From Bacteroidota bacterium (GTDB lineage Bacteria > Bacteroidota > Bacteroidia > AKYH767-A > 2013-40CM-41-45), in assembly GCA_031385005.1 (NCBI GenBank), contig JANNBB010000026.1:35669-99668 (forward strand): DNA of 64,000 nt. Reading direction: 5' to 3'. Positions 1 to 64,000 of the stretch are shown here, piece after piece. The position numbers and the translations under genes are program-made. A model generated the notes under the pieces. It saw nothing but the letters and a program-made list of their open reading frames with translations. It did no database searches and was not told the origin of the DNA. How positions within the stretch are numbered: position 1 is the first letter of the stretch; every line of letters starts with the position of its first letter.

Positions 1-641
1 AAAGACTGGTGGAAGATGTTCAATCGTTTAAAATCGGTCCGACAGAAGATTTGGGAAATTTCTTCAATGCGGTAATTGATGAAAAGTCATTCGACAAACT
101 GGCGAAATACATTGACGATGCGAAACAAAGCAAGGATGTTGAAATAATCGTTGGAGGCACCTATGATAAATCAAAGGGCTACTTCATTCATCCGACAGTT
201 CTTGTTTCGAAAGATCCATTTTATGTGACGATGTGCGAAGAACTATTCGGTCCGGTACTGACTATTTATATTTATGACGACAATAAGTTCGATGAAATTT
301 TAGAAATCATCGATCAGACAGGCATTTATGCCTTGACGGGAGCCATCTTCTCGCAAGACCGCTATGCCATTGATAAAGCGAGCGCCAAACTGGTTCATGC
401 AGCAGGTAATTTTTACATAAACGACAAATGTACGGGAGCAGTCGTAGGACAACAACCCTTTGGAGGCGGACGCGCATCCGGAACCAACGATAAAGCAGGA
501 TCGATGATAAACCTGTTACGTTGGGTATCTCCTAGAACGATAAAAGAGACCTTCGTGCCGGCTACAGATTACCGTTACCCGTTTTTAGCCGAAGAAGTTC
601 AAAAAGGATCCCCAAAAATGGAAAAGGAAACAGTTCGCTAA
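1..641 (+). CDS. pruA: 1-pyrroline-5-carboxylate (glutamate-semialdehyde) dehydrogenase, aldehyde dehydrogenase superfamily. C-terminal part only; the 5' end lies upstream of the window.
   Basis: The ORF runs in from the left edge. The translation shows ALDH-superfamily C-terminal motifs (EELFGPVL, GAIFSQD, QQPFGGGRASGTN) typical of RocA/PruA-type P5C dehydrogenases. Confidence 0.8.
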   Translation, partial: RLVEDVQSFKIGPTEDLGNFFNAVIDEKSFDKLAKYIDDAKQSKDVEIIVGGTYDKSKGYFIHPTVLVSKDPFYVTMCEELFGPVLTIYIYDDNKFDEILEIIDQTGIYALTGAIFSQDRYAIDKASAKLVHAAGNFYINDKCTGAVVGQQPFGGGRASGTNDKAGSMINLLRWVSPRTIKETFVPATDYRYPFLAEEVQKGSPKMEKETVR

Positions 642-751
642 TTTCAACAATGAATTGTTATTATCCTTATTCAGGTAATTAGTAAAAAGTAGAATTCATT
701 CAAGTATCTTTATTCAAATTCATCTTGATATTGCTCCGTTGAAATTTCAAT

Positions 752-1090
752 TTGAAAAAGCAGGTTATGAAAAAAAATAAATTCATTATTCCAAAACGTT
801 ACTTACCACTCTTCAAGAATAAGTTTACGCTGACGCTTTTGGGTTTTTTAATCTGGCTCAGCTTTTTCGATAGAAATGACTTCATCACCACCTGGAGCTA
901 CCACAACAAACTGGAAAGTTTGATTTCCGAAAAGCAATATTTTGAAGATGAAATAAAAAAGAACAAGGAAGATCTGAACAACCTTTTAACCAATCACAAG
1001 ACCATGGAAAAATTTGCCCGTGAGCATTATCTGATGAAAAAAGATAATGAGGATATTTATGTGATTGTGGAGGAAAAACAGGGACCTTGA
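752..1090 (+). CDS. Septum formation initiator family protein (FtsB/DivIC-like)
   Basis: 112 aa with one N-terminal TM helix (LTLLGFLIWLSFF) followed by a coiled-coil region (EKQYFEDEIKKNKEDLNNLL). Size and architecture match Bacteroidota FtsB-like proteins. Confidence 0.65.
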   Translation: MKKQVMKKNKFIIPKRYLPLFKNKFTLTLLGFLIWLSFFDRNDFITTWSYHNKLESLISEKQYFEDEIKKNKEDLNNLLTNHKTMEKFAREHYLMKKDNEDIYVIVEEKQGP

Positions 1091-1255
1091 AAGGAGGGAT
1101 TGATTGATTGTTTGATAGTTGTCGTTTAAAAATTTAGCATCAGCGAAATCATTTAATCAGTTAAATCAAAGTTTAGACATCCTATAGTACTTGATAACCG
1201 ACAAGGTCCTGCAAGATGACAAACATTTTTTTATTGATATAATGGAGGAGGATTG

Positions 1256-2809
1256 CTAGTACTCGCCAAAAATTCGCCTCATCGCATCCGAAATCTCCCC
1301 CAATGTCGCCAGATTTTCTACAGCATCAATAATAACCGGCATCAGGTTTGTTCCATCCTTGGCTGCTTGTTCAATATTCTGTATGCAAACTTTCACCTTT
1401 GCATTTTCTCTTTCCGCCTTTAGTTTTTTCAGTTTTTCAATCTGTAGTATGCGGATAGAGTCATTCACCGAAAATATTTTATCGAAGGCGGGCTCTTCCA
1501 TGGTGTACTGATTGACACCGACCAATATTTGTTCTTTCTTTTCGATAGATTGCTGATAGGCATAAGAAGAATTCCCAATTTCATTTTGCATAAAACCGGC
1601 TTCGATGGCACTGACTGCTCCACCCATAGCATCAATTCGAAGAATGTAGTCCATCGCTTTTGCTTCCAGTTCGTCGGTTAATGACTCAATAAAATAGGAG
1701 CCGGCAAGAGGATCCACGGTATCTGCTACCCCACTTTCATAGGCAATTACCTGCTGCGTTCTCAAAGCGAGACTTGCCGCTTCTTCCGTTGGCAAACTCA
1801 ATGCTTCGTCGTAGCCATTGGTGTGTAAGGACTGCGTTCCACCTAACACGGCCGACAAGGCTTGTAAAGTCACACGCATAATGTTATTCATCGGCTGTTG
1901 AGCCGTTAACGTAGAGCCGCCTGTTTGTGTATGGAAGCGAAGCATCATCGCCTTCGGATCTGTAGCTCCGAGTTCTTTCATGATATGCGCCCACATCCTA
2001 CGTGCCGCACGAAACTTGGCCGTTTCCTGAAATACGTTGTTGTGCGCATTGAAGAAAAATGAAAGTCGTTTTCCAAAAACATTTATATCCAAACCTTTTT
2101 CAAGTGCGGCCTTCACATATGCTTTTCCATTGGCCAACGTAAACGCTAATTCCTGAACTGCAGTAGATCCCGCTTCACGAATGTGGTAACCGGAAATAGA
2201 GATTGTATTCCATTTAGGAACTTCCTTGCTGCAGTATTCGAAAATATCCGTGATAATACGCATCGATTGCTTGGGAGGATAAATATATGTTCCGCGAGCC
2301 GCATACTCTTTCAACAAATCATTCTGTATCGTTCCGGTAATTTTCTTCAAATCCGCTCCCTGTTTTTTCGCGAGAGCAATATAAAATGCAAGCAAAATCG
2401 AAGCAGTGGAATTGATCGTCATCGACGTGCTGATCTTCTCCAACGAAATTCCTTCAAATAAAATCTCTATATCCCGAAGAGAATCTATTGCCACTCCTGC
2501 CTTACCCACTTCGCCTTCCGATAAATCGTGATCGGAATCGTATCCTATTTGTGTGGGTAAATCGAATGCAACGGATAATCCCGTAGTTCCCTGATTCAAT
2601 AAAAAATGATACCGCTTGTTGGAGTCTTCCGCCGTTGAAAAACCGGCATATTGCCGCATTGTCCACAATTTACTGCGATACATATCTTCCTGTACTCCGC
2701 GGGTAAAAGGAAATTCACCGGGCATCTCCTTTGCCGTTTCGTGAGTGGAATAAACCTGCTTGATTTCAATTCCGCTTTCTGTTACAATTTTCTTTTTCGT
2801 CGGTTCCAA
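1256..2809 (-). CDS. Methylmalonyl-CoA mutase family protein, catalytic (substrate-binding TIM-barrel) subunit. No cobalamin-binding domain.
   Basis: 517 aa. MCM N-terminal domain motifs are present ([68 protein letters not shown]). The protein ends where full-length MutB begins its linker and B12 domain. Confidence 0.85.
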
Positions 2810-2833
2810 TTCAATTTTGTTTGAAAAAATAAA

Positions 2834-3400
2834 CTATCCCAGAATTTTTTTCGCTTCCAGCTTGATAAAATCAATTGCTTTTTGTGAAGGAACATTTTCC
2901 ATATTCAACACTTGTTCAAATATCTGTGCACTCATCTGAATACTGGATGCATTGGGACCTACATGACTAAAAGCATTGTTTATGATGCGGATTATTTCCT
3001 CCTTCGCATCCTTCACTTCTTCCCAGGCCTCTTCACTGACATAAATTTGCTGCGAATGATTGTGTTCGAATTCCGCACGGATGGTCATGACGAGCTCTGA
3101 CTGCAATTGTGCCGCCGACATTCCTCCCCGGTGAACCCTCACGAGCAAACTATTTGGAGAAATCCTTTCCAGAAAAAGAACCAGCCTTTCCATCGCTTGT
3201 AATTTCAATGGCATAGACTGACGTTGCTTCTCATTTCTATCTTCCACGGCTTTCATTTGCAACTCACGTTCAAGAAATTTCTTCAATGTAGCATGCTGAT
3301 TATCGATAAACCTTTTTATAACCATATACATCCCCAACATCACAATCAATGCCGGCACGAAATACAATAAAACTTCTCCAATTGGTTTGATAGAATCCAT
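2834..3400 (-). CDS. Hypothetical membrane-anchored protein
   Basis: 188 aa with a single N-terminal TM helix (LLYFVPALIVMLGMYMVI) and the remainder predicted helical. It sits 24 bp upstream of the MCM gene and 10 bp downstream of the nucleotidyltransferase gene on the same strand, so it is likely co-operonic. Confidence 0.5.
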   Translation of the reverse strand: MDSIKPIGEVLLYFVPALIVMLGMYMVIKRFIDNQHATLKKFLERELQMKAVEDRNEKQRQSMPLKLQAMERLVLFLERISPNSLLVRVHRGGMSAAQLQSELVMTIRAEFEHNHSQQIYVSEEAWEEVKDAKEEIIRIINNAFSHVGPNASSIQMSAQIFEQVLNMENVPSQKAIDFIKLEAKKILG

Positions 3401-3410
3401 ATCTTATTTT

Positions 3411-4598
3411 TTACCAGGCCCTGTAATTTGTAGTACTGTCGAATAAACTTCTAATAATATCCTGCTCGATTTCATTCAAGTCGAGGTGTCGTCTTTCATA
3501 AACCCTCTTAGCTACATCCAATGCATCTTCTAATCGATAGGTAATAAATCCTTCCGACCCACCCCAGGCAAATGATGGAACAAATTTAGGAGGAAACCCG
3601 TTGCCAAAAATATTCGCACTCACTCCTACCACCGTTCCTGTATTGAACATGGTATTGATGCTACACTTTGAATGATCTCCCATAATCAGTCCGCAAAACT
3701 GCAAACCTGTATTGATATAATCTTCTTCTTTATAATTCCACACTTTTATCTTCGAGTAGTTATTCTTTAGATTCGAATTATTGCTATCTGCGCCCAGATT
3801 ACACCACTCTCCTAAAACAGAATTTCCCAGAAAACCATCGTGTGCCTTATTCGTAAAACCAAAAATGACCGAATTGCTGATCTCTCCTCCTACGCGCGAT
3901 TGAGGTCCAACCGTTGTAGATCCGTAAATCTTCGCCCCCATCTTTACTTGCGATCCTTCGCACAATGCAAAGGAGCCGCGAATCATAGCACCTTCCATTA
4001 TCTCAGCACCTTTTCCAATATACATATATCCTCCGGAAGCATTCAGAATAGCACATTCCACTAGGGCCCCTTCTTCCAGAAATATTTTATCAGAAGAAAT
4101 AACCGTATTCGTTTTACTAATTTCCGCCGACCTACGTCCTTTAGTTAACATTAAAAAGTCGCTACTTAATGCCTCATCGTTTTTAGAGAAAATATCCCAG
4201 TTGAAATTTATTTTCGAAAAAGAGGAAACACAATTTTTTACCGATACAAATTCAACATCAGCCATTTTTTCTACACCACTGATATCAGCATCCATCCTTG
4301 CCGCAACAAGTACACCTTCTTTCATCAGCTTCTCGCCGGATTTCAGACTGTTTATTTCTTCTACCAGTCCGACATTCGGTAAAACGGAACCGTTCAAAAA
4401 AATATTTTTGGTTCCTGAAGAAAAAGAAAATTTTTTGCTCAGGTATTTTTCCGTCAAATAAGAATAATCACCCGGTAACATCCACTTCCATTTTTCCGAA
4501 ATCTTCAGAATCCCGATACGGATTTCCGAAACGGGCCGGGTATGAGTAAAAGGCAATAAACTCTGCCGGGATTCATCATCAAATAAAATACAATGCAT
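3411..4598 (-). CDS. GlmU-like putative sugar nucleotidyltransferase with a left-handed beta-helix (hexapeptide repeat) C-terminal domain
   Basis: 395 aa. The N-terminal nucleotidyltransferase-like fold is followed by hexapeptide-repeat runs (GAEIMEGAMIRGSFALCEGSQVKMGAKIYGSTTVGPQSRVGGEISNSVI). Confidence 0.65.
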   Translation of the reverse strand: MHCILFDDESRQSLLPFTHTRPVSEIRIGILKISEKWKWMLPGDYSYLTEKYLSKKFSFSSGTKNIFLNGSVLPNVGLVEEINSLKSGEKLMKEGVLVAARMDADISGVEKMADVEFVSVKNCVSSFSKINFNWDIFSKNDEALSSDFLMLTKGRRSAEISKTNTVISSDKIFLEEGALVECAILNASGGYMYIGKGAEIMEGAMIRGSFALCEGSQVKMGAKIYGSTTVGPQSRVGGEISNSVIFGFTNKAHDGFLGNSVLGEWCNLGADSNNSNLKNNYSKIKVWNYKEEDYINTGLQFCGLIMGDHSKCSINTMFNTGTVVGVSANIFGNGFPPKFVPSFAWGGSEGFITYRLEDALDVAKRVYERRHLDLNEIEQDIIRSLFDSTTNYRAW

Positions 4599-4640
4599 AG
4601 TAATTGAAATTAGAACAAGGAAGCTCGGTAAAAATAGGTA

Positions 4641-4678
4641 ATAAATAAAAAAAGTCCGCTCAAAAAATGAGTGGACTC
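4641..4678 (-). terminator. Rho-independent terminator downstream of rpmE2 (minus strand)
   Basis: 10-bp stem AGTCCGCTCA / TGAGTGGACT (one G.U) with an AAAAA loop. An A-run lies on the plus strand upstream, which gives a U-run after the hairpin on the minus-strand transcript. Confidence 0.6.
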
Positions 4679-4724
4679 TTATTAATTTTCAGAACGTTAT
4701 CTGAATCAATTGCGGGGCAATGAA

Positions 4725-4988
4725 TCAGGATTTTACTTCTTGTTTCTTAGCATAACGGGAACGGAATTTATCGACACGACCTGCTGTATCGATTAACTTC
4801 ATCTTTCCGGTATAAAAAGGATGAGACATCTGACTGATTTCTAATTTAACCAGTGGATAGTCTTTTCCATCAGTCCATTTTATCGTATCTTTTGTCTCTA
4901 CGGTTGAGCGCGTTAAAAAGGCATAATCACATGATATATCCTTAAAAACGACCATTCTATAATTCTGCGGGTGCAAATCTTTCTTCAT
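4725..4988 (-). CDS. rpmE2: 50S ribosomal protein L31, type B (lacks the zinc-ribbon cysteines)
   Basis: 87 aa. The N-terminus reads [17 protein letters not shown]...FLTRSTV, and the CxxC zinc-ribbon pairs are absent. Confidence 0.85.
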
Positions 4989-5229
4989 GATTATTCAAAA
5001 TTTGGAATGCAAAAGTAGGAATATTTTCCACTTTTCCAAAGAAAAAATCAAAGTTTTTTAATGTTTTCAACCTCTATTCAATAGCAAAATTTTTTGAAAA
5101 ACAATGGAATATCTCACTCTTTTTGAGACATTTTTGATGATTTTGGTATTGACTTGAAAACACCTGTATCTTATCTTCGGGAACTTTAAAAAACTTAACA
5201 CACCACCTAACCCCTACGACTGAGTTTCT

Positions 5230-5237
5230 TATTTTTG
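5230..5237 (+). promoter_or_regulatory. Bacteroidota sigma-A -7 element (TAnnTTTG)
   Basis: TATTTTTG lies 44 nt upstream of the preferred DUF349 start codon. Confidence 0.35.
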
Positions 5238-5280
5238 CTTTGCGCAAAAATACTTGCAACTTAGATACCTGTCCATTCAA

Positions 5281-6981
5281 ATGAAGGAAGAATTATTACA
5301 ACAACTGGAAGATTTACTCAAAGAGGATTTTTCCGACGAAACCACCAGCAAGGCTGATGAGATTAAAAATCAGTACCTGAAAGCATGCGATGATGTCAAC
5401 AACGAAAAACTACAGTCATTCCTTGTCGAAGGCGGACTCGCAGAAGATTTCGAACCGGCCAAAGATCCGCTCGATGTAAGATTCGGCGAACTCATGCATA
5501 TCTTATCGGATCGCGAATCGAAGTTCAAAAAAATAAAAACGTCCGAAGTTACTTCCAAACTCAAAGAGAAAGAAAAAGTAATCACCGACCTTGAAAAACT
5601 GATCGCCGAAGAAACCAATATAGGTAAGGCTTTTCATGCTTTTAAGGAATTGCAGACCAAATGGAATGAAATAGGGAACGTGCCTTCCAAAGAATATAAA
5701 AACGTTCAGAGTATTTACCATCGTCATGCACACAACTTCTATTACAACATGAAGTTGAGCAAAGATTTACGCGAACTGGACTTTAAACGCAACTTCGAAC
5801 AACGATCCCAGCTTTTGGTAAAAATTGAATCACTCATTCCTATGGAATCCGTCAAAGGTATCGAGCGTCTCATCACTCTTTACCGGATGGAATGGTCGGA
5901 ACTCGGTCCAACTGCACCTGAAACTATCGAACCGCTTCGTACCAAATACCGCGAACTCATCGGACAGGTTTACCAGAAAATCCGTGCTTTTTATCAGGAA
6001 AGACAGAAAGAAGAAGTCGTCAATATAGAAGAAAAGAAAAAAATTCTTGAACGTGCCAAAGGTATTGCAGAAGAGAATTTCGACAATGCCCGCCAATGGC
6101 AAACCATGACGGATACTTTTAATGGCCTGTTCGAAGAATGGAAAAAAATCGGTGTCGGTCCGAAAGCCGAAAACGATAAGATTTGGGAGGAGTTTCGCGC
6201 TTCGATGAATGCATTCTATACTAAACGCCGCAATTACTTCTTAGACCTCAAGAAAGGTCAGAAAGAAAATAAAGACCGCAAAGTTGCTATCATCGCCAAA
6301 GCAGAAGAAATAGCTAAAAAGACTCACGAAAGTTTCGAAGAACCTACCAAAGAAATCCTTCAATTGCAAAATGATTGGAAAAGTGCAGGTCATGTCGATC
6401 AATGGGAAGAAAACAAATTGTGGAAAAAATTTCGTGATGCCTGCGATCTATTCTTCAATGCCAAACGTGAAAAATTCGGCGCTCGCGATGCCGAGCAAAT
6501 TAAAAATCTCGAGTTAAAAGAGGAACTCGTCACCCGCGTTCTGGCATTTGTTCCGGGCGAAAATCAGGATGAAAACATTAAAACATTGCGTGGCTTTTCT
6601 GAAGAATGGAAAACGATTCAGCATGTTCCAATTAAAGACAAACAACGCATCTGGGAAAAATTCAAAAAAGCCCTCGACGACTGTTACGATAAACTCAAAA
6701 TGGAATCCGGTCAGCGTCACCTGTTGAAATTCCGCAGCAACGTTGAATCGCTTCACCAGTCGCAGGATTCCGGCAACCTTTTACTTAAAGAAAAAAATTC
6801 TTTGCGTGAAAAAATTAAAAAACTTCAAGCAACTATCAATCAGTATGAAAACAATTTAGGTTTCTTCAGAAGTTCGAAAAACATGGCTCCCCTACTCGTC
6901 GAAGTGGAAAGCAATTTGAAAAGAGCCAAGGACGAAATGGAACTTTTACAGAAAAAACTTAAAATGTTTGCGGAGGTCTAA
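5281..6981 (+). CDS. DUF349 domain-containing protein (repetitive helical protein)
   Basis: At least four repeats of a Trp-anchored motif: KWNEIGNVPSKEYKNV, EWKKIGVGPKAENDKIWEEFR, DWKSAGHVDQWEENKLWKKFR and EWKTIQHVPIKDKQRIWEKFK. The MKEELL start at 5281 is preferred over the upstream ATG at 5254. Confidence 0.75.
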   Translation: MKEELLQQLEDLLKEDFSDETTSKADEIKNQYLKACDDVNNEKLQSFLVEGGLAEDFEPAKDPLDVRFGELMHILSDRESKFKKIKTSEVTSKLKEKEKVITDLEKLIAEETNIGKAFHAFKELQTKWNEIGNVPSKEYKNVQSIYHRHAHNFYYNMKLSKDLRELDFKRNFEQRSQLLVKIESLIPMESVKGIERLITLYRMEWSELGPTAPETIEPLRTKYRELIGQVYQKIRAFYQERQKEEVVNIEEKKKILERAKGIAEENFDNARQWQTMTDTFNGLFEEWKKIGVGPKAENDKIWEEFRASMNAFYTKRRNYFLDLKKGQKENKDRKVAIIAKAEEIAKKTHESFEEPTKEILQLQNDWKSAGHVDQWEENKLWKKFRDACDLFFNAKREKFGARDAEQIKNLELKEELVTRVLAFVPGENQDENIKTLRGFSEEWKTIQHVPIKDKQRIWEKFKKALDDCYDKLKMESGQRHLLKFRSNVESLHQSQDSGNLLLKEKNSLREKIKKLQATINQYENNLGFFRSSKNMAPLLVEVESNLKRAKDEMELLQKKLKMFAEV

Positions 6982-7133
6982 TCGCCCCTTTGCTTTTTAT
7001 TTTTTGATAAATAATTGTTGAAATGAATTTTCTTTGAAATACGTTTCAAATTTAAATTTATTCGTGTTTCTTGCGTTTCAATTGAACCACTAACCAATTC
7101 TGTGTACCTTCGGATTTTAAGGGTAACCTGCTC

Positions 7134-8603
7134 ATGCGAATTCTGATCATCGTTTTACTTTCCTATCTTCTTTTAAACTCCTGCAAGAAAGAAGAATTTG
7201 CTTCCGGTAATGTAGAACTTTCCTTTTCAGAAGATACCATAATTTTCGACACGGTATTTACCAGTGTTGGCAGCGCCACGCAGGTATTCACCGTTTACAA
7301 TCCCGATAAAAAAGATGTTAAAATATCATCCATACGCTTAGCCGGAGGAGATAATTCAAACTTCCGGCTCAATGTAAATGGTATTCCCGGTAAATCATTT
7401 ACGGATGTTGAAATTGGTGGCAAAGACAGTATTTTTATTTTCATCGAAGTAACCGTAGATCCTAATAATGGAACAACTCCACTCGTCATATCTGACTCCA
7501 TTTTATTCAGCACGAATGGATTTCTTCAGGACTTAGACCTCGTCGCCTGGGGACAAGATGCTTATTTTCACCGTCCGCCTGCTAACTCCGAAATCGCTCC
7601 TTTCTTCTTTCTCAATTGCAATGACACATGGAATAACGACAAACCTCACGTTGTTTATGGTTTTGCCATGGTCGATTCTTCCTGCACACTTACTGTGAAT
7701 GCCGGTACGAATGTGCACTTTCATCCCGGCTCCGGACTCATCATTTTGAATTCCGCTACATTCACCGTTAACGGAACCTTGCAGGATAAAGTCACTTTTC
7801 AGGGCGACCGCCTGGGAGAAGATTACAAAGACATTCCCGGACAATGGGACAGAATCTGGCTTTCCAATTTAAACTTACGAAGCAATGTCATCTCACCGGG
7901 AACTATTAACTCTTCGATAAAAAATGCCGTCATTAAAAATGGAACTATCGGACTTTTAGTAGATACTGTTTTCAATAACAATGCAAATACTTTTACACTC
8001 GAACTCGAAAACACCATCATCAAAAACATGTCATCCCATGCCATCGCACTTCGGGGCAGCAAGGTGAATGCATACAATTGTGTTTTCGCGAATTGCGGCG
8101 CTCAAAATGCCAATATCCTTTTCGGCGGAGTTTACAACTTCTACCATTGCACTTTTGCTAACTTCTGGAACAATTCTCAACGCGATCAACCCGCAGTTTC
8201 TCTGAACAACTACTTCGATCTAAATCTTCGCTCGTTAAATGCATATTTTGGGAATTGCATCATCTATGGCAACAACGACAACGAACTCGATCTTGATTCT
8301 TTTCCAATCGGCAATCTCTTTAACTTTAAGTTCGACCATTCTTTACTTAGAGTTGAAAGCGCTTTTCCTACTTCCGATCCGAATCGATATGCATCCATCT
8401 TAAAATCATTCAGCAGCTTCAACAATCCCCTCTTCAAAGACATCGACAACAACGATTACCAACTCGACTCGCTAAATAGTCCCGCAATTAATTCCGGCGA
8501 TATTACAATTACCAACCTCAGTCCAATCTTAAACAACGACATCTTAGGCAATTCCCGCCTCAATCCTCCTGCTCCTGACATGGGCGCTTATGAAAGGCGT
8601 TAA
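7134..8603 (+). CDS. Lipoprotein with predicted right-handed parallel beta-helix repeats (polysaccharide lyase/pectin-lyase-like fold)
   Basis: Lipobox LLNSC follows the signal peptide. The body is rich in Asn/Gly/Thr repeats (NAVIKNGTIGLL, NCVFANCGAQNANILFGG, NCIIYGNNDN) typical of beta-helix proteins. Confidence 0.55.
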   Translation: MRILIIVLLSYLLLNSCKKEEFASGNVELSFSEDTIIFDTVFTSVGSATQVFTVYNPDKKDVKISSIRLAGGDNSNFRLNVNGIPGKSFTDVEIGGKDSIFIFIEVTVDPNNGTTPLVISDSILFSTNGFLQDLDLVAWGQDAYFHRPPANSEIAPFFFLNCNDTWNNDKPHVVYGFAMVDSSCTLTVNAGTNVHFHPGSGLIILNSATFTVNGTLQDKVTFQGDRLGEDYKDIPGQWDRIWLSNLNLRSNVISPGTINSSIKNAVIKNGTIGLLVDTVFNNNANTFTLELENTIIKNMSSHAIALRGSKVNAYNCVFANCGAQNANILFGGVYNFYHCTFANFWNNSQRDQPAVSLNNYFDLNLRSLNAYFGNCIIYGNNDNELDLDSFPIGNLFNFKFDHSLLRVESAFPTSDPNRYASILKSFSSFNNPLFKDIDNNDYQLDSLNSPAINSGDITITNLSPILNNDILGNSRLNPPAPDMGAYERR

Positions 8604-8627
8604 CATTTTTTCTAAACCCACCTTAGC

Positions 8628-9230
8628 TTGAACGGACTATTTTCCATTGCCTATTTTCCACCGATTTCATATCTCCTAAATTGTTTGCATGCCGATGAAA
8701 TTTGCCTCGATCAGCACGAACATTTCGTAAAGCAAACCTACCGAAACAGATGCTGTATCTATGGCGCCAACGGAAAACAAGCACTCATTATTCCTGTAGT
8801 TCATACAGATCTATTTCGAATTCCAATTCGCGAAGTCAAAATGTCTTTCGATTCTCCCTGGAAAAACATTCACTGGAAAGCGATTTGCTCGGCCTATAGA
8901 AATTCACCTTACTTTGAATTTTACGAAGAAGAGCTGAAAAATATTTTTCAAACTGAAAACCAATTATTATTTGATTTTAATTTTTCCATTCTGCAAAGCA
9001 TGCTCAAACTCTTTCTTTTGAAAAAAACTGTTTCATTAACGACTGAATACCAAAAAGAAGTTACCGGCTATGTAGATTTTCGAAAAACCATCCATCCAAA
9101 ATCGACAACTCTTTCAATCCCTTCCTACCAACAGGTTTTTGGTGAGCGAAATGGATTTCTGAACGATCTTTCCTGTCTCGATTATTTATTCAATGAAGGA
9201 AACGATTTAACAAAAATATCAGAGCGATAA
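8628..9230 (+). CDS. WbqC family protein
   Basis: 200 aa. The N-terminus SIAYFPPISYLLNCLHADEICLDQHEHFVKQTYRNRCCIYGANG matches the WbqC-like family. Confidence 0.7.
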   Translation: MNGLFSIAYFPPISYLLNCLHADEICLDQHEHFVKQTYRNRCCIYGANGKQALIIPVVHTDLFRIPIREVKMSFDSPWKNIHWKAICSAYRNSPYFEFYEEELKNIFQTENQLLFDFNFSILQSMLKLFLLKKTVSLTTEYQKEVTGYVDFRKTIHPKSTTLSIPSYQQVFGERNGFLNDLSCLDYLFNEGNDLTKISER

Positions 9231-10196
9231 GATCTCCGCTATACGCATCAATTCTCCGGGAAAAACTTTTTTATTACTTGTCACTTCTTCCAATGAAGTA
9301 AAGACAATAGAATTGTTGATCAAGCCGACCATCTGGTTGGTGCGACCATCTTTCAAGGCTTCTACAGCTGCAACACCAAACCTCGAAGCGAGAACACGAT
9401 CCGAACAGGTCGGGCTACCACCTCTTTGCAAATGGCCCAATACTGAAACTCTAGTATCGTATTGTGAAAAGCGTTCCTTCACTTCTTCGGCGATATCATA
9501 AGCACCACCTGAATCATCGCCTTCGGCAACAACAACGATCATTGAAGATTTTTTTCTCTGCCAACCACGCTCCAGCACTTTTACCAATTGGTCGATACGT
9601 GTTTCTGTCTCGGGTATAAGAATTGCTTCTGCTCCACCACCTATTCCACTGTACAAAGCAATCATTCCGGCATCCCTACCCATAACTTCAACAAAAAATA
9701 AACGGTTATGCGAATCAGCAGTGTCTCTGATTTTATCTATTGCCTGAACGACTGTGTTCAATGCCGTATCGAATCCTATGGCCACATCTGTTCCATAAAT
9801 ATCGTTGTCAATCGTTTTCGGAATTCCCATACAAGGAATGGAATACTCACCCGTAAAAACATTCAGTCCTCTGAACGATCCATCTCCTCCTAAAACAATC
9901 AATGAATCAATTCCTTCTTTGATTAAATTATCATACGCTTTCTTTCTCGATTCCTTGTCTTTAAACCTTTCGCTTCTGGCCGTTTTCAGAATCGTTCCGC
10001 CACGCTGAAGAATATTACTTACATTTTGCGATGATAAACCAATAAACTTTCCGTCTATAAGTCCGTTATAACCTTCCAGCACTCCGGTAATTTCCAGGTT
10101 ATGATAGTTCGCTGTTCGAACAACAGCGCGGATGGCCGCATTCAAACCCGGACAATCACCGCCGGTTGTCAGCACACCCAATTTTTTATTTTTCAT
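9219..10196 (-). CDS. pfkA: ATP-dependent 6-phosphofructokinase
   Basis: Motifs GVLTTGGDCPGLNAAIRAVV, GGDGS and MGRDAG. The start at MKNKKLGV is preferred, which gives an 11-bp overlap with the upstream gene. Confidence 0.9.
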   Translation of the reverse strand: MKNKKLGVLTTGGDCPGLNAAIRAVVRTANYHNLEITGVLEGYNGLIDGKFIGLSSQNVSNILQRGGTILKTARSERFKDKESRKKAYDNLIKEGIDSLIVLGGDGSFRGLNVFTGEYSIPCMGIPKTIDNDIYGTDVAIGFDTALNTVVQAIDKIRDTADSHNRLFFVEVMGRDAGMIALYSGIGGGAEAILIPETETRIDQLVKVLERGWQRKKSSMIVVVAEGDDSGGAYDIAEEVKERFSQYDTRVSVLGHLQRGGSPTCSDRVLASRFGVAAVEALKDGRTNQMVGLINNSIVFTSLEEVTSNKKVFPGELMRIAEILSL

Positions 10197-11385
10197 CGTT
10201 ATCGCTTTGTGAAGCATTCTTAGATGCTTTTTTACTTCCGCTATACAAATCAAATTTTAATAACCTGCATTCCAATGAACCATTATATAATTGAATTTTT
10301 CTTGAAGCATGTAAACCGATTTTCTTAGCGGCTTCCTGATTGGCCGTTAATATCCAACCTGTACTTCCTTTGTATTTCTTTTTCAACTGATCACCAATAT
10401 AGCTATACAATTCAAGCAAATCATTATCCGTAATTCGTCCACCGTAAGGAGGATTGGAAATGATTGTCTGAGCCATTTCCGGTGGCGTATAATCTTCAAA
10501 GCGCATATTATGAAATTGAATATCATTCAACACAGAAGCCGCACGCGCATTCTCTTTTGAATCCGCTATGGCCTGAGCCGACTTGTCAATTCCGGTGATC
10601 GGAAAAGTGAGGTTGGGCTTTTGTGCACTTCGCGCCTGATCGGTAACGCTGTCCCACAACGATGCATCAAAATCATTCCATCTTTCAAAACCAAATTCCT
10701 TTCTCAATATTCCGGGTGCTATATTTCTGGCAAGCATGGCTGCTTCAATAAGTATCGTTCCTGTTCCACACATGAAATCCGTCAACGGTGATTGTCGATC
10801 CCAACCACTCAATAACACCAATCCTGCTGCTAATGTTTCATTCAGAGGTGCTTCACCTTGTTGCTGCCTGTACCCTCTTTTGTGTAAAGAATCACCGGAA
10901 CTGTCGATGGAAATGGAAGCCACATTGTCGGATAAATGTACATTCACACGTATTTTCGGATAGCGCAATTCTACATTCGGTCTTTTACCTGTCTTCTCTC
11001 TAAACTGATCTACAATTGCATCCTTCGTCTTCAACGAAACATACAAAGAGTGAGTCAGGTTGGATTTTATTGTAACAGCATCAACTGCCAGGGTATCATC
11101 GGCAGACAACATCTGACTCCAGTCAATTTTTTTAATCCCATCATACAATTCTTGTTCGTTCGATGCCGGAACGGAAACAACCGGTTTCAAAACACGAAGT
11201 GCGACTCGACTGCACAAATTAACGCGATACATGGTTTCAAGATCTCCGGTAAAAAAAACAGCACGTGTTCCTTTTTTTATATCCGTCGCACCCATGGTTT
11301 GTAATTCAGCCATCAGCAAGTCTTCAAAACCGAAAGATGTTTTTGCAATCAATGGAAATGTTTTCATAATCGCTTTGTTAGCCAA
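10186..11385 (-). CDS. THUMP domain-containing class I SAM-dependent RNA methyltransferase (RlmL/UPF0020-like)
   Basis: N-terminal THUMP-like region, NPPYG catalytic motif (IISNPPYGGR), and a SAM-binding glycine motif (FMCGTGTILIEAA). Confidence 0.8.
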   Translation of the reverse strand: MANKAIMKTFPLIAKTSFGFEDLLMAELQTMGATDIKKGTRAVFFTGDLETMYRVNLCSRVALRVLKPVVSVPASNEQELYDGIKKIDWSQMLSADDTLAVDAVTIKSNLTHSLYVSLKTKDAIVDQFREKTGKRPNVELRYPKIRVNVHLSDNVASISIDSSGDSLHKRGYRQQQGEAPLNETLAAGLVLLSGWDRQSPLTDFMCGTGTILIEAAMLARNIAPGILRKEFGFERWNDFDASLWDSVTDQARSAQKPNLTFPITGIDKSAQAIADSKENARAASVLNDIQFHNMRFEDYTPPEMAQTIISNPPYGGRITDNDLLELYSYIGDQLKKKYKGSTGWILTANQEAAKKIGLHASRKIQLYNGSLECRLLKFDLYSGSKKASKNASQSDNDEK

Positions 11386-12488
11386 CCTTTTTTATAAAAA
11401 AACACTATTTGAAAAATCACTATTAACAACATTACTAAACAAACGACCAGATATCCATGAGGACTATAAAGTTCCGGCATGTTCATCGGGAGGTCTGCGC
11501 CGGTTTTAGGATCGTGTCGGGCGAAATTCATTCCATACAACCCAACAATAAACGTAAGCGGTATAAAGATCGTCGAAATAATTGTCAATACTTTCATTAC
11601 CTGATTCAGCCGGTTACTCACAGATGACTGATAAATATCCATATGCGAAGCTGTGACTTCTTTGTAACTCTCGACCAGATCCAATAATTGAATGCAATGA
11701 TCATAGGTATCTCTGAAGAATACTTTGGTTGAGTCCTTAATCTCCGGCAATAAAGAGCGCAGGATATCGTTTATTTTATCTCTTTCCGACCAAATAGTCC
11801 TACGAAGTAAGATTAAATCACGCTTAACCTGCAATACTTTGTTCAGGGATTCGTGAGATGGATTCGAAATAAGTTCGTCCTGTAAATCATCTAACTGATC
11901 GCCTGTTTTCTCGAGAATCGGATAATAATTATCAACAACAATATCCATGAGTGAATAAACCAAATAATCACAACCTGAACGACGCAGATAACCTTTCCCT
12001 AAACGAAGTCTTTCACGTACCGGTTCCAGAATATCGTCATATTGATCTTGCAGAGAGATGACATAATTTTTTCCCAAAAACAAACTTAGCTGATCATTGC
12101 AAATGGTGTTTTCATTCATGCGTAATACACGGGAAATAAAAAAAACATGTCCCGAATATTCTTCAATTTTAGGTCGCTGGTAAACATTTACCACATCTTC
12201 CATCTGTAAACGATGAATGCCGAAAAAATCAGCCAATTGTTCGAGAAAATTCCTGTTACTGAAACCCTTAATATCGAACCAATGGTTTTTGTCCGGAAAT
12301 TGTTCGAGTTGCCTTTTTATTTCCTCCAGCGTTGTCAATTCCGTCTCTTGCAGACTGAATTCTGTATAACAAAAGGACCGTATGGATAATTTTAAAGCAT
12401 CATCCGGAATATTTATTACACCGGGAGCTGAACCCGGTGGGGATCTTTTAATTAGCCTGGATCGCCTGTTTCGCGCGTGTTTTCTCAT
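11364..12488 (-). CDS. corA: Magnesium/cobalt transporter CorA
   Basis: GMN signature within LYGMNFARHD, followed by two C-terminal TM helices. The 3' end overlaps the downstream methyltransferase gene by 22 bp. Confidence 0.85.
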   Translation of the reverse strand: MRKHARNRRSRLIKRSPPGSAPGVINIPDDALKLSIRSFCYTEFSLQETELTTLEEIKRQLEQFPDKNHWFDIKGFSNRNFLEQLADFFGIHRLQMEDVVNVYQRPKIEEYSGHVFFISRVLRMNENTICNDQLSLFLGKNYVISLQDQYDDILEPVRERLRLGKGYLRRSGCDYLVYSLMDIVVDNYYPILEKTGDQLDDLQDELISNPSHESLNKVLQVKRDLILLRRTIWSERDKINDILRSLLPEIKDSTKVFFRDTYDHCIQLLDLVESYKEVTASHMDIYQSSVSNRLNQVMKVLTIISTIFIPLTFIVGLYGMNFARHDPKTGADLPMNMPELYSPHGYLVVCLVMLLIVIFQIVFFYKKGWLTKRL

Positions 12489-12616
12489 TCAATTACTAAA
12501 GGCATAAAAATATATACAAAACAAGCATTATTAATCAATTAGAATAAAAAGTTTTAACCATTCGTATAAATCTGTTACTTTGCTCTTTATCCATAAAGGA
12601 ATTAAAGTAACACTTA

Positions 12617-13384
12617 ATGACAATGATCTCGAAGGTTAAGCCACTGGTCTCTGAAAAAGCTGATTGGTTCGAAGACTGGTTTAACTCTCCCTATTACCAT
12701 ATTTTATATAAGAAAAGAGATGAAAGGGAAGCGGAAATTTTCCTCGATGCATTAATCAAATTCATACAACCCCAAACCGGAAGCCGGATTTTGGATGTCG
12801 CTTGCGGAAAAGGCCGTCATTCAATTTACCTGAATAAAAAAGGATTTGATGTGACCGGCTTTGATCTTTCTTCGGAAAGTATCAGGCACAATAAGAAATT
12901 TGAAAATGAAAACCTGACTTTCTATTTACACGATATGCGCGAAGTCTTTCGAAGCAATTATTTCGATTTGGTTTTGAACCTGTTCAGCAGTTTTGGGTAC
13001 TTCGAAAAAGAAAGAGACAATGTTCGATGCATCAATTCGCATACAACCGCTCTTAAAAAAAACGGAATATTTGTTTTCGACTACTTTAATGCGAATAAAG
13101 TCATTCAAGCAGGTGATTCCACTGCGAAAATTGTTGTCGACGAAATTAACTTTCAAATTGAAAAGTCGATTCAAAATGGCTTCGTATGTAAAAAGATAAC
13201 TTTTTCCGATAAGGGTAATTCTTATTCCTTTGAAGAAAACCTTCTACTTGCTCAAAGAAAGGATATCGAAAAATATTTTAATATCGAAGGACTGGAAATA
13301 TATAAACTTTTTGGAAGCTATGAGTTGGAAGCATTCGACGAACAAAAATCCGAACGACTAATCGTGCTGGCAAAGAAAAAATAA
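12617..13384 (+). CDS. Class I SAM-dependent methyltransferase
   Basis: Motif I ILDVACGKGRHSIYL, then an acidic loop FDLS. Confidence 0.75.
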   Translation: MTMISKVKPLVSEKADWFEDWFNSPYYHILYKKRDEREAEIFLDALIKFIQPQTGSRILDVACGKGRHSIYLNKKGFDVTGFDLSSESIRHNKKFENENLTFYLHDMREVFRSNYFDLVLNLFSSFGYFEKERDNVRCINSHTTALKKNGIFVFDYFNANKVIQAGDSTAKIVVDEINFQIEKSIQNGFVCKKITFSDKGNSYSFEENLLLAQRKDIEKYFNIEGLEIYKLFGSYELEAFDEQKSERLIVLAKKK

Positions 13385-13394
13385 TAAACTCTAT

Positions 13395-14108
13395 ATGTCG
13401 ATTTTCGCATACCTGCTATTATTTATAACAGTCATTCTGGGAGGTACTTCTTTATTTCTTTTTAAAAAGGTCTCTGCCGTATCTTTGAAACTACTTCTTT
13501 CTTTTAGCGGAGCGTATTTATTTGCTATCGCCGTTCACCACCTCATTCCCGAAGTATATAAATCAGGAGACGATAAAATCGGTATGTTTATTTTTCTCGG
13601 TTTTTTTCTCCAGATTATTCTCGAATTTTTTTCAGAAGGTATTGAACATGGTCATATTCACGTACACTCCAAACAAAATGCTGCATTTCCATATGGAGTC
13701 ATGACAGGACTTTGCTTGCATAGTTTTCTCGAAGGCATACCGCTTACTCAGAATTTTTCGGAACCCGGAGTACAACAATCGCTTTTAGCAGGCATAGTCA
13801 TGCACCACATACCTGTTGCACTTGCATTAATGACCATGCTCATGCAATCCGGACTAAAAAGGAATACGGCAATATTTTACCTGATTCTTTTTGCAGTTAT
13901 GGCTCCTTTGGGTGCCTTTTCAGGAAGTTTTCTGGGTCATTCCGATATCAATACTACTATTCTCTTTAATAGAATAATGGCAGTAGTAATCGGAATTTTT
14001 CTTCATATTTCTACTACCATACTTTTCGAATCAAACGAACAGCACAGGTTTAACATGAAAAAACTATTCATCATCATGCTTGGAGCCGGTATAGCATTAC
14101 TCACTTGA
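13395..14108 (+). CDS. ZIP family metal (zinc) transporter
   Basis: Polytopic membrane protein with His-rich motifs (EGIEHGHIHVHS, HHIPVALAL) characteristic of ZupT/ZIP transporters. Confidence 0.75.
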   Translation: MSIFAYLLLFITVILGGTSLFLFKKVSAVSLKLLLSFSGAYLFAIAVHHLIPEVYKSGDDKIGMFIFLGFFLQIILEFFSEGIEHGHIHVHSKQNAAFPYGVMTGLCLHSFLEGIPLTQNFSEPGVQQSLLAGIVMHHIPVALALMTMLMQSGLKRNTAIFYLILFAVMAPLGAFSGSFLGHSDINTTILFNRIMAVVIGIFLHISTTILFESNEQHRFNMKKLFIIMLGAGIALLT

Positions 14109-14122
14109 AAAAACTAAAGCAA

Positions 14123-14590
14123 TTATTTAATTGCTTTAACTGCCTCTTGAATGGCTTGCATATCCGGAAAATCGCCAGGACTAGCTAAAATCTGTGTGTA
14201 ACGAACGATACCCTCTTTATCGAGTACAAAGGTTGCGCGTTTTGCTACATCTTTATAACCGAAAGCAAAATCGTGATGAACGATATCATAAGCCTTAATT
14301 GTCTCTTTGTTGAAATCAGACAATAATGGATATTCAATTTTATTATCTTCAGTGAAACGCTTCAAAGCAAAAAATGTATCGACAGAAATGCCGACAACAG
14401 CAGCGTTCATATTGCCATATGCTTTATAATCTTCCTGAACCGTACACATTTCTTTGGTACAGTTACCTGTCCATGCCATTGGAAAAAAGAATAATACCAG
14501 ATTCTTTCCTCTGAAAGATTCGAGGGTTACTTCATTTTTATCTTTGTCCAGCAATTTAAAAGATGGCGCTTTTTGACCTACTTCAATCAT
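14123..14590 (-). CDS. Peroxiredoxin (redoxin/AhpC-TSA family thiol peroxidase)
   Basis: 155 aa with a peroxidatic Cys in the context FPMAWTGNCTKEMC and a thioredoxin fold. Confidence 0.75.
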   Translation of the reverse strand: MIEVGQKAPSFKLLDKDKNEVTLESFRGKNLVLFFFPMAWTGNCTKEMCTVQEDYKAYGNMNAAVVGISVDTFFALKRFTEDNKIEYPLLSDFNKETIKAYDIVHHDFAFGYKDVAKRATFVLDKEGIVRYTQILASPGDFPDMQAIQEAVKAIK

Positions 14591-14709
14591 AATTTATTTT
14601 TTTTGGTTTGCTGCAAAGATAGAATTAAGAAGCGAATTAATACGCATCCATTTTATGAAAATACACATCCCGCTTTATCTGAAACTTTTGCAGACTAATG
14701 GGTTAAACA

Positions 14710-15486
14710 CTAAAAATCAGACTTTTTCTTTTTTGCTTCATTCCAGTAAACGTCCATTTCGGCAAGAGTCATTTCGCTTAATGACTTACCCGATTTTTTT
14801 GCAGACTCTTCCAGGTATTTAAAACGATAAATAAATTTCTTATTGGTTCTTTCCAACGCTTCATCCGGATTGATGTTTTTAAACCTTGCATAATTAATCA
14901 GACTAAACAAGACGTCTCCAAATTCAGAAAGCGCTTCTTCCTGATTTCCGGATTCAGCGGCACTTTTAAACTCTTCAAGCTCTTCTTCTACTTTTTCCCA
15001 TACCTGCTCCGGCTTATCCCAGTCAAAACCGACACCTCTTGCCTTTTCTTGAATTCGTATAGCTTTAATAATGGAAGGCATCGATTTCGGGACACCATCC
15101 AAAACTGAAGTGTTTCCCTCTTTGAGCTTTAATTTTTCCCAGTTGCGCTTGACTTCTTCTTCATCAGCCACTTTAACATCCCCATAAATATGCGGGTGCC
15201 TGAAAATTAATTTTTCACATTGAGCATTGATTACATCTGTGATGTCAAAATCTTTTGTCTCTGAGGCAATCTTTGCATAAAAAATAATATGTAGTAAAAT
15301 ATCGCCCAATTCTTTTTTGATTCCTTGAAAGTCTTTATCGATAATCGAATCCGCCAACTCACAAGTCTCTTCAATTGTCAAATGCCTTAATGAATCCATC
15401 GTTTGTTTCTTATCCCAAGGGCAACCGGCTCTCAATTCATCCATAATTGTGGCCAGTCTTTCAAATGCTTTTGCTCGTTCTGTCAT
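14710..15486 (-). CDS. mazG: Nucleoside triphosphate pyrophosphohydrolase MazG
   Basis: Tandem MazG domains: CPWDKKQT...EETCELADSI and EELGDILLHI in the first, EEALSEFGDVLFSL in the second. Confidence 0.85.
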   Translation of the reverse strand: MTERAKAFERLATIMDELRAGCPWDKKQTMDSLRHLTIEETCELADSIIDKDFQGIKKELGDILLHIIFYAKIASETKDFDITDVINAQCEKLIFRHPHIYGDVKVADEEEVKRNWEKLKLKEGNTSVLDGVPKSMPSIIKAIRIQEKARGVGFDWDKPEQVWEKVEEELEEFKSAAESGNQEEALSEFGDVLFSLINYARFKNINPDEALERTNKKFIYRFKYLEESAKKSGKSLSEMTLAEMDVYWNEAKKKKSDF

Positions 15487-15618
15487 AACGTCAAAAATGC
15501 AAAAATCAATGGCAGCTTTTCACAAAAAGAAAAGAAAATATCAAAAGAATTAAGCACAATAAAACTCGCAAAAAAAACACCTGTATTACTACGGTTGAGT
15601 TTAATTACCTGAATCCAA

Positions 15619-17205
15619 TCAGCGACTGATAACCATGTTCCTTACCTGCTGTACGGAACCATTTTGCAACCGTGCATAATAGACTCCGGAGCTATAATTC
15701 TCATTTTCGAACCACAACTTATATGTCCCTGCAGCATACTCTCCATCTGCCAGCGTCTTAATTAAATGACCTTCATTGTCGAATATCTGAACAAGTGTAT
15801 GGCCTCCTGCTGTAGTAAAAGAAATATAAGTGCTTGATGTAAATGGATTCGGATAGTTCGAGATGAGGTTTATTCCTGCTGACTGGTTCAAATCATGAAT
15901 ACCTACGTTAGCACATGCTGTACTTTGAATAATCGGAAGTGTCTGGAAATTCTGCAATAAAATGCTGTTTAAATCCGTCGATGGAACACAGAACCAATCC
16001 TGTAAAACAGATGCATAAACAGAACGGAAATCGTATTGCATTGGCAGATTGTCGTTTGTTGATACGACAGGATCGATTACCGGATTGCTTCCTAAAATTC
16101 CGCTTTGAACATCTTTTCCAAATACAAACATCGGTGCTGCAGCGCCATGGTCCGTGCCCAAACTTGAATTGGAAACGATTCTTCTGCCAAATTCGGAAAA
16201 TGTCATTCCAAGTACACGATCTTCAATATTTAAAAATATCGTATCGTCCATGAATGCTGTAATGGCTTCAGAAAGTTTGGAAAGTAAATCGGCATGTTCA
16301 CCCGTAGTAGTTGTTGTATCGACCTGTGCAGAATGCGTATCGAAACCACCGAGGTTGACCATATAAATTTTTGTTTTCAATCCACCGGCAATCAGTCGAG
16401 CTACAATCTTAAGCTGATCTGCCAGAGAATTCGTTCCTGCTGTCGGATACATGGAAGATTGCTGAGTAATGTTATTGGCAGCAGCCATAATTACTGTCGA
16501 ATAAAGCGATGACTGTTGCGCAACCTGACGAATATAAGTGAGTTCCTTTCCCGCATTCGTATTGGGTGCCGGGTCTTGAACACCATTGATTAAATTATAA
16601 AAACTGGTAGGATCTGAAATAGCCATTCCCATGCTCGAAGCCGGACCTTGCAAAGCCATTGAAACCGTAGAACCGATTTGTATAGCCAGTGGATCCGGCA
16701 TGGTTGCATTCGGATATCCGGTTGGAAAATTCGGATATTCGTAATTAAGGTATCTACCACCCCATCCTGTAGCCAACACCTGATTTGCATCAGAACCGGT
16801 GAGCCAGATATCTGTTGCTCTGAAATGTGAAAAATTAGGAGAAGGATATCCTACTCCTTGTATAACATTCAATTTTCCGTCATTAAAAAGTTGTTGCATC
16901 CCCGACATCGAAGGATGAAAACCTGTTGCCGTATAACCATTCAATGCAAGAACCTGGGTATCCGGAATTAAAATGTTCGATCTCGCTTGCGATAAGTTCG
17001 TGTATTGATCGAGAGGAATTACTGTATTCAATCCGTCATTTCCTCCATTCAATTGAATCAGAATAAGCACGTGGTCATTCAGCGTAGCAGAATTTAACGC
17101 TTGCATCAACGGCGATCCTGCAAAAGCACGTACAGAAAATCCGCCTAATATGGATGGCAGTAAAGTGGCCGGCACCGTAGTGCGTAAAAAGTCTCTTCTT
17201 TTCAT
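15619..17205 (-). CDS. DUF1501 domain-containing protein with a twin-arginine signal peptide and a T9SS C-terminal sorting domain
   Basis: The N-terminus MKRRDFLRTT...AFAG is a Tat signal. The core is DUF1501 (sulfatase-like). The last ~80 aa (NYPNPFTSST...GVYYARLQNGSVQQVRNMVISR) is a T9SS type A CTD. Confidence 0.8.
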   Translation of the reverse strand: MKRRDFLRTTVPATLLPSILGGFSVRAFAGSPLMQALNSATLNDHVLILIQLNGGNDGLNTVIPLDQYTNLSQARSNILIPDTQVLALNGYTATGFHPSMSGMQQLFNDGKLNVIQGVGYPSPNFSHFRATDIWLTGSDANQVLATGWGGRYLNYEYPNFPTGYPNATMPDPLAIQIGSTVSMALQGPASSMGMAISDPTSFYNLINGVQDPAPNTNAGKELTYIRQVAQQSSLYSTVIMAAANNITQQSSMYPTAGTNSLADQLKIVARLIAGGLKTKIYMVNLGGFDTHSAQVDTTTTTGEHADLLSKLSEAITAFMDDTIFLNIEDRVLGMTFSEFGRRIVSNSSLGTDHGAAAPMFVFGKDVQSGILGSNPVIDPVVSTNDNLPMQYDFRSVYASVLQDWFCVPSTDLNSILLQNFQTLPIIQSTACANVGIHDLNQSAGINLISNYPNPFTSSTYISFTTAGGHTLVQIFDNEGHLIKTLADGEYAAGTYKLWFENENYSSGVYYARLQNGSVQQVRNMVISR

Positions 17206-17213
17206 GGTAAAGG

Positions 17214-18911
17214 TTATGAAAGTTGATATTCGGATAAATCCATTATGTACCTATAAAAACTCTGAAGACGCGACTTCACAATATTGTAATATGTTGTATT
17301 CGTCGGATCTCCAATATAATCATCCCAGGCATTCGTCCAATAATAATTACTGGTTTGGCCGGAAAGTAAAATTGACAACAAATACGCTTCCAACAATGGA
17401 GTTCCATCCAAGGCATAATGATAGGAAAGTACTTCGTCAATTAAAGCAATGGGATCGGAAGGATTGGTTAGTGTTTCCGTATAACCAACTACATCAATTA
17501 ATATGGTTTGCCCGTAGTTCGTATAACCATTTGCTGACATCCTATCAGTAAACTGATTTCTTTTGGGAAGTGTATCGGAGTTGATCCACAATTCGTGATA
17601 AGATGGTTCCTGATAATAGGCCTGAAAGCCTGCTACATTGGGAGGGTCGCCGATGTTTAATTGAAAATTAGAAGATTGAGATCTTAATTTATCCCAACTT
17701 GCGTATTGAGCAATAACATCTGTATTATCCGGAAAACCAACTTCAAATTCACGGGATAAACCAACAGTAAAATCAACAGGAGGTTTTATCAGACAAGCCC
17801 TGTTTAACACATCATAAAAGTGTTCGCTTTTAAATAATGCAGAAAGAACAGGTGCTATTTCATAATTATTTGTTCTAAAGATATTCGCAAGGGGCTGGAT
17901 GACATTTGTCTCAGTCGCTGAGTCAATTTCATAGTAAACAAACCATCGGTAAAATTTTCGGCAAACAAATTCTGCCACTTCATTGCGTGCAAATATCATA
18001 TTCATTAAATCATCAATTTCATTAGCCCCTGCAGTGCCGGATTGACCGGTTATTACTGCATTCCCATAAAAAGAAGAAAATTGCTTATTGCCTGCATCAT
18101 GTTTTGTCGGCATGAAATAAGAATTGTACCCATTTGCAGAACCTCCATTAGTAAGATCGAGTCGCCATCCTGTCAATACCCGTGCAGCTTCGCGTACATC
18201 ATCTTCCGTGTAATATGGATTCCCCATAGAATCCTTCCCAATAGTAAATAGCTCTTGTAACTCACGTGCATAGTTTTCATTGGGAGCAGCGGCTGTGTTT
18301 TTATCACCATTGAGGTATTTCAACATCGCACAATTTAGAGTAATCTGTTTGGTAAATTCTTTAAAATTACCAAGTGCATATTCTCTTAGCAAAGAATTGT
18401 ATTTGTAGATATAGGTTGATGAATCTATGATATCGAATTCTACAACAAAATGATTACTCCAGAAAAGAACCATTTTCTCCCTTAAACTTCTTGATTGATT
18501 CAGCATTTGTGAAATCCACCAGGATTTTAAACTTTTCATCCTGTAGAAATAGGTATAAATGGTAACGTTATTGGTATCCGGAGTAAAAGGCCAAGGCAAT
18601 CCGGCCGCACACTGAGGATCTGTCAACAGATTGTCGTAATTATTAACCGGATCAGGTGGTGGCGTATAAACGGGATGATTAATAAGCTCAATAAGCGTGT
18701 CAACTGAATCACTCATTCCAAGAGTTAAAAAAGTGTTGATATCTGCTTTAGTCGAACCAAACATCGTTCTTTTTAAAAGGTGCTTTGCTTCAGCAATAGT
18801 CCAAGACCCCGTATAGGGTGCTAGTCCTGTCATTGTCCGTGCAACGGAATCAAAACGCTGTCTCTGAGGTTTTGTTTGTGGTGTTTCTGATAGTAATTCA
18901 CGTCTTTCCAT
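17214..18911 (-). CDS. DUF1800 family protein
   Basis: 565 aa. Its position immediately upstream of and co-directional with the DUF1501 gene (8 bp gap) fits the conserved DUF1800-DUF1501 pair. Confidence 0.7.
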   Translation of the reverse strand: MERRELLSETPQTKPQRQRFDSVARTMTGLAPYTGSWTIAEAKHLLKRTMFGSTKADINTFLTLGMSDSVDTLIELINHPVYTPPPDPVNNYDNLLTDPQCAAGLPWPFTPDTNNVTIYTYFYRMKSLKSWWISQMLNQSRSLREKMVLFWSNHFVVEFDIIDSSTYIYKYNSLLREYALGNFKEFTKQITLNCAMLKYLNGDKNTAAAPNENYARELQELFTIGKDSMGNPYYTEDDVREAARVLTGWRLDLTNGGSANGYNSYFMPTKHDAGNKQFSSFYGNAVITGQSGTAGANEIDDLMNMIFARNEVAEFVCRKFYRWFVYYEIDSATETNVIQPLANIFRTNNYEIAPVLSALFKSEHFYDVLNRACLIKPPVDFTVGLSREFEVGFPDNTDVIAQYASWDKLRSQSSNFQLNIGDPPNVAGFQAYYQEPSYHELWINSDTLPKRNQFTDRMSANGYTNYGQTILIDVVGYTETLTNPSDPIALIDEVLSYHYALDGTPLLEAYLLSILLSGQTSNYYWTNAWDDYIGDPTNTTYYNIVKSRLQSFYRYIMDLSEYQLS

Positions 18912-19058
18912 GGGCGGGTAATTATCACTTCAAGACCAATAATTGAGTCGGAAGTTTAATGATGTTAATAATTTTCAAGAACAATATAGAAAAAATAAAA
19001 TACTTGACTATAGCAAATCCGGAAAATTATTGCAAAATATCAACAAATCAGTTTTAAT

Positions 19059-19097
19059 AAAAATCAAAAAGGCCAACCGTAAAAACACGGTTGGCCT
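19059..19097 (-). terminator. Rho-independent terminator downstream of apaG (minus strand)
   Basis: 9-bp GC-rich stem GGCCAACCG / CGGTTGGCC with an 8-nt loop. The transcript carries a U-run after the hairpin (complement of the plus-strand A-run 19059-19070). Confidence 0.6.
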
Positions 19098-19118
19098 AAA
19101 TGCTGTTGATCAGAAAGC

Positions 19119-19505
19119 TTAATTTAACTTATAAGGTACGATCATTTGAAATTCGGGGATTCGTACATAGAAATTCTTTTTGTCAATTAAACGCTCCATT
19201 AAATAAGTCCCATACATTTTACCAATTTCAGAATCCAGATTGCAGCCGGAAATGTATTGAAAAGTTTCACCCGTTCCGATTATCGGCTGTTCTCCAATTA
19301 CACCTTCTCCTTCTACTTCGCTATTCGTACCATTGGAATCAACAATGAACCAATGTCTGCGAGTTAAACGAATCGAGTAATCACTATTGTTGGTTATCGA
19401 AATGCGATAAGCAAAAATATGTTGATTGAGGTGTGAATTACTCTGGTCGGGTCTGTAAAAAACCTCAACACTTACCTTAATACCGGATGTAACTTGTGTA
19501 ATCAT
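19119..19505 (-). CDS. apaG: ApaG (DUF525) domain protein
   Basis: The protein begins MITQVTSGIKVSVEVFYRPDQS and contains RHWFIVDSNG, which is the canonical ApaG fold. The internal Met start is preferred. Confidence 0.8.
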   Translation of the reverse strand: MITQVTSGIKVSVEVFYRPDQSNSHLNQHIFAYRISITNNSDYSIRLTRRHWFIVDSNGTNSEVEGEGVIGEQPIIGTGETFQYISGCNLDSEIGKMYGTYLMERLIDKKNFYVRIPEFQMIVPYKLN

Positions 19506-19713
19506 AAATTCTGGAAACAAAGAACCAATGTACGAAAGCAATTAGAACAGGTGGTAATAAATTTGACCAATGGGCTGATTTATTTGGTGAAAGAATGCAG
19601 TTCTTACGTATTTTAATCGTACAGAAAATATGACTATAAAATGACGATCAAAAAAAGCAATGAATTCGACTTTTAGGTAACTTTGCAAACTTTAAAATTT
19701 TCTTCTTTCAAAA

Positions 19714-21651
19714 TCAGTCTTTTTCCTCGAACTCTGACAACTGTTCAAATACATCTTCCCATTCGGTAATTACTTTTTTCAATTTCGTCTCCTGCATATT
19801 GAATGCAGCTAAAGCCGATTGAAATTTTTCTTTGTCTTCATAAATAGAAGGATCTGAAAGTTGTTTCTCAAATTTTTCTTTTTCTGCTCTTGCTTTGGCT
19901 AAATCAACTTCCAGTTGCTGGAAACGATTATTCAATTTCTTTAATGCCTTTTTCTGCTCTTCCGTTTCTTTGTTTTCTACCGGCTGTGCTTTTTGCTTTT
20001 CCTTTTCCTGCTTTTCCTTTTGTTGTTGATTTTTTTGATCGGCTCTTTCTTTGTCTTTTCGCTGCGACTGAGAATATTCATATTCATCGTATGGTCCAGG
20101 ATATTCTTTTACATGATGATTCTCTATCCACCAGATTTTATTGGCAACCTGTGAAAGAAAATAACGGTCGTGCGATACAATAATAAAAGTGCCTTCATAT
20201 TCCTGCAACACCTTAATTAAAATTCCCACCGATTGCATGTCCAGGTGATTCGTGGGCTCATCGAGAATTAAAAAATTGGCTTTGCTCAAAATAGTTTTTG
20301 CCAATGCGACACGCGATTTTTCTCCTCCGGAAAGGACTTTTATTTTTTTGAATACATCATCTCCTGAAAACAAAAATGCACCTAATATACCTCTAAGCTC
20401 AACTTCCTTCTTATCCGGAGCATATAAAATGAGTTCTGTAATGAGGTCGTTATTTAAGCCAAGCGCTTCTAACTGATGCTGCGCATAAAAAGATGGAATC
20501 ACATTATGCGTCATTTCCGAGGCGCCTTCATAGGGCTCATTGCCATTGATCATCCGAAGTAAAGTTGATTTTCCTCTTCCGTTAGCACCGATCAATGCAA
20601 TCTTATCACCCCGCATTATCTTTGTCTCTGTGTTCTTTAAAATATTCTGTGCTCCATAACTTTTGTTTTTTATATGAAGTTGAGAAATAAGCTTTCCCGG
20701 CTGCTTTTCAATTTGAAAACGGATATTGATATCCGGCGTGCCTGAATCAACGTCTTCAATTTTATCCAACTTATCCAACTTTTTAATCCGCGATTGCGCC
20801 ATTTTGGCTTTGGATGCTTTCGCACGGAAACGATCAATTAATTTCTCCTGCTCCTTAATATAGGTTTGCTGATTTCTGAATTGCGAACGCTGTAACTCTT
20901 CCCGTCCTGTTTTTTCAGATAGGTAAAAAGTATAATTTCCATTGTAAACATTAATCTTCTGCTGAGAAATTTCCGCAATCTTGGTTACGATATTGTCTAG
21001 AAAGTACCTGTCATGGGAAACAATTACAACTGTGCCCTTATAATTCTTCAGATAATTTTCTATCCATTGTATGGAAGGAAGATCCAGGTGATTCGTTGGC
21101 TCATCGAGTAATAACAGTTCCGGGTTTTGCAACATCATCTTAGCTAACATGACTCGCATTCGCCATCCTCCGGAAAACTGACTAAGCGCCTTTCCTAACT
21201 CTTCAGTGGTGAATCCAAGACCTTCTAATAAGGCTTCTGTTTTGGGCCTGATGTTGTAACCGTCTGCCGCATCAAACAAAACCTGCTTATCGTGTAACTC
21301 ATGGAGTATCTCTTCACTGTGGTCGTGTTCCATCTTCTCAAGCAAGGCATGAATTTCCTTGTCCAGTTTCAACGTATCACCAAATGCCTGCATGGCTACT
21401 TCTAAAATAGTCTCATCACTTGAATAGCTGAGTAAATCCTGATTCAAAAATCCGATGGTGAGATTTTTTATCTTGCTGATCTCCCCACTCTCTAAGGCAT
21501 ACTCGCCATTAATGATTCTCAATAAAGTAGATTTTCCTGTTCCATTCAGTCCAACCAAGCCGATTTTTTCTCCCGGATTAATTTGCCAGGTAGCATCTTT
21601 ATACAAATACCGGCCGCCAAATTCAAAAGCAATATTATTTACTGTTAACAT
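19714..21651 (-). CDS. ABC-F family ATPase (two ATP-binding cassettes, no TM domain) with a long charged coiled-coil C-terminal tail
   Basis: Two Walker A sites (GLVGLNGTGKST, ALIGANGRGKST), two ABC signatures (LSGGWRMRV, LSGGEKSRV), and a K/E-rich C-terminal extension (QKEKQEKEKQKAQPVENKETEEQKK). Confidence 0.85.
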   Translation of the reverse strand: MLTVNNIAFEFGGRYLYKDATWQINPGEKIGLVGLNGTGKSTLLRIINGEYALESGEISKIKNLTIGFLNQDLLSYSSDETILEVAMQAFGDTLKLDKEIHALLEKMEHDHSEEILHELHDKQVLFDAADGYNIRPKTEALLEGLGFTTEELGKALSQFSGGWRMRVMLAKMMLQNPELLLLDEPTNHLDLPSIQWIENYLKNYKGTVVIVSHDRYFLDNIVTKIAEISQQKINVYNGNYTFYLSEKTGREELQRSQFRNQQTYIKEQEKLIDRFRAKASKAKMAQSRIKKLDKLDKIEDVDSGTPDINIRFQIEKQPGKLISQLHIKNKSYGAQNILKNTETKIMRGDKIALIGANGRGKSTLLRMINGNEPYEGASEMTHNVIPSFYAQHQLEALGLNNDLITELILYAPDKKEVELRGILGAFLFSGDDVFKKIKVLSGGEKSRVALAKTILSKANFLILDEPTNHLDMQSVGILIKVLQEYEGTFIIVSHDRYFLSQVANKIWWIENHHVKEYPGPYDEYEYSQSQRKDKERADQKNQQQKEKQEKEKQKAQPVENKETEEQKKALKKLNNRFQQLEVDLAKARAEKEKFEKQLSDPSIYEDKEKFQSALAAFNMQETKLKKVITEWEDVFEQLSEFEEKD

Positions 21652-21917
21652 AGGCGCAAAAATCACAATTCTCAAGCGATATACAAAGGATGTTTTTTTA
21701 TTTAAAGCAATTCATTTTTAAAACCGCGCTGTTTTCTCTTTTAGATGAATGCTGATTGAATACAGAAAATGCATTGCTGGGATTTAGAGATTAATCAGAC
21801 GTTCATTTGTTTTACTCACTTAATCAGCTGTTGAAGACTGAATATTAGCTATTTAACTATGAAGTACTTGAAAGAAAATATAGATAAACAATGCATCAAA
21901 AAGAAGAATAATTTTTA

Positions 21918-21925
21918 TACTTTTG
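21918..21925 (+). promoter_or_regulatory. Bacteroidota -7 promoter element (TAnnTTTG)
   Basis: TACTTTTG lies 27 nt upstream of the DUF3078 gene ATG. Confidence 0.35.
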
Positions 21926-21952
21926 CAACCCTAAAAACCTTAAATAATAATT

Positions 21953-22807
21953 ATGAAAAAGAAAAGTATCCTAACATTTATTTCGTTTTTGTTTGCAGTT
22001 TCCGTTTTCGGACAAGCTGCTCCTGATACATCCTGGAAAAACGGTGGATTCATCGGAGTAAATTTCAATCAGATTAATTTATCGCAATGGTCACAAGGGG
22101 GTGAAAATTCCTTGTCTCTTTCCAGCAATGTGAATTTATTTGCCAACTATGCAAAAGACAAGACGGAATGGTCGAATATATTGGATTTGGGCTATGGATT
22201 ATTAAAATCCGGAACTCAAGGTGTACGTAAAAACGATGATAAAATCGATTTTACTTCTAAATACGGACACAAAATGAGTGCTCATTGGCTGTATAGCGCT
22301 TTATTCAATTTCAAAAGCCAGTTTGCAAACGGATACGCTTATCCAAATGATTCATTCGTTATTTCTAAATTTCTTGCTCCCGGATATTTCACATTGGCAC
22401 TCGGTTTCACTTACAAGCCGGTTGATTATTTTGAAGTATTTATCTCTCCAGCTACAGGAAAAATTACCATGGTTTCTGATACGAAACTTTCTGATTTAGG
22501 TGCTTATGGTGTTGATCCGGGAAAATCAACCCGTAATGAATTCGGTGCTTATTTGAATATGAAATTCAAAAAAGACATCATGGAAAACATTACACTAGCT
22601 ACGAAACTTGAATTGTTCAACAATTACACTGATAAGGACAAGAACAATGCAAAGAAAATAGATGTAAACTGGGAATCATCTTTACTTATGAAAATCAACA
22701 ACTTATTCACAGCTTCACTCAACACCGTAGTAATTTATGATGCAAACGTTGTAGAAAGAACACAATTCAAAGAAGTATTTGGCGTCGGTTTCGGATATAA
22801 ATTCTAA
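21953..22807 (+). CDS. DUF3078 domain-containing outer-membrane beta-barrel protein
   Basis: A signal peptide precedes SWKNGGFIGVNFNQINLSQWSQGGENS, the DUF3078 hallmark. The protein ends in aromatic residues (GFGYKF). Confidence 0.75.
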   Translation: MKKKSILTFISFLFAVSVFGQAAPDTSWKNGGFIGVNFNQINLSQWSQGGENSLSLSSNVNLFANYAKDKTEWSNILDLGYGLLKSGTQGVRKNDDKIDFTSKYGHKMSAHWLYSALFNFKSQFANGYAYPNDSFVISKFLAPGYFTLALGFTYKPVDYFEVFISPATGKITMVSDTKLSDLGAYGVDPGKSTRNEFGAYLNMKFKKDIMENITLATKLELFNNYTDKDKNNAKKIDVNWESSLLMKINNLFTASLNTVVIYDANVVERTQFKEVFGVGFGYKF

Positions 22808-22838
22808 TTTGATACAGGAACTCATTTATTTAATTTTG

Positions 22839-22872
22839 AAAACCGGAGGAGCGTTGCTTCTCCGGTTTTTTT
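22839..22872 (+). terminator. Rho-independent terminator
   Basis: Long stem AACCGGAGGAG / CTTCTCCGGTT followed by T7. Confidence 0.7.
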
Positions 22873-23004
22873 ATGACTACCTTGTCATCAGATTAATTTT
22901 TTACAAATCGAATATTGCAATAGAAAATTCATTTTTCAGGTTCAATTAAAAAATGCATCTTCGTAATTAATAATCATTCATAAAACCTTAACTCCTAATA
23001 ACAC

Positions 23005-23556
23005 ATGCCAGAAAATTCTCGCATTATACTTATTGAAAAAGAAGAGGACATTTTCCCTCAATATAGAAACACTCCTATCGGACATTTGCTGGAATATCAT
23101 AACCTCGACAGACCATACATTGATTATACTTCTGCAGAGGTTTTAATCGGTATGTGTATGGATAGTCGTAAACATTTACACATCCCTGAGAATTTTGCAT
23201 ACATAATTCGTTCCGGAGGAGGAAACCTGCGTTATTCTGAATTCAGAGTTTCTTACGCCATTGCTGTCGGAGGAGTCAAATCGATTGCTCTTATTGGGCA
23301 CAATAACTGCGGCATGGTTAACCTGATGGCCAGAAAAGAACAATTTATTCGCGGCCTGGTTGAAAATGCCGGTTGGCCAAGAGAAGAAGCCGAAGATCAT
23401 TTCTATCATTTTGAGCCCATGCATGAAATCGGCAATGAAGTGGATTTTATTTGCAGTGAAGCAAAGCGTATGAGATTACGCTATCCTAAAATACTGGTCG
23501 CTCCAATGCTTTACAAAATTGAAAGCACAAAACTTTTTCTTATTAAAGAAGACTAA
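23005..23556 (+). CDS. Beta-class carbonic anhydrase-like protein (short form)
   Basis: Zinc-ligand motifs CMDSR (CxDxR) and HNNCG (HxxC) occur with appropriate spacing. Confidence 0.6.
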   Translation: MPENSRIILIEKEEDIFPQYRNTPIGHLLEYHNLDRPYIDYTSAEVLIGMCMDSRKHLHIPENFAYIIRSGGGNLRYSEFRVSYAIAVGGVKSIALIGHNNCGMVNLMARKEQFIRGLVENAGWPREEAEDHFYHFEPMHEIGNEVDFICSEAKRMRLRYPKILVAPMLYKIESTKLFLIKED

Positions 23557-23660
23557 AGCGATTACCCGAATTTCTTTTCACTCGCTTATATTGTGAAATA
23601 CTTTTTAATTATCAGTTAGAAAAACCTCCGGCACTGAGAATTAAGGGTTATTTTTGCACT

Positions 23661-25091
23661 ATGAATTTACGACTGCTCATACTTTGTCTGGTTGTTTTAA
23701 CTTCCTGCTTCTCATCATCATTTGGTGAACAACAATTCAATATGACAGGAACCATAGGCAACATTGAAAGTGCCTATACAGTTTTAACGAAAGATCCGGC
23801 ACAAAAATTTCTGATCGCAGGCGATGCATTGGGTTTTCTTTATTTTCATGATTTGAAAAGTGGGATATTGCTCAATAAAATTAAAGCTCATCAATCGGCG
23901 GTAAATCAATTGCAATTTAATTCTACCGGAAAACTTCTCATCTCCACAACATTCGACGGTGAAATAAAAATTTATGATTTCAGTAAAGAAAAAATCATTC
24001 AAGCCATTTATTCTCCTGATTATACAGGAATACATTTTGTGCTTTTTTCAATTGCAGACGGATTCATTTATTTTAATGGAAACAACCGCCTTTATAAAAC
24101 CCGATCTGACCTTACTCAGAAAGTCGATATGGTATTCTCTGAAAATGATACCATCAAGGATGCAGTAATAACAAGCGACAGAAGCGCTTTGATTTACGCT
24201 TGTGGGGGAAAATTAAAAATCGTCAATACCCGCACCGATCAGATCACACAGGAATTGTCAACAGGAATAAACCGAATAGAAAAAATTGCTCTCGTTAAAG
24301 ATTCTCTGCTTGCAACGTGGAGTCAGGATGGTACGATTTACTATTGGAAATACAACCTCGGACAAGTCGAAACTGTTCCTTCTTTTTTTTTAAAAGCCGG
24401 AAACCCAACAAGCATGAGCTTTTCTGATGATGGTCGATTTATGAGCAGCGGAAACATTGGCAACTGGGCCCGGGTCTGGAAGCCCATGGAGAGAAAAATA
24501 ATTCAGGAACTTTTCGCCCATACCAAAACCGTAACATCCACTTGTTTCGGAATTAATAGCCACTTCGTTTTCACTGCTGGCATGGACGGCAAATTGATTC
24601 TCTGGCGAAACGATACGCTACCTCCTTCTATCGTCGACACAATTAAAACGAAACCGGTTGTACAAGAATTAATAAAACCTACGGTAATTGATGTCGCCAC
24701 AGAAAAATCGGAAATTGTAATTGATGCAGCCAATATTCCCAGGATAATCTCCGGCAGAAATGTAATTTCCAATCAAAAAATAGAAACTACATCATCCGAA
24801 ATAAAAATCTTTGTTTTCGATAATTCCTATAACGATGGCGATACCATGTCACTGTTTTTTAACGGAATTTGGATTCTGGATCATTATGGCGTTACCAAAA
24901 TCAAAAAAGAAATAAAACTGCAATTAACTCCGAATACGAACAACTATTTAGTTCTTTTTGCCAATAATTTAGGTAAAAAGCCACCGAATACGGCTGCAAT
25001 CGAGTTTCAGGATGAGAAATCGAAAAGAATATTCCGATTGAGTTCAGACTTAAAGAGTTGCAGTGCAATAAATTTCTATTATAAAAAGTAA
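23661..25091 (+). CDS. WD40/beta-propeller repeat lipoprotein
   Basis: Lipobox LTSC. There are several WD-like blades (LATWSQDGTIYYWKY, FTAGMDGKLILWRND, STTFDGEIKIYDF). Confidence 0.6.
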   Translation: MNLRLLILCLVVLTSCFSSSFGEQQFNMTGTIGNIESAYTVLTKDPAQKFLIAGDALGFLYFHDLKSGILLNKIKAHQSAVNQLQFNSTGKLLISTTFDGEIKIYDFSKEKIIQAIYSPDYTGIHFVLFSIADGFIYFNGNNRLYKTRSDLTQKVDMVFSENDTIKDAVITSDRSALIYACGGKLKIVNTRTDQITQELSTGINRIEKIALVKDSLLATWSQDGTIYYWKYNLGQVETVPSFFLKAGNPTSMSFSDDGRFMSSGNIGNWARVWKPMERKIIQELFAHTKTVTSTCFGINSHFVFTAGMDGKLILWRNDTLPPSIVDTIKTKPVVQELIKPTVIDVATEKSEIVIDAANIPRIISGRNVISNQKIETTSSEIKIFVFDNSYNDGDTMSLFFNGIWILDHYGVTKIKKEIKLQLTPNTNNYLVLFANNLGKKPPNTAAIEFQDEKSKRIFRLSSDLKSCSAINFYYKK

Positions 25092-25156
25092 ATTCCCATT
25101 TTGAATCAGAAAATTTATAGTATTTTTCCACTCTAAAATCAAAATAAAACGATACA

Positions 25157-26482
25157 ATGAAAAAAATCATTACACTTATTTCATTATTAATAATTCTTGT
25201 AACTTTAGACCTCCGGGCACAAACATGGTTAGATATGGCAACAGGCCTTGGTGTATCAACTGAATCGGTAAAAGCAATTGCAGTTGCTCCCAATGGGACT
25301 ATTTATGCTGGCGGAACTTTTACAAATGCTACAAATTCTGCATTAAGTTATCTGGCTAAATGGAGTGGCACGGCTTGGGAAGCTGTTGGAACAGGAGTAA
25401 ACGGACCCGTGTATTCAATTGGAATTAAAACATCTTCTGAGGTATTTGTTGGCGGTGCTTTCACTTCTGCAGGAGGAGTTGCAGTAAACAACGTTGCAAA
25501 ATGGTCAGGATCCACCTGGTCAGACCTTGGCGGAGGTTTTAACGATCAGGTAAGCTGTATTTATGTGAGTTCAGTAACCGGCTCTGTATATGCAGGAGGG
25601 AAATTTTCTCTCTCAGGAACTACGGCTATGAACCACATTTCTAAATTGAATGGCACTACCTGGACTGCACTTGGCTCTGGAATTAGTTCCAGCGTTAATG
25701 CAATCATGGAAAATAATAGTATTCTTTATGCAGGAACTGAAGCATTATCTGCTCCCGTAAAAAAATTCGACGGATCTACATGGAGCGATGTTGCCGGTTT
25801 ATCGAGCGGAAAAGTATATGCTCTCGCATCTTTCAATAGCCAATTGTATGCCGGTGGAGATTTCTCTTCCCCTACTTTTGCAGCAGCACGTTACGATGGC
25901 ACCAATTGGAATACAATTGTTACTACGTTTGCTTCCGGTGATAAAGTATATGCCATGTTATCACGTTTTGGAATATTATACATCGGTGGTAAATTTTCAA
26001 ACCTCGGCATACCGGGATCACAATCGTCTAATGCTGCAAGAAAAATGTCTGCCAACAACCCTATTCAATCGATTACAGCTACTTCAAGTACTATCAATGA
26101 CGAAGTTTATGCAATCGGAAATCAGTCCGGCAAAGTAATTGTTGGCGGAAAATTCACCAACTTCAACCACATTGCCATTACTTCAACGACCATTGGAGTT
26201 GAAGAAATCAGCAGCCTTGTTTCAGGGTATAATTTTTATCCGAATCCGGTTAGTTCAAAAGCAAACCTGACTGTTCAAACAACTGAGAATCTTAAAAATC
26301 CTGCATTAAAAATCTTTGATTTACAATCCAGAATCATTGATAATCTGAACATCGATAGCTCAACCAATGGAAATGAAATTAATTTTTCTATTGATTGCAG
26401 CAGTTTACCAAAAGGAACCTACTATTATCTGCTTACTGATGAAGGCAACAATGTTCTTTCCCGTCAGTTTATCGTAGAATAA
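25157..26482 (+). CDS. Secreted repeat (delta-60/SBBP-like beta-propeller) protein with a T9SS C-terminal sorting domain
   Basis: Signal peptide. About 8 tandem ~50-aa repeats centred on the motif YAGG(T/K/D)F...W. A C-terminal T9SS CTD (YPNPVSSKANLTVQ...KGTYYYLLTDEGNNVLSRQFIVE). Confidence 0.75.
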   Translation: MKKIITLISLLIILVTLDLRAQTWLDMATGLGVSTESVKAIAVAPNGTIYAGGTFTNATNSALSYLAKWSGTAWEAVGTGVNGPVYSIGIKTSSEVFVGGAFTSAGGVAVNNVAKWSGSTWSDLGGGFNDQVSCIYVSSVTGSVYAGGKFSLSGTTAMNHISKLNGTTWTALGSGISSSVNAIMENNSILYAGTEALSAPVKKFDGSTWSDVAGLSSGKVYALASFNSQLYAGGDFSSPTFAAARYDGTNWNTIVTTFASGDKVYAMLSRFGILYIGGKFSNLGIPGSQSSNAARKMSANNPIQSITATSSTINDEVYAIGNQSGKVIVGGKFTNFNHIAITSTTIGVEEISSLVSGYNFYPNPVSSKANLTVQTTENLKNPALKIFDLQSRIIDNLNIDSSTNGNEINFSIDCSSLPKGTYYYLLTDEGNNVLSRQFIVE

Positions 26483-26503
26483 ACATTCAATAAATTATTT
26501 ATA

Positions 26504-26535
26504 GGGGCCGTGTTTATTACATGGCCCTTTTTTTT
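26504..26535 (+). terminator. Rho-independent terminator
   Basis: Stem GGGGCCGTG / CATGGCCC followed by T8. Confidence 0.7.
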
Positions 26536-26610
26536 GTGTAAATTACCTTGGAAATCAACTAGACTCTCTTTCAAAATTTAATCGTATTTTAGATCAGCTA
26601 AATTTCTCCA

Positions 26611-27987
26611 ATGAAGTATGCAATTATTGATATAGAAACTACCGGCAGTAATGCAGGTACCGGTCGCATTACCGAAATCGCCATCTATATACATGACGGT
26701 AAATCTATTGTCGATGAGTTTTGTAGTCTGATTAATCCGGAATGTGAAATTCCTCCATTTATTTCAAAGCTAACCGGAATTACCAATGAAATGGTTGAAA
26801 ATGCGCCAAAATTTTATGAGATAGCCAAACAAATCGTCGACATTACTGAAGACACCATTTTTGTAGCTCACAACGCTACTTTCGATTATAATTTTATCAG
26901 GCAAGAATATAAGTCACTCGGTTATAAATACGATAAAAGTTATTTATGCACCCTTCAGATGAGCAGGCAACTTATTCCCGGACACCCCTCCTACAGTCTT
27001 GGAAAGTTGTGTAGAAATTTGAATATTGAAATCGAAAATCGCCACCGTGCGCATGGCGATGCATTGGCTACGTCCAAACTTTTTGAATTGATTTTAAAAA
27101 GCAGCAATTCCGAAAATTTTCCCGAAGAGTTTATTCGGAACGATTATATGAATCTTCGCTTTCCTCCGGGATTTAACAGAAAAATTATTGAACAACTTCC
27201 TGAAAATTCCGGTGTCTATTATTTCCACGACTCCGCCGGAATTGTACTTTATATTGGGAAAAGCAAAAACATCAAAAAAAGAGTTTTAACTCATTTTAGT
27301 AATAAACAAACCCGTAGAGCAATTGAATTGCGAAATTCAATTTGCGACATAACATTCGAAGAAACAGGAAATGAATTAATCGCCCTCTTACTCGAATCTC
27401 AAGAAATCAAAAATCAAAAACCTTTTTATAACCGTAAACAAAAAGGCTCCTATCAAAATTATCACCTTATCTATTTTTACGATGAGCAGAGATATTTAAA
27501 TCTTGCCATCTCAAAAAAAATAGATGGTGCTGAATTACTTTGCACGTTAAATTCAAACGAAGAAGCTGAGGCGATACTGGAAAAACTCGTTTTGAAATTC
27601 GATCTTTGCAAAAAACATTGCGGAGCGCATGACATTTCACATTCTTGTTTTAGCTATTCCGTAAAACAATGTAAAGGCGCTTGCATCGGAAAAGAATCGC
27701 CTGAAAGCTACAATGAAAGAGTAAAAAAGGCCATTGAGACACAGAAATTCGAAAATCAAAATTTCATGATCATCGGAACAGGTCGAATCGAAAAAGAAAA
27801 ATCAATTGTCCATGTTGAAAAAGGCAAATACATGGGATTCGGTTATTTTGAACCGGAACTCTCCGGCGAAAATCCTGAAATTCTGAAATCTTTTATCAAA
27901 CCCGCAAACGATAACCGCGATGTCCGTCAGATAATCCGTTCATACATAAAAAAACCGGGTACCCAAGCACAGATCATTCATCATTAA
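26611..27987 (+). CDS. DnaQ-like 3'-5' exonuclease domain fused to a GIY-YIG nuclease domain
   Basis: Exo I motif IIDIETTG, Exo II FVAHNATFDYNF and Exo III HRAHGDALAT, then a GIY-YIG motif (GVYYFHDSAGIVLYIGKSKNIKKRVLTHF). Confidence 0.8.
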   Translation: MKYAIIDIETTGSNAGTGRITEIAIYIHDGKSIVDEFCSLINPECEIPPFISKLTGITNEMVENAPKFYEIAKQIVDITEDTIFVAHNATFDYNFIRQEYKSLGYKYDKSYLCTLQMSRQLIPGHPSYSLGKLCRNLNIEIENRHRAHGDALATSKLFELILKSSNSENFPEEFIRNDYMNLRFPPGFNRKIIEQLPENSGVYYFHDSAGIVLYIGKSKNIKKRVLTHFSNKQTRRAIELRNSICDITFEETGNELIALLLESQEIKNQKPFYNRKQKGSYQNYHLIYFYDEQRYLNLAISKKIDGAELLCTLNSNEEAEAILEKLVLKFDLCKKHCGAHDISHSCFSYSVKQCKGACIGKESPESYNERVKKAIETQKFENQNFMIIGTGRIEKEKSIVHVEKGKYMGFGYFEPELSGENPEILKSFIKPANDNRDVRQIIRSYIKKPGTQAQIIHH

Positions 27988-28008
27988 TTCTACTCAATCC
28001 TCCTCGTC

Positions 28009-28581
28009 TTGAAAATCTATTTTATCCAATTTATACTTCTGCTTTCTTATTCCGGTTCAATTGCCCAAAGTTCTATTTTTCAAAACAGTTTACCGGATAT
28101 TGAAAATAAATCATTTTCTTTTTCCACGCTGCAACACAAAAAAGGAACAGTTATTGTTTTTCTATTGAGTGATTGCCCGGCCACTCAGGATTATACACGT
28201 TCGTTAAATATTCTTTCTAAAACCTATCTCTCCAATAACATTTCATTTGTCGGAATATTTCCGGGGAAATTCTCTTCAGACAGCGAACTGCTTGCCTTTC
28301 AGAAAATTTATAAATTAAATTTTCCATTATTAAAAGACAGCGAAATGACTCTGGCCAAATTCTTACAGGCGAAAACAGTACCCTCCTGCTATCTTTTAAA
28401 TGATACAGGCGAGATTGTCTATCAAGGAAGAATTGATGACTGGCTTTTTGCCCTCGGACGTAAAAAGAAAAGCGCTACTCAAAAAGATTTAGAAAATGCA
28501 ATTATCAGTTTAATAAAAAATCAACCCATAAAAATACCGGTAACACAGCCCATTGGATGTATTCTTGAATATGAAGATTAA
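28009..28581 (+). CDS. Thioredoxin-fold (redoxin/TlpA-like) protein with an atypical monothiol Cys-Pro-Ala-Thr motif, secreted
   Basis: Signal peptide. VIVFLLSDCPATQ sits where the WCxxC motif normally lies. Thioredoxin-like topology. The 3' end overlaps the next gene by about 29 bp. Confidence 0.6.
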   Translation: MKIYFIQFILLLSYSGSIAQSSIFQNSLPDIENKSFSFSTLQHKKGTVIVFLLSDCPATQDYTRSLNILSKTYLSNNISFVGIFPGKFSSDSELLAFQKIYKLNFPLLKDSEMTLAKFLQAKTVPSCYLLNDTGEIVYQGRIDDWLFALGRKKKSATQKDLENAIISLIKNQPIKIPVTQPIGCILEYED

Positions 28582-29965
28582 CAGAATTTTCACTTTTCCC
28601 GCTTTTACTATTTTTATTGTCATGAGCATTTTGTTTAGCTCTTGCATAAGAGAAAAGAATTCCAATCCTACTCCTGTTTTCTCCAAAGAAATTGCACCCA
28701 TCTTTTATGAAAATTGCTCTTCCTGTCATCGTCCGGGCTCCGGAGCCCCTTTTAATCTGATCACGTACGAAGACATTGTTAAGAAGATTCATACGGTTCA
28801 ACTTTCCATTAATGAAAGACTGATGCCTCCCTGGCCGGCTGATACTTCTTACTCTCATTTTGTCGGGGAAAAGGTTTTAAGTGAAAATGAAATACATCTT
28901 ATCAATCGCTGGATTGAAGCCGGATTTCCTATCGGAGATACCAATCAAATACCACAGCCTCCGGACTTTGGATTGAATACGGAAAAGAAAAAACCGGATT
29001 TTATTATACGCATGCGTCAACCATTTCTAATCAAAGGTGATAACACAGATAATTTTATCATGCTGAAGATTCCCTATGAATTTCCATCTGATACTTTTAT
29101 ACGGACAATCGAAATTGTTCCGGGAAATAAAAAGCTCGTTCATCATATCAATGCACATCTAATTCAATATTTCGCGGGAGCCAAAAAAGACAACCAAAAA
29201 GGAGTTGCCTATGTAAATACGGAGTTGCATGATAAAATTAGTGCATATCAATTACTTTCGTTACCCAACGACGACGGCTCCTATCCATTGCTCACCCCTT
29301 CGGTCTCCAATTATCTACCGGGTGTTGAAGCGGTATTTTATCCGCCCGGAATCGGCGGACTAAAAGTAAAGAAACAAGGAGCTATCTTGCTCGATAACAT
29401 TCATTATGGGCCGAGTCCTATCGATACATCCGATCAAACAACTTTTAATTTTTATTTCAGTCCGACAGCACCCGAGAGACCACTAAGGGAATTTATTATT
29501 GGAACCAGCGGTGTTTCTCCGATTATTCCGCCCCTTGTGATACCTCCGCATACGGTTAAGAAATTTATTTCGTCGTATCGGGTACCGGAAGACATTTCTC
29601 TTTTAACCATCAATCCACATATGCATTTGCTTGGTATTTTTTTCCAGGCCTATGTTCTCCTGCCAGATGGTGATACTCTCCCATTAATCCGCATTAAAAA
29701 ATGGGATTTTCGATGGCAATATTTTTACACATTTCCGAAAATTTTAAAAATCCCTGCGGGTTCTCTTATTCAAATGGAAGGTCTTTTTGATAACACAGAG
29801 AATAATCCTTTGGTTCCCTTTCATCCACCACGTACCATTTCGGAAAGAGCAGGAAGCATGCGCACAACCGATGAAATGTTTCAATTGATATGCACATACT
29901 TGCCATATAAACCGGGCGATGAAAATATTCGATTAGAAAACAAACAAACAGAAAAAGACGACTAA
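28553..29965 (+). CDS. Lipoprotein with an N-terminal c-type heme-binding motif (CxxCH) fused to a copper type II monooxygenase-like (PHM/DBH-like) domain
   Basis: Lipobox FSSC. A heme-c motif NCSSCHRPG is followed by ...LMPPWPAD, a Planctomycete-type cytochrome c-like layout. Candidate Cu-ligand motifs are LVHHINAH (HH), NPHMHLLG (HxH) and a downstream Met (LIQMEGL). Confidence 0.5.
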   Translation: MDVFLNMKINRIFTFPAFTIFIVMSILFSSCIREKNSNPTPVFSKEIAPIFYENCSSCHRPGSGAPFNLITYEDIVKKIHTVQLSINERLMPPWPADTSYSHFVGEKVLSENEIHLINRWIEAGFPIGDTNQIPQPPDFGLNTEKKKPDFIIRMRQPFLIKGDNTDNFIMLKIPYEFPSDTFIRTIEIVPGNKKLVHHINAHLIQYFAGAKKDNQKGVAYVNTELHDKISAYQLLSLPNDDGSYPLLTPSVSNYLPGVEAVFYPPGIGGLKVKKQGAILLDNIHYGPSPIDTSDQTTFNFYFSPTAPERPLREFIIGTSGVSPIIPPLVIPPHTVKKFISSYRVPEDISLLTINPHMHLLGIFFQAYVLLPDGDTLPLIRIKKWDFRWQYFYTFPKILKIPAGSLIQMEGLFDNTENNPLVPFHPPRTISERAGSMRTTDEMFQLICTYLPYKPGDENIRLENKQTEKDD

Positions 29966-30003
29966 GCTCGCTGTTTAATTTACTCTTCCTACTTCCAGCA
30001 ATC

Positions 30004-30462
30004 ATGAAATCAAAAAAGATCATTATACCTTCAACAGAGAAAGAACTCGAAGCATATTATAAATTACGTTTTGAAGTCTTGCGAAAGCCCTGGGGACAAG
30101 TAGAAAATTCCACCCGAGATGAATGGGAAAACATTTCCATTCATGTCCTGATGCTCGATGAAAATGAAGAAGCAATTGCTGCCGGACGTCTTCAACTGAA
30201 TCCGGGAAATGAAGGCCAGATTCGTTCTATGGCCGTAAAAAAAGAATACAGAGGTCTGGGTCTGGGATCCGAAATCTTATTGTTCCTGGAAGAAAAAGCT
30301 AAAGAAAAAGCACTGACTTCAATTGTTCTGGACGCAAGAGAAAATGCCATCCCGTTTTACAAAAAACATGGGTATGTTTCGACAGGACCTTCATACCTGC
30401 TTTTTAATGAGATTCCACATGAACGCATGGAAAAAATCTTAAAAAATAAATCAGAACGTTAG
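30004..30462 (+). CDS. GNAT family N-acetyltransferase
   Basis: Acetyl-CoA binding motif A (IRSMAVKKEYRGLGLGSEIL). Confidence 0.8.
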   Translation: MKSKKIIIPSTEKELEAYYKLRFEVLRKPWGQVENSTRDEWENISIHVLMLDENEEAIAAGRLQLNPGNEGQIRSMAVKKEYRGLGLGSEILLFLEEKAKEKALTSIVLDARENAIPFYKKHGYVSTGPSYLLFNEIPHERMEKILKNKSER

Positions 30463-30493
30463 TTAATATTTTATCACCTCAGTGAACGTTAAA

Positions 30494-31606
30494 TCAATCT
30501 ACTATCTTTAACGTGAAGGTAAAGGTTGTACCCACACCAAGTGTACTCCTCACATTAATATTTTGTCCGTGAGCTTCAATAATATGTTTGACTATCGATA
30601 GACCTAACCCCGTCCCTCCCTGGTCTCTGCTCCTGCTTTTATCCACTCTGTAAAACCGTTCAAATATACGCGCCATGTGTTGAGAATCGATTCCGATACC
30701 ATTATCTGAAATTTCAACTAATATGTTTTCATCCATATCATAAAAACCGACAAAGGTATTCCCACCTTTTCGACCATACTTGATGGAATTAACAATAAGA
30801 TTTGTAATGACTTGTCTGATTCGTTCTTTATCGCCCCAAACGAAAAATGGAATATCACTATCTTCTTTGAAGGAAAGCTTTATATCCATTTCCTTTGCCC
30901 TTAGCTCAGAAGATTCAAGAACATCTTTTGCCAGTTCATGAATATCGAATGTCCGCTGATCGAGACTTAATTCTCCGCTTTCCAGTTTGGAAATCGCTTC
31001 TAAATCGTCTACAATCAGGCAGAGACGTTCTACGGATCTTGCAGCACGCTGGAGGTAATTGATGTTAACTTCAGGATCAGATACAGCACCTTCCAATAAT
31101 GTATGGATATATCCTTGAATATTGAACAAGGGTGTTTTCAATTCATGGGAAACATTGCCCAAAAATTCTTTTCTGAAATTCTCCATTCGTTTCAATTCTT
31201 CAATCTCATCTGAACGATTCTGCTGCCATTCCATAACTTCATTTCCAACATTCGTTAAGACATCTTCATTGGAAGAAACTTTTTCAACAGATTTCGCTAT
31301 TGAATCCTTGGAACTGGAAATCGACTTATAAATCAATTTTATTTTTCGATAAAGAAATACATTTAACAAATAATTGAAAACCAAAAAGGCGCTGATGAAA
31401 CAAGAGACAAAAATTAAAATATATTTTACGTTAGAGTCTGAAAAATATTTCGCTTCGAAAAAAAAATATGAAAATATTAAAACCAGAAAAGAAACAATCA
31501 AGGATGCAATTAATGCCAACCGACGTGGAGTTGCGTTTTTTCCTGGCGGTAATTGAAATTTAGAATCAGTCACGTAATATTTTTTAAAAATCAAATTTAT
31601 AGCCAA
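30494..31606 (-). CDS. Sensor histidine kinase (two TM helices, HisKA plus HATPase_c)
   Basis: H-box LGNVSHELKTPLFNIQGY. N, G1 and G2 boxes (NLIVNSIKYG, DNGIGID, GGTGLGLSIVKHI). Confidence 0.85.
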   Translation of the reverse strand: MAINLIFKKYYVTDSKFQLPPGKNATPRRLALIASLIVSFLVLIFSYFFFEAKYFSDSNVKYILIFVSCFISAFLVFNYLLNVFLYRKIKLIYKSISSSKDSIAKSVEKVSSNEDVLTNVGNEVMEWQQNRSDEIEELKRMENFRKEFLGNVSHELKTPLFNIQGYIHTLLEGAVSDPEVNINYLQRAARSVERLCLIVDDLEAISKLESGELSLDQRTFDIHELAKDVLESSELRAKEMDIKLSFKEDSDIPFFVWGDKERIRQVITNLIVNSIKYGRKGGNTFVGFYDMDENILVEISDNGIGIDSQHMARIFERFYRVDKSRSRDQGGTGLGLSIVKHIIEAHGQNINVRSTLGVGTTFTFTLKIVD

Positions 31607-32270
31607 TACCTTTTACAGTCTTGATTAAATCATCTCCAAGTTTCTCTCTTAGTTTACGGATATGTACATCAATTGTACGATCGCCGACTACCACATCGTT
31701 CCCCCATACCTTATCCAAAATCTCTTCCCGCTTAAATACTTTTCCGGGTTTTGTTGCCAACAATGATAACAATTCAAATTCCTTTCTCGGCAATTCAATT
31801 TTTTCATCACCTCTTAAGATCAGATACTGGTCCCTGTCAATTGTTAGTCCGGCAATTGTTAAAATTTTTCCGGCAGTTTCTTTAGCCGTTGCATTCTTAT
31901 CATATCTTCGAAAAAGAGCACTTATCCGGCTAATCAAAACCCGGGGTTTAATCGGCTTGGTGATGTAATCATCGGCCCCCACGTCAAATCCCGCAATCTG
32001 TGAATAGTCTTCACTTCTTGCAGTTAAAAAAGCAATTAACGTATTTTTAAAAGCAGGCAACTCTCTTAAATGACGACAGGTTTCAATACCATCCATTTCA
32101 GGCATCATAATGTCTAATATAATCAAATCCGGATTTTCCTTTTTTGCCATCTGAATAGCTTCTTTACCATTCGTAGCTTTAAATATTTGATAGTCCTCTC
32201 TTTTCAAATTATACTCCATAAATTCAAGAATATCCGGTTCATCATCGACCAACAATATTTTTTGTTTCAT
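31584..32270 (-). CDS. OmpR/PhoB-family response regulator (receiver plus winged-helix DNA-binding domain)
   Basis: Acidic pocket LLVDDEPDI and phospho-acceptor ILDIMMPEMDG. The C-terminus ends GYKFDF (trans_reg_C). The gene overlaps the kinase gene by 23 bp. Confidence 0.85.
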   Translation of the reverse strand: MKQKILLVDDEPDILEFMEYNLKREDYQIFKATNGKEAIQMAKKENPDLIILDIMMPEMDGIETCRHLRELPAFKNTLIAFLTARSEDYSQIAGFDVGADDYITKPIKPRVLISRISALFRRYDKNATAKETAGKILTIAGLTIDRDQYLILRGDEKIELPRKEFELLSLLATKPGKVFKREEILDKVWGNDVVVGDRTIDVHIRKLREKLGDDLIKTVKGIGYKFDF

Positions 32271-32349
32271 ATGTTTAAATTTCGTGAATTTACTCTTTCA
32301 GGCTGATTGTGAATGTTAAATAAAGGTAAAGAAATAGTTACCAGATAAT

Positions 32350-34392
32350 TTATGAAAGTTGAGAAAGTATCCTTTTAGCTTGTTCATTACTCTTATCTCT
32401 TTTCAAGACTTCCTTCAGATACATTTTAGCATCTTTCTCTCTGCCCAGAAAAAGCATTGCACCTGCTTTGTTTAAAAATGCCTGTACATTATCCGGATCC
32501 AGAGATAATGCTTTATCATACATTTTAAGTGCCGACTGAACATTCTTTTCGGCAGATAAAAGCAAAAATCCCAGACTTACATATGCGCTGCTGTATTTGG
32601 GATTTTCACGGAGAATAAACTCATAATTTCTTTTTGCTTCAGCTATCATTCCCGCATCAAATTGAGCACCGGCCAACTTATTTCTAAAATCGGTAACAAA
32701 TGGTGCAAGCTCTGTTGAATTTTCAAAATAGGAAACTGCTTTGGAATTATTACCGAGGGCTGCATAGGATTCACCGATTCGGTAAGAAGTCCAGGCATGC
32801 TCATTCATCAGGGATTTCTTGTCCAGATTTTCTAAATTGTGATTTTTACTTTCCGCATAGCTCACAACTTTTTTGTAATCATTTTTTAAAAATGCCCAAT
32901 GCACAAGCGAATGAAAATTGCGAAGAATACTGTCAACATTATTATCGACAAAATATTTCTTTGCAGAATCCAGAAATGAAGGATTATCAGAAAATTTTTC
33001 GAAATAGGAAAGAAATGCTTCTCCCTTTGAACGGTTATCAGGAGTTGAATTATTAATACAAATCAATCCGGCAAAATCTTTTATCCGTTTGACTTCCGCT
33101 TGAGTTTTAGGAATGCGAATATAATGATCGCTGGTGATAACATGTGGGATATCAGTTGCACCGCCTTTGGGCATATGACAGCTTATACAATTATCATTTG
33201 AAAGGGCTCTGACTTCCATGGATTCCTTGCAGGGAAGCTGATGAATTTTTGACTTACCGGATTGAGCATTTGCCGGCTGATGACATGAAATACATTTGGA
33301 ATTAAAATAAGAACTACGTGTAACAGTAACACTAACATGTGGATCGTGGCAGGTTATGCAAGTCAATGCATTTTGATAAGGCCGAAGAGATGATTGCTTG
33401 GCATTAATCTCCTCTGCCTTTCTTAGACTCTCTTGGAAACATTTACTCATCTTCAGTCTTTCCGCATGCGAAGCCATAATATGACTATCGTCATCGCCTT
33501 TATAGAGTGGCATGTAAACATCCATCACTTCTTTCAAATGCATGCCGGGCTTAAAGTCAAGAAACGATTTGCCCTCTTTTAAAATGGCATTACCTTGTAT
33601 ATGACACCGCTGACAAACATCCAGTTGTAAGTCGATCGGTAGTTTTGCAGGGTTGACAATCGAATAATCGATTTCCTCCTTAACATCGATTATCTTTCCC
33701 TCCTTTTTTTCGCGAATGTGCAAACTTCCCGGACCGTGACAACGTTCACAATCAATTCCATTAGCCACAAAAGAATATTTATTCTCTGACCCTTGGACCA
33801 TTTTCGGATAGGCATTGTGACAGGTCATGCATTCTAACCCTATTTTTCTTGAGAAACGACTATTATAACCGCCTTCAAATCCCGGAGGTAAATCCCACTT
33901 TTTTTTCTGAGTATAAAACGTTGCCGGCACTTGAAAAACATATCCGTTGACATTCATAAGATGCGAATTAGTATGCTGGCCGGAACCTACTATCCAATCT
34001 ACGTGCTCGGCACGTTTGAATAAAGTATCTCTACCTGAAAGACGGAACTCTAAAACAACTAAAGAATCATTTTTCCAAAAGGGATGATATTGCAGGTTTT
34101 TAAAAGTATCTGAAATAATTGCAATATCAGAAAACTTAGCAGACGACTTACTTTTCGTTGCACGGTCAAACGAAAGTCCCATTCCCGTATGAAGAAATGT
34201 TTCATATTTATCGGAATGACATTCTTTACAGGATAGAATTCCCGCATATTGAACGGTATCATTTAAGGAAGAATATTGCTTTTTGTCATCGGAATCTTCA
34301 TTATGAGAATTGCATGACATCAAATAAACAAGAAAAAAAATAAAACAGGAGCAAAACAAATTTCTTAATTGGCTCCTGTATTTAAATATCAT
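32350..34392 (-). CDS. Multiheme (7 CxxCH) c-type cytochrome lipoprotein with a C-terminal TPR repeat domain
   Basis: Lipobox LMSC. Seven heme-binding motifs: CKECH, CMTCH, CERCH, CQRCH, CITCH, CISCH and CISCH. The C-terminal ~200 aa are TPR-like (YAALGNNSKAVSYF..., AYVSLGFLLL..., AFLNKAGAMLFLG...). Confidence 0.8.
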   Translation of the reverse strand: MIFKYRSQLRNLFCSCFIFFLVYLMSCNSHNEDSDDKKQYSSLNDTVQYAGILSCKECHSDKYETFLHTGMGLSFDRATKSKSSAKFSDIAIISDTFKNLQYHPFWKNDSLVVLEFRLSGRDTLFKRAEHVDWIVGSGQHTNSHLMNVNGYVFQVPATFYTQKKKWDLPPGFEGGYNSRFSRKIGLECMTCHNAYPKMVQGSENKYSFVANGIDCERCHGPGSLHIREKKEGKIIDVKEEIDYSIVNPAKLPIDLQLDVCQRCHIQGNAILKEGKSFLDFKPGMHLKEVMDVYMPLYKGDDDSHIMASHAERLKMSKCFQESLRKAEEINAKQSSLRPYQNALTCITCHDPHVSVTVTRSSYFNSKCISCHQPANAQSGKSKIHQLPCKESMEVRALSNDNCISCHMPKGGATDIPHVITSDHYIRIPKTQAEVKRIKDFAGLICINNSTPDNRSKGEAFLSYFEKFSDNPSFLDSAKKYFVDNNVDSILRNFHSLVHWAFLKNDYKKVVSYAESKNHNLENLDKKSLMNEHAWTSYRIGESYAALGNNSKAVSYFENSTELAPFVTDFRNKLAGAQFDAGMIAEAKRNYEFILRENPKYSSAYVSLGFLLLSAEKNVQSALKMYDKALSLDPDNVQAFLNKAGAMLFLGREKDAKMYLKEVLKRDKSNEQAKRILSQLS

Positions 34393-34420
34393 CCAAAAAA
34401 GTTTATAACAAAATCGATAA

Positions 34421-34975
34421 CTATTGCTTTTTAATTAATTGCATATTGTATTCATCATAGTATTTTCCATAATCGAATATCCAATCCTGTTTCAATCCTG
34501 TAATTTCAAACCCTACGCGTTTAAAAAGAGCAACACTGTTTTCATTATCGATACGAACGTTTGCATAAATCTGATGCAGGTCAAGGATTTCAAATGCATA
34601 ATCGATAATTAGATGTAAAGCTTCGGTGGCAAAACCTCTTCCTCTATCCGCTTTATTGGCAATAAGAATTCCGATTCCGGCTCTTTTATTTTTGGGATCA
34701 AAATCGAAAAGATCAACACAACCGATAGAATAAGTCTTGTCGGATATGTTATCGTCCTCATCAAAATACTTCACATCGATCATCAACCGCAGTTGCTTAT
34801 TTGTATAAATATCCTGATGTGCCTGATTTACGAATTCTTCGAGAACAAATTTAGAAAAAGGCATCAACGTGCCGCTTACACTCCAAACAGAACTATCATT
34901 TTCCCATTTATACAAACGATTTAAATCCGCCGGCTCCAAAGCCCTAAGCTGAATCATTTCTCCGACAAGTTGCAT
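34421..34975 (-). CDS. GNAT family N-acetyltransferase (RimJ/RimL-like)
   Basis: 184 aa with a GNAT fold. Acetyl-CoA motif IANKADRGRGFATEAL. Confidence 0.75.
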   Translation of the reverse strand: MQLVGEMIQLRALEPADLNRLYKWENDSSVWSVSGTLMPFSKFVLEEFVNQAHQDIYTNKQLRLMIDVKYFDEDDNISDKTYSIGCVDLFDFDPKNKRAGIGILIANKADRGRGFATEALHLIIDYAFEILDLHQIYANVRIDNENSVALFKRVGFEITGLKQDWIFDYGKYYDEYNMQLIKKQ

Positions 34976-35078
34976 ACTTTTTTATGTTTCGACGAAGTTA
35001 CAAATAGTCATTAAATAGATGAAGAAATAAATAACAGTTCTTAAACAAAATATTGTTTATACAAATGCTGAAAGGAGG

Positions 35079-35852
35079 TTAAATAATCCCTTCAAAAACC
35101 ATTTGTGCCGGCCCTTCCAGCCAAACGTCTTCAAACCCGTCCTGCCGTCTCTTGTAATATACCCTTAAACGCCCTCCGGGAGTTTCCAAATCGCTCTCAT
35201 TGCCCAATTGGTAGCCTAAGAATGAAGCCGATAATGCAGCTGCAGTAACACCTGTGCCACAGGAAAGTGTCTCATCTTCAACTCCTCTTTCATATGTCCG
35301 AACGAATAGGTCGTTTTCTCTTTTTTCAACAAAATTGATATTTGTTCCAACGTCTTTAAATCGCTCATTGTATCGAACCTCTCGTCCTTTAGCAACAACG
35401 TCAATGTTTTTAACATCGTTAACAAATACCGTATAGTGAGGGGAACCGGTATTCATAAAAATAAAATCTTTTCCTGTCTCAACATTAAATACATCGCTCA
35501 TCTGCAAACGAATCAGATATGGGTTTTGGGAAATCACTAATGCCTTATGTGGGCCGTCAAAAGCATAAAACCCTTTATATGTTTGGGCGATACCGATTGT
35601 GTTTGCAAATGCTACTGCACATCGGCCGCCATTTCCGCACATAGAACCAATGTTTCCGTCGGAGTTGTAGTAAAGCATTTCGAAATCGTATCCACCTTTC
35701 TCTCTAATGAGGATAAGTCCATCCGCTCCTATACCAAAATGACGGTCGCAAAGTTCCTTCACCTGATTAACGCTCCACTGCATCTGACTTTTTCTTTCAT
35801 CGATTAAAATGAAATCGTTTCCTGTGCCATGATATTTTTTAAAAGGAATCAT
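35079..35852 (-). CDS. dapF: Diaminopimelate epimerase
   Basis: GNDF at the N-terminus, plus the two catalytic Cys motifs SMCGNGGRC and LSCGTGVTAAAL. Confidence 0.9.
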   Translation of the reverse strand: MIPFKKYHGTGNDFILIDERKSQMQWSVNQVKELCDRHFGIGADGLILIREKGGYDFEMLYYNSDGNIGSMCGNGGRCAVAFANTIGIAQTYKGFYAFDGPHKALVISQNPYLIRLQMSDVFNVETGKDFIFMNTGSPHYTVFVNDVKNIDVVAKGREVRYNERFKDVGTNINFVEKRENDLFVRTYERGVEDETLSCGTGVTAAALSASFLGYQLGNESDLETPGGRLRVYYKRRQDGFEDVWLEGPAQMVFEGII

Positions 35853-36751
35853 TTGGAGATTGAAGGTTTTTCGGTTTCAGGTATAAAGGGAGAAAAATTT
35901 TCAGATCGTTCGAGAGAAAACAATTCCTTACCGTATTTGAATAATAATTTATCGTTTCGCTTTATCAACTGAACAGCATCGGGTTCCTCGATTCCAAAAA
36001 GCACAATTCTATCATTGTAAAATTTGTAGCCTTTATAATTCACGGGAGAAACCCAAAATTCAATAATGTAATTGTCGTTCTCAATACTTTCATTGCCGGG
36101 TAAATCTGCCAGAGGGTTTAATGCTTCCGTAGTATTTTGAGCAATAGTATTATCTGAATTAATCGGTTTCTGTATTTCGTCACCTTCAACCTTAGCTTTT
36201 GTTACGATGCTTATTAGTAACTGATCTTTTTTGAAGACAATGTCCGGATTCTCTGAATTGATTGATGCGGTGTCGATGCCTACTGATTCTTTAATTGATT
36301 CAGGTGAAGGCGAAACAATATTCGATTTTGAGTTTTTTGAAACAGGAACTTTAATTTCTTTTTCATTTTCAGAGCCGGTATTTAAGTTAACAATTTCCGG
36401 TTTCTTCTGGCGAAAAATATCAAACAATAAATACCTCCTTTTATTTTCTGTTGATTCCTTACCTGAAAAATTCCAAATCGTAATTCCTGCGCCGGCCACA
36501 ACGAAAAAGAAAATAATCAATTTAAGCGCAGATGGAATTAGCGGCTTTTTGTAATCGATGTGCTTTTCGATTAGTTCGCGCAGCCGTGAATCTTCCGCTT
36601 TACGAATTCCATCAATTAAATTATTTTGAAAGGAGACCTGACTTTTAAATTCCTGATCTTCTTCCATCCTATCCATGAAATTTTTTAATTCCAAACCCGA
36701 CAATGAGTTTTGTAAATAACGATCAATCAACTTTCTGTTTTCAGATTTCAT
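35849..36751 (-). CDS. Putative anti-sigma factor (single-pass membrane protein)
   Basis: A cytoplasmic N-terminal ~70 aa, one TM helix (ALKLIIFFFVVAGAGITIW), then a periplasmic domain. The ATG overlaps the stop codon of the upstream sigma factor gene (ATGA). Confidence 0.5.
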   Translation of the reverse strand: MKSENRKLIDRYLQNSLSGLELKNFMDRMEEDQEFKSQVSFQNNLIDGIRKAEDSRLRELIEKHIDYKKPLIPSALKLIIFFFVVAGAGITIWNFSGKESTENKRRYLLFDIFRQKKPEIVNLNTGSENEKEIKVPVSKNSKSNIVSPSPESIKESVGIDTASINSENPDIVFKKDQLLISIVTKAKVEGDEIQKPINSDNTIAQNTTEALNPLADLPGNESIENDNYIIEFWVSPVNYKGYKFYNDRIVLFGIEEPDAVQLIKRNDKLLFKYGKELFSLERSENFSPFIPETEKPSISK

Positions 36752-37266
36752 TACAACTCCTTAGGATCAACAAACAATCGTGATTTAACAATACTTTCAA
36801 ATTGTGAAAATGCCTTAGTGAACTCGAACTCAGCGATTACAGGATTGCTGAAATTCTCGCGGGATGCAATTTGCTCAAAAGAAAGATTTTCAACATAGCG
36901 TTCAGAAAGAATTTTCTTAAACTCATCGTTTAATATGGAAAAACACCTGGCAACGACTTGTGCATCCTCTTCCTGTTTTTCTATTTTTTCATTTCCAATC
37001 GTACGGATATGATTAAGCTCTTCTTTTAAAGTATTGAAAAAGAAAATCTCCACATCGTTGTTTTTGGAAAAATCACTTTTTTGAACCTCACGAAATACCT
37101 TTAGCAATATATTACTGAAAACGGAAGGTGTATCGGAATCCTTTACCCCTTTTCTACGGAGCCACCTTCTGGAGGATTGAAAATATTTACCGGTCAGGTA
37201 AAACAAAACATCTTCGTCACCGTTCTGAATTGAAGTAATAATTTCCTGATTAGAATATCGGCCCAT
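36751..37266 (-). CDS. RNA polymerase sigma-70 family factor (ECF-like, regions 2 and 4)
   Basis: 171 aa. The region 4 HTH is LSERYVENLSFEQIASRENFSNPVIAEF. Translationally coupled to the downstream anti-sigma-like gene. Confidence 0.6.
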   Translation of the reverse strand: MGRYSNQEIITSIQNGDEDVLFYLTGKYFQSSRRWLRRKGVKDSDTPSVFSNILLKVFREVQKSDFSKNNDVEIFFFNTLKEELNHIRTIGNEKIEKQEEDAQVVARCFSILNDEFKKILSERYVENLSFEQIASRENFSNPVIAEFEFTKAFSQFESIVKSRLFVDPKEL

Positions 37267-37505
37267 AAGTCAACAAATATATTCAATTTCAAAGAACCTT
37301 TAATATACCTGTCAATAATACAATACACATTCAAATTGTCAGTAACAGACACTCAAAATTGTCAGACATTTCAAAAAAAACTTAAGTATCTTTAACAACT
37401 GCTTAACGGTTGTTAACTTTACTATTCATTCTGACTTCATTGACTGTACGACAACTTTGTTGGCATAAAAATTGAAAAAAACCTTTCCAAAAAAATCATA
37501 AAATC

Positions 37506-38951
37506 ATGAAAGCAAATATTAAAAAAACCTTCGCTATTTTTTCGATTGCTGCCATGGGTGGCATAGCCGGTGCTTTTCTTTTCAAGAATTTGAACCCGGA
37601 AATGGTTACCCAAACCGGTAATGTTTCCGATAGGCAAAAAGCACAATTCGTAAACCTCCCTTCAAATACTGTTTCAGGGCTTACAGACTTTACCAAATCT
37701 GCCGAGATGACAATACATGCAGTTGTTCATGTTAAAACAACATCTACAGCTCAGGTTAATTATAACCCATTCGGTTTTTCGCCATTTGATTTCGGACTAC
37801 GTCAACCTCAAGCCAGGGAACAACAATCCAGCGGCTCAGGAGTAATTATTACAGATGACGGTTATATTGTTACCAATAACCACGTTGTAGAAAATGCAGA
37901 TAAAATAGATATAACATTGAACGATAACCGGACTTATGCGGCAAAAGTAATAGGTACAGATCCATCCACAGATCTTGCTTTATTGAAAATAAATGAAAAG
38001 AATTTACCCTTTATTGTATATGGGAACTCCGACAATACAAAAGTTGGTGAATGGGTGCTTGCCGTTGGAAATCCATTTAATCTGACTTCAACAGTTACAG
38101 CAGGTATTATCAGTGCGAAAGCCAGAAACATTGGAATATTGCCTGATCAATATAAAATTGAGTCATTTTTACAAACCGATGCGGCCGTCAATCCGGGCAA
38201 CAGTGGCGGGGCGCTGGTAAATTTAAACGGCGAACTTGTAGGAATAAATTCAGCCATTGCCTCAGCTACCGGATCTTATACCGGATATTCATTTGCCATT
38301 CCCGCTAATCTAGTTCGTAAAGTGGTAGATGATCTGGTAGAATTCGGAAATGTCCAGAGAGGATTTATTGGAATCAGCATCAGGGATATCGATAATCGAT
38401 TAAAAGATGAAAAAGGAATAAAGGAAACTCAGGGTGTTTATGTAGAAGCTTTAACAGAAGGCGGTGCAGCAGCAAGTGCAGGAATTAAAGAAGGAGATAT
38501 AATAATAAAAGTGGGTAGTGCCGAGGTCAACTCAACTCCTCAATTACAAGAACAAATTGGAAGGTTCCGTCCGGGAGACAAGATAAATGTCACTTTGATT
38601 AGAGAAAATGAAGAAAAAGTTGTTCCTGTTATTTTAAGAAATAAGGACGGTGATACTCAGCTTGTTAAAACAGAACCATCACTTAATATATTAGGAGCAA
38701 ACTTTGAAAATGCCTCAAAAGAAGAAAAAAACAAATTAGGTCTTACCGGAGGAGTCAAAATTTCAAAGCTCATGGCAGGAAAACTACGATCAGCAGGAAT
38801 AAAGGAAGGGTTTATTATTACTTCCATCGATAAAAAGCCAATACGCACGACAAACGACCTTGAAACAGCTATCAAAGCCAAGCAAGGAGGAATACTAATA
38901 GAGGGAGTATATCCCAATGGTGCAAAGGCTTATTACGGGTTTGGAGTTTAG
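37506..38951 (+). CDS. htrA: Do/HtrA family periplasmic serine endopeptidase with two PDZ domains
   Basis: Catalytic triad context TNNHVV, DLALLKI and GNSGGALVN. Two PDZ-like segments. Confidence 0.9.
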   Translation: MKANIKKTFAIFSIAAMGGIAGAFLFKNLNPEMVTQTGNVSDRQKAQFVNLPSNTVSGLTDFTKSAEMTIHAVVHVKTTSTAQVNYNPFGFSPFDFGLRQPQAREQQSSGSGVIITDDGYIVTNNHVVENADKIDITLNDNRTYAAKVIGTDPSTDLALLKINEKNLPFIVYGNSDNTKVGEWVLAVGNPFNLTSTVTAGIISAKARNIGILPDQYKIESFLQTDAAVNPGNSGGALVNLNGELVGINSAIASATGSYTGYSFAIPANLVRKVVDDLVEFGNVQRGFIGISIRDIDNRLKDEKGIKETQGVYVEALTEGGAAASAGIKEGDIIIKVGSAEVNSTPQLQEQIGRFRPGDKINVTLIRENEEKVVPVILRNKDGDTQLVKTEPSLNILGANFENASKEEKNKLGLTGGVKISKLMAGKLRSAGIKEGFIITSIDKKPIRTTNDLETAIKAKQGGILIEGVYPNGAKAYYGFGV

Positions 38952-38981
38952 TTTTAATTAATTTCAGGTTGAATAATTGGT

Positions 38982-39012
38982 AAAAAAGAGCCAAATTTTT
39001 GGCTCTTTTTTA
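38982..39012 (+). terminator. Rho-independent terminator after htrA
   Basis: Stem GAGCC / GGCTC with an A/T-rich loop, followed by T6. Confidence 0.55.
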
Positions 39013-39077
39013 TTAACAATAATCATATTTTATCAACTCGGGTTAGCAGAAAACTTGCTTCGCTTTTACTGAAAACG

Positions 39078-39085
39078 TATCTTTG
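39078..39085 (+). promoter_or_regulatory. Bacteroidota -7 promoter element (TAnnTTTG) upstream of rpoD
   Basis: TATCTTTG lies 72 nt upstream of the rpoD ATG. Confidence 0.4.
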
Positions 39086-39156
39086 CAATTGAAGAAAATA
39101 ATTTTATTTCTACTTAATTTTTATTTTTTTCAATAATATTTCTCCAATCTACTCCT

Positions 39157-40020
39157 ATGCGTCAGCTAAAAATAACCAAATCGATCACCAACCGCGAGAG
39201 TCAGTCACTTGAAAAATACCTTCAGGAAATTGGCCGCGAAGAACTTATTACGGCAGAAGAAGAAGTTCGTTTGGCCCGACGAATAAAGGAAGGCGATCAG
39301 GTTGCATTAGACCGTTTAACTAAAGCTAATTTGCGTTTTGTTGTATCTGTTGCCAAACAATATCAAAACCAAGGATTAAGTCTGCCTGATTTGATTAATG
39401 AAGGAAACCTTGGTTTGATTAAAGCAGCAAAACGCTTTGATGAAACACGTGGATTTAAATTCATTTCTTATGCTGTGTGGTGGATTCGTCAAAGTATCCT
39501 TCAGGCATTGGCAGAACAATCGCGAATAGTTCGTCTTCCTTTAAATCAGGTTGGCTCTCTAAATAAAATTTCAAAAGCATATTCTAAACTGGAACAGGAA
39601 TTTGAGCGGGAACCATCTCCGGAAGAACTTGCTAAAATTCTTGACATACCTACTGAAAAAATTGCAGACACCATGCGGGTAAGTGGTAAACACGTATCCA
39701 TGGATGCTCCTTTTGTTCAGGGAGAAGATAATAGTCTGATCGATGTGCTTGAAAACGCAGACTCCCCGCGTGCGGATGGAATGTTAATGAATGAATCACT
39801 TCAAAAAGAAATTGATCGTTCTCTCAGCACACTTACTGAACGCGAGCGTGAAGTAATCAAATTATTTTTCGGTATCGGCATGCAACACGGACTTACACTC
39901 GAAGAGATCGGTGCTAAATTTGATCTTACCCGTGAGCGCGTTCGCCAGATAAAAGAAAAAGCAATTCGCCGACTTCGTCATAAATCCAGAAGCCGCTTAC
40001 TTAAAGCCTATCTTGGATAA
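39157..40020 (+). CDS. rpoD: RNA polymerase primary sigma factor, Bacteroidota-type short RpoD/SigA
   Basis: 287 aa. Regions 2.4, 3 and 4.2 are recognisable ([43 protein letters not shown]). Confidence 0.9.
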
Positions 40021-40043
40021 TCTTATAATGAACTTCTAACAGT

Positions 40044-40076
40044 ATCAGCTTTCCATTCGAAAGCTGATCTTGTTTT
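40044..40076 (+). terminator. Rho-independent terminator after rpoD
   Basis: Perfect 10-bp stem ATCAGCTTTC / GAAAGCTGAT with a 5-nt loop, followed by CTTGTTTT. Confidence 0.6.
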
Positions 40077-40109
40077 AAATAGATTACAAACTTTATAAAA
40101 AACAACTTA

Positions 40110-41597
40110 ATGGCCTTTGATGCACTCAAACAAAATGATCAGGTAGATTTTAAAGATAAATACGAGAGTGAACTCGCTGAATGGATTGAACAGGAAAAAG
40201 CTGCGATAGCACTCATTCATACAACCGGCTCTCTGTGGTTTGATAAATCAGTTGAATTGGTATTGTTCAGAAATCAGCTTGTAGATAGAAGCGCTAGTGA
40301 AATTCTCAATTTGCACCAGTATGCAAAGCAATTCGTAAAAAAGCCAATCAATGTAATCGATACATTAATGCTGGCAAAGGAACTAAGCAAACTTGACCTT
40401 GCTCCTTCCCGCATTGACATCGGTCGGTTAGGCTCGGAGTGGATACTTGAAAGAAGTAATTACAAAAATGTATTGGAATTTCTTTCCGGCAAACTCAATA
40501 ATTTTATTGGAAAAGAAAAACGAGTAATCGTTCCTAAGGACGTTGTACTTTATGGTTTTGGAAGAATTGGTCGTTTAGTCATGCGCGAACTGATAGCGCA
40601 AGCAGGAAAAGGCGAGCAATTGCGTTTACGTGCAATCGTAACCCGTAGCGACAGCGATGAGGATATTATTAAAAGAGCCGATTTATTACGTAACGACTCC
40701 GTTCATGGAGCATTTCCCGGAACTGTCATCGAAGATTTTAAAAACAAAGCATTGGTAGTGAACGGTCACTCTGTGCACATGATTGCCGCAAATGACCCTG
40801 CAACTATCGATTATACAAAATACGGTATTAACAATGCACTTATCATCGACAATACCGGAATCGTCAGGGATCGCGAAGGGTTAAGCAAACACCTTCAGTC
40901 AAAAGGAGTCAGTAAGGTATTACTTACCGCTCCCGGGAAAGGCGATGTTCCCAATGTTGTTTATGGTGTTAATGAGGAATCGTTCGACCAAACAAAAGAA
41001 CAAATATTTTCTGCCGCTTCATGCACGACCAATGCAATTGTTCCCGTGTTGGCTGTAATTGAAAAGGCTTTTAGCATTGAACGAGGTCATATTGAGACTA
41101 TACACTCCTATACAAACGATCAAAACCTGCTCGATAATTACCACAAAAAATACAGAAGAGGACGTTCTGCTCCTTTGAATATGGTGATCACAGAAACAGG
41201 AGCGGATAAAGCTGTAGCTAAAGTTTTACCACAATTAGCAGGTAAGTTAACAGGTAATGCCGTTCGAGTTCCAACGCCCGATGTTTCACTTGCAATCCTT
41301 AATCTGACTGTTAAAAAAGAAACCAGCAAAGAAGGAGTCAATGAGGTTTTACGGGAAGCTGCACTTCAAGGAGACCTGGTTGAACAAATCCAATATTCCG
41401 TATCGAATGAACTAGTCTCTTCAGATTTAGTAGGAAACTCCTGCGCTTCTATTGTGGATAGTCCGGCCACTATTGTCTCGAAAGATAATAAGAGCATGGT
41501 ACTCTATATTTGGTACGATAACGAATATGGTTACAGCCGACAAGTAATTCGCTATGCGAAATTTCTTGCTGAAGTAATCAGACTCAGATACTACTAA
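40110..41597 (+). CDS. Glyceraldehyde-3-phosphate dehydrogenase family protein with an ~140-aa N-terminal extension
   Basis: NAD-binding motif LYGFGRIGR, catalytic SCTTN, and the GAPDH C-terminal domain (SAPLNMVITETGADKAV). The preceding ~140 aa have no counterpart in canonical ~335-aa GapA. Confidence 0.75.
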   Translation: MAFDALKQNDQVDFKDKYESELAEWIEQEKAAIALIHTTGSLWFDKSVELVLFRNQLVDRSASEILNLHQYAKQFVKKPINVIDTLMLAKELSKLDLAPSRIDIGRLGSEWILERSNYKNVLEFLSGKLNNFIGKEKRVIVPKDVVLYGFGRIGRLVMRELIAQAGKGEQLRLRAIVTRSDSDEDIIKRADLLRNDSVHGAFPGTVIEDFKNKALVVNGHSVHMIAANDPATIDYTKYGINNALIIDNTGIVRDREGLSKHLQSKGVSKVLLTAPGKGDVPNVVYGVNEESFDQTKEQIFSAASCTTNAIVPVLAVIEKAFSIERGHIETIHSYTNDQNLLDNYHKKYRRGRSAPLNMVITETGADKAVAKVLPQLAGKLTGNAVRVPTPDVSLAILNLTVKKETSKEGVNEVLREAALQGDLVEQIQYSVSNELVSSDLVGNSCASIVDSPATIVSKDNKSMVLYIWYDNEYGYSRQVIRYAKFLAEVIRLRYY

Positions 41598-41599
41598 TA

Positions 41600-41628
41600 A
41601 AAAAAGGAAGCAAAGCTTCCCTTTTTTA
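41600..41628. terminator. Bidirectional rho-independent terminator between convergent genes
   Basis: Stem GGAAGC / GCTTCC with an A-run on one side and a T-run on the other. Confidence 0.6.
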
Positions 41629-41648
41629 TAATACTTTTATTTAGCTTT

Positions 41649-42347
41649 TTAATAATCACGACCGAAATCAATAACCGTTGTTCGGATTTCAAAACCGTTT
41701 ACGATAATTCCGTTTATCTTACCTAGCACATCTTGTTGCTTATATACCAGACCAACACCGGTGGCATAAATTTCGTTTTTGTAAATTCGTTCAATGTAAT
41801 TGTCTTCATCCATCTGTATTACAGAAAGTGTAGAGTCAAAGGACATACCACCATATGAACCTTGCTCATGAAAGTATTCATAGCTGTAAATTTCTTCGTC
41901 CTCTGAATTTGCATCGTTTCCATTCCACGAGATATCTTCATTAATAGGAAAAGCCAGTTTATGAAGAGGAATATTATTTTCAATCCTGTAAGCCGCATAT
42001 GGAGTCAGGTATTGAGTCCAAACGTTTATGATACTCCAATCGTTTGATGAATCTTTTCTGTAATAGCGGTTCACCACCTGAACAGTTTTTCCGGAACCAT
42101 CAACAAATGACGAATCGATTTCTTCTTTGATTTCGCAATGGAAATAATAGACTGAGTCGTCGTTCAGGTTATCGTTTTCGGCGTGAAAAATTGAATCTAC
42201 ACTGTAAGAAACCCATGTTCCGGGTTCAGTCGGAAAATAATTTAACGAAACAGGAGGTACAATCAAAGTCTCTTTCTTGCAGCTTTGAAAAACAACAAGC
42301 AGCAAAAAGATAAATAAAAAAGAAACTGGTTTTTTAAACTTTTGCAT
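41649..42347 (-). CDS. Hypothetical lipoprotein
   Basis: Signal peptide with lipobox FQSC. No other recognisable motifs. The 5' end overlaps the mnmA stop by 14 bp. Confidence 0.5.
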   Translation of the reverse strand: MQKFKKPVSFLFIFLLLVVFQSCKKETLIVPPVSLNYFPTEPGTWVSYSVDSIFHAENDNLNDDSVYYFHCEIKEEIDSSFVDGSGKTVQVVNRYYRKDSSNDWSIINVWTQYLTPYAAYRIENNIPLHKLAFPINEDISWNGNDANSEDEEIYSYEYFHEQGSYGGMSFDSTLSVIQMDEDNYIERIYKNEIYATGVGLVYKQQDVLGKINGIIVNGFEIRTTVIDFGRDY

Positions 42348-43443
42348 AATCAGGTGAACGCTCTATGAAGCCACCTCCGATTACGTCTTTATCATCATAA
42401 AAAACCGCACTTTGTCCGGGTGCTACTCCATTTACAGGTCTGTGAAAAATCACATGTATTTTTCCATCAACCATTTGAAGAGTAGATTCCGTTCCCTTGT
42501 CCTTATAACGTATTCGTGTTGTTGCTTCTATAGATTCATCTAACGTAGCATATTTAATAAGGTTTATGTCTTTTACCCATAAGTCTTGCTTCGAAAGCTC
42601 ATCGAAACTTCCCAATACGACAATGTTTTTATCCGGCTTAATATCAATAACATATGCTGGTTCACCGAGAGCAATTTCCAGCCCTTTTCTTTGACCGATA
42701 GTATAAAAAGGATAACCCCTGTGATTACCTAGAATCTTACCATCGGCATTTACAAAAAGTCCGTTATCGAGCTTTTCTTCAATTCCCTCTACCCTTTTCT
42801 TTAAAAAAGAGCGATAATCGTTATCAGGAATAAAGCAAATTTCATAGGATTCGGGTTTTAGAGCGAGCTCATGAAAACCCATATCTTCTGCCATTTGACG
42901 AATTTCAGATTTTTGAAAATTTCCAACAGGAAATAATGTTCGAGAAAGGCATGCCTGAGAAACGCCCCATAAAACATAACTCTGGTCCTTCCACTCGTCT
43001 TTTCCTTTACTTACCACATAACGTCCGTTTTCTTCTCTGACGTTTGCATAATGACCGGTAGCGATAAATTCGCAGTCGAGCATATCGGCCCGCTTTAAAA
43101 GAGCCTCCCACTTGATATGTGTATTGCATTTTACGCAAGGATTGGGAGTGCGACCGGCCAGGTATTCATCGACGAAATCGTTGATAACATGATTGCCAAA
43201 TTCTTCACGTATATCGATTATATAATGAGGAAAACCTTTGTCGACTGCAATGGCACGAGCGTCATTTATTGAATCAAGCGAACAGCAACCCGTTTCTTTT
43301 TTGGAAGATCCGGAAGAAGCATAGTCCCACGTTTTCATGGTCATTCCAACCACTTCATAACCTTGCTCATGCAAAATCATAGCGGAAACGGAACTATCGA
43401 TTCCACCACTCATTGCCATTAATACACGTCCTTTTTTACTCAT
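42334..43443 (-). CDS. mnmA: tRNA 2-thiouridine(34) synthase MnmA
   Basis: PP-loop MAMSGGIDSSV, plus catalytic cysteines in conserved contexts. Confidence 0.9.
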   Translation of the reverse strand: MSKKGRVLMAMSGGIDSSVSAMILHEQGYEVVGMTMKTWDYASSGSSKKETGCCSLDSINDARAIAVDKGFPHYIIDIREEFGNHVINDFVDEYLAGRTPNPCVKCNTHIKWEALLKRADMLDCEFIATGHYANVREENGRYVVSKGKDEWKDQSYVLWGVSQACLSRTLFPVGNFQKSEIRQMAEDMGFHELALKPESYEICFIPDNDYRSFLKKRVEGIEEKLDNGLFVNADGKILGNHRGYPFYTIGQRKGLEIALGEPAYVIDIKPDKNIVVLGSFDELSKQDLWVKDINLIKYATLDESIEATTRIRYKDKGTESTLQMVDGKIHVIFHRPVNGVAPGQSAVFYDDKDVIGGGFIERSPDYAKV

Positions 43444-43510
43444 TTTCAGAAAAAATGCAAAAAAATTGCATTTGCGGGCAAAGGTACGATTTCAGAGTGA
43501 ATTTCTTTTC

Positions 43511-44224
43511 TTATTCCTCTTCCGGAGTCGTTAATACTCCGTTTTTAAACTCCTTTTCCTTTTCGAGCGTACCATCTTCTTTGTTAAAAATCCATTTACC
43601 ATCTTTTAGCCCCTTTGAATAATTACCGGTTTGCCAGATTTTCCCATTCGGGTGATAAATTGTGAGTTTGCCCACAAACTCATCGTTGCGCATTATGCCC
43701 TCCATTTTAATTTTACCCGAATCGAAAAACTCTTTATAGGCACCATTTTTCATTCCCGCTTTATATTGGATTAGCTGCGAAGCAACTCCGTTTTTATGAA
43801 AAATTTTCCAGCTGCCTTCTTTTAATCCTTTCAGGTAAAATTCTTCTGCACTTTTCTTTCCTTCTTCATCGAAGAAAACCCATAAACTATCTTTTGTCTT
43901 ATCGATGTATTTTCCTTTCGCCATAAGAATCCCGGTATCATACATTAATTCGGCATCGCTAATTACTGTATTGCCCCTGAATTTCAGGATTGATTGAAGT
44001 TGACCATTTTTATGAAAAGTCCGGAACGTACCTGTACGTTTTCCATTTTTGTAATACCCTTCAAAGTAAAGCGTATCGGTTTCATAATACTTTCTCCAGA
44101 GACCCTGCTTAAGGCCTTTGGAATCGATCCTGTTAATTGTATCCCCTTTAAAAACATTAAAGGTTTGAGCGAGTAATATCCGGTGGGAAACAACCAAAAC
44201 CAGAAATAGAAAGATTCTTTTCAT
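43511..44224 (-). CDS. MORN-repeat / YwqK family protein with a signal peptide
   Basis: Repeated motifs of the form YKNGKRTGTFRTFHKNGQL, LKEGSWKIFHKNG, MKNGAYKEFFDSG and LKDGKWIFNKEDG. Confidence 0.65.
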   Translation of the reverse strand: MKRIFLFLVLVVSHRILLAQTFNVFKGDTINRIDSKGLKQGLWRKYYETDTLYFEGYYKNGKRTGTFRTFHKNGQLQSILKFRGNTVISDAELMYDTGILMAKGKYIDKTKDSLWVFFDEEGKKSAEEFYLKGLKEGSWKIFHKNGVASQLIQYKAGMKNGAYKEFFDSGKIKMEGIMRNDEFVGKLTIYHPNGKIWQTGNYSKGLKDGKWIFNKEDGTLEKEKEFKNGVLTTPEEE

Positions 44225-44326
44225 AAGTACAAATATAGCAACCCTTTTATAAACGATTAACATATGAAAATGAAATGAAGGAGGTTTAAAAATTTAATTA
44301 TATTGCGACCTGCAAAAAAAAGAACT

Positions 44327-46096
44327 ATGAATAAACCTACTACGAATACCGGTCATCCGCGCGGCCTATACCTCCTCTTTTTCACAGAGATGTGGGAGAG
44401 ATTTAGCTACTATGGTATGCGAGCCATTTTTATATTGTATATAACCAAGGCATTGTTTTTCGACAAGGCATTGGCATCAAACGTATACGGAAGTTTTACA
44501 GGACTCGTTTACCTGACGCCGCTTTTAGGAGGTTATCTGTGTGATAAATTCTGGGGAAATAGAAAAAGTATTTTTATAGGTGGAATCATGATGGCTATGG
44601 GACAATTTTTATTGTTTCTTAGCGGCAGTGCGGTAACAGAAGGAGTGCAAAGCGCCACTGCAGTCACATATATGTGGATGGGACTTACATTACTAATTAT
44701 TGGAAACGGTTTTTTCAAACCCAATATTTCAACGATGGTTGGTCAGTTGTACCCTAAAAATGATTCTCGAATAGATGGTGCATTTACTATCTTTTATATG
44801 GGAATCAACATGGGTGCATTCTTTTCACCTTTGGTATGTGGTAGTTTGGGCGACACAGGAAATATAGCAGATTTTAAATATGGATTTTTAGCTGCAGCTA
44901 TTGGTATGGTGGTAAGTACAATTTCATTTGAGGTTTTAAAAAACAAGCACCTGAAAGGTCCTAATGGAGAAGCAATAGGGATGCCTGTAGCTAAAATGGG
45001 AGCTAGTACTTATGGAGTAATTTTAGGATCGATAGCATTGATTTTCGGTTTGTTGAACTTTCAATTGATTGTTAAAGGAATATTCGGAGCAGATGCCGTG
45101 AATACAGCCGGTACACTTGCAAATACGATAGCCGGTATTGATCTCGTTGCATATCTCATTTACGCATCCATTGTTTTGATGCCAATTATTATACTATCAG
45201 ACAAATCATTAACAAAAGACGAGAGAGAAAGAATTATAGTGATCTTTATTCTTGCCTTCTTTGTTATTTTCTTTTGGGCTTGTTTTGAACAAGCGGGTGC
45301 ATCCTTAACTCTTTTTGCAGATCAACAGGTAGATAGAGCGATTTCGTTACATGTAAATAAATATGTCATTTTAGTTGGCTTGATCGGTCTTTCCTACTTC
45401 CTGATAAAAGCACTCGGATGGTTTTTTGAATGGACGAAAAAAATTATTTTAGGAATACAATTATCCGCAGTGGTTGCATTTATACTTCTAACAGTTGGCG
45501 GATATATTGCAGACTATCAAAAAAATGAATTTCCGGCTTCCTGGTTTCAATCTATTAATCCTCTTGCCATTATTATCCTTGCACCCGTCTTTACGATGTT
45601 ATGGGGTAAATTGGCAAAAGTCAATATGGAACCATCATCTCCGTTGAAGATGTCGATGGGTTTGGGATTAGTTGCACTGGGCTACATCATCATTGCTTAT
45701 GCCGTTCATGGAATTGATCCTTCAACAAAGATTGCCATGTTCTGGCTATTTGCTTTGTATATTGTTCATACGATGGGTGAACTTTGTTTATCACCGATTG
45801 GATTGAGTATGGTAAGTAAGCTGGCACCGATTAGACTTTCATCGTTAATGATGGGAACATGGTTTTTAGCCAACGCTGTTGCCAATAAATTTGCAGGTAC
45901 ACTTAGCGCATTAATTCCTCCCGGAGCAGGTGAAGCACCGGCAGAAGCAGGAGCCAAAATACCCAGTTTCCTGGGCATAGAGATTAACAATCTCTTTATT
46001 TTCTTCTGTGTTTTTATCGTTTTAAGTGGAGCTGCATCTCTTATTCTCATTGGTCTTTATCGAAAACTAATTAAAATGATGCATGGCGTGCATTAA
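44327..46096 (+). CDS. POT/PTR2 family proton-dependent oligopeptide transporter (MFS)
   Basis: The N-terminal signature GHPRGLYLLFFTEMWERFSYYGMRAIFILY matches the ExxERFxYYG POT motif. About 14 TM helices. Confidence 0.85.
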   Translation: MNKPTTNTGHPRGLYLLFFTEMWERFSYYGMRAIFILYITKALFFDKALASNVYGSFTGLVYLTPLLGGYLCDKFWGNRKSIFIGGIMMAMGQFLLFLSGSAVTEGVQSATAVTYMWMGLTLLIIGNGFFKPNISTMVGQLYPKNDSRIDGAFTIFYMGINMGAFFSPLVCGSLGDTGNIADFKYGFLAAAIGMVVSTISFEVLKNKHLKGPNGEAIGMPVAKMGASTYGVILGSIALIFGLLNFQLIVKGIFGADAVNTAGTLANTIAGIDLVAYLIYASIVLMPIIILSDKSLTKDERERIIVIFILAFFVIFFWACFEQAGASLTLFADQQVDRAISLHVNKYVILVGLIGLSYFLIKALGWFFEWTKKIILGIQLSAVVAFILLTVGGYIADYQKNEFPASWFQSINPLAIIILAPVFTMLWGKLAKVNMEPSSPLKMSMGLGLVALGYIIIAYAVHGIDPSTKIAMFWLFALYIVHTMGELCLSPIGLSMVSKLAPIRLSSLMMGTWFLANAVANKFAGTLSALIPPGAGEAPAEAGAKIPSFLGIEINNLFIFFCVFIVLSGAASLILIGLYRKLIKMMHGVH

Positions 46097-46103
46097 TATT
46101 CTT

Positions 46104-46136
46104 AAAAGCCGGAGAGTAAAATCTCCGGCTTTTTTA
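46104..46136 (+). terminator. Rho-independent terminator after the POT transporter gene
   Basis: Stem GCCGGAGA / TCTCCGGC followed by T5. Confidence 0.7.
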
Positions 46137-46230
46137 TGGAATAACTATAATTATCAGCAACTTGACTTCTTAGAGTATTTCTTTTTTTAAGAAATATTCA
46201 ATTAAAATTTCTTTTTGACCTAAAACTGGG

Positions 46231-46238
46231 TATTTTTG
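46231..46238 (+). promoter_or_regulatory. Bacteroidota -7 promoter element upstream of tRNA-His
   Basis: TATTTTTG lies 28 nt upstream of the tRNA 5' end. Confidence 0.35.
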
Positions 46239-46265
46239 CGCCCCTGTTCCTACAAGGAATTATAT

Positions 46266-46340
46266 GGTGATTGTAGCTCAGTCGGTTAGAGCGCTAGATT
46301 GTGGATCTAGAGGTCGCGGGTTCGAGCCCCGTCTTTCACC
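46266..46340 (+). tRNA. tRNA-His (anticodon GTG), with G-1 and C73
   Basis: Cloverleaf read by hand. D-arm GCTC/AGTCGGTTA/GAGC. Anticodon arm CTAGA/TTGTGGA/TCTAG gives anticodon GTG. T-arm GCGGG/TTCGAGC/CCCGT. An extra 5' G (G-1) pairs with discriminator C73, the tRNA-His hallmark. The acceptor stem has two U.U mismatches (5-68 and 6-67). CCA is not encoded. Confidence 0.8.
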
Positions 46341-46366
46341 CTTTATTTGTTTCGGACTTCCTACCT

Positions 46367-46374
46367 TTTTTTAA
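46367..46374 (+). promoter_or_regulatory. Bacteroidota -7 promoter element upstream of the P-type ATPase gene
   Basis: TACCTTTG lies 18 nt upstream of the MDEK start at 46392, which supports that start codon. Confidence 0.4.
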
Positions 46375-46391
46375 AATACCTTTGCATTCAA

Positions 46392-48533
46392 ATGGATGAA
46401 AAAGTATTGCTTCATGTGGAAGGTATGGATTGTGCCAATTGTGCCGTAACGATTACAAAAACACTTTCAAAAGAAGGATTAAAAGAAGTTAAGGTTGATT
46501 TTCTCTCCGGTGAAGTTACGTTTGACAAAAAGGATAATAAAGAAATTAACTCTGCCGTTTCCACTATTCAACGACTCGGATATAAAGTTAAAAATCCGAA
46601 TATAGGTGAGGAACCGGTGGTTGAAAAATCAATTATCGGCGAATCGAATACGAAGCAAAAGTTTTTCATTTCACTCGTTTTTACGTTGCCCCTCTTTTTT
46701 CATATGTTTCTTCCATTTTCATTCTTGCACAACCCTGTAGTTCAACTGTTGTTATGCCTTCCGGTTATGTATATCGGATTCACCCATTTTGGAAAAAGTG
46801 CATACTATTCGATTCGTGCCGGAGTTCCGAATATGGATGTGTTAATATTTATCGGTTCAACCTCAGCATTTATTTATAGTATTTTCGGTTTAATCAGTTT
46901 TTACGGAACAGAAACTGTAAATACTTATTTGTTTTTTGAAACTGCAGCAACCATTATCACACTTGTATTACTTGGCAACCTGATTGAGCAACGTTCCGTG
47001 AAACAGACAACAACTGCCATTAAGCAACTGGGAATGCTTCAGCCGCCTTTTGCAAAAAAAATTATCATCAAAGGCCTAGAGGAAGAAATTGTTAAATGCG
47101 AAGCGAAAGAATTGCAAAAGGGCGATTTGATTCTAATTAATACAGGCGACAGTATACCAACTGATGGAAAAATTCAATCAGGAAAAGGCACCTTTAATGA
47201 ATCCATGCTCACAGGCGAATCACAACCGGTTTATAAAACCGTCGGCGATCCCGTTACCAGTGGAACCATTTTAGAAGATGGAAATATAAGGTTCATAGTT
47301 GAAAAAACGGGTAATGAAACACTCCTTGCGCGTATCATTGAATTAGTAAAAGCCGCCCAGCACTCCAAACCCGAAATACAAAAGCTTGGAGATAAAATCA
47401 GCGCAATTTTTGTTCCTGTTGTCTTACTGATTTCTGTGTGTACATTTGTGTTTTATTATTTTTTCACGGATGTGTTGCTTTCCCGGGCGCTCATGAACAG
47501 CATAGCCGTACTGGTTATTTCTTGTCCATGCGCAATGGGACTAGCCACTCCCACTGCCGTAATGGTTGGATTAGGAAGAGCAGCTAAAAACGGTATACTA
47601 ATTAAAGGTGGCACTACGATAGAATCGATGTCGGGGATAAAAACAGTAGTATTTGATAAAACCGGCACACTTACAACCGGTAATTTTAAAATAAAAAAAA
47701 TCAATTGCATAGAAGGAGATGAAAATACAATTCGACAAGTATTGTATTCCCTCGAAAAAAACTCCTCCCACCCTATTGCACGGTCCGTTCAGACAGAATT
47801 AAAATCGTATTCATCGTCCGCTTTTGAATGGAAACAAATTCAGGAAGACAAAGGAATCGGAATAAACGGAACGGATTCGAATGGCGACTTATATAGTGCA
47901 GGATCTTTTCAGATGGTCAAACATTTTCATCAAGATGCGGAACATGAAATTTATTTGCTGAAGAATAATAAATTGATTGCCACAATTGACATGGAAGACG
48001 AAGTAAAAAAGGGTGTCAAAGAAGTTGTAGAAGAGCTTCAAAAAAGTGGTATGCGGGTGGTGTTACTTAGCGGGGACAGAAAGAAGAATTGTGAAAATGT
48101 GGCTTCTCAAACAGGAATTAGTGAAATATATTCAGAAAAACTTCCCGAAGAAAAATTAGCCATCCTTGATCGTCTCATGAAAGAAAATCCGACTGCTATG
48201 GTAGGAGATGGAATAAACGACTCTCCCGCTCTGGCAAAAGCAACGGTAGGGATTTCAATCAGTGATGCCTCGGATACGGCCATTCAATCTTCTCAAGTAA
48301 TTCTACTTGCAGGTAACAATCTGGATAATTTAACAAAAGCAATTGCTCTCAGCAGAATGACATTCCAGACCATTAAACAAAACCTCTTTTGGGCATTTTT
48401 CTATAATGTAATTGCCATTCCCATAGCAGCAGCAGGATTTTTGAATCCAATGATCGGAGCTTTATCCATGGCATTTTCAGATGTCTTCGTCATTGGCAAT
48501 TCTTTGCGACTACGCAAAAGAAAAATTAAATAA
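46392..48533 (+). CDS. Heavy-metal translocating P1B-type ATPase (Cu+/Ag+ or Zn/Cd type) with an N-terminal HMA domain
   Basis: HMA motif GMDCANCA, the CPC metal-transduction motif (SCPCAMGLATP), phosphorylation site DKTGTLT, and the hinge GDGINDSPAL. Confidence 0.9.
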   Translation: MDEKVLLHVEGMDCANCAVTITKTLSKEGLKEVKVDFLSGEVTFDKKDNKEINSAVSTIQRLGYKVKNPNIGEEPVVEKSIIGESNTKQKFFISLVFTLPLFFHMFLPFSFLHNPVVQLLLCLPVMYIGFTHFGKSAYYSIRAGVPNMDVLIFIGSTSAFIYSIFGLISFYGTETVNTYLFFETAATIITLVLLGNLIEQRSVKQTTTAIKQLGMLQPPFAKKIIIKGLEEEIVKCEAKELQKGDLILINTGDSIPTDGKIQSGKGTFNESMLTGESQPVYKTVGDPVTSGTILEDGNIRFIVEKTGNETLLARIIELVKAAQHSKPEIQKLGDKISAIFVPVVLLISVCTFVFYYFFTDVLLSRALMNSIAVLVISCPCAMGLATPTAVMVGLGRAAKNGILIKGGTTIESMSGIKTVVFDKTGTLTTGNFKIKKINCIEGDENTIRQVLYSLEKNSSHPIARSVQTELKSYSSSAFEWKQIQEDKGIGINGTDSNGDLYSAGSFQMVKHFHQDAEHEIYLLKNNKLIATIDMEDEVKKGVKEVVEELQKSGMRVVLLSGDRKKNCENVASQTGISEIYSEKLPEEKLAILDRLMKENPTAMVGDGINDSPALAKATVGISISDASDTAIQSSQVILLAGNNLDNLTKAIALSRMTFQTIKQNLFWAFFYNVIAIPIAAAGFLNPMIGALSMAFSDVFVIGNSLRLRKRKIK

Positions 48534-48700
48534 TAATGCGATTATTAATTTCCCGATTAAGATTTAAATTACACCTCACCAATCATCCTCCATCCATAAT
48601 TTCAAATTGATCCAGAAAATTTTCATACCCGTTGTTTTCTTCTTACTTTTCGCCGTTACTTTTACTGAAGTAAATCCTGCTCAATTTTCTTTTTTGAAAC

Positions 48701-49858
48701 ATGTCTGAACCAAAAAATATCTGGATGCTAACCAAATGGTATCCAAACCGGGAAGATCCTCAGTTTGGGGTTTTTATTCAGAAGCATGTTCGAGTAATTG
48801 GTCGTCATAACCGCATCAGTGTTTTATACATCCATTCCACAACTAAAATATCTTCTACTTTTGAAATAGAGGAAAAAGAAAATTCAGGAATACATGAAGT
48901 AATCGTTTACTTTAGAAGGCAGTCAACTACTTTAGGGAAAATCATTAATTTATTCAGATTCCTGATTGCTTTAAACAAGGGAATTTTACGGCTAAAAGTT
49001 AAAAATCCCCGACCGGAAATCATCCATAGTTACATACTTTTAAGAACGGGAATAGTTGCCTGGTTTTTATCCAGACGAAGAAAAATTCCATTTGTTATTT
49101 CAGAACAATGGTCCGGTTACCTAACAGGAAATTTCCTGAAGAGCTCCCTTATCCGCCAATACCTTTCTCGTAAACTTGTTAAAAAGGCATCTGCAGTGAG
49201 CAGTGTTTCTAAATTTTTATTTAACAGAATGCAGGATTGCGGATTGAAGAATTCTAATTTTCATATCATCCCGAATATAATAGAAATTCCTCCCGACAGA
49301 AAAAATTCAGAAAGTCCATTCGTGCGAGTGCTTGTTGTAGCTGATCTGGTAGACGAAATAAAAAACATTAGCGGATTGATAAGAATGATTTCCGAATTGC
49401 CGGAGGACCTTCACTTTCAACTAAAAATTATTGGGCATGGAAAAGATGAAGCAACATTAAAGAAACTTGCATCTTCATTTAATCTGTTGAATACTAAAAT
49501 TTTCTTTGAAGGATTAAAGACGAATGAAGGGGTGTATCAATATTTACTGGATAGTGATTTTCTGGTTATGAACAGTTTGTATGAAACTTTTTCGCTCATT
49601 TGTGCCGAAGCCATGAGTTGTGGAAAACCTGTATTGGCAACCCGCTGCGGAGGACCCAATGAATTCATTACTGCTGAAACCGGAATTCTGACCGAACCCG
49701 GTAACAAAAGCGAGTTAAAGAAGAATTTCCTTTTTATGTTAGCCAACCACCGATCTTTCAACCCTGTGATAATCAGAGAATACGTTCAAAACCTGTTTTC
49801 TCAGAGTAAAGTTAGCCAAGACTTTCAACGATTTTATGAATCCATTGTAAAGAAATAG
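48701..49858 (+). CDS. Glycosyltransferase family 4 protein
   Basis: GT-B fold with the C-terminal EX7E-like region (FSLICAEAMSCGKPVLATRCGGPNEFI). Confidence 0.75.
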   Translation: MSEPKNIWMLTKWYPNREDPQFGVFIQKHVRVIGRHNRISVLYIHSTTKISSTFEIEEKENSGIHEVIVYFRRQSTTLGKIINLFRFLIALNKGILRLKVKNPRPEIIHSYILLRTGIVAWFLSRRRKIPFVISEQWSGYLTGNFLKSSLIRQYLSRKLVKKASAVSSVSKFLFNRMQDCGLKNSNFHIIPNIIEIPPDRKNSESPFVRVLVVADLVDEIKNISGLIRMISELPEDLHFQLKIIGHGKDEATLKKLASSFNLLNTKIFFEGLKTNEGVYQYLLDSDFLVMNSLYETFSLICAEAMSCGKPVLATRCGGPNEFITAETGILTEPGNKSELKKNFLFMLANHRSFNPVIIREYVQNLFSQSKVSQDFQRFYESIVKK

Positions 49859-49994
49859 CTTAATATTTTGGCTAAAAAAGGGATAATGAATTACAAAAAA
49901 ATGTTAATATTCAATCTGACACAGATATGACTGAAAACAGCCCTTTCATAGGGAAATGTGACATATTATTGTTTGTAAAAGCCAATCCTTTAAT

Positions 49995-50002
49995 TAAATT
50001 TG
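49995..50002 (+). promoter_or_regulatory. Bacteroidota -7 promoter element
   Basis: TAAATTTG lies 55 nt upstream of the ATG at 50058. Confidence 0.3.
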
Positions 50003-50057
50003 CAACTCAATATTACTTACTGGTACAAATCGTTTAAACTAAAATCAAAAAAATAAA

Positions 50058-52046
50058 ATGAAAAAAAGTTTACTATTAAGCCTGGCCGTTGCCCTTGGAA
50101 TTGGCGCAATCGCTCAGGTAAATCAAAGTCTGCCTGTCGGATTTCGCAAGGCAAATTTACCTGCTGCACTTAAAAACTACAGCGTAAGGGTACCTTACCG
50201 TTCTGAAGTAATTGACAACCAGGTTCCGCTTTCAACACTTGCTATTCCTCATGCAAATGCAAGAACAGCACAACCTGTAGCAAATGAAACAGTAATTGGT
50301 TGTACTTTTTATGATTTACAAACAAACAATTCAATCAGCAATCGTTTGGTTGTAAACACGGATGGTACAATTGCAGCTGCATGGACATTTTCACCGGATG
50401 CCATTCAAACGACAACTCCTGTATTCCCTAACCGTGGATCAGGTTACAATTACTATGATGGTGCAAACTGGAGCAATCCGGGTTGTCCAATGACTCGTGA
50501 AGAAGGAAGCGTTCGTACCGGTTTTACAAACATCGTAAACACGGCTAGCGGAAATGAAATGTTAATTGCTCACTCAGCCGTTACAGGTCAGGCATATAAC
50601 AGAATTTCTGTTGCCAGAAGAGCTACTAAAGGTACCGGTGCCTGGACAATTTCATATCCATGGGGATCTACATCTACTGATACTTGGCCAAAAGCTACTA
50701 GTGCCGGAGATAACGTTTACGTTGTTTTCCAAGGTCAAGGCGCCAGCGGTTCAACTACTGTAACTCCGGCTCCGGTTTTAGGTCAAAGCGGTCCGATTTT
50801 CTACTCTCAATCTACTGACGGAGGTGTTACTTTCTCTCCAAAGTGGGTAAATCCTCTAATCGATTCTACACAATACAAAGGTTTTGGCGGCGATAGTTAT
50901 TGCATCGATGCTAAAGACAGCATTGTTGTTCTCGGTTTTGGTGATACATATACCGATGTTGGTTTTTTAAAGTCAACAGACTATGGTCAAACATGGACGA
51001 AGACAATCATCCAAACACATCCTATTCCTTTTTATACTGACGATTCTTTAACAGATGAAAATCATGATGGAACAATCGATACATTATTTACAAATGGTGG
51101 TGACATCAAAGTGTTAATTGACAATAACGGTCTTGTTCATGCCTGGTTCTCTGCTTTACGTTACTACAATGATTCAGCTAGCGACGGTTTCTACAATCCA
51201 ATGTGGGGAACAGATGGTCTTGAATACTGGAATGAGAACATGCCTTCAAATGGTTATGTTGAAATTACGGCTTCTCAGGATTATAATGGAAACAACATAC
51301 TTGATGTTCCTTCCGATACATTCCCGGGAAATAGTCCATGTGATGTAATTTTGCCTTGGGGTGAGTATAGCGGTGGTATTACAATTATGCCATCTGCCGG
51401 AATTGATGCCTCAGGTAAAATTTATATGACCTATGCTACTATCAATGAAAGTGCTGATACTACAGATTTCCACGAAGCACACCGTCATATCTACATGATG
51501 ACTCTTGCACCACCTTACGATCCTGCAACTTGGACATATCCATACAACATTATCCCTTCACAAGCAGATGGTGGATTAGGAGAATATCAGGAAGGATCTT
51601 TCGCTTGTACAGGACGTTTAGTTGATAATACTTATGCTTACGTATTATATCAGCGTGACGATGCTCCGGGTCATGGTTTAGCTCGTGCAACTTCTTGCGA
51701 TCTTCACTTTAATCTTGGTAACTCAAGCGACATTTTACTTACAAAAGTTGAAACAGCTGTTGTAGGCGTAAAAAATGCTCCACAAAACGATTTATTTGTT
51801 AGCCAAAACTACCCTAACCCATCTGTTGGAATGACACACATCAACATTGGCTTAAAGAAATCAGCTGATATTCGTTTTGAAGTTTATGATATCATTGGAA
51901 AAGTTGTTTACTCAGAGACTCGTAAACAGTCTGTTGCAGGAAACCATACCATTAACCTGAACACAGCTTCTTTCGAGCCGGGAATTTATACCTACTCAGT
52001 AATTGCCGGTGGACAAAAATCTACACGTCAAATGATTGTTCAATAA
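50058..52046 (+). CDS. Secreted protein with a T9SS C-terminal sorting domain (function unknown)
   Basis: Signal peptide MKKSLLLSLAVALGIGAIAQ. The last ~85 aa form a T9SS type A CTD (NYPNPSVGMTHINIGL...GIYTYSVIAGGQKSTRQMIVQ). Confidence 0.75.
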   Translation: MKKSLLLSLAVALGIGAIAQVNQSLPVGFRKANLPAALKNYSVRVPYRSEVIDNQVPLSTLAIPHANARTAQPVANETVIGCTFYDLQTNNSISNRLVVNTDGTIAAAWTFSPDAIQTTTPVFPNRGSGYNYYDGANWSNPGCPMTREEGSVRTGFTNIVNTASGNEMLIAHSAVTGQAYNRISVARRATKGTGAWTISYPWGSTSTDTWPKATSAGDNVYVVFQGQGASGSTTVTPAPVLGQSGPIFYSQSTDGGVTFSPKWVNPLIDSTQYKGFGGDSYCIDAKDSIVVLGFGDTYTDVGFLKSTDYGQTWTKTIIQTHPIPFYTDDSLTDENHDGTIDTLFTNGGDIKVLIDNNGLVHAWFSALRYYNDSASDGFYNPMWGTDGLEYWNENMPSNGYVEITASQDYNGNNILDVPSDTFPGNSPCDVILPWGEYSGGITIMPSAGIDASGKIYMTYATINESADTTDFHEAHRHIYMMTLAPPYDPATWTYPYNIIPSQADGGLGEYQEGSFACTGRLVDNTYAYVLYQRDDAPGHGLARATSCDLHFNLGNSSDILLTKVETAVVGVKNAPQNDLFVSQNYPNPSVGMTHINIGLKKSADIRFEVYDIIGKVVYSETRKQSVAGNHTINLNTASFEPGIYTYSVIAGGQKSTRQMIVQ

Positions 52047-52060
52047 TTAGTTTAGATTAT

Positions 52061-52093
52061 AAAAAAAACCTCCTTTACGGGAGGTTTTTTTTT
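52061..52093. terminator. Bidirectional rho-independent terminator between convergent genes
   Basis: A8-CCTCC-TTTACG-GGAGG-T9: the stem CCTCC / GGAGG is flanked by an A-run and a T-run. Confidence 0.8.
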
Positions 52094-52148
52094 GACTAAA
52101 AGTTTTGCTTTGACTTATTAAGAACTCAATGAATCAGCCTTTCTTCAA

Positions 52149-52865
52149 TTAGATTAAATCGAAAAAATCTTTGACACCTGGAGTGCGATGGACTAAAAAT
52201 CCTTCTGCATATTTAACACCCATAGGTCTGCCCATTTCAATAGCTCTTGCTTCGAGAAAATGAATAAAGTCCTCTCCGGAAATCGGAGTTTCCGGCTCTG
52301 AAGATTCTGCATTATAAAACTGAGAAGAAAATGCCAGGATGGTTTTCATTTTTCTATCCCAAACAGCAGTTACATCAATAGCCAAATCAGGTAAAATATG
52401 CCTGTCCTGAATATAATGATATAAGGCCTTTACCTTCCATTTCTCTTGTGGAACGTTGGCTTCTTTCGTTTCAACTTTCAATAAACCGGCAAGAAAAACA
52501 GCATTGGCAACAAGCATAGAAGCCCTTCCGTGATCAGGATGTCTATCGTGCTTGGCATTTGCTAAAACAATTTCAGGGCGGTATTTTCGAATTGCAGCAA
52601 CAATGGCAAGTTGATGAGCTTTATCATTCAAAAAAAAGCCATCATCCATATTCAGGTTTTCCCTAACGTGTATTCCCAATATTTCAGAGGCGGCTGCAGC
52701 TTCTTTAGATCGTAGTTCAGCGCTTCCTCTTGTTCCTAACTCCCCTTTTGTCAGGTCGATAATACCACATTTATATCCTTTATCAATATGTATCAATAAT
52801 GTTCCTGAAGCGCCTAATTCGACATCATCGGGATGAGCACCGAAGGCCAGAATATCTAATTTCAT
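52149..52865 (-). CDS. bshB1: Bacillithiol biosynthesis deacetylase BshB1 (PIG-L/LmbE family)
   Basis: N-terminus ILAFGAHPDDVELGASGTL, the HPDH motif, and the C-terminal AEGF, with close overall resemblance to BshB1. Confidence 0.8.
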   Translation of the reverse strand: MKLDILAFGAHPDDVELGASGTLLIHIDKGYKCGIIDLTKGELGTRGSAELRSKEAAAASEILGIHVRENLNMDDGFFLNDKAHQLAIVAAIRKYRPEIVLANAKHDRHPDHGRASMLVANAVFLAGLLKVETKEANVPQEKWKVKALYHYIQDRHILPDLAIDVTAVWDRKMKTILAFSSQFYNAESSEPETPISGEDFIHFLEARAIEMGRPMGVKYAEGFLVHRTPGVKDFFDLI

Positions 52866-52975
52866 AATTTTAAATTGAGGTTTAAAAATAATAAAAGCCG
52901 CAAAACAGCCTGTTGGTATTAAATTCTTTTCTAATTTCGGACTTCTAAAAACTCACTAATCCGTCAAGTACTTTT

Positions 52976-53629
52976 ATGCAACAAATTTTATTTCTGATCG
53001 ATAAAGAAATTAAACTTGAATGGAAGCAAAAGTATGCATTTAACGGCATTTTATTGTATGTAGGTGCGACCGTCTTTATTTGTTATTTATCTTTCCGTGA
53101 GATAGTAGATGTACCGGTATGGAATGCACTTTTTTGGATCATTCAGTTATTCGCGGGAGTTAATGCAATTGCAAAAAGCTTTCTGCAGGAATCAAGAGGA
53201 AGAGCATTGTATTATTATATAATTGCAGACCCCAGAGATGTCATTATTTCTAAAATCATTTATAATTTTATGTTGATGATGCTTTTATCTGTCATTAACT
53301 TTCTGTTTTATTCGGTATTAATCGGAAATCCGGTAGAAAATATTCCCATGTTTTTCTTCACCCTTGTCTTAGGAAGCATGGGATTGTCCTCTGTTTTATC
53401 GATGGTTTCCGCTATTGCATCCAAAGCAGGTCATAGCGCTGCACTGATGCCAATTTTGAGCTTCCCAATACTACTTCCGCTATTGATGACAACAATCAGA
53501 TTATCAAAAAACGCGATTGATGGTCTTGACTGGGCTGTTAATCAGCAATTTGTTATAATTCTGCTTTCCTTAAACATACTTATTATAGCTATGGGATATC
53601 TGCTCTTTCCTTATCTTTGGAAAGAATAG
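52976..53629 (+). CDS. ccmB: Heme exporter protein CcmB-like (cytochrome c maturation System I)
   Basis: 217-aa polytopic membrane protein with six predicted TM helices, sitting directly upstream of ccmC. Confidence 0.65.
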   Translation: MQQILFLIDKEIKLEWKQKYAFNGILLYVGATVFICYLSFREIVDVPVWNALFWIIQLFAGVNAIAKSFLQESRGRALYYYIIADPRDVIISKIIYNFMLMMLLSVINFLFYSVLIGNPVENIPMFFFTLVLGSMGLSSVLSMVSAIASKAGHSAALMPILSFPILLPLLMTTIRLSKNAIDGLDWAVNQQFVIILLSLNILIIAMGYLLFPYLWKE

Positions 53630-53697
53630 AAATGATGTTACACTTAACATGATATTTATAAAAAGAAATTATCGTAAAAAAACAATTCCCGACTTAA

Positions 53698-54378
53698 ATG
53701 CACGATAACAAAACAGATTCAATTTTAAACATCGCTTGGTGGAAATGGCTTTGCATTGTATTGTTATTATCCACCTTTTTTTGGGGGTTTCTTGTTCCTG
53801 TCCCTCGTTTACCGATTTTACATGAAAGTATCCGAAACCTATTTTTTCATGTAACGATATGGTTTGCCATGATTATTCTAATGACCTGTTCTTTGGTTTA
53901 CGGAATAAAATATTTACGCACCAACAATATTGACTTCGATATTAAGGCAGAAAAATATACGGTAACCGGAATTTTTTTAGGGATTATTGGATTAATAACC
54001 GGTAGCATATGGGCGAAGAATACTTGGGGTGCCTGGTGGATAAACGACGCCAAACTCAATGGAGCAGCTGCAGCCATGCTCGTATACCTGGCCTATATGG
54101 TGTTAAGAGGTTCAATCGATGATGAAACAAAGAGAGCACGAATTTCATCTGTTTATGGAATTTTTTCTTTTGTAATGATGCTTGTTTTTATCATGATTCT
54201 CCCTCGTCTTACAGTATCCTTGCATCCCGGTAACGGCGGGAATCCGGGATTTAATGCATATGACCTAGACAATACAATGAGAAAATTATTTTACCCGGCT
54301 ATAATTGCCCAGACTCTATTAGGTGTTTGGATTACAGAAATACTTGTACGTATACAACGACTAACCAATAAAGAATAA
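53698..54378 (+). CDS. ccmC: Heme exporter protein CcmC
   Basis: Trp-rich WWD-type region WAKNTWGAWWINDAKLNGAAA, plus conserved His residues. Confidence 0.8.
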   Translation: MHDNKTDSILNIAWWKWLCIVLLLSTFFWGFLVPVPRLPILHESIRNLFFHVTIWFAMIILMTCSLVYGIKYLRTNNIDFDIKAEKYTVTGIFLGIIGLITGSIWAKNTWGAWWINDAKLNGAAAAMLVYLAYMVLRGSIDDETKRARISSVYGIFSFVMMLVFIMILPRLTVSLHPGNGGNPGFNAYDLDNTMRKLFYPAIIAQTLLGVWITEILVRIQRLTNKE

Positions 54379-54383
54379 CAACT

Positions 54384-54617
54384 ATGATCAGGAAATATTT
54401 TTTAACTGTTTTTTCATTTTGTATTTTTTCAATTGTTAATCCATTACAAATTATTGCACAGGAAAGTGATATTGAAATGGCTGATGTCATGCGAGGCAAT
54501 GGAAAAATTTATGTAGTCGTTGCAGTGGTTGGAGTTATTCTTTCCTGCTTGTTAGTTTTCCTGATGATTATCGATAAAAAGGTCAGAAAACTTGAAAAAA
54601 ACCACAAGAAAAACTAG
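54384..54617 (+). CDS. ccmD: CcmD family protein (Bacteroidota alternative type)
   Basis: 77 aa. The motif MADVMRGNGKIYVVVAVVGVIL, then a single TM helix and a basic tail. Located between ccmC and ccmE. Confidence 0.6.
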   Translation: MIRKYFLTVFSFCIFSIVNPLQIIAQESDIEMADVMRGNGKIYVVVAVVGVILSCLLVFLMIIDKKVRKLEKNHKKN

Positions 54618-54650
54618 TTCTTGGGATTCCTGAATTGCCGAATTAAATCG

Positions 54651-54658
54651 TAAATTTG
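54651..54658 (+). promoter_or_regulatory. Bacteroidota -7 promoter element (possible internal promoter)
   Basis: TAAATTTG lies 21 nt upstream of the ccmE ATG. Confidence 0.3.
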
Positions 54659-54678
54659 CAATAATTAACCTATTCAGG

Positions 54679-55083
54679 ATGAAAAAGTCACATGTCATCG
54701 CATTAGTCATTATTGCATTAGCAATTGGTGCAATAATTAGCACACTGGCGGATTCCAGCACCTATGCCACATTTAAAACAGCGGAAGAAAATCCTAAGAA
54801 ATCATTCCACGTTGTTGGGAAACTAAACAAAAACATGCCTCAGGAATACAATCCTCAGGTGGATGCAGATGTTTTTTCCTTTTTTCTAATCGACAATGAA
54901 GGAAAAGAAAAAAAGGTCTTATTAAATAAAGCACGGCCTCAGGATTTTGAAAAATCAGAACAGATTGTAGTCATCGGAAAGATGCAAGATGACAATTTTG
55001 TTGCTTCTGATGTTTTAATGAAATGTCCTTCTAAATACAACAATCCGAAGGAAGACATGAAGAAGATGAGTTCAAGTGAATAG
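54679..55083 (+). CDS. ccmE: Cytochrome c maturation heme chaperone CcmE, CxxxY variant
   Basis: N-terminal TM anchor and an OB-fold core. The heme-binding site reads KCPSKY (CxxxY) in place of the canonical HxxxY. Confidence 0.7.
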   Translation: MKKSHVIALVIIALAIGAIISTLADSSTYATFKTAEENPKKSFHVVGKLNKNMPQEYNPQVDADVFSFFLIDNEGKEKKVLLNKARPQDFEKSEQIVVIGKMQDDNFVASDVLMKCPSKYNNPKEDMKKMSSSE

Positions 55084-55105
55084 TGTTTTTTAAAGTAATT
55101 TCAGA

Positions 55106-57541
55106 ATGGATATTCAATATATAGGTGAGCAACTGATTTGGGGAAAAATCGGGAACACCTTAGTTATGCTCGCTTTTACTTCTGCACTTTTAACAGCAGC
55201 ATGTTATTTTCTTTTTATCCGTACCAATGAGAATTCCTGGAAGTCGATTGCCCGAAAAGCATTTGCCGTTCAAACGTTAAGTATTTTAGGAATTTTCTCC
55301 TTGCTCTTTTACCTGATATTAAATCACCGCTTTGAGTATTATTATGTTTGGGAACACAGTGATACCAAAATGCCGCTTCGTTATATCCTATCCTGTTTTT
55401 GGGAAGGTCAGGAAGGTAGTTTTCTATTATGGATGTTTTGGCATTGCATTATCAGTTGGGTAATCATTGCAACAGCTAAATCTTGGGAGGCAGGCGTTAT
55501 GTTTGTTGTCGCATTGGCACAAGTATTTCTCGCTTCAATGATATTAGGCATTGTTATTTTTGACTACAAAATTGGTAGCAATCCATTTGTATTATTACGT
55601 GATCATCCTGACTTCGCCAATCTACCATTCATTAAGATGCCCGACTACCTAAGCAAGATAAATGATGGACGTGGATTAAATCCGCTTTTGCAAAATTACT
55701 GGATGACCATACATCCACCCACTCTCTTTCTTGGTTTTGGATTGACCATCGTTCCTTTTGCATTTGCCATTGCTTCGCTTATAAATAAAAAAGTTGATCA
55801 ATGGGTAAAACCAGCTCTTCCCTGGGCATTTGCTTGTGTGATGATTTTAGGTACAGGCATATTAATGGGAGCTGCCTGGGCATATGAATCCCTTAGCTTC
55901 GGTGGATTCTGGGCATGGGATCCGGTTGAGAATGCTTCATTGGTTCCCTGGATGACAATGACTGCAGGAGCGCATGTTATGTTGATTTATGCACATCGCA
56001 AACGTGCATTAGTATCGGCTTATTTACTTGCCTTAGCTACTTTTATTTTAATTCTTTACTCTACATTCTTAACACGAAGTGGAATTCTGGGTAATTCATC
56101 TGTGCATGCATTCACAGATTTAGGAATGTCAGGCCACCTTGTATTATTCATGGTGTTCTTTATTTTACTCGCATTTGGTTTAATGTTTTACAACAGAAAA
56201 TCGCTTTCAGAAAAAACAGAAGAAGAACACTTTTCTTCCCGTGAATTCTGGATGTTCATCGGTGTTTTAGTACTGGTAATTGGAAGTATTCAAATAACTT
56301 TTACCACCTCAACACCGGTTATAAATAAATTGTTTGGTACTAACCTTGCACCTCCCACAGACCCTATCGGTCATTACAATCAATGGCAGGTGCCTGTGGC
56401 CATTTTGCTCTGCCTGCTAATAGGTATTGGACAGTATTTCAAATACATTAAAACAGATTGGATGGCATTTTGGAAAAAACTTATGCCATCGGTAATTGTT
56501 TCATTACTTATAACCGGACTATCAGCATTCGTACTCGGAAAATATCCAGTTCATTATTACACCCTCCTTTTTGCTTCTGTCTTTGCTGTTGTAGCCAATA
56601 CTGATTATTTATTCAGAAGTCTGAAAGGTCGATTCTCAAATTCAGGCCCTTCTATCGCTCACATCGGTATCGGACTCATTCTTTGCGGAGCGCTAATTTC
56701 CAATTCAAAGAAAGAAATTATTTCCCGAAACATGAAGAGCATTGACTTGGGAAAGGATATTCCGAACAAAGAGAATATCCTGATGGAATTAAAGACTGAT
56801 ACGCTTCCAATGGGAGAATATTATGTAACATATACAGGAAACGAACAAAAAGGTGTTAATGTATTTTACAATATCAGCTATTTTAAATTGGACCGATCAA
56901 ATGGAGTTATGCAAAAAGAATTTGATTTAAAGCCATTCGTTCAATTGAACAAACGAATGGGCAATGTGGCTGAACCGGCAACGAAACATTTTCTTACACG
57001 CGATATTTACACGCATATTACCTATGCTGAATTAGAAGATAAAAATGAAGAACAACTGACAGCTGAATATGCTGCTCCTAAAGAACAGGATGTTGCTGTT
57101 GGCGACACTTTTGTTACCAGTAATAGCTTTGTAATCCTACAGCAATTAAATAAAGATGTTGAACGCGACGGACTTCATCTGAATGATTCTGATCTGGTAG
57201 TTGGCGCCAAACTAATCGTAGAAGATATCAATAAAAAATTATATACGGCGGAACCACTTTTTATTATCCGGAATTTCTCCATGATGACTCGTGAAGATGA
57301 AATTCCCGAGTTGGGATTAAAATTTTCTTTCAACAAGATCGATCCGAAAACAGGGAAAATTCAATTGAGCATTTTCGAAAAAAAGTCGAACAAAAAGAAT
57401 TTCATTATCATGAAAGCAATCATTTTCCCGGGAATTAATATACTTTGGATGGGGTGTTTTATGATGATCATCGGCTCCTTGATTGCGCTTCGTAAGAGGT
57501 TAAAAAGCAAAACAGCGGAAACACCTATTGAAAAAACATGA
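55106..57541 (+). CDS. ccmF: Cytochrome c-type biogenesis protein CcmF (heme lyase), long form
   Basis: WWD domain WAYESLSFGGFWAWDPVENASLVPW. Many TM helices. 811 aa with an extended C-terminal periplasmic region. Confidence 0.85.
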   Translation: MDIQYIGEQLIWGKIGNTLVMLAFTSALLTAACYFLFIRTNENSWKSIARKAFAVQTLSILGIFSLLFYLILNHRFEYYYVWEHSDTKMPLRYILSCFWEGQEGSFLLWMFWHCIISWVIIATAKSWEAGVMFVVALAQVFLASMILGIVIFDYKIGSNPFVLLRDHPDFANLPFIKMPDYLSKINDGRGLNPLLQNYWMTIHPPTLFLGFGLTIVPFAFAIASLINKKVDQWVKPALPWAFACVMILGTGILMGAAWAYESLSFGGFWAWDPVENASLVPWMTMTAGAHVMLIYAHRKRALVSAYLLALATFILILYSTFLTRSGILGNSSVHAFTDLGMSGHLVLFMVFFILLAFGLMFYNRKSLSEKTEEEHFSSREFWMFIGVLVLVIGSIQITFTTSTPVINKLFGTNLAPPTDPIGHYNQWQVPVAILLCLLIGIGQYFKYIKTDWMAFWKKLMPSVIVSLLITGLSAFVLGKYPVHYYTLLFASVFAVVANTDYLFRSLKGRFSNSGPSIAHIGIGLILCGALISNSKKEIISRNMKSIDLGKDIPNKENILMELKTDTLPMGEYYVTYTGNEQKGVNVFYNISYFKLDRSNGVMQKEFDLKPFVQLNKRMGNVAEPATKHFLTRDIYTHITYAELEDKNEEQLTAEYAAPKEQDVAVGDTFVTSNSFVILQQLNKDVERDGLHLNDSDLVVGAKLIVEDINKKLYTAEPLFIIRNFSMMTREDEIPELGLKFSFNKIDPKTGKIQLSIFEKKSNKKNFIIMKAIIFPGINILWMGCFMMIIGSLIALRKRLKSKTAETPIEKT

Positions 57542-58314
57542 AAATAGTTTTATTGGGATCCGGAAATGTTGCCAGTCACTTAGGGCCTATTCTACAACGT
57601 AAAGGTCATAAGATCATTCAGCTATTTAGTCATACCCGAAAAAATGGCTTTCCGCTTTCTAAAAAACTAAAATGCAGTTTCACTACAACTCCTGCTCAAA
57701 TTAATCCTTCTGCAGATTTATACATCGTTGCATTAAAGGACGACATCATTGCATCTTTCGTTAAAAAGCTAAACTTTATTCCGAAACTTATCGTGCATAC
57801 GTCAGGTTCTATAGGATTGGAAGTTTTTCCTAAAAAGTTTAAATCATCCGGTGTACTATATCCCTTGCAGACTTTATCGAAAAACACGGAAGTAAAACCG
57901 GATAACATACCTTATTGCATTGAAGGAAAGAGCGGCAAGTCATTAAACAGCATTCGTAAACTTGCTAATTCTATTTCTAGTCAGGTTTATGTATTCAATT
58001 CAGATCAACGAAAAGTCATTCATCTGGCTGCAGTTTTTGCGAATAATTTTTCAAATTATCTTTTTATTCTTGCTGATAAAATTTTGAAGAAAAAAAATAT
58101 CCCCTTCAAGATACTTGCACCACTCATTACCGAAACAGCTCAAAAAGTATTAAATGAAAAGCCGGAAAAAATACAAACTGGCCCTGCCAAGCGTGGAGAT
58201 AAAATTGTTATGGATAAACATACTGATTTACTGAAGAGCAATAAAGAAGCACAGAAAATTTACAAGATACTTTCTAAAAGCATTGCTAAATATTACAAAG
58301 TACCTGTTCAATAA
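57538..58314 (+). CDS. Rossmann-fold DUF2520 domain-containing protein (predicted NAD(P)-binding)
   Basis: N-terminal motif VLLGSGNVASHL, which is GxGxxA-like. Its ATG overlaps the ccmF stop. Confidence 0.6.
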   Translation: MKIVLLGSGNVASHLGPILQRKGHKIIQLFSHTRKNGFPLSKKLKCSFTTTPAQINPSADLYIVALKDDIIASFVKKLNFIPKLIVHTSGSIGLEVFPKKFKSSGVLYPLQTLSKNTEVKPDNIPYCIEGKSGKSLNSIRKLANSISSQVYVFNSDQRKVIHLAAVFANNFSNYLFILADKILKKKNIPFKILAPLITETAQKVLNEKPEKIQTGPAKRGDKIVMDKHTDLLKSNKEAQKIYKILSKSIAKYYKVPVQ

Positions 58315-58416
58315 GTTGAATCCGTTCTGCCAATGGAGTAAACTTTCCATATTCAGCCGTTGATATCTGGAAGGATTTTTACTTTATCCACCTATAATTT
58401 TTACTATACTTGCTGA

Positions 58417-58929
58417 ATGAATCCCAATTTCAAGCAGTCTCTTAATAAAGTACGGTGCTTTATTTTTGACATCGATGGCGTACTGACAAATGGATCCCTG
58501 ATTGTCATGCCCGGTGAATTACACAGAGTTATGAACATTCGCGACGGCTATGCATTAAAAGAAGCCGTTGACAAAGGCTATGTTGTTGCCATCATTTCCG
58601 GAGGAAAATCCGAAAGTGTAAGAACACGACTAGCCAATCTTGGCATTAAGGATATTTATCTTGCTGCAGAAAACAAATCAGAAAAAATGGATGAACTCAT
58701 CTCTCAATATGACTTACAAGAAGATGAGATCTTATATATGGGCGACGATCTTCCCGACTATGAAGTCATGAAACGTACCGGAGTTCCTTGTTGTCCTGCA
58801 GATGCTGCGCCTGAAATCAAAGAATTGAGTGCTTATATTAGCCCTATAAAGGGTGGCGAAGGTTGTGTCAGAGATGTTATCGAGCAAGTGCTTCGCTTAC
58901 ATGGTAAGTGGCCGTTTCAAAAAACTTAA
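58417..58929 (+). CDS. kdsC: 3-deoxy-D-manno-octulosonate 8-phosphate phosphatase (HAD family)
   Basis: HAD motif I FIFDIDGVLT and motif IV GDDLPD. The size is typical of KdsC. Confidence 0.8.
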   Translation: MNPNFKQSLNKVRCFIFDIDGVLTNGSLIVMPGELHRVMNIRDGYALKEAVDKGYVVAIISGGKSESVRTRLANLGIKDIYLAAENKSEKMDELISQYDLQEDEILYMGDDLPDYEVMKRTGVPCCPADAAPEIKELSAYISPIKGGEGCVRDVIEQVLRLHGKWPFQKT

Positions 58930-58939
58930 TTACGGATTT

Positions 58940-59857
58940 ATGTTGAAATATATCCGCCTGATAAGATTACCGAATCTGATAATTATTGCCTTTACACAAT
59001 TGCTTATCAGAAATTATCTGATCATCCCGGCTTTTAAAGCAGAATATTTTGTGACTGGCATTTTCCCAACCCATTTATCCGATTTTTCATTTTTTTTACT
59101 CACTCTTTCAACGATATTAATCGCGGCTGGTGGATATGTGATTAACGATTATTTTGATGTTGATATCGATCGGGTTAATCGTCCCGGTACAAACAATATT
59201 GGAACTTCCATCAGCAAAAAAGCAGCATTTAATTTATTTATAGTTTGCAGCTTGATTGGAGTGATTGTGGGATTTTATCTGGCTATTGGTATCTCTCATC
59301 CGATTATCGGATTTGTTCCCTTATTTTCTGCAATCTCCTTATGGATGTATTCATCCTTTTATAAGAGAAGATTTTTAATTGGTAATTTAATTGTATCCAT
59401 GCTTTCGGCTCTATCGGTTTTGTTACCCGGATTATTCGAACCCGAATTTTACAGAAACTTTGTTTATATTTCCTGGTATTCCGTCATCGCTTTTCTTTTA
59501 AGTATGGTCAGAGAATTGATTAAAGACATGGAAGATATCGATGGCGATATTCAATTTAAATGCAACTCGGTTCCTATACAATGGGGATTAAAAAAAGCCA
59601 AGTGGCTTGTTGTATTATTTATCTTACTTGCGATCAGTTATATTCATTATATACTGATAAATTTCTTTTATACAAACAAGGTAATTGACTTTTGGTATTT
59701 ATCTCTCCTGTTTATTATTCCATTAGCTGCCCTATCCTATTTGGTATTAACTGCACGCGAAAAAAAAGATTTCTATTATGCCAGTCTATTCACTAAAGCC
59801 ATAATGGTTATTGGCATATTGACCATTTATCCACTCTGGTATTATTTTCTAAAATAA
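58940..59857 (+). CDS. UbiA family prenyltransferase
   Basis: Asp-rich motif YVINDYFDVDIDRVNRP, with about 8 TM helices. The start at MLKYIRL is preferred, which removes the overlap with kdsC. Confidence 0.7.
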   Translation: MLKYIRLIRLPNLIIIAFTQLLIRNYLIIPAFKAEYFVTGIFPTHLSDFSFFLLTLSTILIAAGGYVINDYFDVDIDRVNRPGTNNIGTSISKKAAFNLFIVCSLIGVIVGFYLAIGISHPIIGFVPLFSAISLWMYSSFYKRRFLIGNLIVSMLSALSVLLPGLFEPEFYRNFVYISWYSVIAFLLSMVRELIKDMEDIDGDIQFKCNSVPIQWGLKKAKWLVVLFILLAISYIHYILINFFYTNKVIDFWYLSLLFIIPLAALSYLVLTAREKKDFYYASLFTKAIMVIGILTIYPLWYYFLK

Positions 59858-59858
59858 T

Positions 59859-60536
59859 ATGATAAACTTTCACCGAAAAATCCTTCTTGGATCCGGCTCT
59901 CCTCGAAGAAAATTATTGCTTCGGGAATTAGGATTTTATTTTCGGACACAAACGAGCGATACAGCAGAAATTCCTCTGCCGCATTTGGTAAAGGGCGATG
60001 TTGCGGTTTATCTGGCAGAAGAAAAGGCGGACTTTTTGAAAAAATTCATTTTCGAAGATGAAATTTTAGTTACGGCAGATACAATCGTTTGCCTGGATGA
60101 AAGTGTTTTAGGAAAACCGGGCGATTCAGCCCATGCTTCTGAAATGCTTCGTCTACTTTCAGGTAAAACACATCAGGTATTTACAGCCATTTGCCTGATA
60201 GATGAACATAAAAGCAAATCGATTTGCGTCCAATCGAATGTCACTTTTCATCCGCTTTCGGATTATGATATTAAACATTATATAGAAGTTTATCATCCGT
60301 TCGACAAAGCAGGTTCATATGGTGCACAGGAATGTTTACAGGAAGGAATAAATCCTTGCTCGATGGAAGAAAAAATATTTCTGAAACGAATCGGCGAAAA
60401 CGACTTATATGAACGAACGAAATCAAAATCAGTAGCCGAAAGAATACCTCTTATAGATCACATTGAAGGGAGTTACTTTAATGTAATGGGTTTGCCAATA
60501 ATCGAATTAGTAACCGAGTTAGAAAACTGGAATTAG
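59859..60536 (+). CDS. maf: Maf-like nucleoside triphosphate pyrophosphatase
   Basis: N-terminus ILLGSGSPRRKLLL and the core of the Maf/Ham1 fold. About 35 extra C-terminal residues. Confidence 0.8.
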   Translation: MINFHRKILLGSGSPRRKLLLRELGFYFRTQTSDTAEIPLPHLVKGDVAVYLAEEKADFLKKFIFEDEILVTADTIVCLDESVLGKPGDSAHASEMLRLLSGKTHQVFTAICLIDEHKSKSICVQSNVTFHPLSDYDIKHYIEVYHPFDKAGSYGAQECLQEGINPCSMEEKIFLKRIGENDLYERTKSKSVAERIPLIDHIEGSYFNVMGLPIIELVTELENWN

Positions 60537-60701
60537 TCAATTGAAATATTTCCTGTGATTTCATATTCAGACCAACAATTAAGAAACAGAAAATTACTTT
60601 GAAATCCCGGTCGTGAGATTGAAAAAGTAAATATATTTTCACATCATAAAAATAAACAGGCCATCAAGAAACCCATAACACTGAAATCCGCCTACCTGAA
60701 A

Positions 60702-61586
60702 ATGCACCTGGCTATTTTCCTCTGGGGGTTTACCGGACTTCTTGGTAAATTGATAGATTTAAATGAAGGATTACTGGTTTGGTATCGTTTGTTGATCAGC
60801 AGTATTGCGATAGCTCTCTTACTATTCTTTACCAAGAGAATTCCAAAAATTTCATTAAAAGAAACAATTAAAATTGGCGCTATCGGATTTCTGGTGATGT
60901 TACATTGGGTGGCCTTTTATGGCTCAATAAAACTATCCAGCATTTCTGTTGCGATGATTTGCCTTTCATCCATTGCTCTTTTTGCATCTATTCTGGAGCC
61001 GCTAATAAATAAAACCAAATTTGATCCACTGGAAATATTTTTTAGTGCATTGGCGGTTACAGGCATTTCTGCCATTTATAATTCAGATACTAGTGCCGCA
61101 AACGGTGTTATTGTAGGTATAATAAGTGCTATTCTCAGTGCCATATTTTCTATTTTGAACAAAAGAATTACAAATAAATACGAACCACTAACAATTAGTC
61201 TGATCGAACTTTCCAGTGGATGGATCTTTCTCACACTTTTGTTTCCTGTTTACTTTCTGTTTCAGCCAACCACAAAGTACATCCCTACCCTCAATGACTT
61301 CCTGCTGTTACTTTTTCTTTCGCTAGTCTGTACGGTTCTTACCTGGATATTATCATTGCAGGCCCTGAGAAAGGTTTCTGCCTATACAATGGGACTGGCA
61401 TTGAATCTTGAGCCGGTTTACGGAATAGTCCTTGCCATTGCTTTTGCCGGTGAAGGAAGATTGATGAATCAAAGTTTCATAAAGGGAGCGGTAATTATTT
61501 TAATTACAATCATACTCCATACGATTTACAAATTCAGGAAATCAAAAAAAATTCCGGAAAATTCTATCGGACCAACCATGAGCTGA
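60702..61586 (+). CDS. EamA/DMT superfamily transporter
   Basis: Ten predicted TM helices in two EamA-like halves. Confidence 0.7.
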   Translation: MHLAIFLWGFTGLLGKLIDLNEGLLVWYRLLISSIAIALLLFFTKRIPKISLKETIKIGAIGFLVMLHWVAFYGSIKLSSISVAMICLSSIALFASILEPLINKTKFDPLEIFFSALAVTGISAIYNSDTSAANGVIVGIISAILSAIFSILNKRITNKYEPLTISLIELSSGWIFLTLLFPVYFLFQPTTKYIPTLNDFLLLLFLSLVCTVLTWILSLQALRKVSAYTMGLALNLEPVYGIVLAIAFAGEGRLMNQSFIKGAVIILITIILHTIYKFRKSKKIPENSIGPTMS

Positions 61587-61656
61587 TACTTTTTTTTAGA
61601 AAAAAAATCAGAAAAAATATTTTTTGTAAAGAAAATAAAATATTACTTAGAGAAAA

Positions 61657-62400
61657 TTAAATTGCATTAACAAATGAATGCTCCAGTTTTATAAGCTCGC
61701 CATTTTTCAAAACAGGAATTACGTTAGTTTGATCGGGAGTCAAACAATACCGAACATCTTTTTTCAGATTTAAACTATGCAGACGTTCTTTATGCGAAGA
61801 ATGACTGAGAAACTTATGTGGTTCATTGCGCGCCTGCTGATACAAATATTTTAAAGCGAGACAGGCATCGCCGAGTTTATAATCGTCAGTCAGCGCCGTA
61901 AGGGCTTCTGTCATCGCTCCTGCAAAAAGAGCATCTTCCAAATTGAATTTATTTATCCATCCTGAACACAAAAGCAATACGCTGCGTTTCTCGCTGAAAA
62001 GCCACTGACTGAGAGCAGTAATATTCAGGAAGGATCCGATCACTACTTTGTGAGCATCCCGGGCAACATCGATGGCTTGTGTACCATTGGTAGTTGTAAT
62101 TACGATCGTCTTTCCTTTTACGGCATCTCCCATATAGCTGAAAGGGGAATTACCAAAATCAAAACCTTCAACGGGAATAGCATCTCTTTCAGCACCTGCA
62201 AGATAACCTTTGGCTTTCCAAATCCTCGCTTCTTCAACAGTTGCAACGGGAATAATTTTTTCCGCACCGTGTTCGAATGCCGTACAAATTGCAGAGGTTG
62301 CACGCAGAATGTCGATAATCACGACAATATTCTCATCGTTCCTGTAAATAGGATACAGATATGGTGAAAAACATGCGTCAAGTGTAATTTTATCGCTCAT
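61657..62400 (-). CDS. comB: 2-phosphosulfolactate phosphatase family protein
   Basis: ComB family N-terminal motif IVVIIDILRATSAICTA. Confidence 0.75.
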   Translation of the reverse strand: MSDKITLDACFSPYLYPIYRNDENIVVIIDILRATSAICTAFEHGAEKIIPVATVEEARIWKAKGYLAGAERDAIPVEGFDFGNSPFSYMGDAVKGKTIVITTTNGTQAIDVARDAHKVVIGSFLNITALSQWLFSEKRSVLLLCSGWINKFNLEDALFAGAMTEALTALTDDYKLGDACLALKYLYQQARNEPHKFLSHSSHKERLHSLNLKKDVRYCLTPDQTNVIPVLKNGELIKLEHSFVNAI

Positions 62401-63482
62401 TATTTTTTATAAAAAGGAACCTTCACAACTTTTGCCTTCAGGTTTTTGTCTCTGATGCGAATATAAACTTCGTGACCTTCACCTGCAAATGGTGTTTGGA
62501 TATAAGCCATACCAATTGCCTTCTGAAGCGAAGGCGATTGGGTACCGGAAGTAACACGTCCAATCTCTTTTCCTTCGTTATCGACAACGGGGTAGTCCTT
62601 CCGTGGAATTCCACGATCGATCATTTCGAAGCCAACAAGTTTTTGAGATACACCATCTTCTTTCTGTTTTTTTAAAACCTCGCTATTCACAAATTCTTTG
62701 GTAAACTTGGTAATCCAACCCAGGCCTGCTTCGATGGGTGAAGTTGTATCATCGATATCGTTTCCATAGAGGCAAAAACCCATTTCAAGACGCAAGGTAT
62801 CTCGAGCACCTAATCCGACTGGTTTTATTCCATAAGCTTTCCCGGATTCAAAAATGGCTTTCCATATTTTATCTGCAGCTGCATTGTCAAAATAAATTTC
62901 AAATCCGCCGGCTCCTGTATATCCTGTAGCAGAAATCAATACATTATCAACTCCGGCGAATCGTCCTTTCCTGAACGTGTAGTATTCCATTTCTTTCAGG
63001 TTGATATCGGTTAGCGATTGCAATGCATCGGCAGCGAGTGGACCCTGAACAGCCAACAAGGTTGTCTTTTCAGAAATATCGTGCATTTCAACACCATCTT
63101 TGTTATGCTTTTCCAACCAATTCCAGTCCTTCGTAATATTGGAGGCATTTACGACAAGCATATATGTTTTATCGTCGATGCGATAGACTAATAGATCGTC
63201 AACGATGCCACCTCTATCATTCGGAAAACAACTGTACTGAATTTTTCCATCAACTAATTTAGATGCGTCGTTGCTTGTAACCAACTGGATTAAACTGAGT
63301 GCCTTCTCCCCTTTCAATATAAACTCTCCCATGTGTGATACATCGAAGACCCCGACTTTTGTTCTGACAGTCTCATGTTCCGCATTTATTCCTTCGTAAG
63401 AAACCGGCATGATATATCCGGCAAAAGGCACCATCTTAGCTCCTAAGGCAATGTGTGTATCTGTCAAGGAAGTACTTTTCAT
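62400..63482 (-). CDS. gcvT: Glycine cleavage system aminomethyltransferase (T protein)
   Basis: N-terminus [46 protein letters not shown]. The start at MKSTSL is preferred. Confidence 0.9.
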
Positions 63483-63610
63483 TATCGTTTCCGCTTCATT
63501 CATATTATTTCAATTATTTATTTTGTTAAAAGAATTCACTTTATTTTGAAAGAACTAATAGGACAAAAAATTACCAACAGTTCATTTTATCGATTTCTGC
63601 TTCAATGAAT

Positions 63611-64000
63611 TTATCGTTTTTCTTTATCAAATAAACGCAAAAAATTCTCTTTATTCGAACGTGTAGAGTAATTATCTACTATTTTTTGTCTTGTTCCTTC
63701 ACTTAATTTTTTCAAAAAAGAAGGATCGGAAATTATTTTTTCAAGAGCATCATACCATTCAGAAGTCGTTTTGCAAACAAATCCATTAATTCCATTGTCT
63801 ACTATTTCGGCATTGACTCCGACGCCGGAAACAATAGCAGGAATACCCAGAGCCATGTATTGCAACGCTTTAAAACCACATTTACCCTTTGCCCAGATAT
63901 CTTCTCGAAGAGGCATCAGCCCTACGTTGAATTTCAACAAATCATCAATTTCATTTATTTTACTCCACTTTACAAATTTCAAAGATTTGAGCTGGAATTT
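63611..64000 (-). CDS. Glycosyltransferase family 4, C-terminal part only; the N-terminus lies beyond the right edge of the window.
   Basis: GT4 C-terminal EX7E region (KCGFKALQYMALGIPAIVSGVGVNAEIVDNGINGF). The ORF is open to the window end. Confidence 0.65.
   Translation of the reverse strand, partial: KFQLKSLKFVKWSKINEIDDLLKFNVGLMPLREDIWAKGKCGFKALQYMALGIPAIVSGVGVNAEIVDNGINGFVCKTTSEWYDALEKIISDPSFLKKLSEGTRQKIVDNYSTRSNKENFLRLFDKEKR

Follow-up and report, generated by a model that had tools for sequence, protein, structure and literature searches.

The window analysed in this study, a stretch of 64 kb, carries a DUF1800 gene followed by a DUF1501 gene on the minus strand (Table 1). The preliminary description had placed such a pair at 15619-18911, and both ORFs were found exactly at these coordinates. 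The upstream product matched PF08811 with 306.6 bits and the downstream product matched PF07394 with 56.2 bits (cut-off 27), which identified a DUF1800/DUF1501 pair of adjacent genes on one strand. The spacer of only 8 nt suggests a single transcription unit, probably with coupled translation. This adjacency recurs at about 80 species loci and in other phyla, and the pair is conserved across loci while the flanking genes change. Together, the short gap, the upstream terminator and the conserved pair with changing flanks mark the two genes as a predicted self-contained operon. The source of the window belongs to an uncultured Bacteroidia lineage, and the closest GTDB species showed 77% identity. 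An exact search for the DUF1501 sequence of the window found no record, and the identical DUF1800 was found only on a 3-kb contig.

Table 1. Features of the DUF1800-DUF1501 locus and their positions in the window.
Feature	Position	Strand	Remarks
ApaG-domain ORF	19119-19541		ApaG domain match
Upstream non-coding region of the pair	18912..19097	-	terminator hairpin, then an AT-rich stretch of about 160 nt as leader or promoter region
Terminator hairpin, strong, of the preceding apaG-like gene	19070-19097	-	12-bp stem, then T run
DUF1800 gene	17214..18911	-	565 aa; first of the pair
Disordered N-terminal extension of DUF1800	18837-18911	-	aa 1-25; contains ERRELL
Twin-arginine-like motif ERRELL of DUF1800	18891..18908	-	codons 2-7; no hydrophobic region behind it
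Spacer, DUF1800 stop to DUF1501 start	17206..17213	-	8 nt; sequence read
DUF1501 gene	15619..17205	-	528 aa + stop; Tat-type signal, alkaline-phosphatase-superfamily domain, linker, T9SS type A CTD
Predicted Tat signal peptide of DUF1501	17116..17205	-	aa 1-30; sequence, rule-based features, conservation
Catalytic-type domain of DUF1501	15916..17076	-	aa ~44-430; alkaline-phosphatase-superfamily fold
Flexible linker before the CTD			aa 431-447 of DUF1501
T9SS type A C-terminal sorting domain (CTD) of DUF1501	15622..15864	-	aa 448-528; PF18962, TIGR04183, predicted structure, Foldseek

The N-terminus of the DUF1501 protein comprises an n-region (MKRRDFLR), an h-region (TTVPATLLPSILGGFSV) and a c-region (RAFA), with cleavage predicted before G31. 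The two arginines are residues 3-4 within K-R-R-D-F-L-R (residues 2-8), so the n-region contains a motif of the S/T-R-R-x-F-L-K-like type that was taken to define a Tat motif. The h-region consists of 17 uncharged residues, in which the highest Kyte-Doolittle mean over 12 residues is 1.52, and is followed by R26 and by AFA directly before the glycine. On the same measure, a Sec-type T9SS cargo of the same window reached 3.37, and the E. coli CueO, SufI and TorA signals gave 1.6-1.8. These h-region, c-region and AxA features were scored by our own rules rather than by a published predictor, and all of them were present. Moreover, the motif was kept throughout 116 full-length cluster representatives, with RR in 102, RK in 14, F at +2 in every one and L/I/F at +3, while the neighbouring residues varied; RR (or RK) with F at +2 was also found at all of the roughly 80 species loci. 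Of the distant DUF1501 proteins, 11/11 shared the motif; they came from Proteobacteria, Actinomycetota, Deinococcota and Acidobacteriota and included one CTD-less member of the Bacteroidota. Prior investigations have described DUF1501 as Tat-positive by PRED-TAT (PMC5122149) and as bearing a Tat-type signal (PMC3542564). The twin-arginine motif noticed earlier on DUF1501 is thus, judged by its conservation, not a product of chance, and the N-terminus is a predicted Tat-type signal in which every sequence feature is present. Searches of isolated 40-residue N-terminal peptides with PF10518 and TIGR01409 (Pfam/NCBIfam, E up to 10) gave no match for either DUF1501 or DUF1800, a result that is uninformative because short models are often removed by the filters of HMMER.

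At the opposite end of DUF1501, PF18962 (Por_Secre_tail) matched residues 451-526 with 30.7 bits (cut-off 27), and TIGR04183, which the preliminary description had named alongside PF07394 as a profile to be searched, matched the same residues with 29.6 bits (cut-off 23); both of the named profiles therefore scored above their cut-offs. The predicted model of residues 448-526 is a seven-stranded Ig-like beta-sandwich at the C-terminus with a pLDDT of about 90. Foldseek aligned this tail with the CTD of mirolase (8qb1), with the NucA substrate CTD in a translocon complex (8glk_D) and with PorZ (5m11); Ig-like folds of a generic kind, alpha-2-macroglobulin domains among them, likewise matched. 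The YPNPF and GxYY motifs are kept, and the domain lies at the extreme C-terminus. By HMM cut-offs and predicted fold, the tail is a T9SS type A CTD, in agreement with what had first been read from the sequence. The CTD was present in every full-length match among the at least 596 species genomes sampled and had no counterpart in 11/11 DUF1501 proteins outside the clade, which indicates that it is restricted to the Bacteroidota clade. The precomputed PF18962 match was missing in about 15 of 120 relatives, and it was faint at two loci (L001 and L002) and weak at two others (L003 and L004).

Between these two signals lies a domain with the core alpha/beta fold of the alkaline phosphatase superfamily. 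The invariant residues D57, S126-H127, D289, H291, H304 and D352-H353 fall within motifs typical of this superfamily. The predicted structure of DUF1501 was of mediocre confidence overall (pLDDT 71), with residues 123-169 below 50, and PDB searches with single sequences and profiles matched neither DUF1501 nor DUF1800. The formylglycine sulfatases carry a C/S-x-P/A-x-R motif, which the invariant FSHFR of DUF1501 does not match, and assignment to this class was therefore rejected. As regards the inferred chemistry, DUF1501 is probably a phospho- or sulfo-ester hydrolase or transferase of the alkaline phosphatase superfamily, and probably metal-dependent.

At least 596 species genomes, belonging to Chitinophagales, Sphingobacteriales and Cytophagales, encode the combination of Tat-type signal and CTD, and the 120 closest DUF1501 clusters measured 526-531 aa with identical architecture. 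On this evidence, the predicted combination is a conserved family spanning hundreds of species. Two further CTD proteins, at 25157-26482 and 50058-52046, occur in the window and score 40.9 bits each, and both start with classical Sec signals; apart from that of DUF1501, no Tat-like N-terminus was found in the window. No tat or T9SS machinery gene was found among its approximately 40 ORFs, so that the genome is assumed to have this machinery on the grounds of its phylum and of the other CTD cargos. With two other CTD proteins in the window and a Bacteroidota lineage, the source genome is likewise assumed to use the T9SS.

The DUF1800 protein was predicted to be all-alpha, with no structural relative among solved structures. 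The preliminary description had stated that it has no obvious signal peptide and had asked how the pair works together. The former was correct; a conserved twin-arginine-like start had been overlooked. The protein of the window begins with MERRELL, and approximately 100 of 116 full-length relatives follow the pattern M-[DN]-R-R-[DE]-[FL]-[LF]-[TS]. Over the 18 residues past the motif, DUF1800 is 26% charged and 24% hydrophobic, against 7% and 52% in DUF1501, and residues 1-16 had a pLDDT below 50 in the predicted structure. The first uncharged run of at least 13 residues averages 0.42 and lies within the conserved folded part. No hydrophobic signal was found in the clade DUF1800 proteins at about 76 loci, save for one doubtful upstream stretch at L049. 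The RR motif is missing in about one quarter of the clade DUF1800 proteins, so it is not essential. What is newly recognised in the clade is a conserved RRxFL on a signal-less DUF1800, with no hydrophobic region behind it. Among ten examples from outside the clade, seven had their own Sec SPI or lipoprotein signal and none had an RR-only N-terminus; the prevalence of such signals suggests that the family works outside the cytoplasm. In addition, in some of the more distant DUF1800 proteins (for example P0245 and P0375), a genuine if short hydrophobic stretch comes after RRxFL, suggesting that the motif derives from a complete Tat signal. Many invariant residues are spread over the whole length of DUF1800. 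As in Tat hitchhikers, DUF1800 lacks a signal, its gene adjoins that of the signal-bearing subunit and its family is extracytoplasmic. The RRxFL without a hydrophobic region in the clade, together with the own signals elsewhere, points to hitchhiking of DUF1800 via Tat on DUF1501 and gives the question of the signal-less partner a concrete lead.

Previous studies have outlined that T9SS cargo reaches the periplasm through Sec (PMC9127263, PMC9251779), and a comparative table lists 'Sec/Tat' for the T2SS and 'Sec' for the T9SS (PMC8047123). The T9GPred predictor, whose rule was built on 102 experimentally shown cargos, requires 'no Tat signal' and would therefore reject the Tat and CTD family of DUF1501. 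The general view of Sec delivery, as the preliminary description gave it, is therefore that of the literature, and DUF1501 has a Tat-type N-terminus in place of the Sec signal of documented cargo. A literature search found no description of a Tat-dependent T9SS substrate, and none of a function for DUF1800/DUF1501. The same description had called a handover from Tat to the T9SS mechanistically unusual, which is overstated. Folded periplasmic proteins, for example sfGFP-CTD, pass the SprA barrel, so the inner-membrane route of the cargo should not matter; furthermore, the PlcH-PlcR2 heterodimer is exported by Tat in a folded state and then secreted by the T2SS (PMC3601568). For these two reasons, the route is undocumented rather than mechanistically odd. 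In addition, TatAC has been reported to be widespread among Bacteroidetes and Sphingobacteria (PMC3827258), and the Tat hitchhiker mechanism is established (PMC10924467).

Several known systems share part of this arrangement. Canonical T9SS type A cargos (gingipains, NucA of F. johnsoniae, RemA) resemble DUF1501 in having a C-terminal beta-sandwich of about 80 residues that passes TIGR04183 and PF18962, a flexible linker, a Bacteroidota host and other CTD cargo in the genome; however, 102/102 T9GPred cargos have a Sec signal and no Tat signal, whereas members of the DUF1501 family start with a Tat-type signal and are paired in the operon with a protein that lacks any sorting signal. The DUF1800-DUF1501 pairs found in other phyla, together with the PSCyt/PSD-DUF1501 pairs from Planctomycetes and Verrucomicrobia, contain the same two Pfam families in the same order with a twin-arginine DUF1501 (PMC5122149, PMC3542564), but outside the clade DUF1501 stops after the catalytic domain without a CTD and DUF1800 is mostly equipped with a Sec or lipoprotein signal of its own. 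In PlcH-PlcR2 of Pseudomonas aeruginosa, a hemolytic phospholipase C complex, the outer-membrane step uses the Xcp T2SS without a linear sorting domain, PlcR2 (17 kDa) is a chaperone that shows no relationship to DUF1800 (62 kDa), the gene order is reversed and the route is documented, whereas that of DUF1800-DUF1501 is predicted. Among Tat hitchhikers (small and large subunits of NiFe hydrogenase, DmsAB, formate dehydrogenase), one subunit has a full Tat signal and the neighbour-encoded subunit has none, as in the present pair (PMC10924467); those redox enzymes are kept at the inner membrane or periplasm, whereas here the signal-bearing subunit adds an outer-membrane secretion signal. The Tat-dependent sortase substrates of Actinobacteria also combine an N-terminal Tat signal with a C-terminal sorting signal processed by a sortase-type enzyme, as here (PMC10924467), but they belong to a Gram-positive cell wall, with LPXTG instead of a folded CTD and no outer-membrane translocon.

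On balance, we lean towards the view that the operon encodes an extracytoplasmic enzyme in which DUF1501 travels via Tat and then the T9SS and DUF1800 is carried as a hitchhiker; that the pair depends on Tat and the T9SS, forms a complex and is exported together, and what its chemistry is, are what we infer here. Given its Tat signal, DUF1501 would most likely fold in the cytoplasm and probably gain its metal centre there. TatAC would export the folded protein, and signal peptidase I would probably cut after AFA30. The type A CTD appears to have been gained by DUF1501 in the Bacteroidota clade, and with this gain the folded periplasmic protein would be handed to the T9SS, to be released or attached to the surface once the CTD is removed. 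DUF1800 would most likely bind DUF1501 in the cytoplasm and cross the inner membrane on the Tat signal of DUF1501, and its RRxFL may give a second contact with a multivalent Tat receptor; once across, it might either remain in the periplasm or accompany DUF1501 out of the cell. A bolder version, which we consider unlikely, is that DUF1800 and DUF1501 pass the inner and the outer membrane as a folded heterodimer guided by the signals of DUF1501, by Tat and then by the single CTD and the T9SS, with RRxFL of DUF1800 as a second docking element, devoid of an h-region, for multivalent TatC. The passenger subunits of Tat hitchhiker redox complexes are not known to carry a conserved RR motif. Such a two-membrane heterodimer would, if true, represent the first cargo to piggyback through the T9SS as well as a novel, two-motif kind of Tat substrate.

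The fate of DUF1800 could be read differently. It might stay in the cytoplasm as a maturation factor or dedicated chaperone for DUF1501, serving metal insertion or proofreading before Tat export, with RRxFL as a remnant twin-arginine peptide for partner binding and not for transport. NarG retains such a vestigial twin-arginine motif, which is bound by the chaperone NarJ, and the disordered N-terminus of DUF1800, with neither a hydrophobic region nor a cleavage site and a motif dispensable in about one quarter of the clade members, is consistent with this reading. However, family members from other phyla mostly bring a Sec or lipoprotein signal of their own, and a protein of 565 aa with invariant residues throughout looks like a functional subunit and not a small chaperone; we regard a cytoplasmic DUF1800 as a real possibility, if a doubtful one. 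The motif also fits the Tat consensus very well, and the RRxFL with a short hydrophobic stretch in the distant P0245 and P0375 would suit a DUF1800 that uses Tat independently of DUF1501, by means of an atypical signal of little more than an RRxFL n-region. Nevertheless, an h-region is required for productive TatBC binding, and the clade proteins lack an uncharged hydrophobic stretch behind the motif, which leaves independent export very improbable.

The two signals of DUF1501 may be questioned in the same manner. If the N-terminal signal were used by Sec and the arginines were a mere positive n-region, DUF1501 would be an ordinary cargo of Sec and then the T9SS, as might be argued from the silent Tat HMMs and from the RK of 14 relatives. 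Against this stand R-R/K, the invariant F at +2 and L/I/F at +3, all kept amid varying neighbours, together with the h-region, weakly hydrophobic beside that of the Sec cargo of the window, and a basic residue in the c-region. The occurrence of the same motif on DUF1501 of five phyla and the positive PRED-TAT result (PMC5122149) also speak for Tat, so that use of Sec has a slim chance. To a similar degree, we doubt that the C-terminal beta-sandwich is a structural or binding Ig-like domain without a working T9SS signal, in which case the enzyme would be periplasmic as in other phyla. The HMM scores exceed their cut-offs by 3-7 bits, the precomputed matches fade in some relatives and alpha-2-macroglobulin domains match as well. 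Yet the domain keeps YPNPF and GxYY at the extreme C-terminus, matches solved CTDs that include a substrate CTD bound in the translocon, and occurs only in the T9SS-bearing phylum, with no homologue outside the clade having it.

If the route of DUF1501 through Tat and the T9SS is real, the T9SS would take cargo from Tat as well as from Sec, like the T2SS. It would also provide the first concrete handle on DUF1800/DUF1501, in that the enzyme would act outside the cytoplasm and, in the clade, at or beyond the cell surface; an extracytoplasmic location of DUF1501 would be in keeping with the scavenging of phospho- or sulfo-esters. With the Tat and CTD family, nature moreover provides a test case for the passage through the SprA translocon of a protein that has folded and received its metal in the cytoplasm, or perhaps of a whole heterodimer, and the conserved RR motif of DUF1800 without an h-region poses a new question for Tat targeting. 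The prediction rule 'Sec signal, no Tat signal' would, on the same condition, systematically miss a family of hundreds of soil and freshwater Bacteroidota. A generic CTD profile returned from a set of 5.8 billion proteins only CTD fragments of 74-148 aa without N-termini. In a mini-survey of 1.14 Mb (the window and the loci), a sample too small for a frequency, eight other CTD proteins were found, and those with complete N-termini were all of Sec type.

In this study, the DUF1501 protein was found to carry a predicted Tat signal together with a C-terminal sorting domain (CTD) of type IX secretion (T9SS), and this combination marks an old conserved family rather than a one-off fusion. The full-length members of the 120 closest DUF1501 clusters were 526-531 aa long, with the same architecture throughout. 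Moreover, a pattern scan with one genome per GTDB species showed that at least 596 genomes of Chitinophagales, Sphingobacteriales and Cytophagales encode a DUF1501 relative, and in the best 80 of these the match spanned residues 1-528 at 56-77% identity. Cultured carriers include Daejeonella, Pedobacter lithocola, Ferruginibacter yonginensis, Niastella populi, Longitalea luteola and Chitinophaga eiseniae.

The DUF1800-DUF1501 pair claimed in the preliminary description was borne out by two ORFs with the expected Pfam matches, separated by a gap of 8 nt. A terminator hairpin sets the apaG-like gene apart from this unit, and an AT-rich leader of about 160 nt lies between that terminator and the pair. 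The surrounding genes are of housekeeping type (ABC-F ATPase, ApaG, MazG, peroxiredoxin and ZIP transporter). A locus with 87% identity was syntenic with the window, and at a locus with 70% identity the neighbours of the pair were wholly different. Because the pair is kept while its flanks vary among relatives, DUF1800-DUF1501 is a self-contained two-gene unit.

Features of the gene pair, its upstream boundary and the other CTD proteins of the window
Feature	Position	Strand	Details
DUF1800 gene	17214-18911	minus	565 aa; PF08811 match, 306.6 bits
DUF1501 gene	15619-17205	minus	528 aa; PF07394 match, 56.2 bits, aa 47-375
Twin-arginine-like motif of DUF1800	18891-18908	minus	codons 2-7; relatives P0121-P0390
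Terminator hairpin	19070-19097	minus	perfect 12-bp GC-rich stem and T run, directly 3' of apaG-like gene
CTD protein	25157-26482	plus	PF18962, 40.9 bits; classical MKK and hydrophobic Sec signal
CTD protein	50058-52046	plus	PF18962, 40.9 bits; classical MKK and hydrophobic Sec signal

The N-terminus of DUF1501 (MKRRDFLR, TTVPATLLPSILGGFSV, RAFA/G) is, judged by its sequence, a Tat-type signal: residues 3-4 are the arginine pair, with F at +2 and L at +3, followed by an uncharged h-region of 17 residues and a basic residue in the c-region before an AxA site. In a rule-based script, its best 12-residue Kyte-Doolittle mean was 1.52, compared with 1.6-1.8 for the Escherichia coli CueO, SufI and TorA signals and 3.37 for the CTD protein at 25157, whose signal is of Sec type. 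No match to Tat HMMs, which are short models, was obtained on the N-terminal peptide. Among 116 full-length cluster representatives (64-100% identity), the pair was RR in 102 and RK in 14, and all 116 had F at +2 and L, I, F or V at +3. The same signal was present on every complete N-terminus at about 80 species loci, and a twin-arginine signal was found in 11/11 distant DUF1501 proteins outside the clade; DUF1501 has also been reported as PRED-TAT positive (PMC5122149; also PMC3542564). The R-K sub-clade (P0086, P0090, P0093-P0095 and others; MKRKDF...), which keeps F at +2, would offer a natural way to gauge the strictness of the Tat system in Bacteroidota.

DUF1501 ends in a T9SS type A CTD: both PF18962 (30.7 bits, cut-off 27) and TIGR04183 (29.6 bits, cut-off 23) matched residues 451-526 of 528. 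The AlphaFold model (overall pLDDT 71) showed seven strands at residues 448-526 with a pLDDT of about 90, preceded by a low-confidence linker, and Foldseek searches of the PDB matched this domain to the CTD of Tannerella mirolase (8qb1), the CTD of the substrate NucA as bound in the translocon complex of F. johnsoniae (8glk_D) and PorZ (5m11). Furthermore, the YPNPF and GxYY motifs were kept across DUF1501 relatives. The CTD was absent from all 11 outside proteins (from Proteobacteria, Actinomycetota, Deinococcota, Acidobacteriota and one Cytophagales plasmid), which stop right behind the catalytic domain, indicating that it is an addition specific to the T9SS-bearing phylum. Thus, the twin-arginine start and the T9SS ending that the preliminary description had assigned to DUF1501 both held. 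Two more CTD proteins in the window, a Rax2/DUF5122 beta-propeller and a 662-aa protein with no other Pfam domain, suggest that this genome makes T9SS cargo. In a small local sample, 8 other CTD proteins were all of Sec type where the N-terminus was complete. No tat or T9SS machinery genes were found within the 64-kb window, and the presence of both machineries in the genome was assumed from the phylum (PMC3827258) and the other CTD cargos.

In the enzyme listing for the DUF1501 core, Xanthomonas NPP stood at 14.2, ENPP6 at 14.1, choline sulfatase at 13.5, PafA at 12.9, PhoK at 12.3 and the structural neighbour PlcH at 10.4. The invariant residues D57 (GGNDG), S126-H127, D289/H291 (FDTH), H304 and D352-H353 (TDHG) are of the kind forming the metal site and nucleophile in the alkaline phosphatase (AP) superfamily, in a region that is partly poorly modelled. 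By inference, DUF1501 would be a metal-dependent hydrolase or transferase acting on phospho- or sulfo-esters. PDB searches turned up no solved structure for either DUF1501 or DUF1800. On two plasmids, one of Sphingomonas (L090) and one of Chondrinema (L086), the pair adjoins both a phosphoesterase and a TonB-dependent receptor. The phosphoesterase is a PI-specific phospholipase C-like protein in the former and an endonuclease/exonuclease/phosphatase family protein, joined by a sugar porter, in the latter; these neighbours hint weakly at organophosphate scavenging.

The DUF1800 model was all-alpha (pLDDT 88), and no structural relative was found in the PDB. The protein (N-terminus MERRELLSETPQTKPQRQR) lacks a signal peptide, as had been noted before, and a conserved RR motif there had been overlooked. 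About 100 of 116 full-length relatives (~86%) start M-[DN]-R-R-[DE]-[FL]-[LF]-[TS], which is near the Tat consensus. The stretch behind it is polar and often highly charged (26% charged, 24% hydrophobic), against 7% and 52% in the equivalent DUF1501 h-region. The motif also occurs in more distant representatives, a few with a short genuine hydrophobic stretch behind it; it is not essential, since about a quarter of species loci have a DUF1800 without any N-terminal extension. The motif may, speculatively, be left over from a once complete signal or serve as an additional contact point for TatBC, a receptor described as multivalent (PMC5102672).

In other phyla, DUF1800 mostly comes with a signal of its own, either a Sec signal peptide (Novosphingobium, Paraburkholderia, Sphingomonas and Acidisarcina) or a lipoprotein signal (Vibrio, Cupriavidus and Agarilytica), which indicates that the family is extracytoplasmic. 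DUF1800 lacks a signal in Azospirillum, Miltoncostaea and Chondrinema, and in the examples compared the neighbour of a signal-less DUF1800 always had a Tat signal. Most simply, signal-less DUF1800 would be exported by Tat as a hitchhiker bound to DUF1501, as is known for hydrogenases and formate dehydrogenases (PMC10924467). On Thermus thermophilus plasmid 4 (L091, 1000-3005), an IS982 transposase splits DUF1800 and the Tat-signal DUF1501 is intact. An Acidisarcina polymorpha plasmid (L093, 1059-4826) encodes a 1255-aa DUF1800 with a long N-terminal stretch of Ig-like repeats ahead of the domain, next to a normal Tat-signal DUF1501.

Taken as a chain, the folded AP-superfamily enzyme would be exported via Tat and then secreted by the T9SS through its CTD, with DUF1800 co-exported as a hitchhiker. 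We consider this whole chain slightly favoured; Tat-then-T9SS alone is held with more confidence and hitchhiking with less. The preliminary description had called such a route mechanistically unusual. It is indeed undocumented: reviews have T9SS cargo enter the periplasm via Sec (PMC9127263, PMC9251779, PMC8047123), T9GPred, built on 102 experimentally shown cargos, uses the lack of a Tat signal as a criterion, and no report of a T9SS substrate that depends on Tat turned up in our literature search. However, the route is not mechanistically strange, as these reviews also emphasise the transport of folded proteins by the T9SS, and PlcH, which likewise has a Tat signal, leaves by Tat and then Xcp (type II secretion) in a folded heterodimer whose other subunit, PlcR2, comes from the same operon and has no signal (PMC3601568). 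In Actinobacteria, Tat signals are joined to C-terminal sortase signals (PMC10924467). Given these precedents, the finding is a new combination of known parts, which goes against the working rule of the field and not against the mechanistic picture.

Several other window features were observed. A 680-aa protein at 32350-34392 (minus) has multihaem cytochrome c motifs (MtrC/MtrF-like, cytochrome c7/c3) and C-terminal TPR repeats, and a CcmF-type cytochrome c maturation protein is encoded elsewhere, at 55106-57541 (plus). Four ORFs of 232-489 aa had no Pfam match at E <= 0.001: 7134-8603 (plus), 28553-29965 (plus), 35849-36751 (minus) and 41649-42347 (minus). The 495-aa GAPDH-like protein at 40110-41597 (plus) has its NAD-binding domain from residue 144 onward, and the N-terminal extension of about 140 residues, without a Pfam match, may stem from a wrongly called start, as ORFs were listed from their first start codon. 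At 26611-27987 (plus), a 458-aa protein fuses an RNase T/DnaQ-like exonuclease domain to a GIY-YIG nuclease domain, and its position is kept in the syntenic locus L003.

What the first reader, a model, noticed from the sequence alone, without database searches (positions are those of the whole stretch)
28009..29965. Operon pairing a monothiol thioredoxin-like protein with a heme-c / PHM-like copper monooxygenase fusion lipoprotein
Two overlapping genes (about 29 bp overlap, same strand) encode secreted or lipid-anchored proteins. The first has a thioredoxin fold, but the usual CxxC is replaced by Cys-Pro-Ala-Thr, a monothiol variant. The second carries a lipobox, then a single c-type heme motif (NCSSCHRPG...LMPPW, resembling a Planctomycete-type cytochrome c domain). 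After that comes a domain with the His signature of copper type II ascorbate-dependent monooxygenases (HH in LVHHINAH; HxH in NPHMHLLG; a downstream Met in LIQMEGL). A heme c electron-entry module fused to a PHM/DBH-like copper hydroxylase, partnered with a thiol-redox protein, would be a self-contained periplasmic oxidative system. I do not recognise this architecture as a characterised enzyme. Substrate and function are unknown.
Basis: partly seen in the sequence, partly recalled or inferred. Interest (0 to 1): 0.65.

Follow-up and report, generated by a model that had tools for sequence, protein, structure and literature searches.

The report
Bacterial heme-fed PHM-like copper monooxygenase pair
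Two adjacent genes encode a secreted thioredoxin-fold protein and a lipoprotein that joins a one-heme cytochrome c to a copper enzyme of the type animals use to make peptide hormones and noradrenaline, and this belongs to a very large bacterial family that nobody appears to have characterised.

Summary

All six PHM copper ligands have collinear equivalents: H197/H198/H284 for CuH and H356/H358/M442 for CuM. These are essentially invariant in 150 diverse relatives.

ORF A (28009-28581) belongs to the uncharacterised PRX_like1 thioredoxin-fold group (PDB 2CVB, 3U5R, 2YWI). It is not simply monothiol. C56 and the C-terminal C184 are invariant, and the second CxxC cysteine comes and goes among orthologs.

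The two genes are adjacent in 45 of 81 related loci, including 8 with no other shared synteny. They are fused into one polypeptide in distant lineages. The family has about 15,700 cluster representatives, all named only as hypothetical or generic proteins.

The most likely mechanism is that heme c replaces ascorbate as electron donor to CuH, with the thioredoxin-like partner as an upstream thiol redox partner. The substrate is unknown. I rate it a new variant of a known kind, interest about 0.6.

The parts
28009..28581 (+). ORF A: secreted thioredoxin-fold protein of the PRX_like1 type (190 aa, TTG start, N-terminal signal peptide)
   Evidence: Pfam AhpC-TSA 8e-10 and Redoxin 3.3e-6. Full-length matches to PDB 2cvb (1.4e-9), 3u5r (2e-8) and 2ywi (8.8e-8), which include the CP motif and the C-terminal IGC. 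Found in 45 orthologous loci.
28174..28185 (+). C56-P-A-T59, at the position of the thioredoxin CxxC motif. C56 and P57 are invariant. The fourth residue varies among orthologs.
   Evidence: Motif counts in the window ORF plus 44 orthologs: CPAC 18, CPAS 15, CPLS 4, CPLC 3, CPSC 2, CPAT 1, CPVC 1, CPFC 1.
28558..28560 (+). C184 in the C-terminal T-x3-G-C motif. This is the invariant second cysteine of ORF A and the probable redox partner of C56.
   Evidence: T179, G183 and C184 are conserved in 44-45 of 45. The motif is also conserved in PDB homologs and in the fused proteins P0155, P0294 and P0176.
28571..28645 (+). Probable true start of ORF B (ATG 28571), followed by a lipoprotein signal peptide ending at lipobox Cys31. 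The start overlaps the ORF A stop by 11 bp.
   Evidence: Sequence. C31 is invariant in 33 of 33 close homologs.
28676..28942 (+). Monoheme class-I cytochrome c domain (about residues 42-130), with C55xxC58H59 (28715-28729) and axial Met91 in MPPW (28823-28825)
28985..29512 (+). PHM-like N-terminal jelly-roll domain with predicted CuH ligands H197/H198 (29141-29146) and H284 (29402-29404)
   Evidence: hhalign to rat PHM aligns LVHH with TVH107H108 and NIHYGP with QVH172YGD. Pfam Cu2_monooxygen matches in 20 of 90 relatives. Fold matches. Conservation.
29513..29917 (+). PHM-like C-terminal jelly-roll domain with predicted CuM ligands H356/H358 (29618-29626) and M442 (29876-29878)
   Evidence: hhalign aligns NPHMHLLG with RVH242TH244HLG and TTDEM with SSDEM314. 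Cu2_monoox_C matches in 30 of 33 close and 63 of 90 distant relatives. Conservation.

Best explanation
ORF B is a periplasm-facing lipoprotein enzyme. An N-terminal monoheme c-type cytochrome domain is fused to a PHM/DBH-type non-coupled binuclear copper monooxygenase.

Shown here: the domain architecture, the fold, and the presence and conservation of a CxxCH...Met heme site and of residues equivalent to all six PHM copper ligands (CuH: H197, H198, H284; CuM: H356, H358, M442).

Inferred: the heme takes single electrons from a periplasmic donor and passes them to CuH. It thereby replaces ascorbate, which the eukaryotic enzymes use. CuH reduces CuM, where O2 is activated to hydroxylate a C-H bond of a substrate that remains unknown. 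That substrate is not a peptidyl-glycine, because the PHM carboxylate clamp R240/Y318 is N354/I446 here.

ORF A is a secreted PRX_like1-type thioredoxin-fold protein with an invariant C56/C184 pair. It is a dedicated partner of ORF B (shown by adjacency and by natural fusions). I think its most likely role is the upstream thiol-based reductant, recharged through the periplasmic thiol-reducing pathway. The electron path would then be dithiol -> heme c -> CuH -> CuM-O2, which is the same order as the domains in the fused proteins.

My confidence by step: architecture and cofactor sites about 0.85; O2-dependent monooxygenase chemistry about 0.6; thioredoxin-like protein as electron donor about 0.3.
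For: - Ligand equivalence: shown by hhalign against the PDB-verified PHM sequence.
- Conservation: heme and copper ligands are near-invariant across 150 diverse representatives.
- Pfam: Cu2_monoox_C and Cu2_monooxygen are matched by relatives, several above gathering score.
- Localisation: invariant lipobox Cys in ORF B and a signal peptide on ORF A.
- Partnership: the thioredoxin-like gene is immediately upstream on the same strand in 45 of 81 loci, including 8 loci with no other shared synteny.
- Fusions: Trx-like + cytochrome c + PHM-like fusions are P0155 (on at least 24 contigs, GC 28%), P0294 and P0176. Locus L085 (GC 58%) carries several adjacent fusion genes.
- ORF A cysteines: at least two are always kept, C56 and C184 being invariant.
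Against: - The window protein itself is below Pfam thresholds.
- The sequence-only profile comparison with PHM is weak (E 0.026 and 0.086), so ligand equivalence rests on motif collinearity plus the fold match.
- No model coordinates were available, so neither the ligand geometry nor the heme-to-CuH distance was measured.
- About 33 of 81 loci have no thioredoxin-like neighbour, and most family members, including T9SS-secreted ones, lack a fused thioredoxin domain. The partner is therefore not universally required.
- PRX_like1 proteins also exist without signal peptides in organisms where no such enzyme is implied.
- Nothing here identifies a substrate or the direction of electron flow.
Confidence: 0.55

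Rival explanations
1. The thioredoxin-like protein is a maturation factor rather than a catalytic partner. It would be either a ResA/CcmG-like reductase that keeps the apocytochrome CxxCH cysteines reduced for heme attachment, or a Sco-like Cu(I) chaperone that uses C56/C184 to load the copper sites.
For: Weak NCBIfam similarity to StoA (6.5e-6) and ResA (1.4e-4). ResA and StoA structures appear among the PDB hits. The only conserved cysteines in ORF B are the lipobox Cys and the CxxCH pair, so CxxCH is the only disulfide a reductase could act on. Two invariant cysteines could coordinate Cu(I).
Against: Stoichiometric fusion of a single-use maturation factor to its client, repeated in several lineages and twice within P0176, would be unusual. 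Other c-type cytochromes nearby, such as 32350-34392, have no dedicated copy. The invariant columns of ORF A contain no His or Met of the kind that completes Sco-type copper sites. The best matches are PRX_like1 structures, not ResA.
Confidence: 0.15
2. The system runs in the opposite direction, as a thiol oxidase. The thioredoxin-like protein, or client thiols it carries, is oxidised at the copper centre. Electrons leave to O2 or pass through the heme to the respiratory chain. This would be a periplasmic disulfide-generating module.
For: A Trx-fold protein with a conserved cysteine pair is fused or adjacent to a heme-and-copper redox protein. Copper readily oxidises thiols, and thiol-to-cytochrome-c relays are known from the mitochondrial Mia40/Erv1 pathway (background knowledge).
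Against: The complete PHM ligand set, including the CuM methionine, is conserved. That set is characteristic of O2 activation for C-H hydroxylation rather than plain electron transfer. Many family members have no thioredoxin domain or neighbour.
Confidence: 0.12
3. The thioredoxin-like protein acts as a peroxiredoxin-like scavenger. It removes H2O2 or hydroperoxide released by uncoupled turnover at CuM, and so protects the heme and the Met ligand.
For: Pfam AhpC-TSA and weak GSHPx similarity. The family is classified as peroxiredoxin-like, and a C-terminal cysteine is discussed as a possible resolving cysteine for 2YWI (PMC3091736; PMC3514251).
Against: By my recollection of the CDD description of PRX_like1 (cd02969), the conserved cysteine aligns with the first Trx CxxC position, not with the peroxidatic cysteine. 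The PxxxT/SxxC peroxiredoxin motif is absent from the ORF A sequence. A scavenger would not need to be fused next to the heme domain.
Confidence: 0.12
4. The two genes are neighbours only through inherited gene order and have no functional link.
For: In 37 of the 45 loci with the pair, the whole neighbourhood (WD40, Por-tail protein, exonuclease, GNAT, two-component system, multiheme cytochrome) is syntenic. About 33 loci lack the pair.
Against: Eight loci keep the pair after all other synteny is lost. Independent gene fusions exist in organisms of 28%, 44% and 58% GC.
Confidence: 0.04
5. The PHM-like double jelly-roll is a non-catalytic binding module, like a PNGase F or CBM domain, attached to an electron-transfer cytochrome.
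Against: All six copper ligand positions are near-invariant over a family of thousands. PHM and DBH score far above PNGase F.
Confidence: 0.02

Closest known systems
Peptidylglycine alpha-hydroxylating monooxygenase (PHM, catalytic core of PAM) and dopamine beta-hydroxylase / tyramine beta-monooxygenase (Pfam Cu2_monooxygen + Cu2_monoox_C)
   Different: - Sequence identity is only 12-16%.
- The protein is a bacterial lipoprotein.
- An N-terminal c-type cytochrome occupies the position of the DOMON domain of DBH and presumably replaces ascorbate as donor.
- The PHM substrate-carboxylate residues R240 and Y318 are N354 and I446 here, so the substrate differs.
- The conserved PHM/DBH disulfide cysteines are absent.
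- A thioredoxin-like partner is present.
PRX_like1 thioredoxin-fold proteins (CDD cd02969; structural-genomics entries 2CVB/2YWO from Thermus thermophilus, 2YWI from Geobacillus kaustophilus, 3U5R)
   Same: Full-length similarity, including the single conserved Cys-Pro at the first CxxC position, the Y-x-G-x-I/V-D-D segment and the C-terminal I-G-C motif.
   Different: ORF A carries a signal peptide and is periplasmic. It is paired or fused with a heme-copper enzyme. Its clade toggles a second cysteine between the CxxC position and the residue two after the conserved Pro125 (which I take to be the thioredoxin cis-proline). The PDB homologs are of unknown function and appear to be cytoplasmic.
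Cellobiose dehydrogenase cytochrome domain feeding LPMO copper monooxygenases (functional analogy only)
   Same: A heme domain supplies single electrons to a copper monooxygenase that acts outside the cytoplasm. Many relatives of ORF B are T9SS-secreted and carry PKD or Ig modules, as enzymes that attack polymers often do.
   Different: The folds and copper sites are unrelated (LPMO uses a mononuclear histidine brace). CDH uses heme b and a flavin domain. There is no evidence here for a polysaccharide substrate.
ResA/TlpA/StoA periplasmic thiol-disulfide oxidoreductases
   Same: A secreted thioredoxin fold with weak sequence similarity and an association with a c-type cytochrome.
   Different: The canonical CxxC is not conserved. 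The invariant second cysteine is C-terminal. Scores are far below the NCBIfam cut-offs (26 against 210 bits).

Membership tests
Copper type II ascorbate-dependent monooxygenases (PHM/DBH; Pfam PF01082 + PF03712) | Two-domain jelly-roll catalytic core | tested here: met
Copper type II ascorbate-dependent monooxygenases (PHM/DBH; Pfam PF01082 + PF03712) | CuH ligands: HH plus a third His (PHM H107, H108, H172) | tested here: met
   H197/H198 and H284 align to them. They are invariant in A1 and present in 144-146 of 145-147 representatives. The three-dimensional geometry was not measured.
Copper type II ascorbate-dependent monooxygenases (PHM/DBH; Pfam PF01082 + PF03712) | CuM ligands: HxH plus Met (PHM H242, H244, M314) | tested here: met
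   H356/H358 and M442 align to them. They are present in 148/148 and 144/145 representatives.
Copper type II ascorbate-dependent monooxygenases (PHM/DBH; Pfam PF01082 + PF03712) | Significant match to the Pfam family models | tested here: inconclusive
   The window protein scores 13.8 bits against a cut-off of 23. Relatives pass: Cu2_monoox_C 24-34 bits and Cu2_monooxygen 34 bits, with best E-values of 1.4e-11 and 5.6e-12.
Copper type II ascorbate-dependent monooxygenases (PHM/DBH; Pfam PF01082 + PF03712) | Ascorbate as the electron donor | not testable with these tools
   The fused heme c domain suggests a different donor. This is inference only.
PHM proper (peptidylglycine substrate) | Carboxylate-binding R240 and Y318, with N316 contacting the peptide | tested here: not met
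   In the hhalign alignment, R240 corresponds to N354, Y318 to I446 and N316 to Q444. The residue roles in PHM are from background knowledge.
Class I c-type cytochrome | CxxCH heme-attachment motif, a distal Met ligand and an alpha-helical fold | tested here: met
   PSCyt1 is not listed at E <= 1 for the window protein, nor among the families matched by 33 close or 90 distant relatives.
PRX_like1 (cd02969) thioredoxin-fold proteins | Trx/AhpC-TSA fold, a single conserved Cys at the first CxxC position and a conserved C-terminal Cys | tested here: met
   Pfam AhpC-TSA 8e-10. Full-length alignment to 2cvb, 3u5r and 2ywi. C56 and C184 are invariant in 45 of 45. The CDD model itself is not available in these tools.
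Typical peroxiredoxins | PxxxT/SxxC peroxidatic motif with a conserved Arg | tested here: not met
   The sequence around C56 is VFLLSDCPATQ, with no PxxxT/S upstream. NCBIfam thiol peroxidase scores 14.7 bits against a cut-off of 140.
Bacterial lipoprotein | Signal peptide ending in a lipobox with an invariant Cys | tested here: met
   MKINRIFTFPAFTIFIVMSILFSS-C31. The Cys is invariant in 33 of 33. No dedicated signal-peptide predictor was available.

The most novel reading that the evidence does not exclude
These genes represent a very large, unstudied class of bacterial extracytoplasmic copper monooxygenases (about 15,700 clusters at 50% identity). In this class, ascorbate is replaced by a built-in protein electron wire: thioredoxin-fold dithiol -> heme c -> CuH -> CuM. 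This would let cells drive PHM-type C-H hydroxylation in the periplasm or on the cell surface from the cellular thiol or respiratory pool. The T9SS-secreted paralogs with PKD or Ig modules might attack extracellular polymers or peptides.
Probability: 0.3. Interest if true: 0.8.

Novelty: new variant of a known kind. Interest (0 to 1): 0.6.

Why it matters
PHM and DBH-type enzymes are treated as eukaryotic, ascorbate-dependent enzymes. [quoted passage not shown]

If this reading is right, there is a huge bacterial branch with the complete copper ligand set and its own electron supply: a fused heme c, often with a thioredoxin-fold module. Three consequences follow:
- It would give copper-enzyme chemists a bacterially expressible model of the non-coupled binuclear site with a defined protein donor.
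- It would assign a first functional context to the orphan PRX_like1 family, which has three solved structures and no known function.
- It would point to unknown oxidative chemistry in the periplasm and on the surface of Bacteroidota and high-GC relatives.

The substrate is the open question, and it is now directly testable.

Tried and rejected
1. Direct sequence search of ORF B against PDB found nothing useful, either as a single sequence or as the A1 profile. The only hit was a spurious SusD match at E 1.2. The fold search was needed.
2. Locus L017 first looked like an in-frame Trx-cytochrome-PHM fusion in my ORF script. Translation shows a stop after GCIIE, so it is not a fusion.
3. The afdb50 fold library was unavailable.
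4. P0001, the exact window protein, is not on record in the contig index, so the source contig could not be retrieved.
5. Seven literature searches found no paper on a bacterial cytochrome c-PHM-like or PRX_like1-PHM-like system. This covers only the held open-access library.
6. In loci without the thioredoxin-like gene, I looked for a substitute redox partner. The neighbours are unrelated (NusG, LuxC-like, metallophosphoesterase, FAD protein), apart from a conserved small basic lipoprotein of unknown meaning.
7. Sigma-70 promoter scans were no better than shuffled sequence and are not appropriate for Bacteroidota.
8. I considered and rejected M407 and M436 as the CuM methionine, and H202 as a general ligand. 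None is conserved outside the subfamily.
9. Copper-site geometry could not be checked, because model coordinates are not exposed.
Full report
**Observation**

The six-frame ORF list shows ORF A at 28009-28581 (+, 190 aa, TTG start) and ORF B at 28553-29965 (+, 470 aa, TTG start).

Reading the DNA shows an ATG at 28571 within ORF B, giving MKINRIFTF.... This is the more plausible start. It matches where most homologs begin and gives an 11-nt overlap, ATGAAGATTAA, with the ORF A stop. The residues upstream of it, MDVFLN, are simply the other reading frame of the conserved ORF A C-terminus.

ORF A also starts at TTG. That explains why some pipelines call only a 78-aa fragment of it (P0308 and P0309).

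**What ORF B is**

Pfam gives only sub-threshold matches for the window protein: Cytochrome_CBB3 at 0.0069 and Cu2_monoox_C at 0.04. NCBIfam gives nothing. Sequence searches of PDB give nothing useful.

A homology search found 2,993 relatives at E <= 1e-3, almost all 'hypothetical protein' from Bacteroidota MAGs. In an alignment of 33 of them (A1, 55-81% identity), these residues are invariant: C31, C58, H59, M91-P-P, H197, H198, H202, H284, H356-M-H358, M436 and M442.

An AlphaFold model built from A1 has mean pLDDT 79 and pTM 0.71.
- Foldseek against PDB returns PHM and human DBH as the top 31 hits. The best is 3mll at 6.5e-13, with a TM-score of 0.61 normalised to the target. After these, only viral double jelly-roll capsids appear, at E > 1e-5.

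**Ligand mapping**

It matched 4e4z and 1sdw over 312 residues, and I corrected four N-terminal residues from the printed alignment.

hhalign of A1 against that sequence gives these equivalences:
- NPH356-M-H358-LLG aligns to RVH242-T-H244-HLG, and TTDEM442 aligns to SSDEM314 (E 0.026).
- For the N-terminal domain, LVH197H198 aligns to TVH107H108, and NIH284YGP aligns to QVH172YGD (E 0.086).

These sequence scores are weak on their own. However, the alignments are collinear with the strong fold match and hit all six PHM copper ligands.

The same alignment puts N354, Q444 and I446 at PHM R240, N316 and Y318. The peptidyl-glycine carboxylate clamp is therefore absent.

**Family size and conservation**

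An exhaustive profile search of 1.84 billion cluster representatives gave 15,700 proteins at E <= 1e-3, 9,251 at E <= 1e-10 and 2,618 at E <= 1e-30.

I aligned the best 150 (30-53% identity) to the profile. At non-gap positions:

| Site | Conserved |
|---|---|
| CxxCH | 139-140 of 140 |
| M91 | 144/144 |
| H197 | 145/145 |
| H198 | 144/145 |
| H284 | 146/147 |
| H356 and H358 | 148/148 |
| E441 | 145/145 |
| M442 | 144/145 |

Of 90 of these scanned with Pfam:
- 63 match Cu2_monoox_C (best 1.4e-11)
- 20 match Cu2_monooxygen (best 5.6e-12)
- 32 carry a T9SS C-terminal sorting domain
- a few carry PKD, Ig, EF-hand or Kunitz modules

**What ORF A is**

Pfam gives AhpC-TSA at 8e-10 and Redoxin at 3.3e-6. 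The best PDB relatives are three structural-genomics proteins: 2cvb (1.4e-9), 3u5r (2e-8) and 2ywi (8.8e-8). They align over the full length, including the Cys-Pro at the first CxxC position and a C-terminal I-G-C motif.

From memory, these belong to CDD PRX_like1 (cd02969). The literature held here calls the structure and mechanism of that subfamily unclear (PMC3514251). It also notes a C-terminal cysteine in 2ywi as a possible resolving cysteine (PMC3091736).

Across the window ORF A and 44 orthologs extracted from related loci, the motif counts are CPAC 18, CPAS 15, CPLS 4, CPLC 3, CPSC 2, CPAT 1, CPVC 1 and CPFC 1. C56, P57, P125 (which I take to be the thioredoxin cis-proline), T179, G183 and C184 are conserved in 44-45 of 45.

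A cysteine at position 127, two residues after P125, occurs in 12 of the 16 CPAS/CPAT proteins, including the window protein. It occurs in none of those that keep CxxC.

So the protein is not simply monothiol. C56/C184 is the constant pair, and a third thiol near C56 moves about.

**Are the two genes linked?**

A genome scan found at least 563 species with a relative, and the 80 best were all Bacteroidota MAGs.

The thioredoxin-like gene lies immediately upstream on the same strand in 45 of 81 loci. The spacing from its stop to the start of the ORF B match runs from -31 to +154 nt, apart from one mis-extended ORF in L029.
- In 37 of those loci the whole neighbourhood is syntenic, which says little on its own.
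- In 8 loci (L042, L046, L059, L060, L063, L068, L070, L078) only the pair is retained.
- About 33 loci (52-56% identity to ORF B) lack the thioredoxin-like gene and have unrelated neighbours.

Natural fusions are the decisive evidence:
- P0155 (627 aa) joins a Trx-like domain to cytochrome c and the PHM-like core. It is seen on at least 24 contigs, including TARA ocean scaffolds, at GC 28%.
- P0294 (600 aa) has the same architecture.
- P0176 (1,251 aa) has two complete modules separated by predicted membrane segments.
- L085 (GC 58%) also carries a 674-aa single-module fusion gene, and the next gene begins with the same thioredoxin-like domain but runs off the end of the locus.

In all fusions the thioredoxin domain is of the same type (CPxS/A plus a C-terminal GC), and the order is Trx-like, then cytochrome c, then the CuH domain, then the CuM domain. 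A suspected fusion in L017 proved false.

**Mechanism**

Shown here: the architecture, the cofactor motifs, the fold and the evolutionary coupling.

Inferred:
1. The heme c domain is the one-electron entry point to CuH. It sits at the N-terminus, where DBH has its DOMON domain, and it substitutes for ascorbate.
2. CuM activates O2 and hydroxylates a C-H bond of an unknown substrate that is not a peptidyl-glycine.
3. ORF A is a thiol redox partner. I favour the role of upstream reductant, because the domain order of the fusions mirrors that electron path and at least two cysteines are always kept.

The evidence does not exclude three other roles for ORF A: maturation factor or copper chaperone, substrate of a thiol-oxidase reaction, or peroxide scavenger. 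That many relatives lack any thioredoxin module shows the core enzyme can work with other donors.

**Context**

The other genes around the pair look unrelated to it: a WD40 protein, a T9SS-tailed beta-propeller protein, an RNase_T/GIY-YIG exonuclease, a GNAT acetyltransferase and a two-component system. The one exception of possible relevance is a multiheme cytochrome c with TPR repeats at 32350-34392 (-).

A terminator-like hairpin lies at 26503-26529. None separates ORF A and ORF B from the exonuclease or GNAT genes.

**Comparison and novelty**

The enzyme works like PHM and DBH. By fold and ligand set it is a member of the copper type II monooxygenase superfamily. It is not PHM proper, because the substrate-binding residues are not conserved, and it differs in electron supply and cellular location.

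Source annotations are only 'hypothetical protein', 'mono/diheme cytochrome c family protein' or 'thiol-disulfide isomerase'. NCBIfam has no model for it. Seven literature searches found no description of it. One paper explicitly treats PHM as the eukaryotic member of its clan (PMC8812541).

I therefore rate it a new variant of a known kind. It is common in databases but uncharacterised. Interest is about 0.6.

Noticed in passing
L044 4624-4941(-), L054 4456-4767(-), L072 4463-4777(-), L058 4624-4923(-) and about 20 further loci: In most related loci that lack the thioredoxin-like gene, a small (about 75-105 aa), very basic predicted lipoprotein lies directly upstream of the cytochrome c-PHM-like gene on the opposite strand. 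Its motif is SC(R/K)SK.P.NPYL..K.KPS. It has no Pfam match. It is absent from the window and from loci that carry the thioredoxin-like gene.
   Followed up: partly
window 28387-28389 (C127 of ORF A) and orthologs in L002-L008, L012, L016, L031, L081: A cysteine two residues after the conserved Pro125 (taken to be the thioredoxin cis-proline) occurs in 12 of 16 orthologs whose CxxC has become CPAS/T. It occurs in none of the orthologs that keep CxxC. This suggests a relocated second thiol.
   Followed up: partly
relatives P0180, P0225, P0227, P0206, P0160, P0198; 32 of 90 representatives: About a third of the diverse relatives carry a T9SS C-terminal sorting domain. Some also carry PKD, Ig, EF-hand or Kunitz modules. 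Many family members are therefore exported to the cell surface rather than lipid-anchored in the periplasm.
   Followed up: partly
L085 4171-7926, 11284-13308, 13308-13926: A 58%-GC contig carries several adjacent genes with the thioredoxin-like module. One is a 1,251-aa protein with two complete Trx-cytochrome c-PHM-like modules separated by predicted membrane segments, and one is a 674-aa single-module fusion. The next gene starts with the same thioredoxin-like domain but runs off the locus.
   Followed up: partly
window 32350-34392 (-): A 680-aa multiheme c-type cytochrome (several CxxCH motifs; MtrC/MtrF-like, c7, c3 and c554 Pfam matches) with C-terminal TPR repeats. It lies 2.4 kb downstream on the opposite strand and is syntenic in 24 related loci. 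It could be a periplasmic electron carrier, but nothing links it to the pair.
   Followed up: no
window 28009 and 28553-28573: Both genes have non-ATG first start codons. Public gene calls give a 78-aa truncated ORF A (starting at Met113) and a 470-aa ORF B extended six residues upstream of the probable ATG.
   Followed up: yes
window 26503-26529 (+): A strong terminator-like hairpin (11 pairs followed by a T-run) sits just after the T9SS-tailed beta-propeller gene (25157-26482). From 26611 to 30462 there are four co-directional genes (exonuclease/GIY-YIG, ORF A, ORF B, GNAT). No terminator-like site lies in the short gaps between these genes; the only plus-strand candidates fall inside coding sequence.
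   Followed up: no
window 26611-27987 (+): An RNase_T exonuclease (epsilon-like) is fused to a GIY-YIG nuclease domain. It ends 21 nt before ORF A and is conserved in that position in 33 loci.
   Followed up: no

What the first reader, a model, noticed from the sequence alone, without database searches (positions are those of the whole stretch)
52976..57541. System-I-type cytochrome c maturation cluster (ccmBCDEF) lacking ccmA/G/H in cis, with a CxxxY CcmE
Five co-directional genes encode CcmB-like, CcmC (WWD), an alt-type CcmD, CcmE and a long CcmF. No CcmA ATPase, CcmG thioredoxin or CcmH is encoded in the cluster; the upstream neighbour is bshB1 on the opposite strand. The CcmE heme-attachment site reads KCPSKY, i.e. 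CxxxY in place of the canonical HxxxY. That variant is known from Desulfovibrio and archaeal CcmE and binds heme through Cys rather than His. Many Bacteroidota use System II (CcsBA) instead, so a System I variant here, with this CcmE chemistry, is worth documenting. The 811-aa CcmF may also have absorbed CcmH-like functions in its C-terminal extension.
Basis: partly seen in the sequence, partly recalled or inferred. Interest (0 to 1): 0.5.

Follow-up and report, generated by a model that had tools for sequence, protein, structure and literature searches.

The report
Cys-type cytochrome c maturation operon
This is an intact ccmBCDEF operon of the already described "System I*" kind, whose heme chaperone CcmE carries heme on a cysteine instead of a histidine; it is the standard arrangement in hundreds of Bacteroidota species, so it is real but ordinary.

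Summary
Five co-directional ORFs at exactly the stated coordinates are CcmB, CcmC, CcmD_alt, CcmE and an 811-aa CcmF. A profile alignment puts CcmE Cys116/Tyr120 (KCPSKY) on E. coli His130/Tyr134. No ccmA, ccmG, ccmH, ccdA or ccsBA lies anywhere in the 64-kb window.

CPSKY is the majority motif of the published "System I*" variant (Desulfovibrio, archaea). At least 587 species-representative genomes, essentially all Bacteroidota, carry the same CcmE. Among the best 80 related loci, 80/80 have KCPSKY, gene order is conserved, and none has a CcmA-like ATPase or a CcmH near the ccm genes.

All catalytic residues are conserved, so the system looks functional. Whether a CcmA exists elsewhere in the genome could not be tested.

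Verdict: a new member of a known kind, with low to moderate interest.

The parts
52976..53629 (+). ccmB: 217-aa polytopic membrane protein, the ABC-type permease partner of CcmC
   Evidence: Pfam PF03379 E 5.9e-12, 45.9 bits against a cut-off of 24.9. Its only PDB sequence hit is E. coli CcmB 7F02_B, and that hit is weak (E 0.88). It has 7107 relatives; the best 120 listed all have a single CcmB domain, nearly all 216-230 aa, and several are named 'heme exporter protein CcmB' by NCBI or JGI.
53698..54378 (+). ccmC: 226-aa WWD-domain heme-handling protein that loads heme onto CcmE
   Evidence: PF01578 E 7.2e-14 and TIGR01191 1.1e-17. It matches E. coli CcmC 7F02_C at E 1.5e-6, with H51 aligned on H60 and H176 on H184. 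Both His residues are conserved in relatives.
54010..54057 (+). CcmC WWD motif WAKNTWGAWWINDAKL (residues 105-120); Asn116 replaces E. coli Trp125
   Evidence: Alignment to 7F02_C. The position is N, S, A or another non-Trp residue in 31 of the 32 relatives recovered by the pattern search, so it is a family trait.
54384..54617 (+). ccmD (alternative type): 77-aa small membrane protein
   Evidence: Pfam PF20077 CcmD_alt E 3.3e-19. It starts 5 bp after the ccmC stop and holds the same position between ccmC and ccmE in most related loci.
54679..55083 (+). ccmE: 134-aa membrane-anchored OB-fold heme chaperone, Cys type
55021..55038 (+). CcmE heme-attachment motif K115-C116-P-S-K-Y120
   Evidence: hhalign places C116 on E. 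coli H130 and Y120 on Y134. LMKCPSKYN is invariant in alignment A1. CPSKY occurs in 119 of 120 top homologues and KCPSKY in 80 of 80 loci. C116 is the only Cys in the protein.
55106..57541 (+). ccmF: 811-aa heme lyase (cytochrome c synthase) with WWD domain and four His ligands
   Evidence: TIGR00353 4.4e-66, PF01578 and PF16327. It matches 6ZMQ at E 1.2e-37 over residues 14-450. H203, H290, H334 and H519 are each present in 59 of 59 family members. Family length is about 800-890 aa.
55898..55933 (+). CcmF WWD motif FGGFWAWDPVEN (residues 265-276)
   Evidence: The identical motif is found in 66 of 67 family CcmF ORFs.
56768..57430 (+). Enlarged periplasmic all-beta ('beta cap') domain of CcmF (residues ~555-775), followed by the last TM helix (~777-803)
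57538..58314 (+). DUF2520 Rossmann-type protein; its start overlaps the ccmF stop by 4 bp, so it is probably co-transcribed. Membership in the system is not shown.
   Evidence: PF10728 3.9e-36 and PF03807 2e-5. It follows ccmF directly in 46 of 54 evaluable loci.
32350..34392 (-). Candidate substrate: 680-aa protein with seven CxxCH motifs and a C-terminal TPR region
   Evidence: Motif scan. Pfam MtrC/MtrF-like, cytochrome c7 and c3 families plus TPR. Weak NCBIfam hits to the GSU2203 and DmsE decaheme families.

Best explanation
This is a functional operon for the Cys-CcmE variant of cytochrome c maturation System I (published name: System I*), in the form typical of Bacteroidota. Proposed mechanism follows. 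CcmC binds heme b in its periplasmic WWD site, ligated by His51 and His176. The membrane-anchored OB-fold chaperone CcmE attaches a heme vinyl group covalently to Cys116, in place of the canonical His, with Tyr120 as the axial ligand. CcmB, the small CcmD_alt protein and an ABC ATPase encoded elsewhere release holo-CcmE. Holo-CcmE docks on CcmF, whose WWD domain and periplasmic His203/His334 hold the heme while a transmembrane b-heme (His290/His519) reduces it. CcmF then acts without CcmH and ligates heme to the CxxCH motifs of Sec-exported apocytochromes, such as the heptaheme protein 20 kb upstream. The long CcmF carries an enlarged periplasmic beta-cap domain, not a CcmH module. Shown here: gene identities, motif positions, residue conservation, folds, synteny, and the absence of ccmA/G/H in cis. 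Inferred from published work on E. coli, D. desulfuricans and M. acetivorans: covalent Cys-heme binding, the order of steps, dispensability of CcmH/CcmG, and the existence of a CcmA in trans.
Against: No CcmA was found in the 64-kb window or within 10 kb of ccmE in 80 related loci (1.14 Mb). In the known mechanism, ATP hydrolysis by CcmA is needed to release holo-CcmE. All NCBIfam equivalog scores are far below their cut-offs, and pairwise similarity of CcmB and CcmE to solved proteins is weak (E 0.88 and 0.5). The CcmC WWD motif lacks the last Trp of the E. coli motif. Nothing was tested experimentally for any Bacteroidota member, and no paper on it was found.
Confidence: 0.85

Rival explanations
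1. This is a truly minimal five-protein system. Bacteroidota have no dedicated CcmA at all, and holo-CcmE (Cys-linked) is released from CcmBCD without ATP hydrolysis or by borrowing the ATPase of another ABC transporter.
For: No CcmA-like ATPase lies next to ccmB in any of 80 loci or in the window. CcmB relatives are never fused to an ATPase domain among the best 120 listed. The CcmC WWD motif and CcmD are both of variant types, which could go with altered release chemistry.
Against: CcmB is an ABC-type permease conserved across hundreds of species and has no known role without an ATPase partner. ccm genes are demonstrably dispersed in this phylum: ccmF is unlinked in L018, L048, L053 and L074, and ccmBCD is separated from ccmEF in L034, L035 and L052, so an unlinked ccmA is the simpler reading. 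The tested Cys-type systems (D. desulfuricans, M. acetivorans) include CcmA. Only 64 kb of the genome was visible.
Confidence: 0.1
2. The cluster is a dedicated NrfE-type lyase system serving one special cytochrome (as NrfEFG serves the CxxCK heme of NrfA), rather than the general maturation system.
For: CcmF scores nearly as well against the NrfE subfamily model TIGR03145 (3.9e-61) as against the general CcmF/NrfE model TIGR00353 (4.4e-66).
Against: Both scores are far below their cut-offs, so they do not discriminate. No nrfA, nrfF or nrfG was found in the window. The lyase sits in one operon with ccmBCDE, the general heme-delivery module. No second ccmF was seen in any locus.
Confidence: 0.04
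3. CcmF's long C-terminus has absorbed a CcmH-like thiol-redox or apocytochrome-handling function.
For: CcmF is about 150-160 aa longer than the E. coli and Thermus enzymes and no ccmH is present in cis. Two His (H628, H637) in the extra domain are about 95% conserved, so the domain is under constraint and could contact the substrate.
Against: The defining CxxC is absent here and in 0 of 59 family members. The only Cys in the region lies in the last TM helix. The predicted fold is all-beta and matches the periplasmic domain of CcmF and CcsBA, not a CcmH helical bundle or a thioredoxin. System I* is already known to work without CcmH.
Confidence: 0.05

Closest known systems
System I* (variant Ccm system with Cys-CcmE) of Desulfovibrio desulfuricans / D. 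vulgaris (Allen et al. 2006 and Goddard et al. 2010, as summarised in PMC3601427; CcmE structure PDB 2KCT)
   Different: The tested Desulfovibrio Ccm operon includes ccmA (the order ccmEFABCD is recalled from memory, not checked here); here the order is ccmBCDEF and ccmA is never linked. CcmD is the Pfam 'alt' type. CcmF has an enlarged periplasmic beta domain. The last Trp of the CcmC WWD motif is replaced. Sequence similarity to D. vulgaris CcmE is low (phmmer E 0.5). The 2011 review does not list Bacteroidetes among the host phyla.
Archaeal streamlined Ccm system (Methanosarcina acetivorans CcmABCEF, PMC9084895)
   Same: CxxxY CcmE, no CcmH or CcmI, and ccm genes that need not all be linked.
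   Different: Archaea lack CcmD and often split CcmF into two genes, and ccmA is linked to ccmBC. Here a CcmD_alt is present, CcmF is one long protein and ccmA is unlinked.
Canonical System I of E. coli (CcmABCDEFGH; structures 7F02, 8CE8, 1SR3)
   Same: Same protein families and the same catalytic residues: two His in CcmC, WWD plus four His in CcmF, and Tyr134 of CcmE (equivalent to Tyr120 here). CcmE is a membrane-anchored OB fold.
   Different: His130 of CcmE is Cys here. ccmA, ccmG and ccmH are absent from the operon. CcmD is a different Pfam family. CcmC Trp125 is Asn here. CcmF is about 160 aa longer.
System II CcsBA of Bacteroides thetaiotaomicron (PMC13645880, PMC10663686)
   Different: System II has no CcmE chaperone and no CcmB/C/D. 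One fused protein both exports and attaches heme. No CcsB/ResB or CcsA is present in this window.

Membership tests
System I (Ccm) cytochrome c maturation | CcmC with a WWD domain and two periplasmic His heme ligands | tested here: met
   PF01578 and TIGR01191 hits. Alignment to E. coli CcmC places H51 on H60 and H176 on H184, and the WWD motif is present with one Trp replaced by Asn. Both His are conserved in relatives.
System I (Ccm) cytochrome c maturation | CcmE: membrane-anchored OB-fold chaperone with the heme-attachment residue four positions before a conserved Tyr, just after the barrel | tested here: met
System I (Ccm) cytochrome c maturation | CcmF with a WWD domain, two periplasmic His and two transmembrane His (b-heme) | tested here: met
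   TIGR00353 4.4e-66, 6ZMQ 1.2e-37, H203/H290/H334/H519 in 59/59 members, and FGGFWAWDPVEN nearly invariant.
System I (Ccm) cytochrome c maturation | CcmAB ABC module (CcmA ATPase plus CcmB permease) | tested here: inconclusive
   CcmB is present (PF03379). No CcmA lies in the 64-kb window or in 1.14 Mb of related loci. The rest of the genome could not be searched.
System I (Ccm) cytochrome c maturation | CcmD small membrane protein | tested here: met
   PF20077 CcmD_alt E 3.3e-19, located between ccmC and ccmE. The function of this alternative family has not been tested to my knowledge.
System I (Ccm) cytochrome c maturation | CcmG thioredoxin and CcmH (LRCxxC) thiol-redox module | tested here: not met
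   Neither was found in the window by motif or Pfam scan, nor next to the cluster in 80 loci. The redoxin-like ORF at 28009-28581 has a single Cys (DCPAT), not CxxC. Their absence from the whole genome could not be tested.
System I* (Cys-CcmE variant) | CcmE with CxxxY (typically CPSKY) in place of HxxxY | tested here: met
   KCPSKY at residues 115-120, aligned on HDENY of E. coli. The motif is invariant in the family. CPSKY is reported as the majority motif of System I* (PMC3601427).
System I* (Cys-CcmE variant) | Covalent heme binding through the Cys and holocytochrome formation without CcmH | not testable with these tools
   This needs heme staining or mass spectrometry of CcmE, and heterologous expression. 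It is shown only for D. desulfuricans and M. acetivorans.
   CxxC is absent in this CcmF and in 0 of 59 relatives. The region is an all-beta domain matching CcmF and CcsBA periplasmic domains.
NrfEFG dedicated lyase | NrfE accompanied by NrfF/NrfG and an NrfA with a CxxCK heme site | tested here: not met
   No Nrf partner genes were found in the window. The TIGR03145 score of 207.6 is far below its cut-off of 927.3.
System II (CcsBA / ResBC) | CcsB/ResB plus CcsA, with no CcmE | tested here: not met
   CcmE is present. The only ResB signal is a 34-residue sub-threshold match around the TM His of CcmF. No CcsB or CcsA ORF lies in the window.

The most novel reading that the evidence does not exclude
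Bacteroidota run a five-protein System I* (CcmB, CcmC, CcmD_alt, Cys-CcmE, long CcmF) with no dedicated CcmA, CcmG or CcmH anywhere in the genome. Release of thioether-linked holo-CcmE would then be ATP-independent or driven by a borrowed ATPase. The variant CcmC WWD motif (Trp to Asn/Ser/Ala), the alternative CcmD and the enlarged, His-bearing beta-cap of CcmF would be the compensating adaptations. A further possibility is that the DUF2520 NAD(P)-Rossmann protein, whose start overlaps the ccmF stop and which follows ccmF in 46 of 54 loci, is the still-unknown cytoplasmic reductant of the CcmF b-heme.
Probability: 0.1. Interest if true: 0.6.

Novelty: new member of a known kind. Interest (0 to 1): 0.22.

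Why it matters
The reviews I could read place Cys-type CcmE (System I*) in archaea, delta-proteobacteria, Chloroflexi and Firmicutes, and Bacteroides is a model for System II. This window and its relatives show that the Cys-CcmE system, with the exact CPSKY motif, is the common arrangement across many non-Bacteroides orders of Bacteroidota (at least 587 species representatives). That gives a large, diverse and partly culturable set of organisms in which to study how a normally stable thioether bond to CcmE is formed and broken. It also corrects the assumption that the phylum relies on System II. The consistent absence of a linked ccmA, the variant CcmC WWD motif and the enlarged CcmF beta-cap are concrete features to test. 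For genome annotation the cluster is already named correctly by Pfam, NCBI and JGI, so the practical gain is small.

Tried and rejected

3. I asked whether ccmA hides in the ~1.5-kb gap between bshB1 and ccmB seen in some relatives. The gap holds an MBL/beta-CASP-type hydrolase or a glutathione-peroxidase-like gene.

4. A ~590-aa fused ABC exporter sits just upstream of ccmE in L026, L034, L035 and L052. I considered it a CcmA substitute and rejected it as a general explanation, because it occurs in one lineage only and has the wrong architecture.

5. My first WWD regular expressions were too strict and returned nothing. I corrected them.

6. The sigma-70 promoter scan did not exceed shuffled controls (32 found against 33.4 expected). 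The terminator-like sites (12 found against 6.4 expected) were not examined further, so the scan gave no usable operon boundaries.

7. Literature searches for Bacteroidetes, Flavobacteria or Cytophaga together with Ccm terms found nothing relevant. Allen 2006 and Goddard 2010 are not held in the library, so I cite them only through reviews.

8. I considered the multiheme cytochrome's C-terminal TPR region as a CcmI-like module, but it scores below the Pfam cut-off (29.2 against 42 bits) and is probably generic TPR similarity.

9. I considered His44 of CcmE, which is invariant in the close family, as a hidden canonical His. It lies in the first barrel strand (strand 43-49 in the model), not in the C-terminal tail, and the canonical position is occupied by Cys.
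Full report
**Observation.** They are separated by 68, 5, 61 and 22 bp. The next gene (DUF2520, 57538-58314) overlaps the ccmF stop by 4 bp. Pfam assigns them to CcmB (E 5.9e-12), the cytochrome c assembly/WWD family (7.2e-14), CcmD_alt (3.3e-19), CcmE (2.1e-11), and Cytochrom_C_asm plus CcmF_C (2e-25, 4.6e-10), all above the gathering cut-offs. NCBIfam agrees on family (ccmC 1.1e-17; CcmF/NrfE 4.4e-66), but every score is far below its equivalog cut-off, so these are divergent members. CcmF matches the solved T. thermophilus CcmF (6ZMQ) at 1.2e-37. CcmC matches E. coli CcmC (7F02_C) at 1.5e-6. The divergently transcribed upstream gene is bshB1 (TIGR04001, 1.7e-84, above cut-off).

**The CcmE heme site.** CcmE has one Cys (C116) in the sequence LMKCPSKYN.
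- I verified an E. coli CcmE sequence as identical to PDB 8CE8 chain E. A profile of 25 family members aligned against it puts VLMKCPSKY on VLAKHDENY, so C116 corresponds to His130 and Y120 to Tyr134 (hhalign E 1.4e-4).
- phmmer independently aligns KCP on the KCP of the Cys-type D. vulgaris CcmE 2KCT, though weakly (E 0.5).
- An AlphaFold model (pLDDT 79) shows an N-terminal TM helix and a beta barrel whose last strand ends at residue 115, so the Cys opens the lower-confidence C-terminal tail.

His44 is invariant in the close family, but it lies in the first barrel strand.

**What is absent.** A motif scan of all six frames and Pfam scans of essentially every ORF of at least 110 aa in the 64-kb window found no CcmA-type ABC ATPase; the only ABC protein is a two-domain ABC-F at 19714-21675. 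They also found no CxxC thioredoxin of the CcmG/ResA type, no CcmH, no CcdA/DsbD and no ResB/CcsA. The redoxin-like ORF at 28009-28581 has a single Cys (DCPAT).

**How common it is.** CcmE has 1508 detectable relatives, and 119 of the top 120 carry CPSKY. NCBI names several of them [quoted passage not shown]. The best 80 loci are essentially all Bacteroidota MAGs (Flavobacteriales, Crocinitomicaceae, Salibacteraceae, Chitinophagales, Sphingobacteriales, Bacteroidales, Lentimicrobiaceae). A few carry record names from other phyla but have the same gene order.

Across these 1.14 Mb:

| Feature | Count |
|---|---|
| KCPSKY motif in CcmE | 80/80 |
| ccmF directly after ccmE | 57/62 |
| ccmC just upstream of ccmE | 57/69 |
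| DUF2520 directly after ccmF | 46/54 |
| bshB1 divergent upstream of ccmB | 25/41 |

Only seven ORFs in all 80 loci contain an ABC nucleotide-binding domain, and none is a CcmA-sized protein near ccmB. Where relatives have extra DNA between bshB1 and ccmB, it encodes a hydrolase or a peroxidase. In some genomes ccmF (L018, L048, L053, L074) or ccmBCD (L034, L035, L052) is unlinked from ccmE. ccm genes are therefore dispersed in this phylum, and an unlinked ccmA is plausible.

**Functional residues.** In CcmC, both heme-ligating His are conserved. The last Trp of the E. coli WWD motif (W125) is Asn here and is not Trp in 31 of the 32 relatives the pattern recovered. In CcmF, the WWD motif FGGFWAWDPVEN and the four His (H203, H290, H334, H519) are invariant in 59 of 59 family members. 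Intact reading frames, tight spacing and this conservation argue for an active system. Likely substrates sit in the same window, notably a 680-aa protein with seven CxxCH motifs.

**Comparison with what is known.** The review PMC3601427 describes System I*. Its CcmE has Cys in place of His, as in archaea, Desulfovibrio and other bacteria. Most variant CcmEs carry CPSKY (25 of 36 bacterial genomes). The Desulfovibrio operon makes holocytochrome c in E. coli without CcmH or CcmG, and its Cys-CcmE binds heme covalently. PMC9084895 shows that CcmABCEF is necessary and sufficient in Methanosarcina. The present cluster meets the defining sequence feature of System I*. It differs in five ways: host phylum (not listed in that review), gene order, an unlinked or missing ccmA, an alternative CcmD, and the CcmC and CcmF details above. 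I found no paper describing this system in Bacteroidota. Public annotation already names the genes correctly.

**Verdict.** The best explanation is a functional System I* operon typical of Bacteroidota, with CcmA most likely encoded elsewhere (confidence 0.85). About 0.1 probability remains that the phylum lacks a dedicated CcmA altogether. That reading would be interesting, and it is directly testable on complete genomes and by heterologous expression.

Noticed in passing
window 32350-34392 (-): A 680-aa protein with seven CxxCH motifs (MtrC/MtrF-like and cytochrome c7/c3 Pfam hits; weak GSU2203 and DmsE decaheme hits) fused to a C-terminal TPR region. It is followed on the same strand by a two-component response regulator (31584-32270) and a histidine kinase (30494-31606). 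It is a likely substrate of the ccm system, and the architecture is unusual.
   Followed up: partly
window 57538-58314 (+); L001-L080: A DUF2520 protein with an NAD(P)-Rossmann N-terminus starts 4 bp before the ccmF stop (ATGA overlap) and follows ccmF directly in 46 of 54 related loci. The reductant of the CcmF b-heme is unknown (PMC10663686), so a functional link is conceivable. However, kdsC, ubiA and maf downstream are also syntenic, so this may be plain conserved gene order.
   Followed up: partly
window 56987-57016 (CcmF residues 628-637): Two His (H628 in 56/59, H637 in 57/59) lie in a strongly conserved motif EPATKHFLxxDIYTHITYAEL inside the enlarged periplasmic beta domain of CcmF. 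No known role is assigned to them.
   Followed up: partly
window 54010-54057 (CcmC residues 105-120): The CcmC WWD motif reads WGAWWIND. The Trp corresponding to E. coli W125 is Asn here and N, S, A or another non-Trp residue in 31 of 32 relatives. I did not check whether this co-varies with Cys-type CcmE in other phyla.
   Followed up: partly
window 28009-28581 (+) and 28553-29965 (+): A redoxin/AhpC-TSA-like protein with a single active-site Cys (DCPAT) overlaps the start of a 470-aa ORF. That ORF has one CSSCH heme motif and several His-rich motifs (HHINAH, HMHLLG) but no Pfam or NCBIfam match. It may be an uncharacterised monoheme cytochrome-domain enzyme.
   Followed up: no
L026 2384-4174, L034 7276-9093, L035 5290-7068, L052 8068-9906: In one Sphingobacteriales-like lineage, a ~590-610-aa fused ABC exporter (permease plus ATPase) sits directly upstream of ccmE, between ccmBCD and ccmEF. 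Its relation to heme or thiol export is unknown.
   Followed up: no
window 52149-52865 (-); 25 of 41 evaluable loci: bshB1 (bacillithiol biosynthesis deacetylase) is divergently transcribed from ccmB across much of the phylum. A BshA-like GT4 glycosyltransferase hit (TIGR03999, sub-threshold) lies at 48701-49858. I did not examine a possible link between low-molecular-weight thiol supply and a Ccm system lacking CcmG/H.
   Followed up: no
window 15619-18911 (-), 25157-26482 (+), 50058-52046 (+): Several proteins carry T9SS C-terminal sorting domains (Por_Secre_tail), and there is a DUF1800/DUF1501 pair. These are consistent with a Bacteroidota origin. The window's CcmB is 100% identical to the one on MAG GCA_031418095.1 contig JANOWW010000052.1, whose ccm cluster has the same gene order and gene lengths.
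   Followed up: partly
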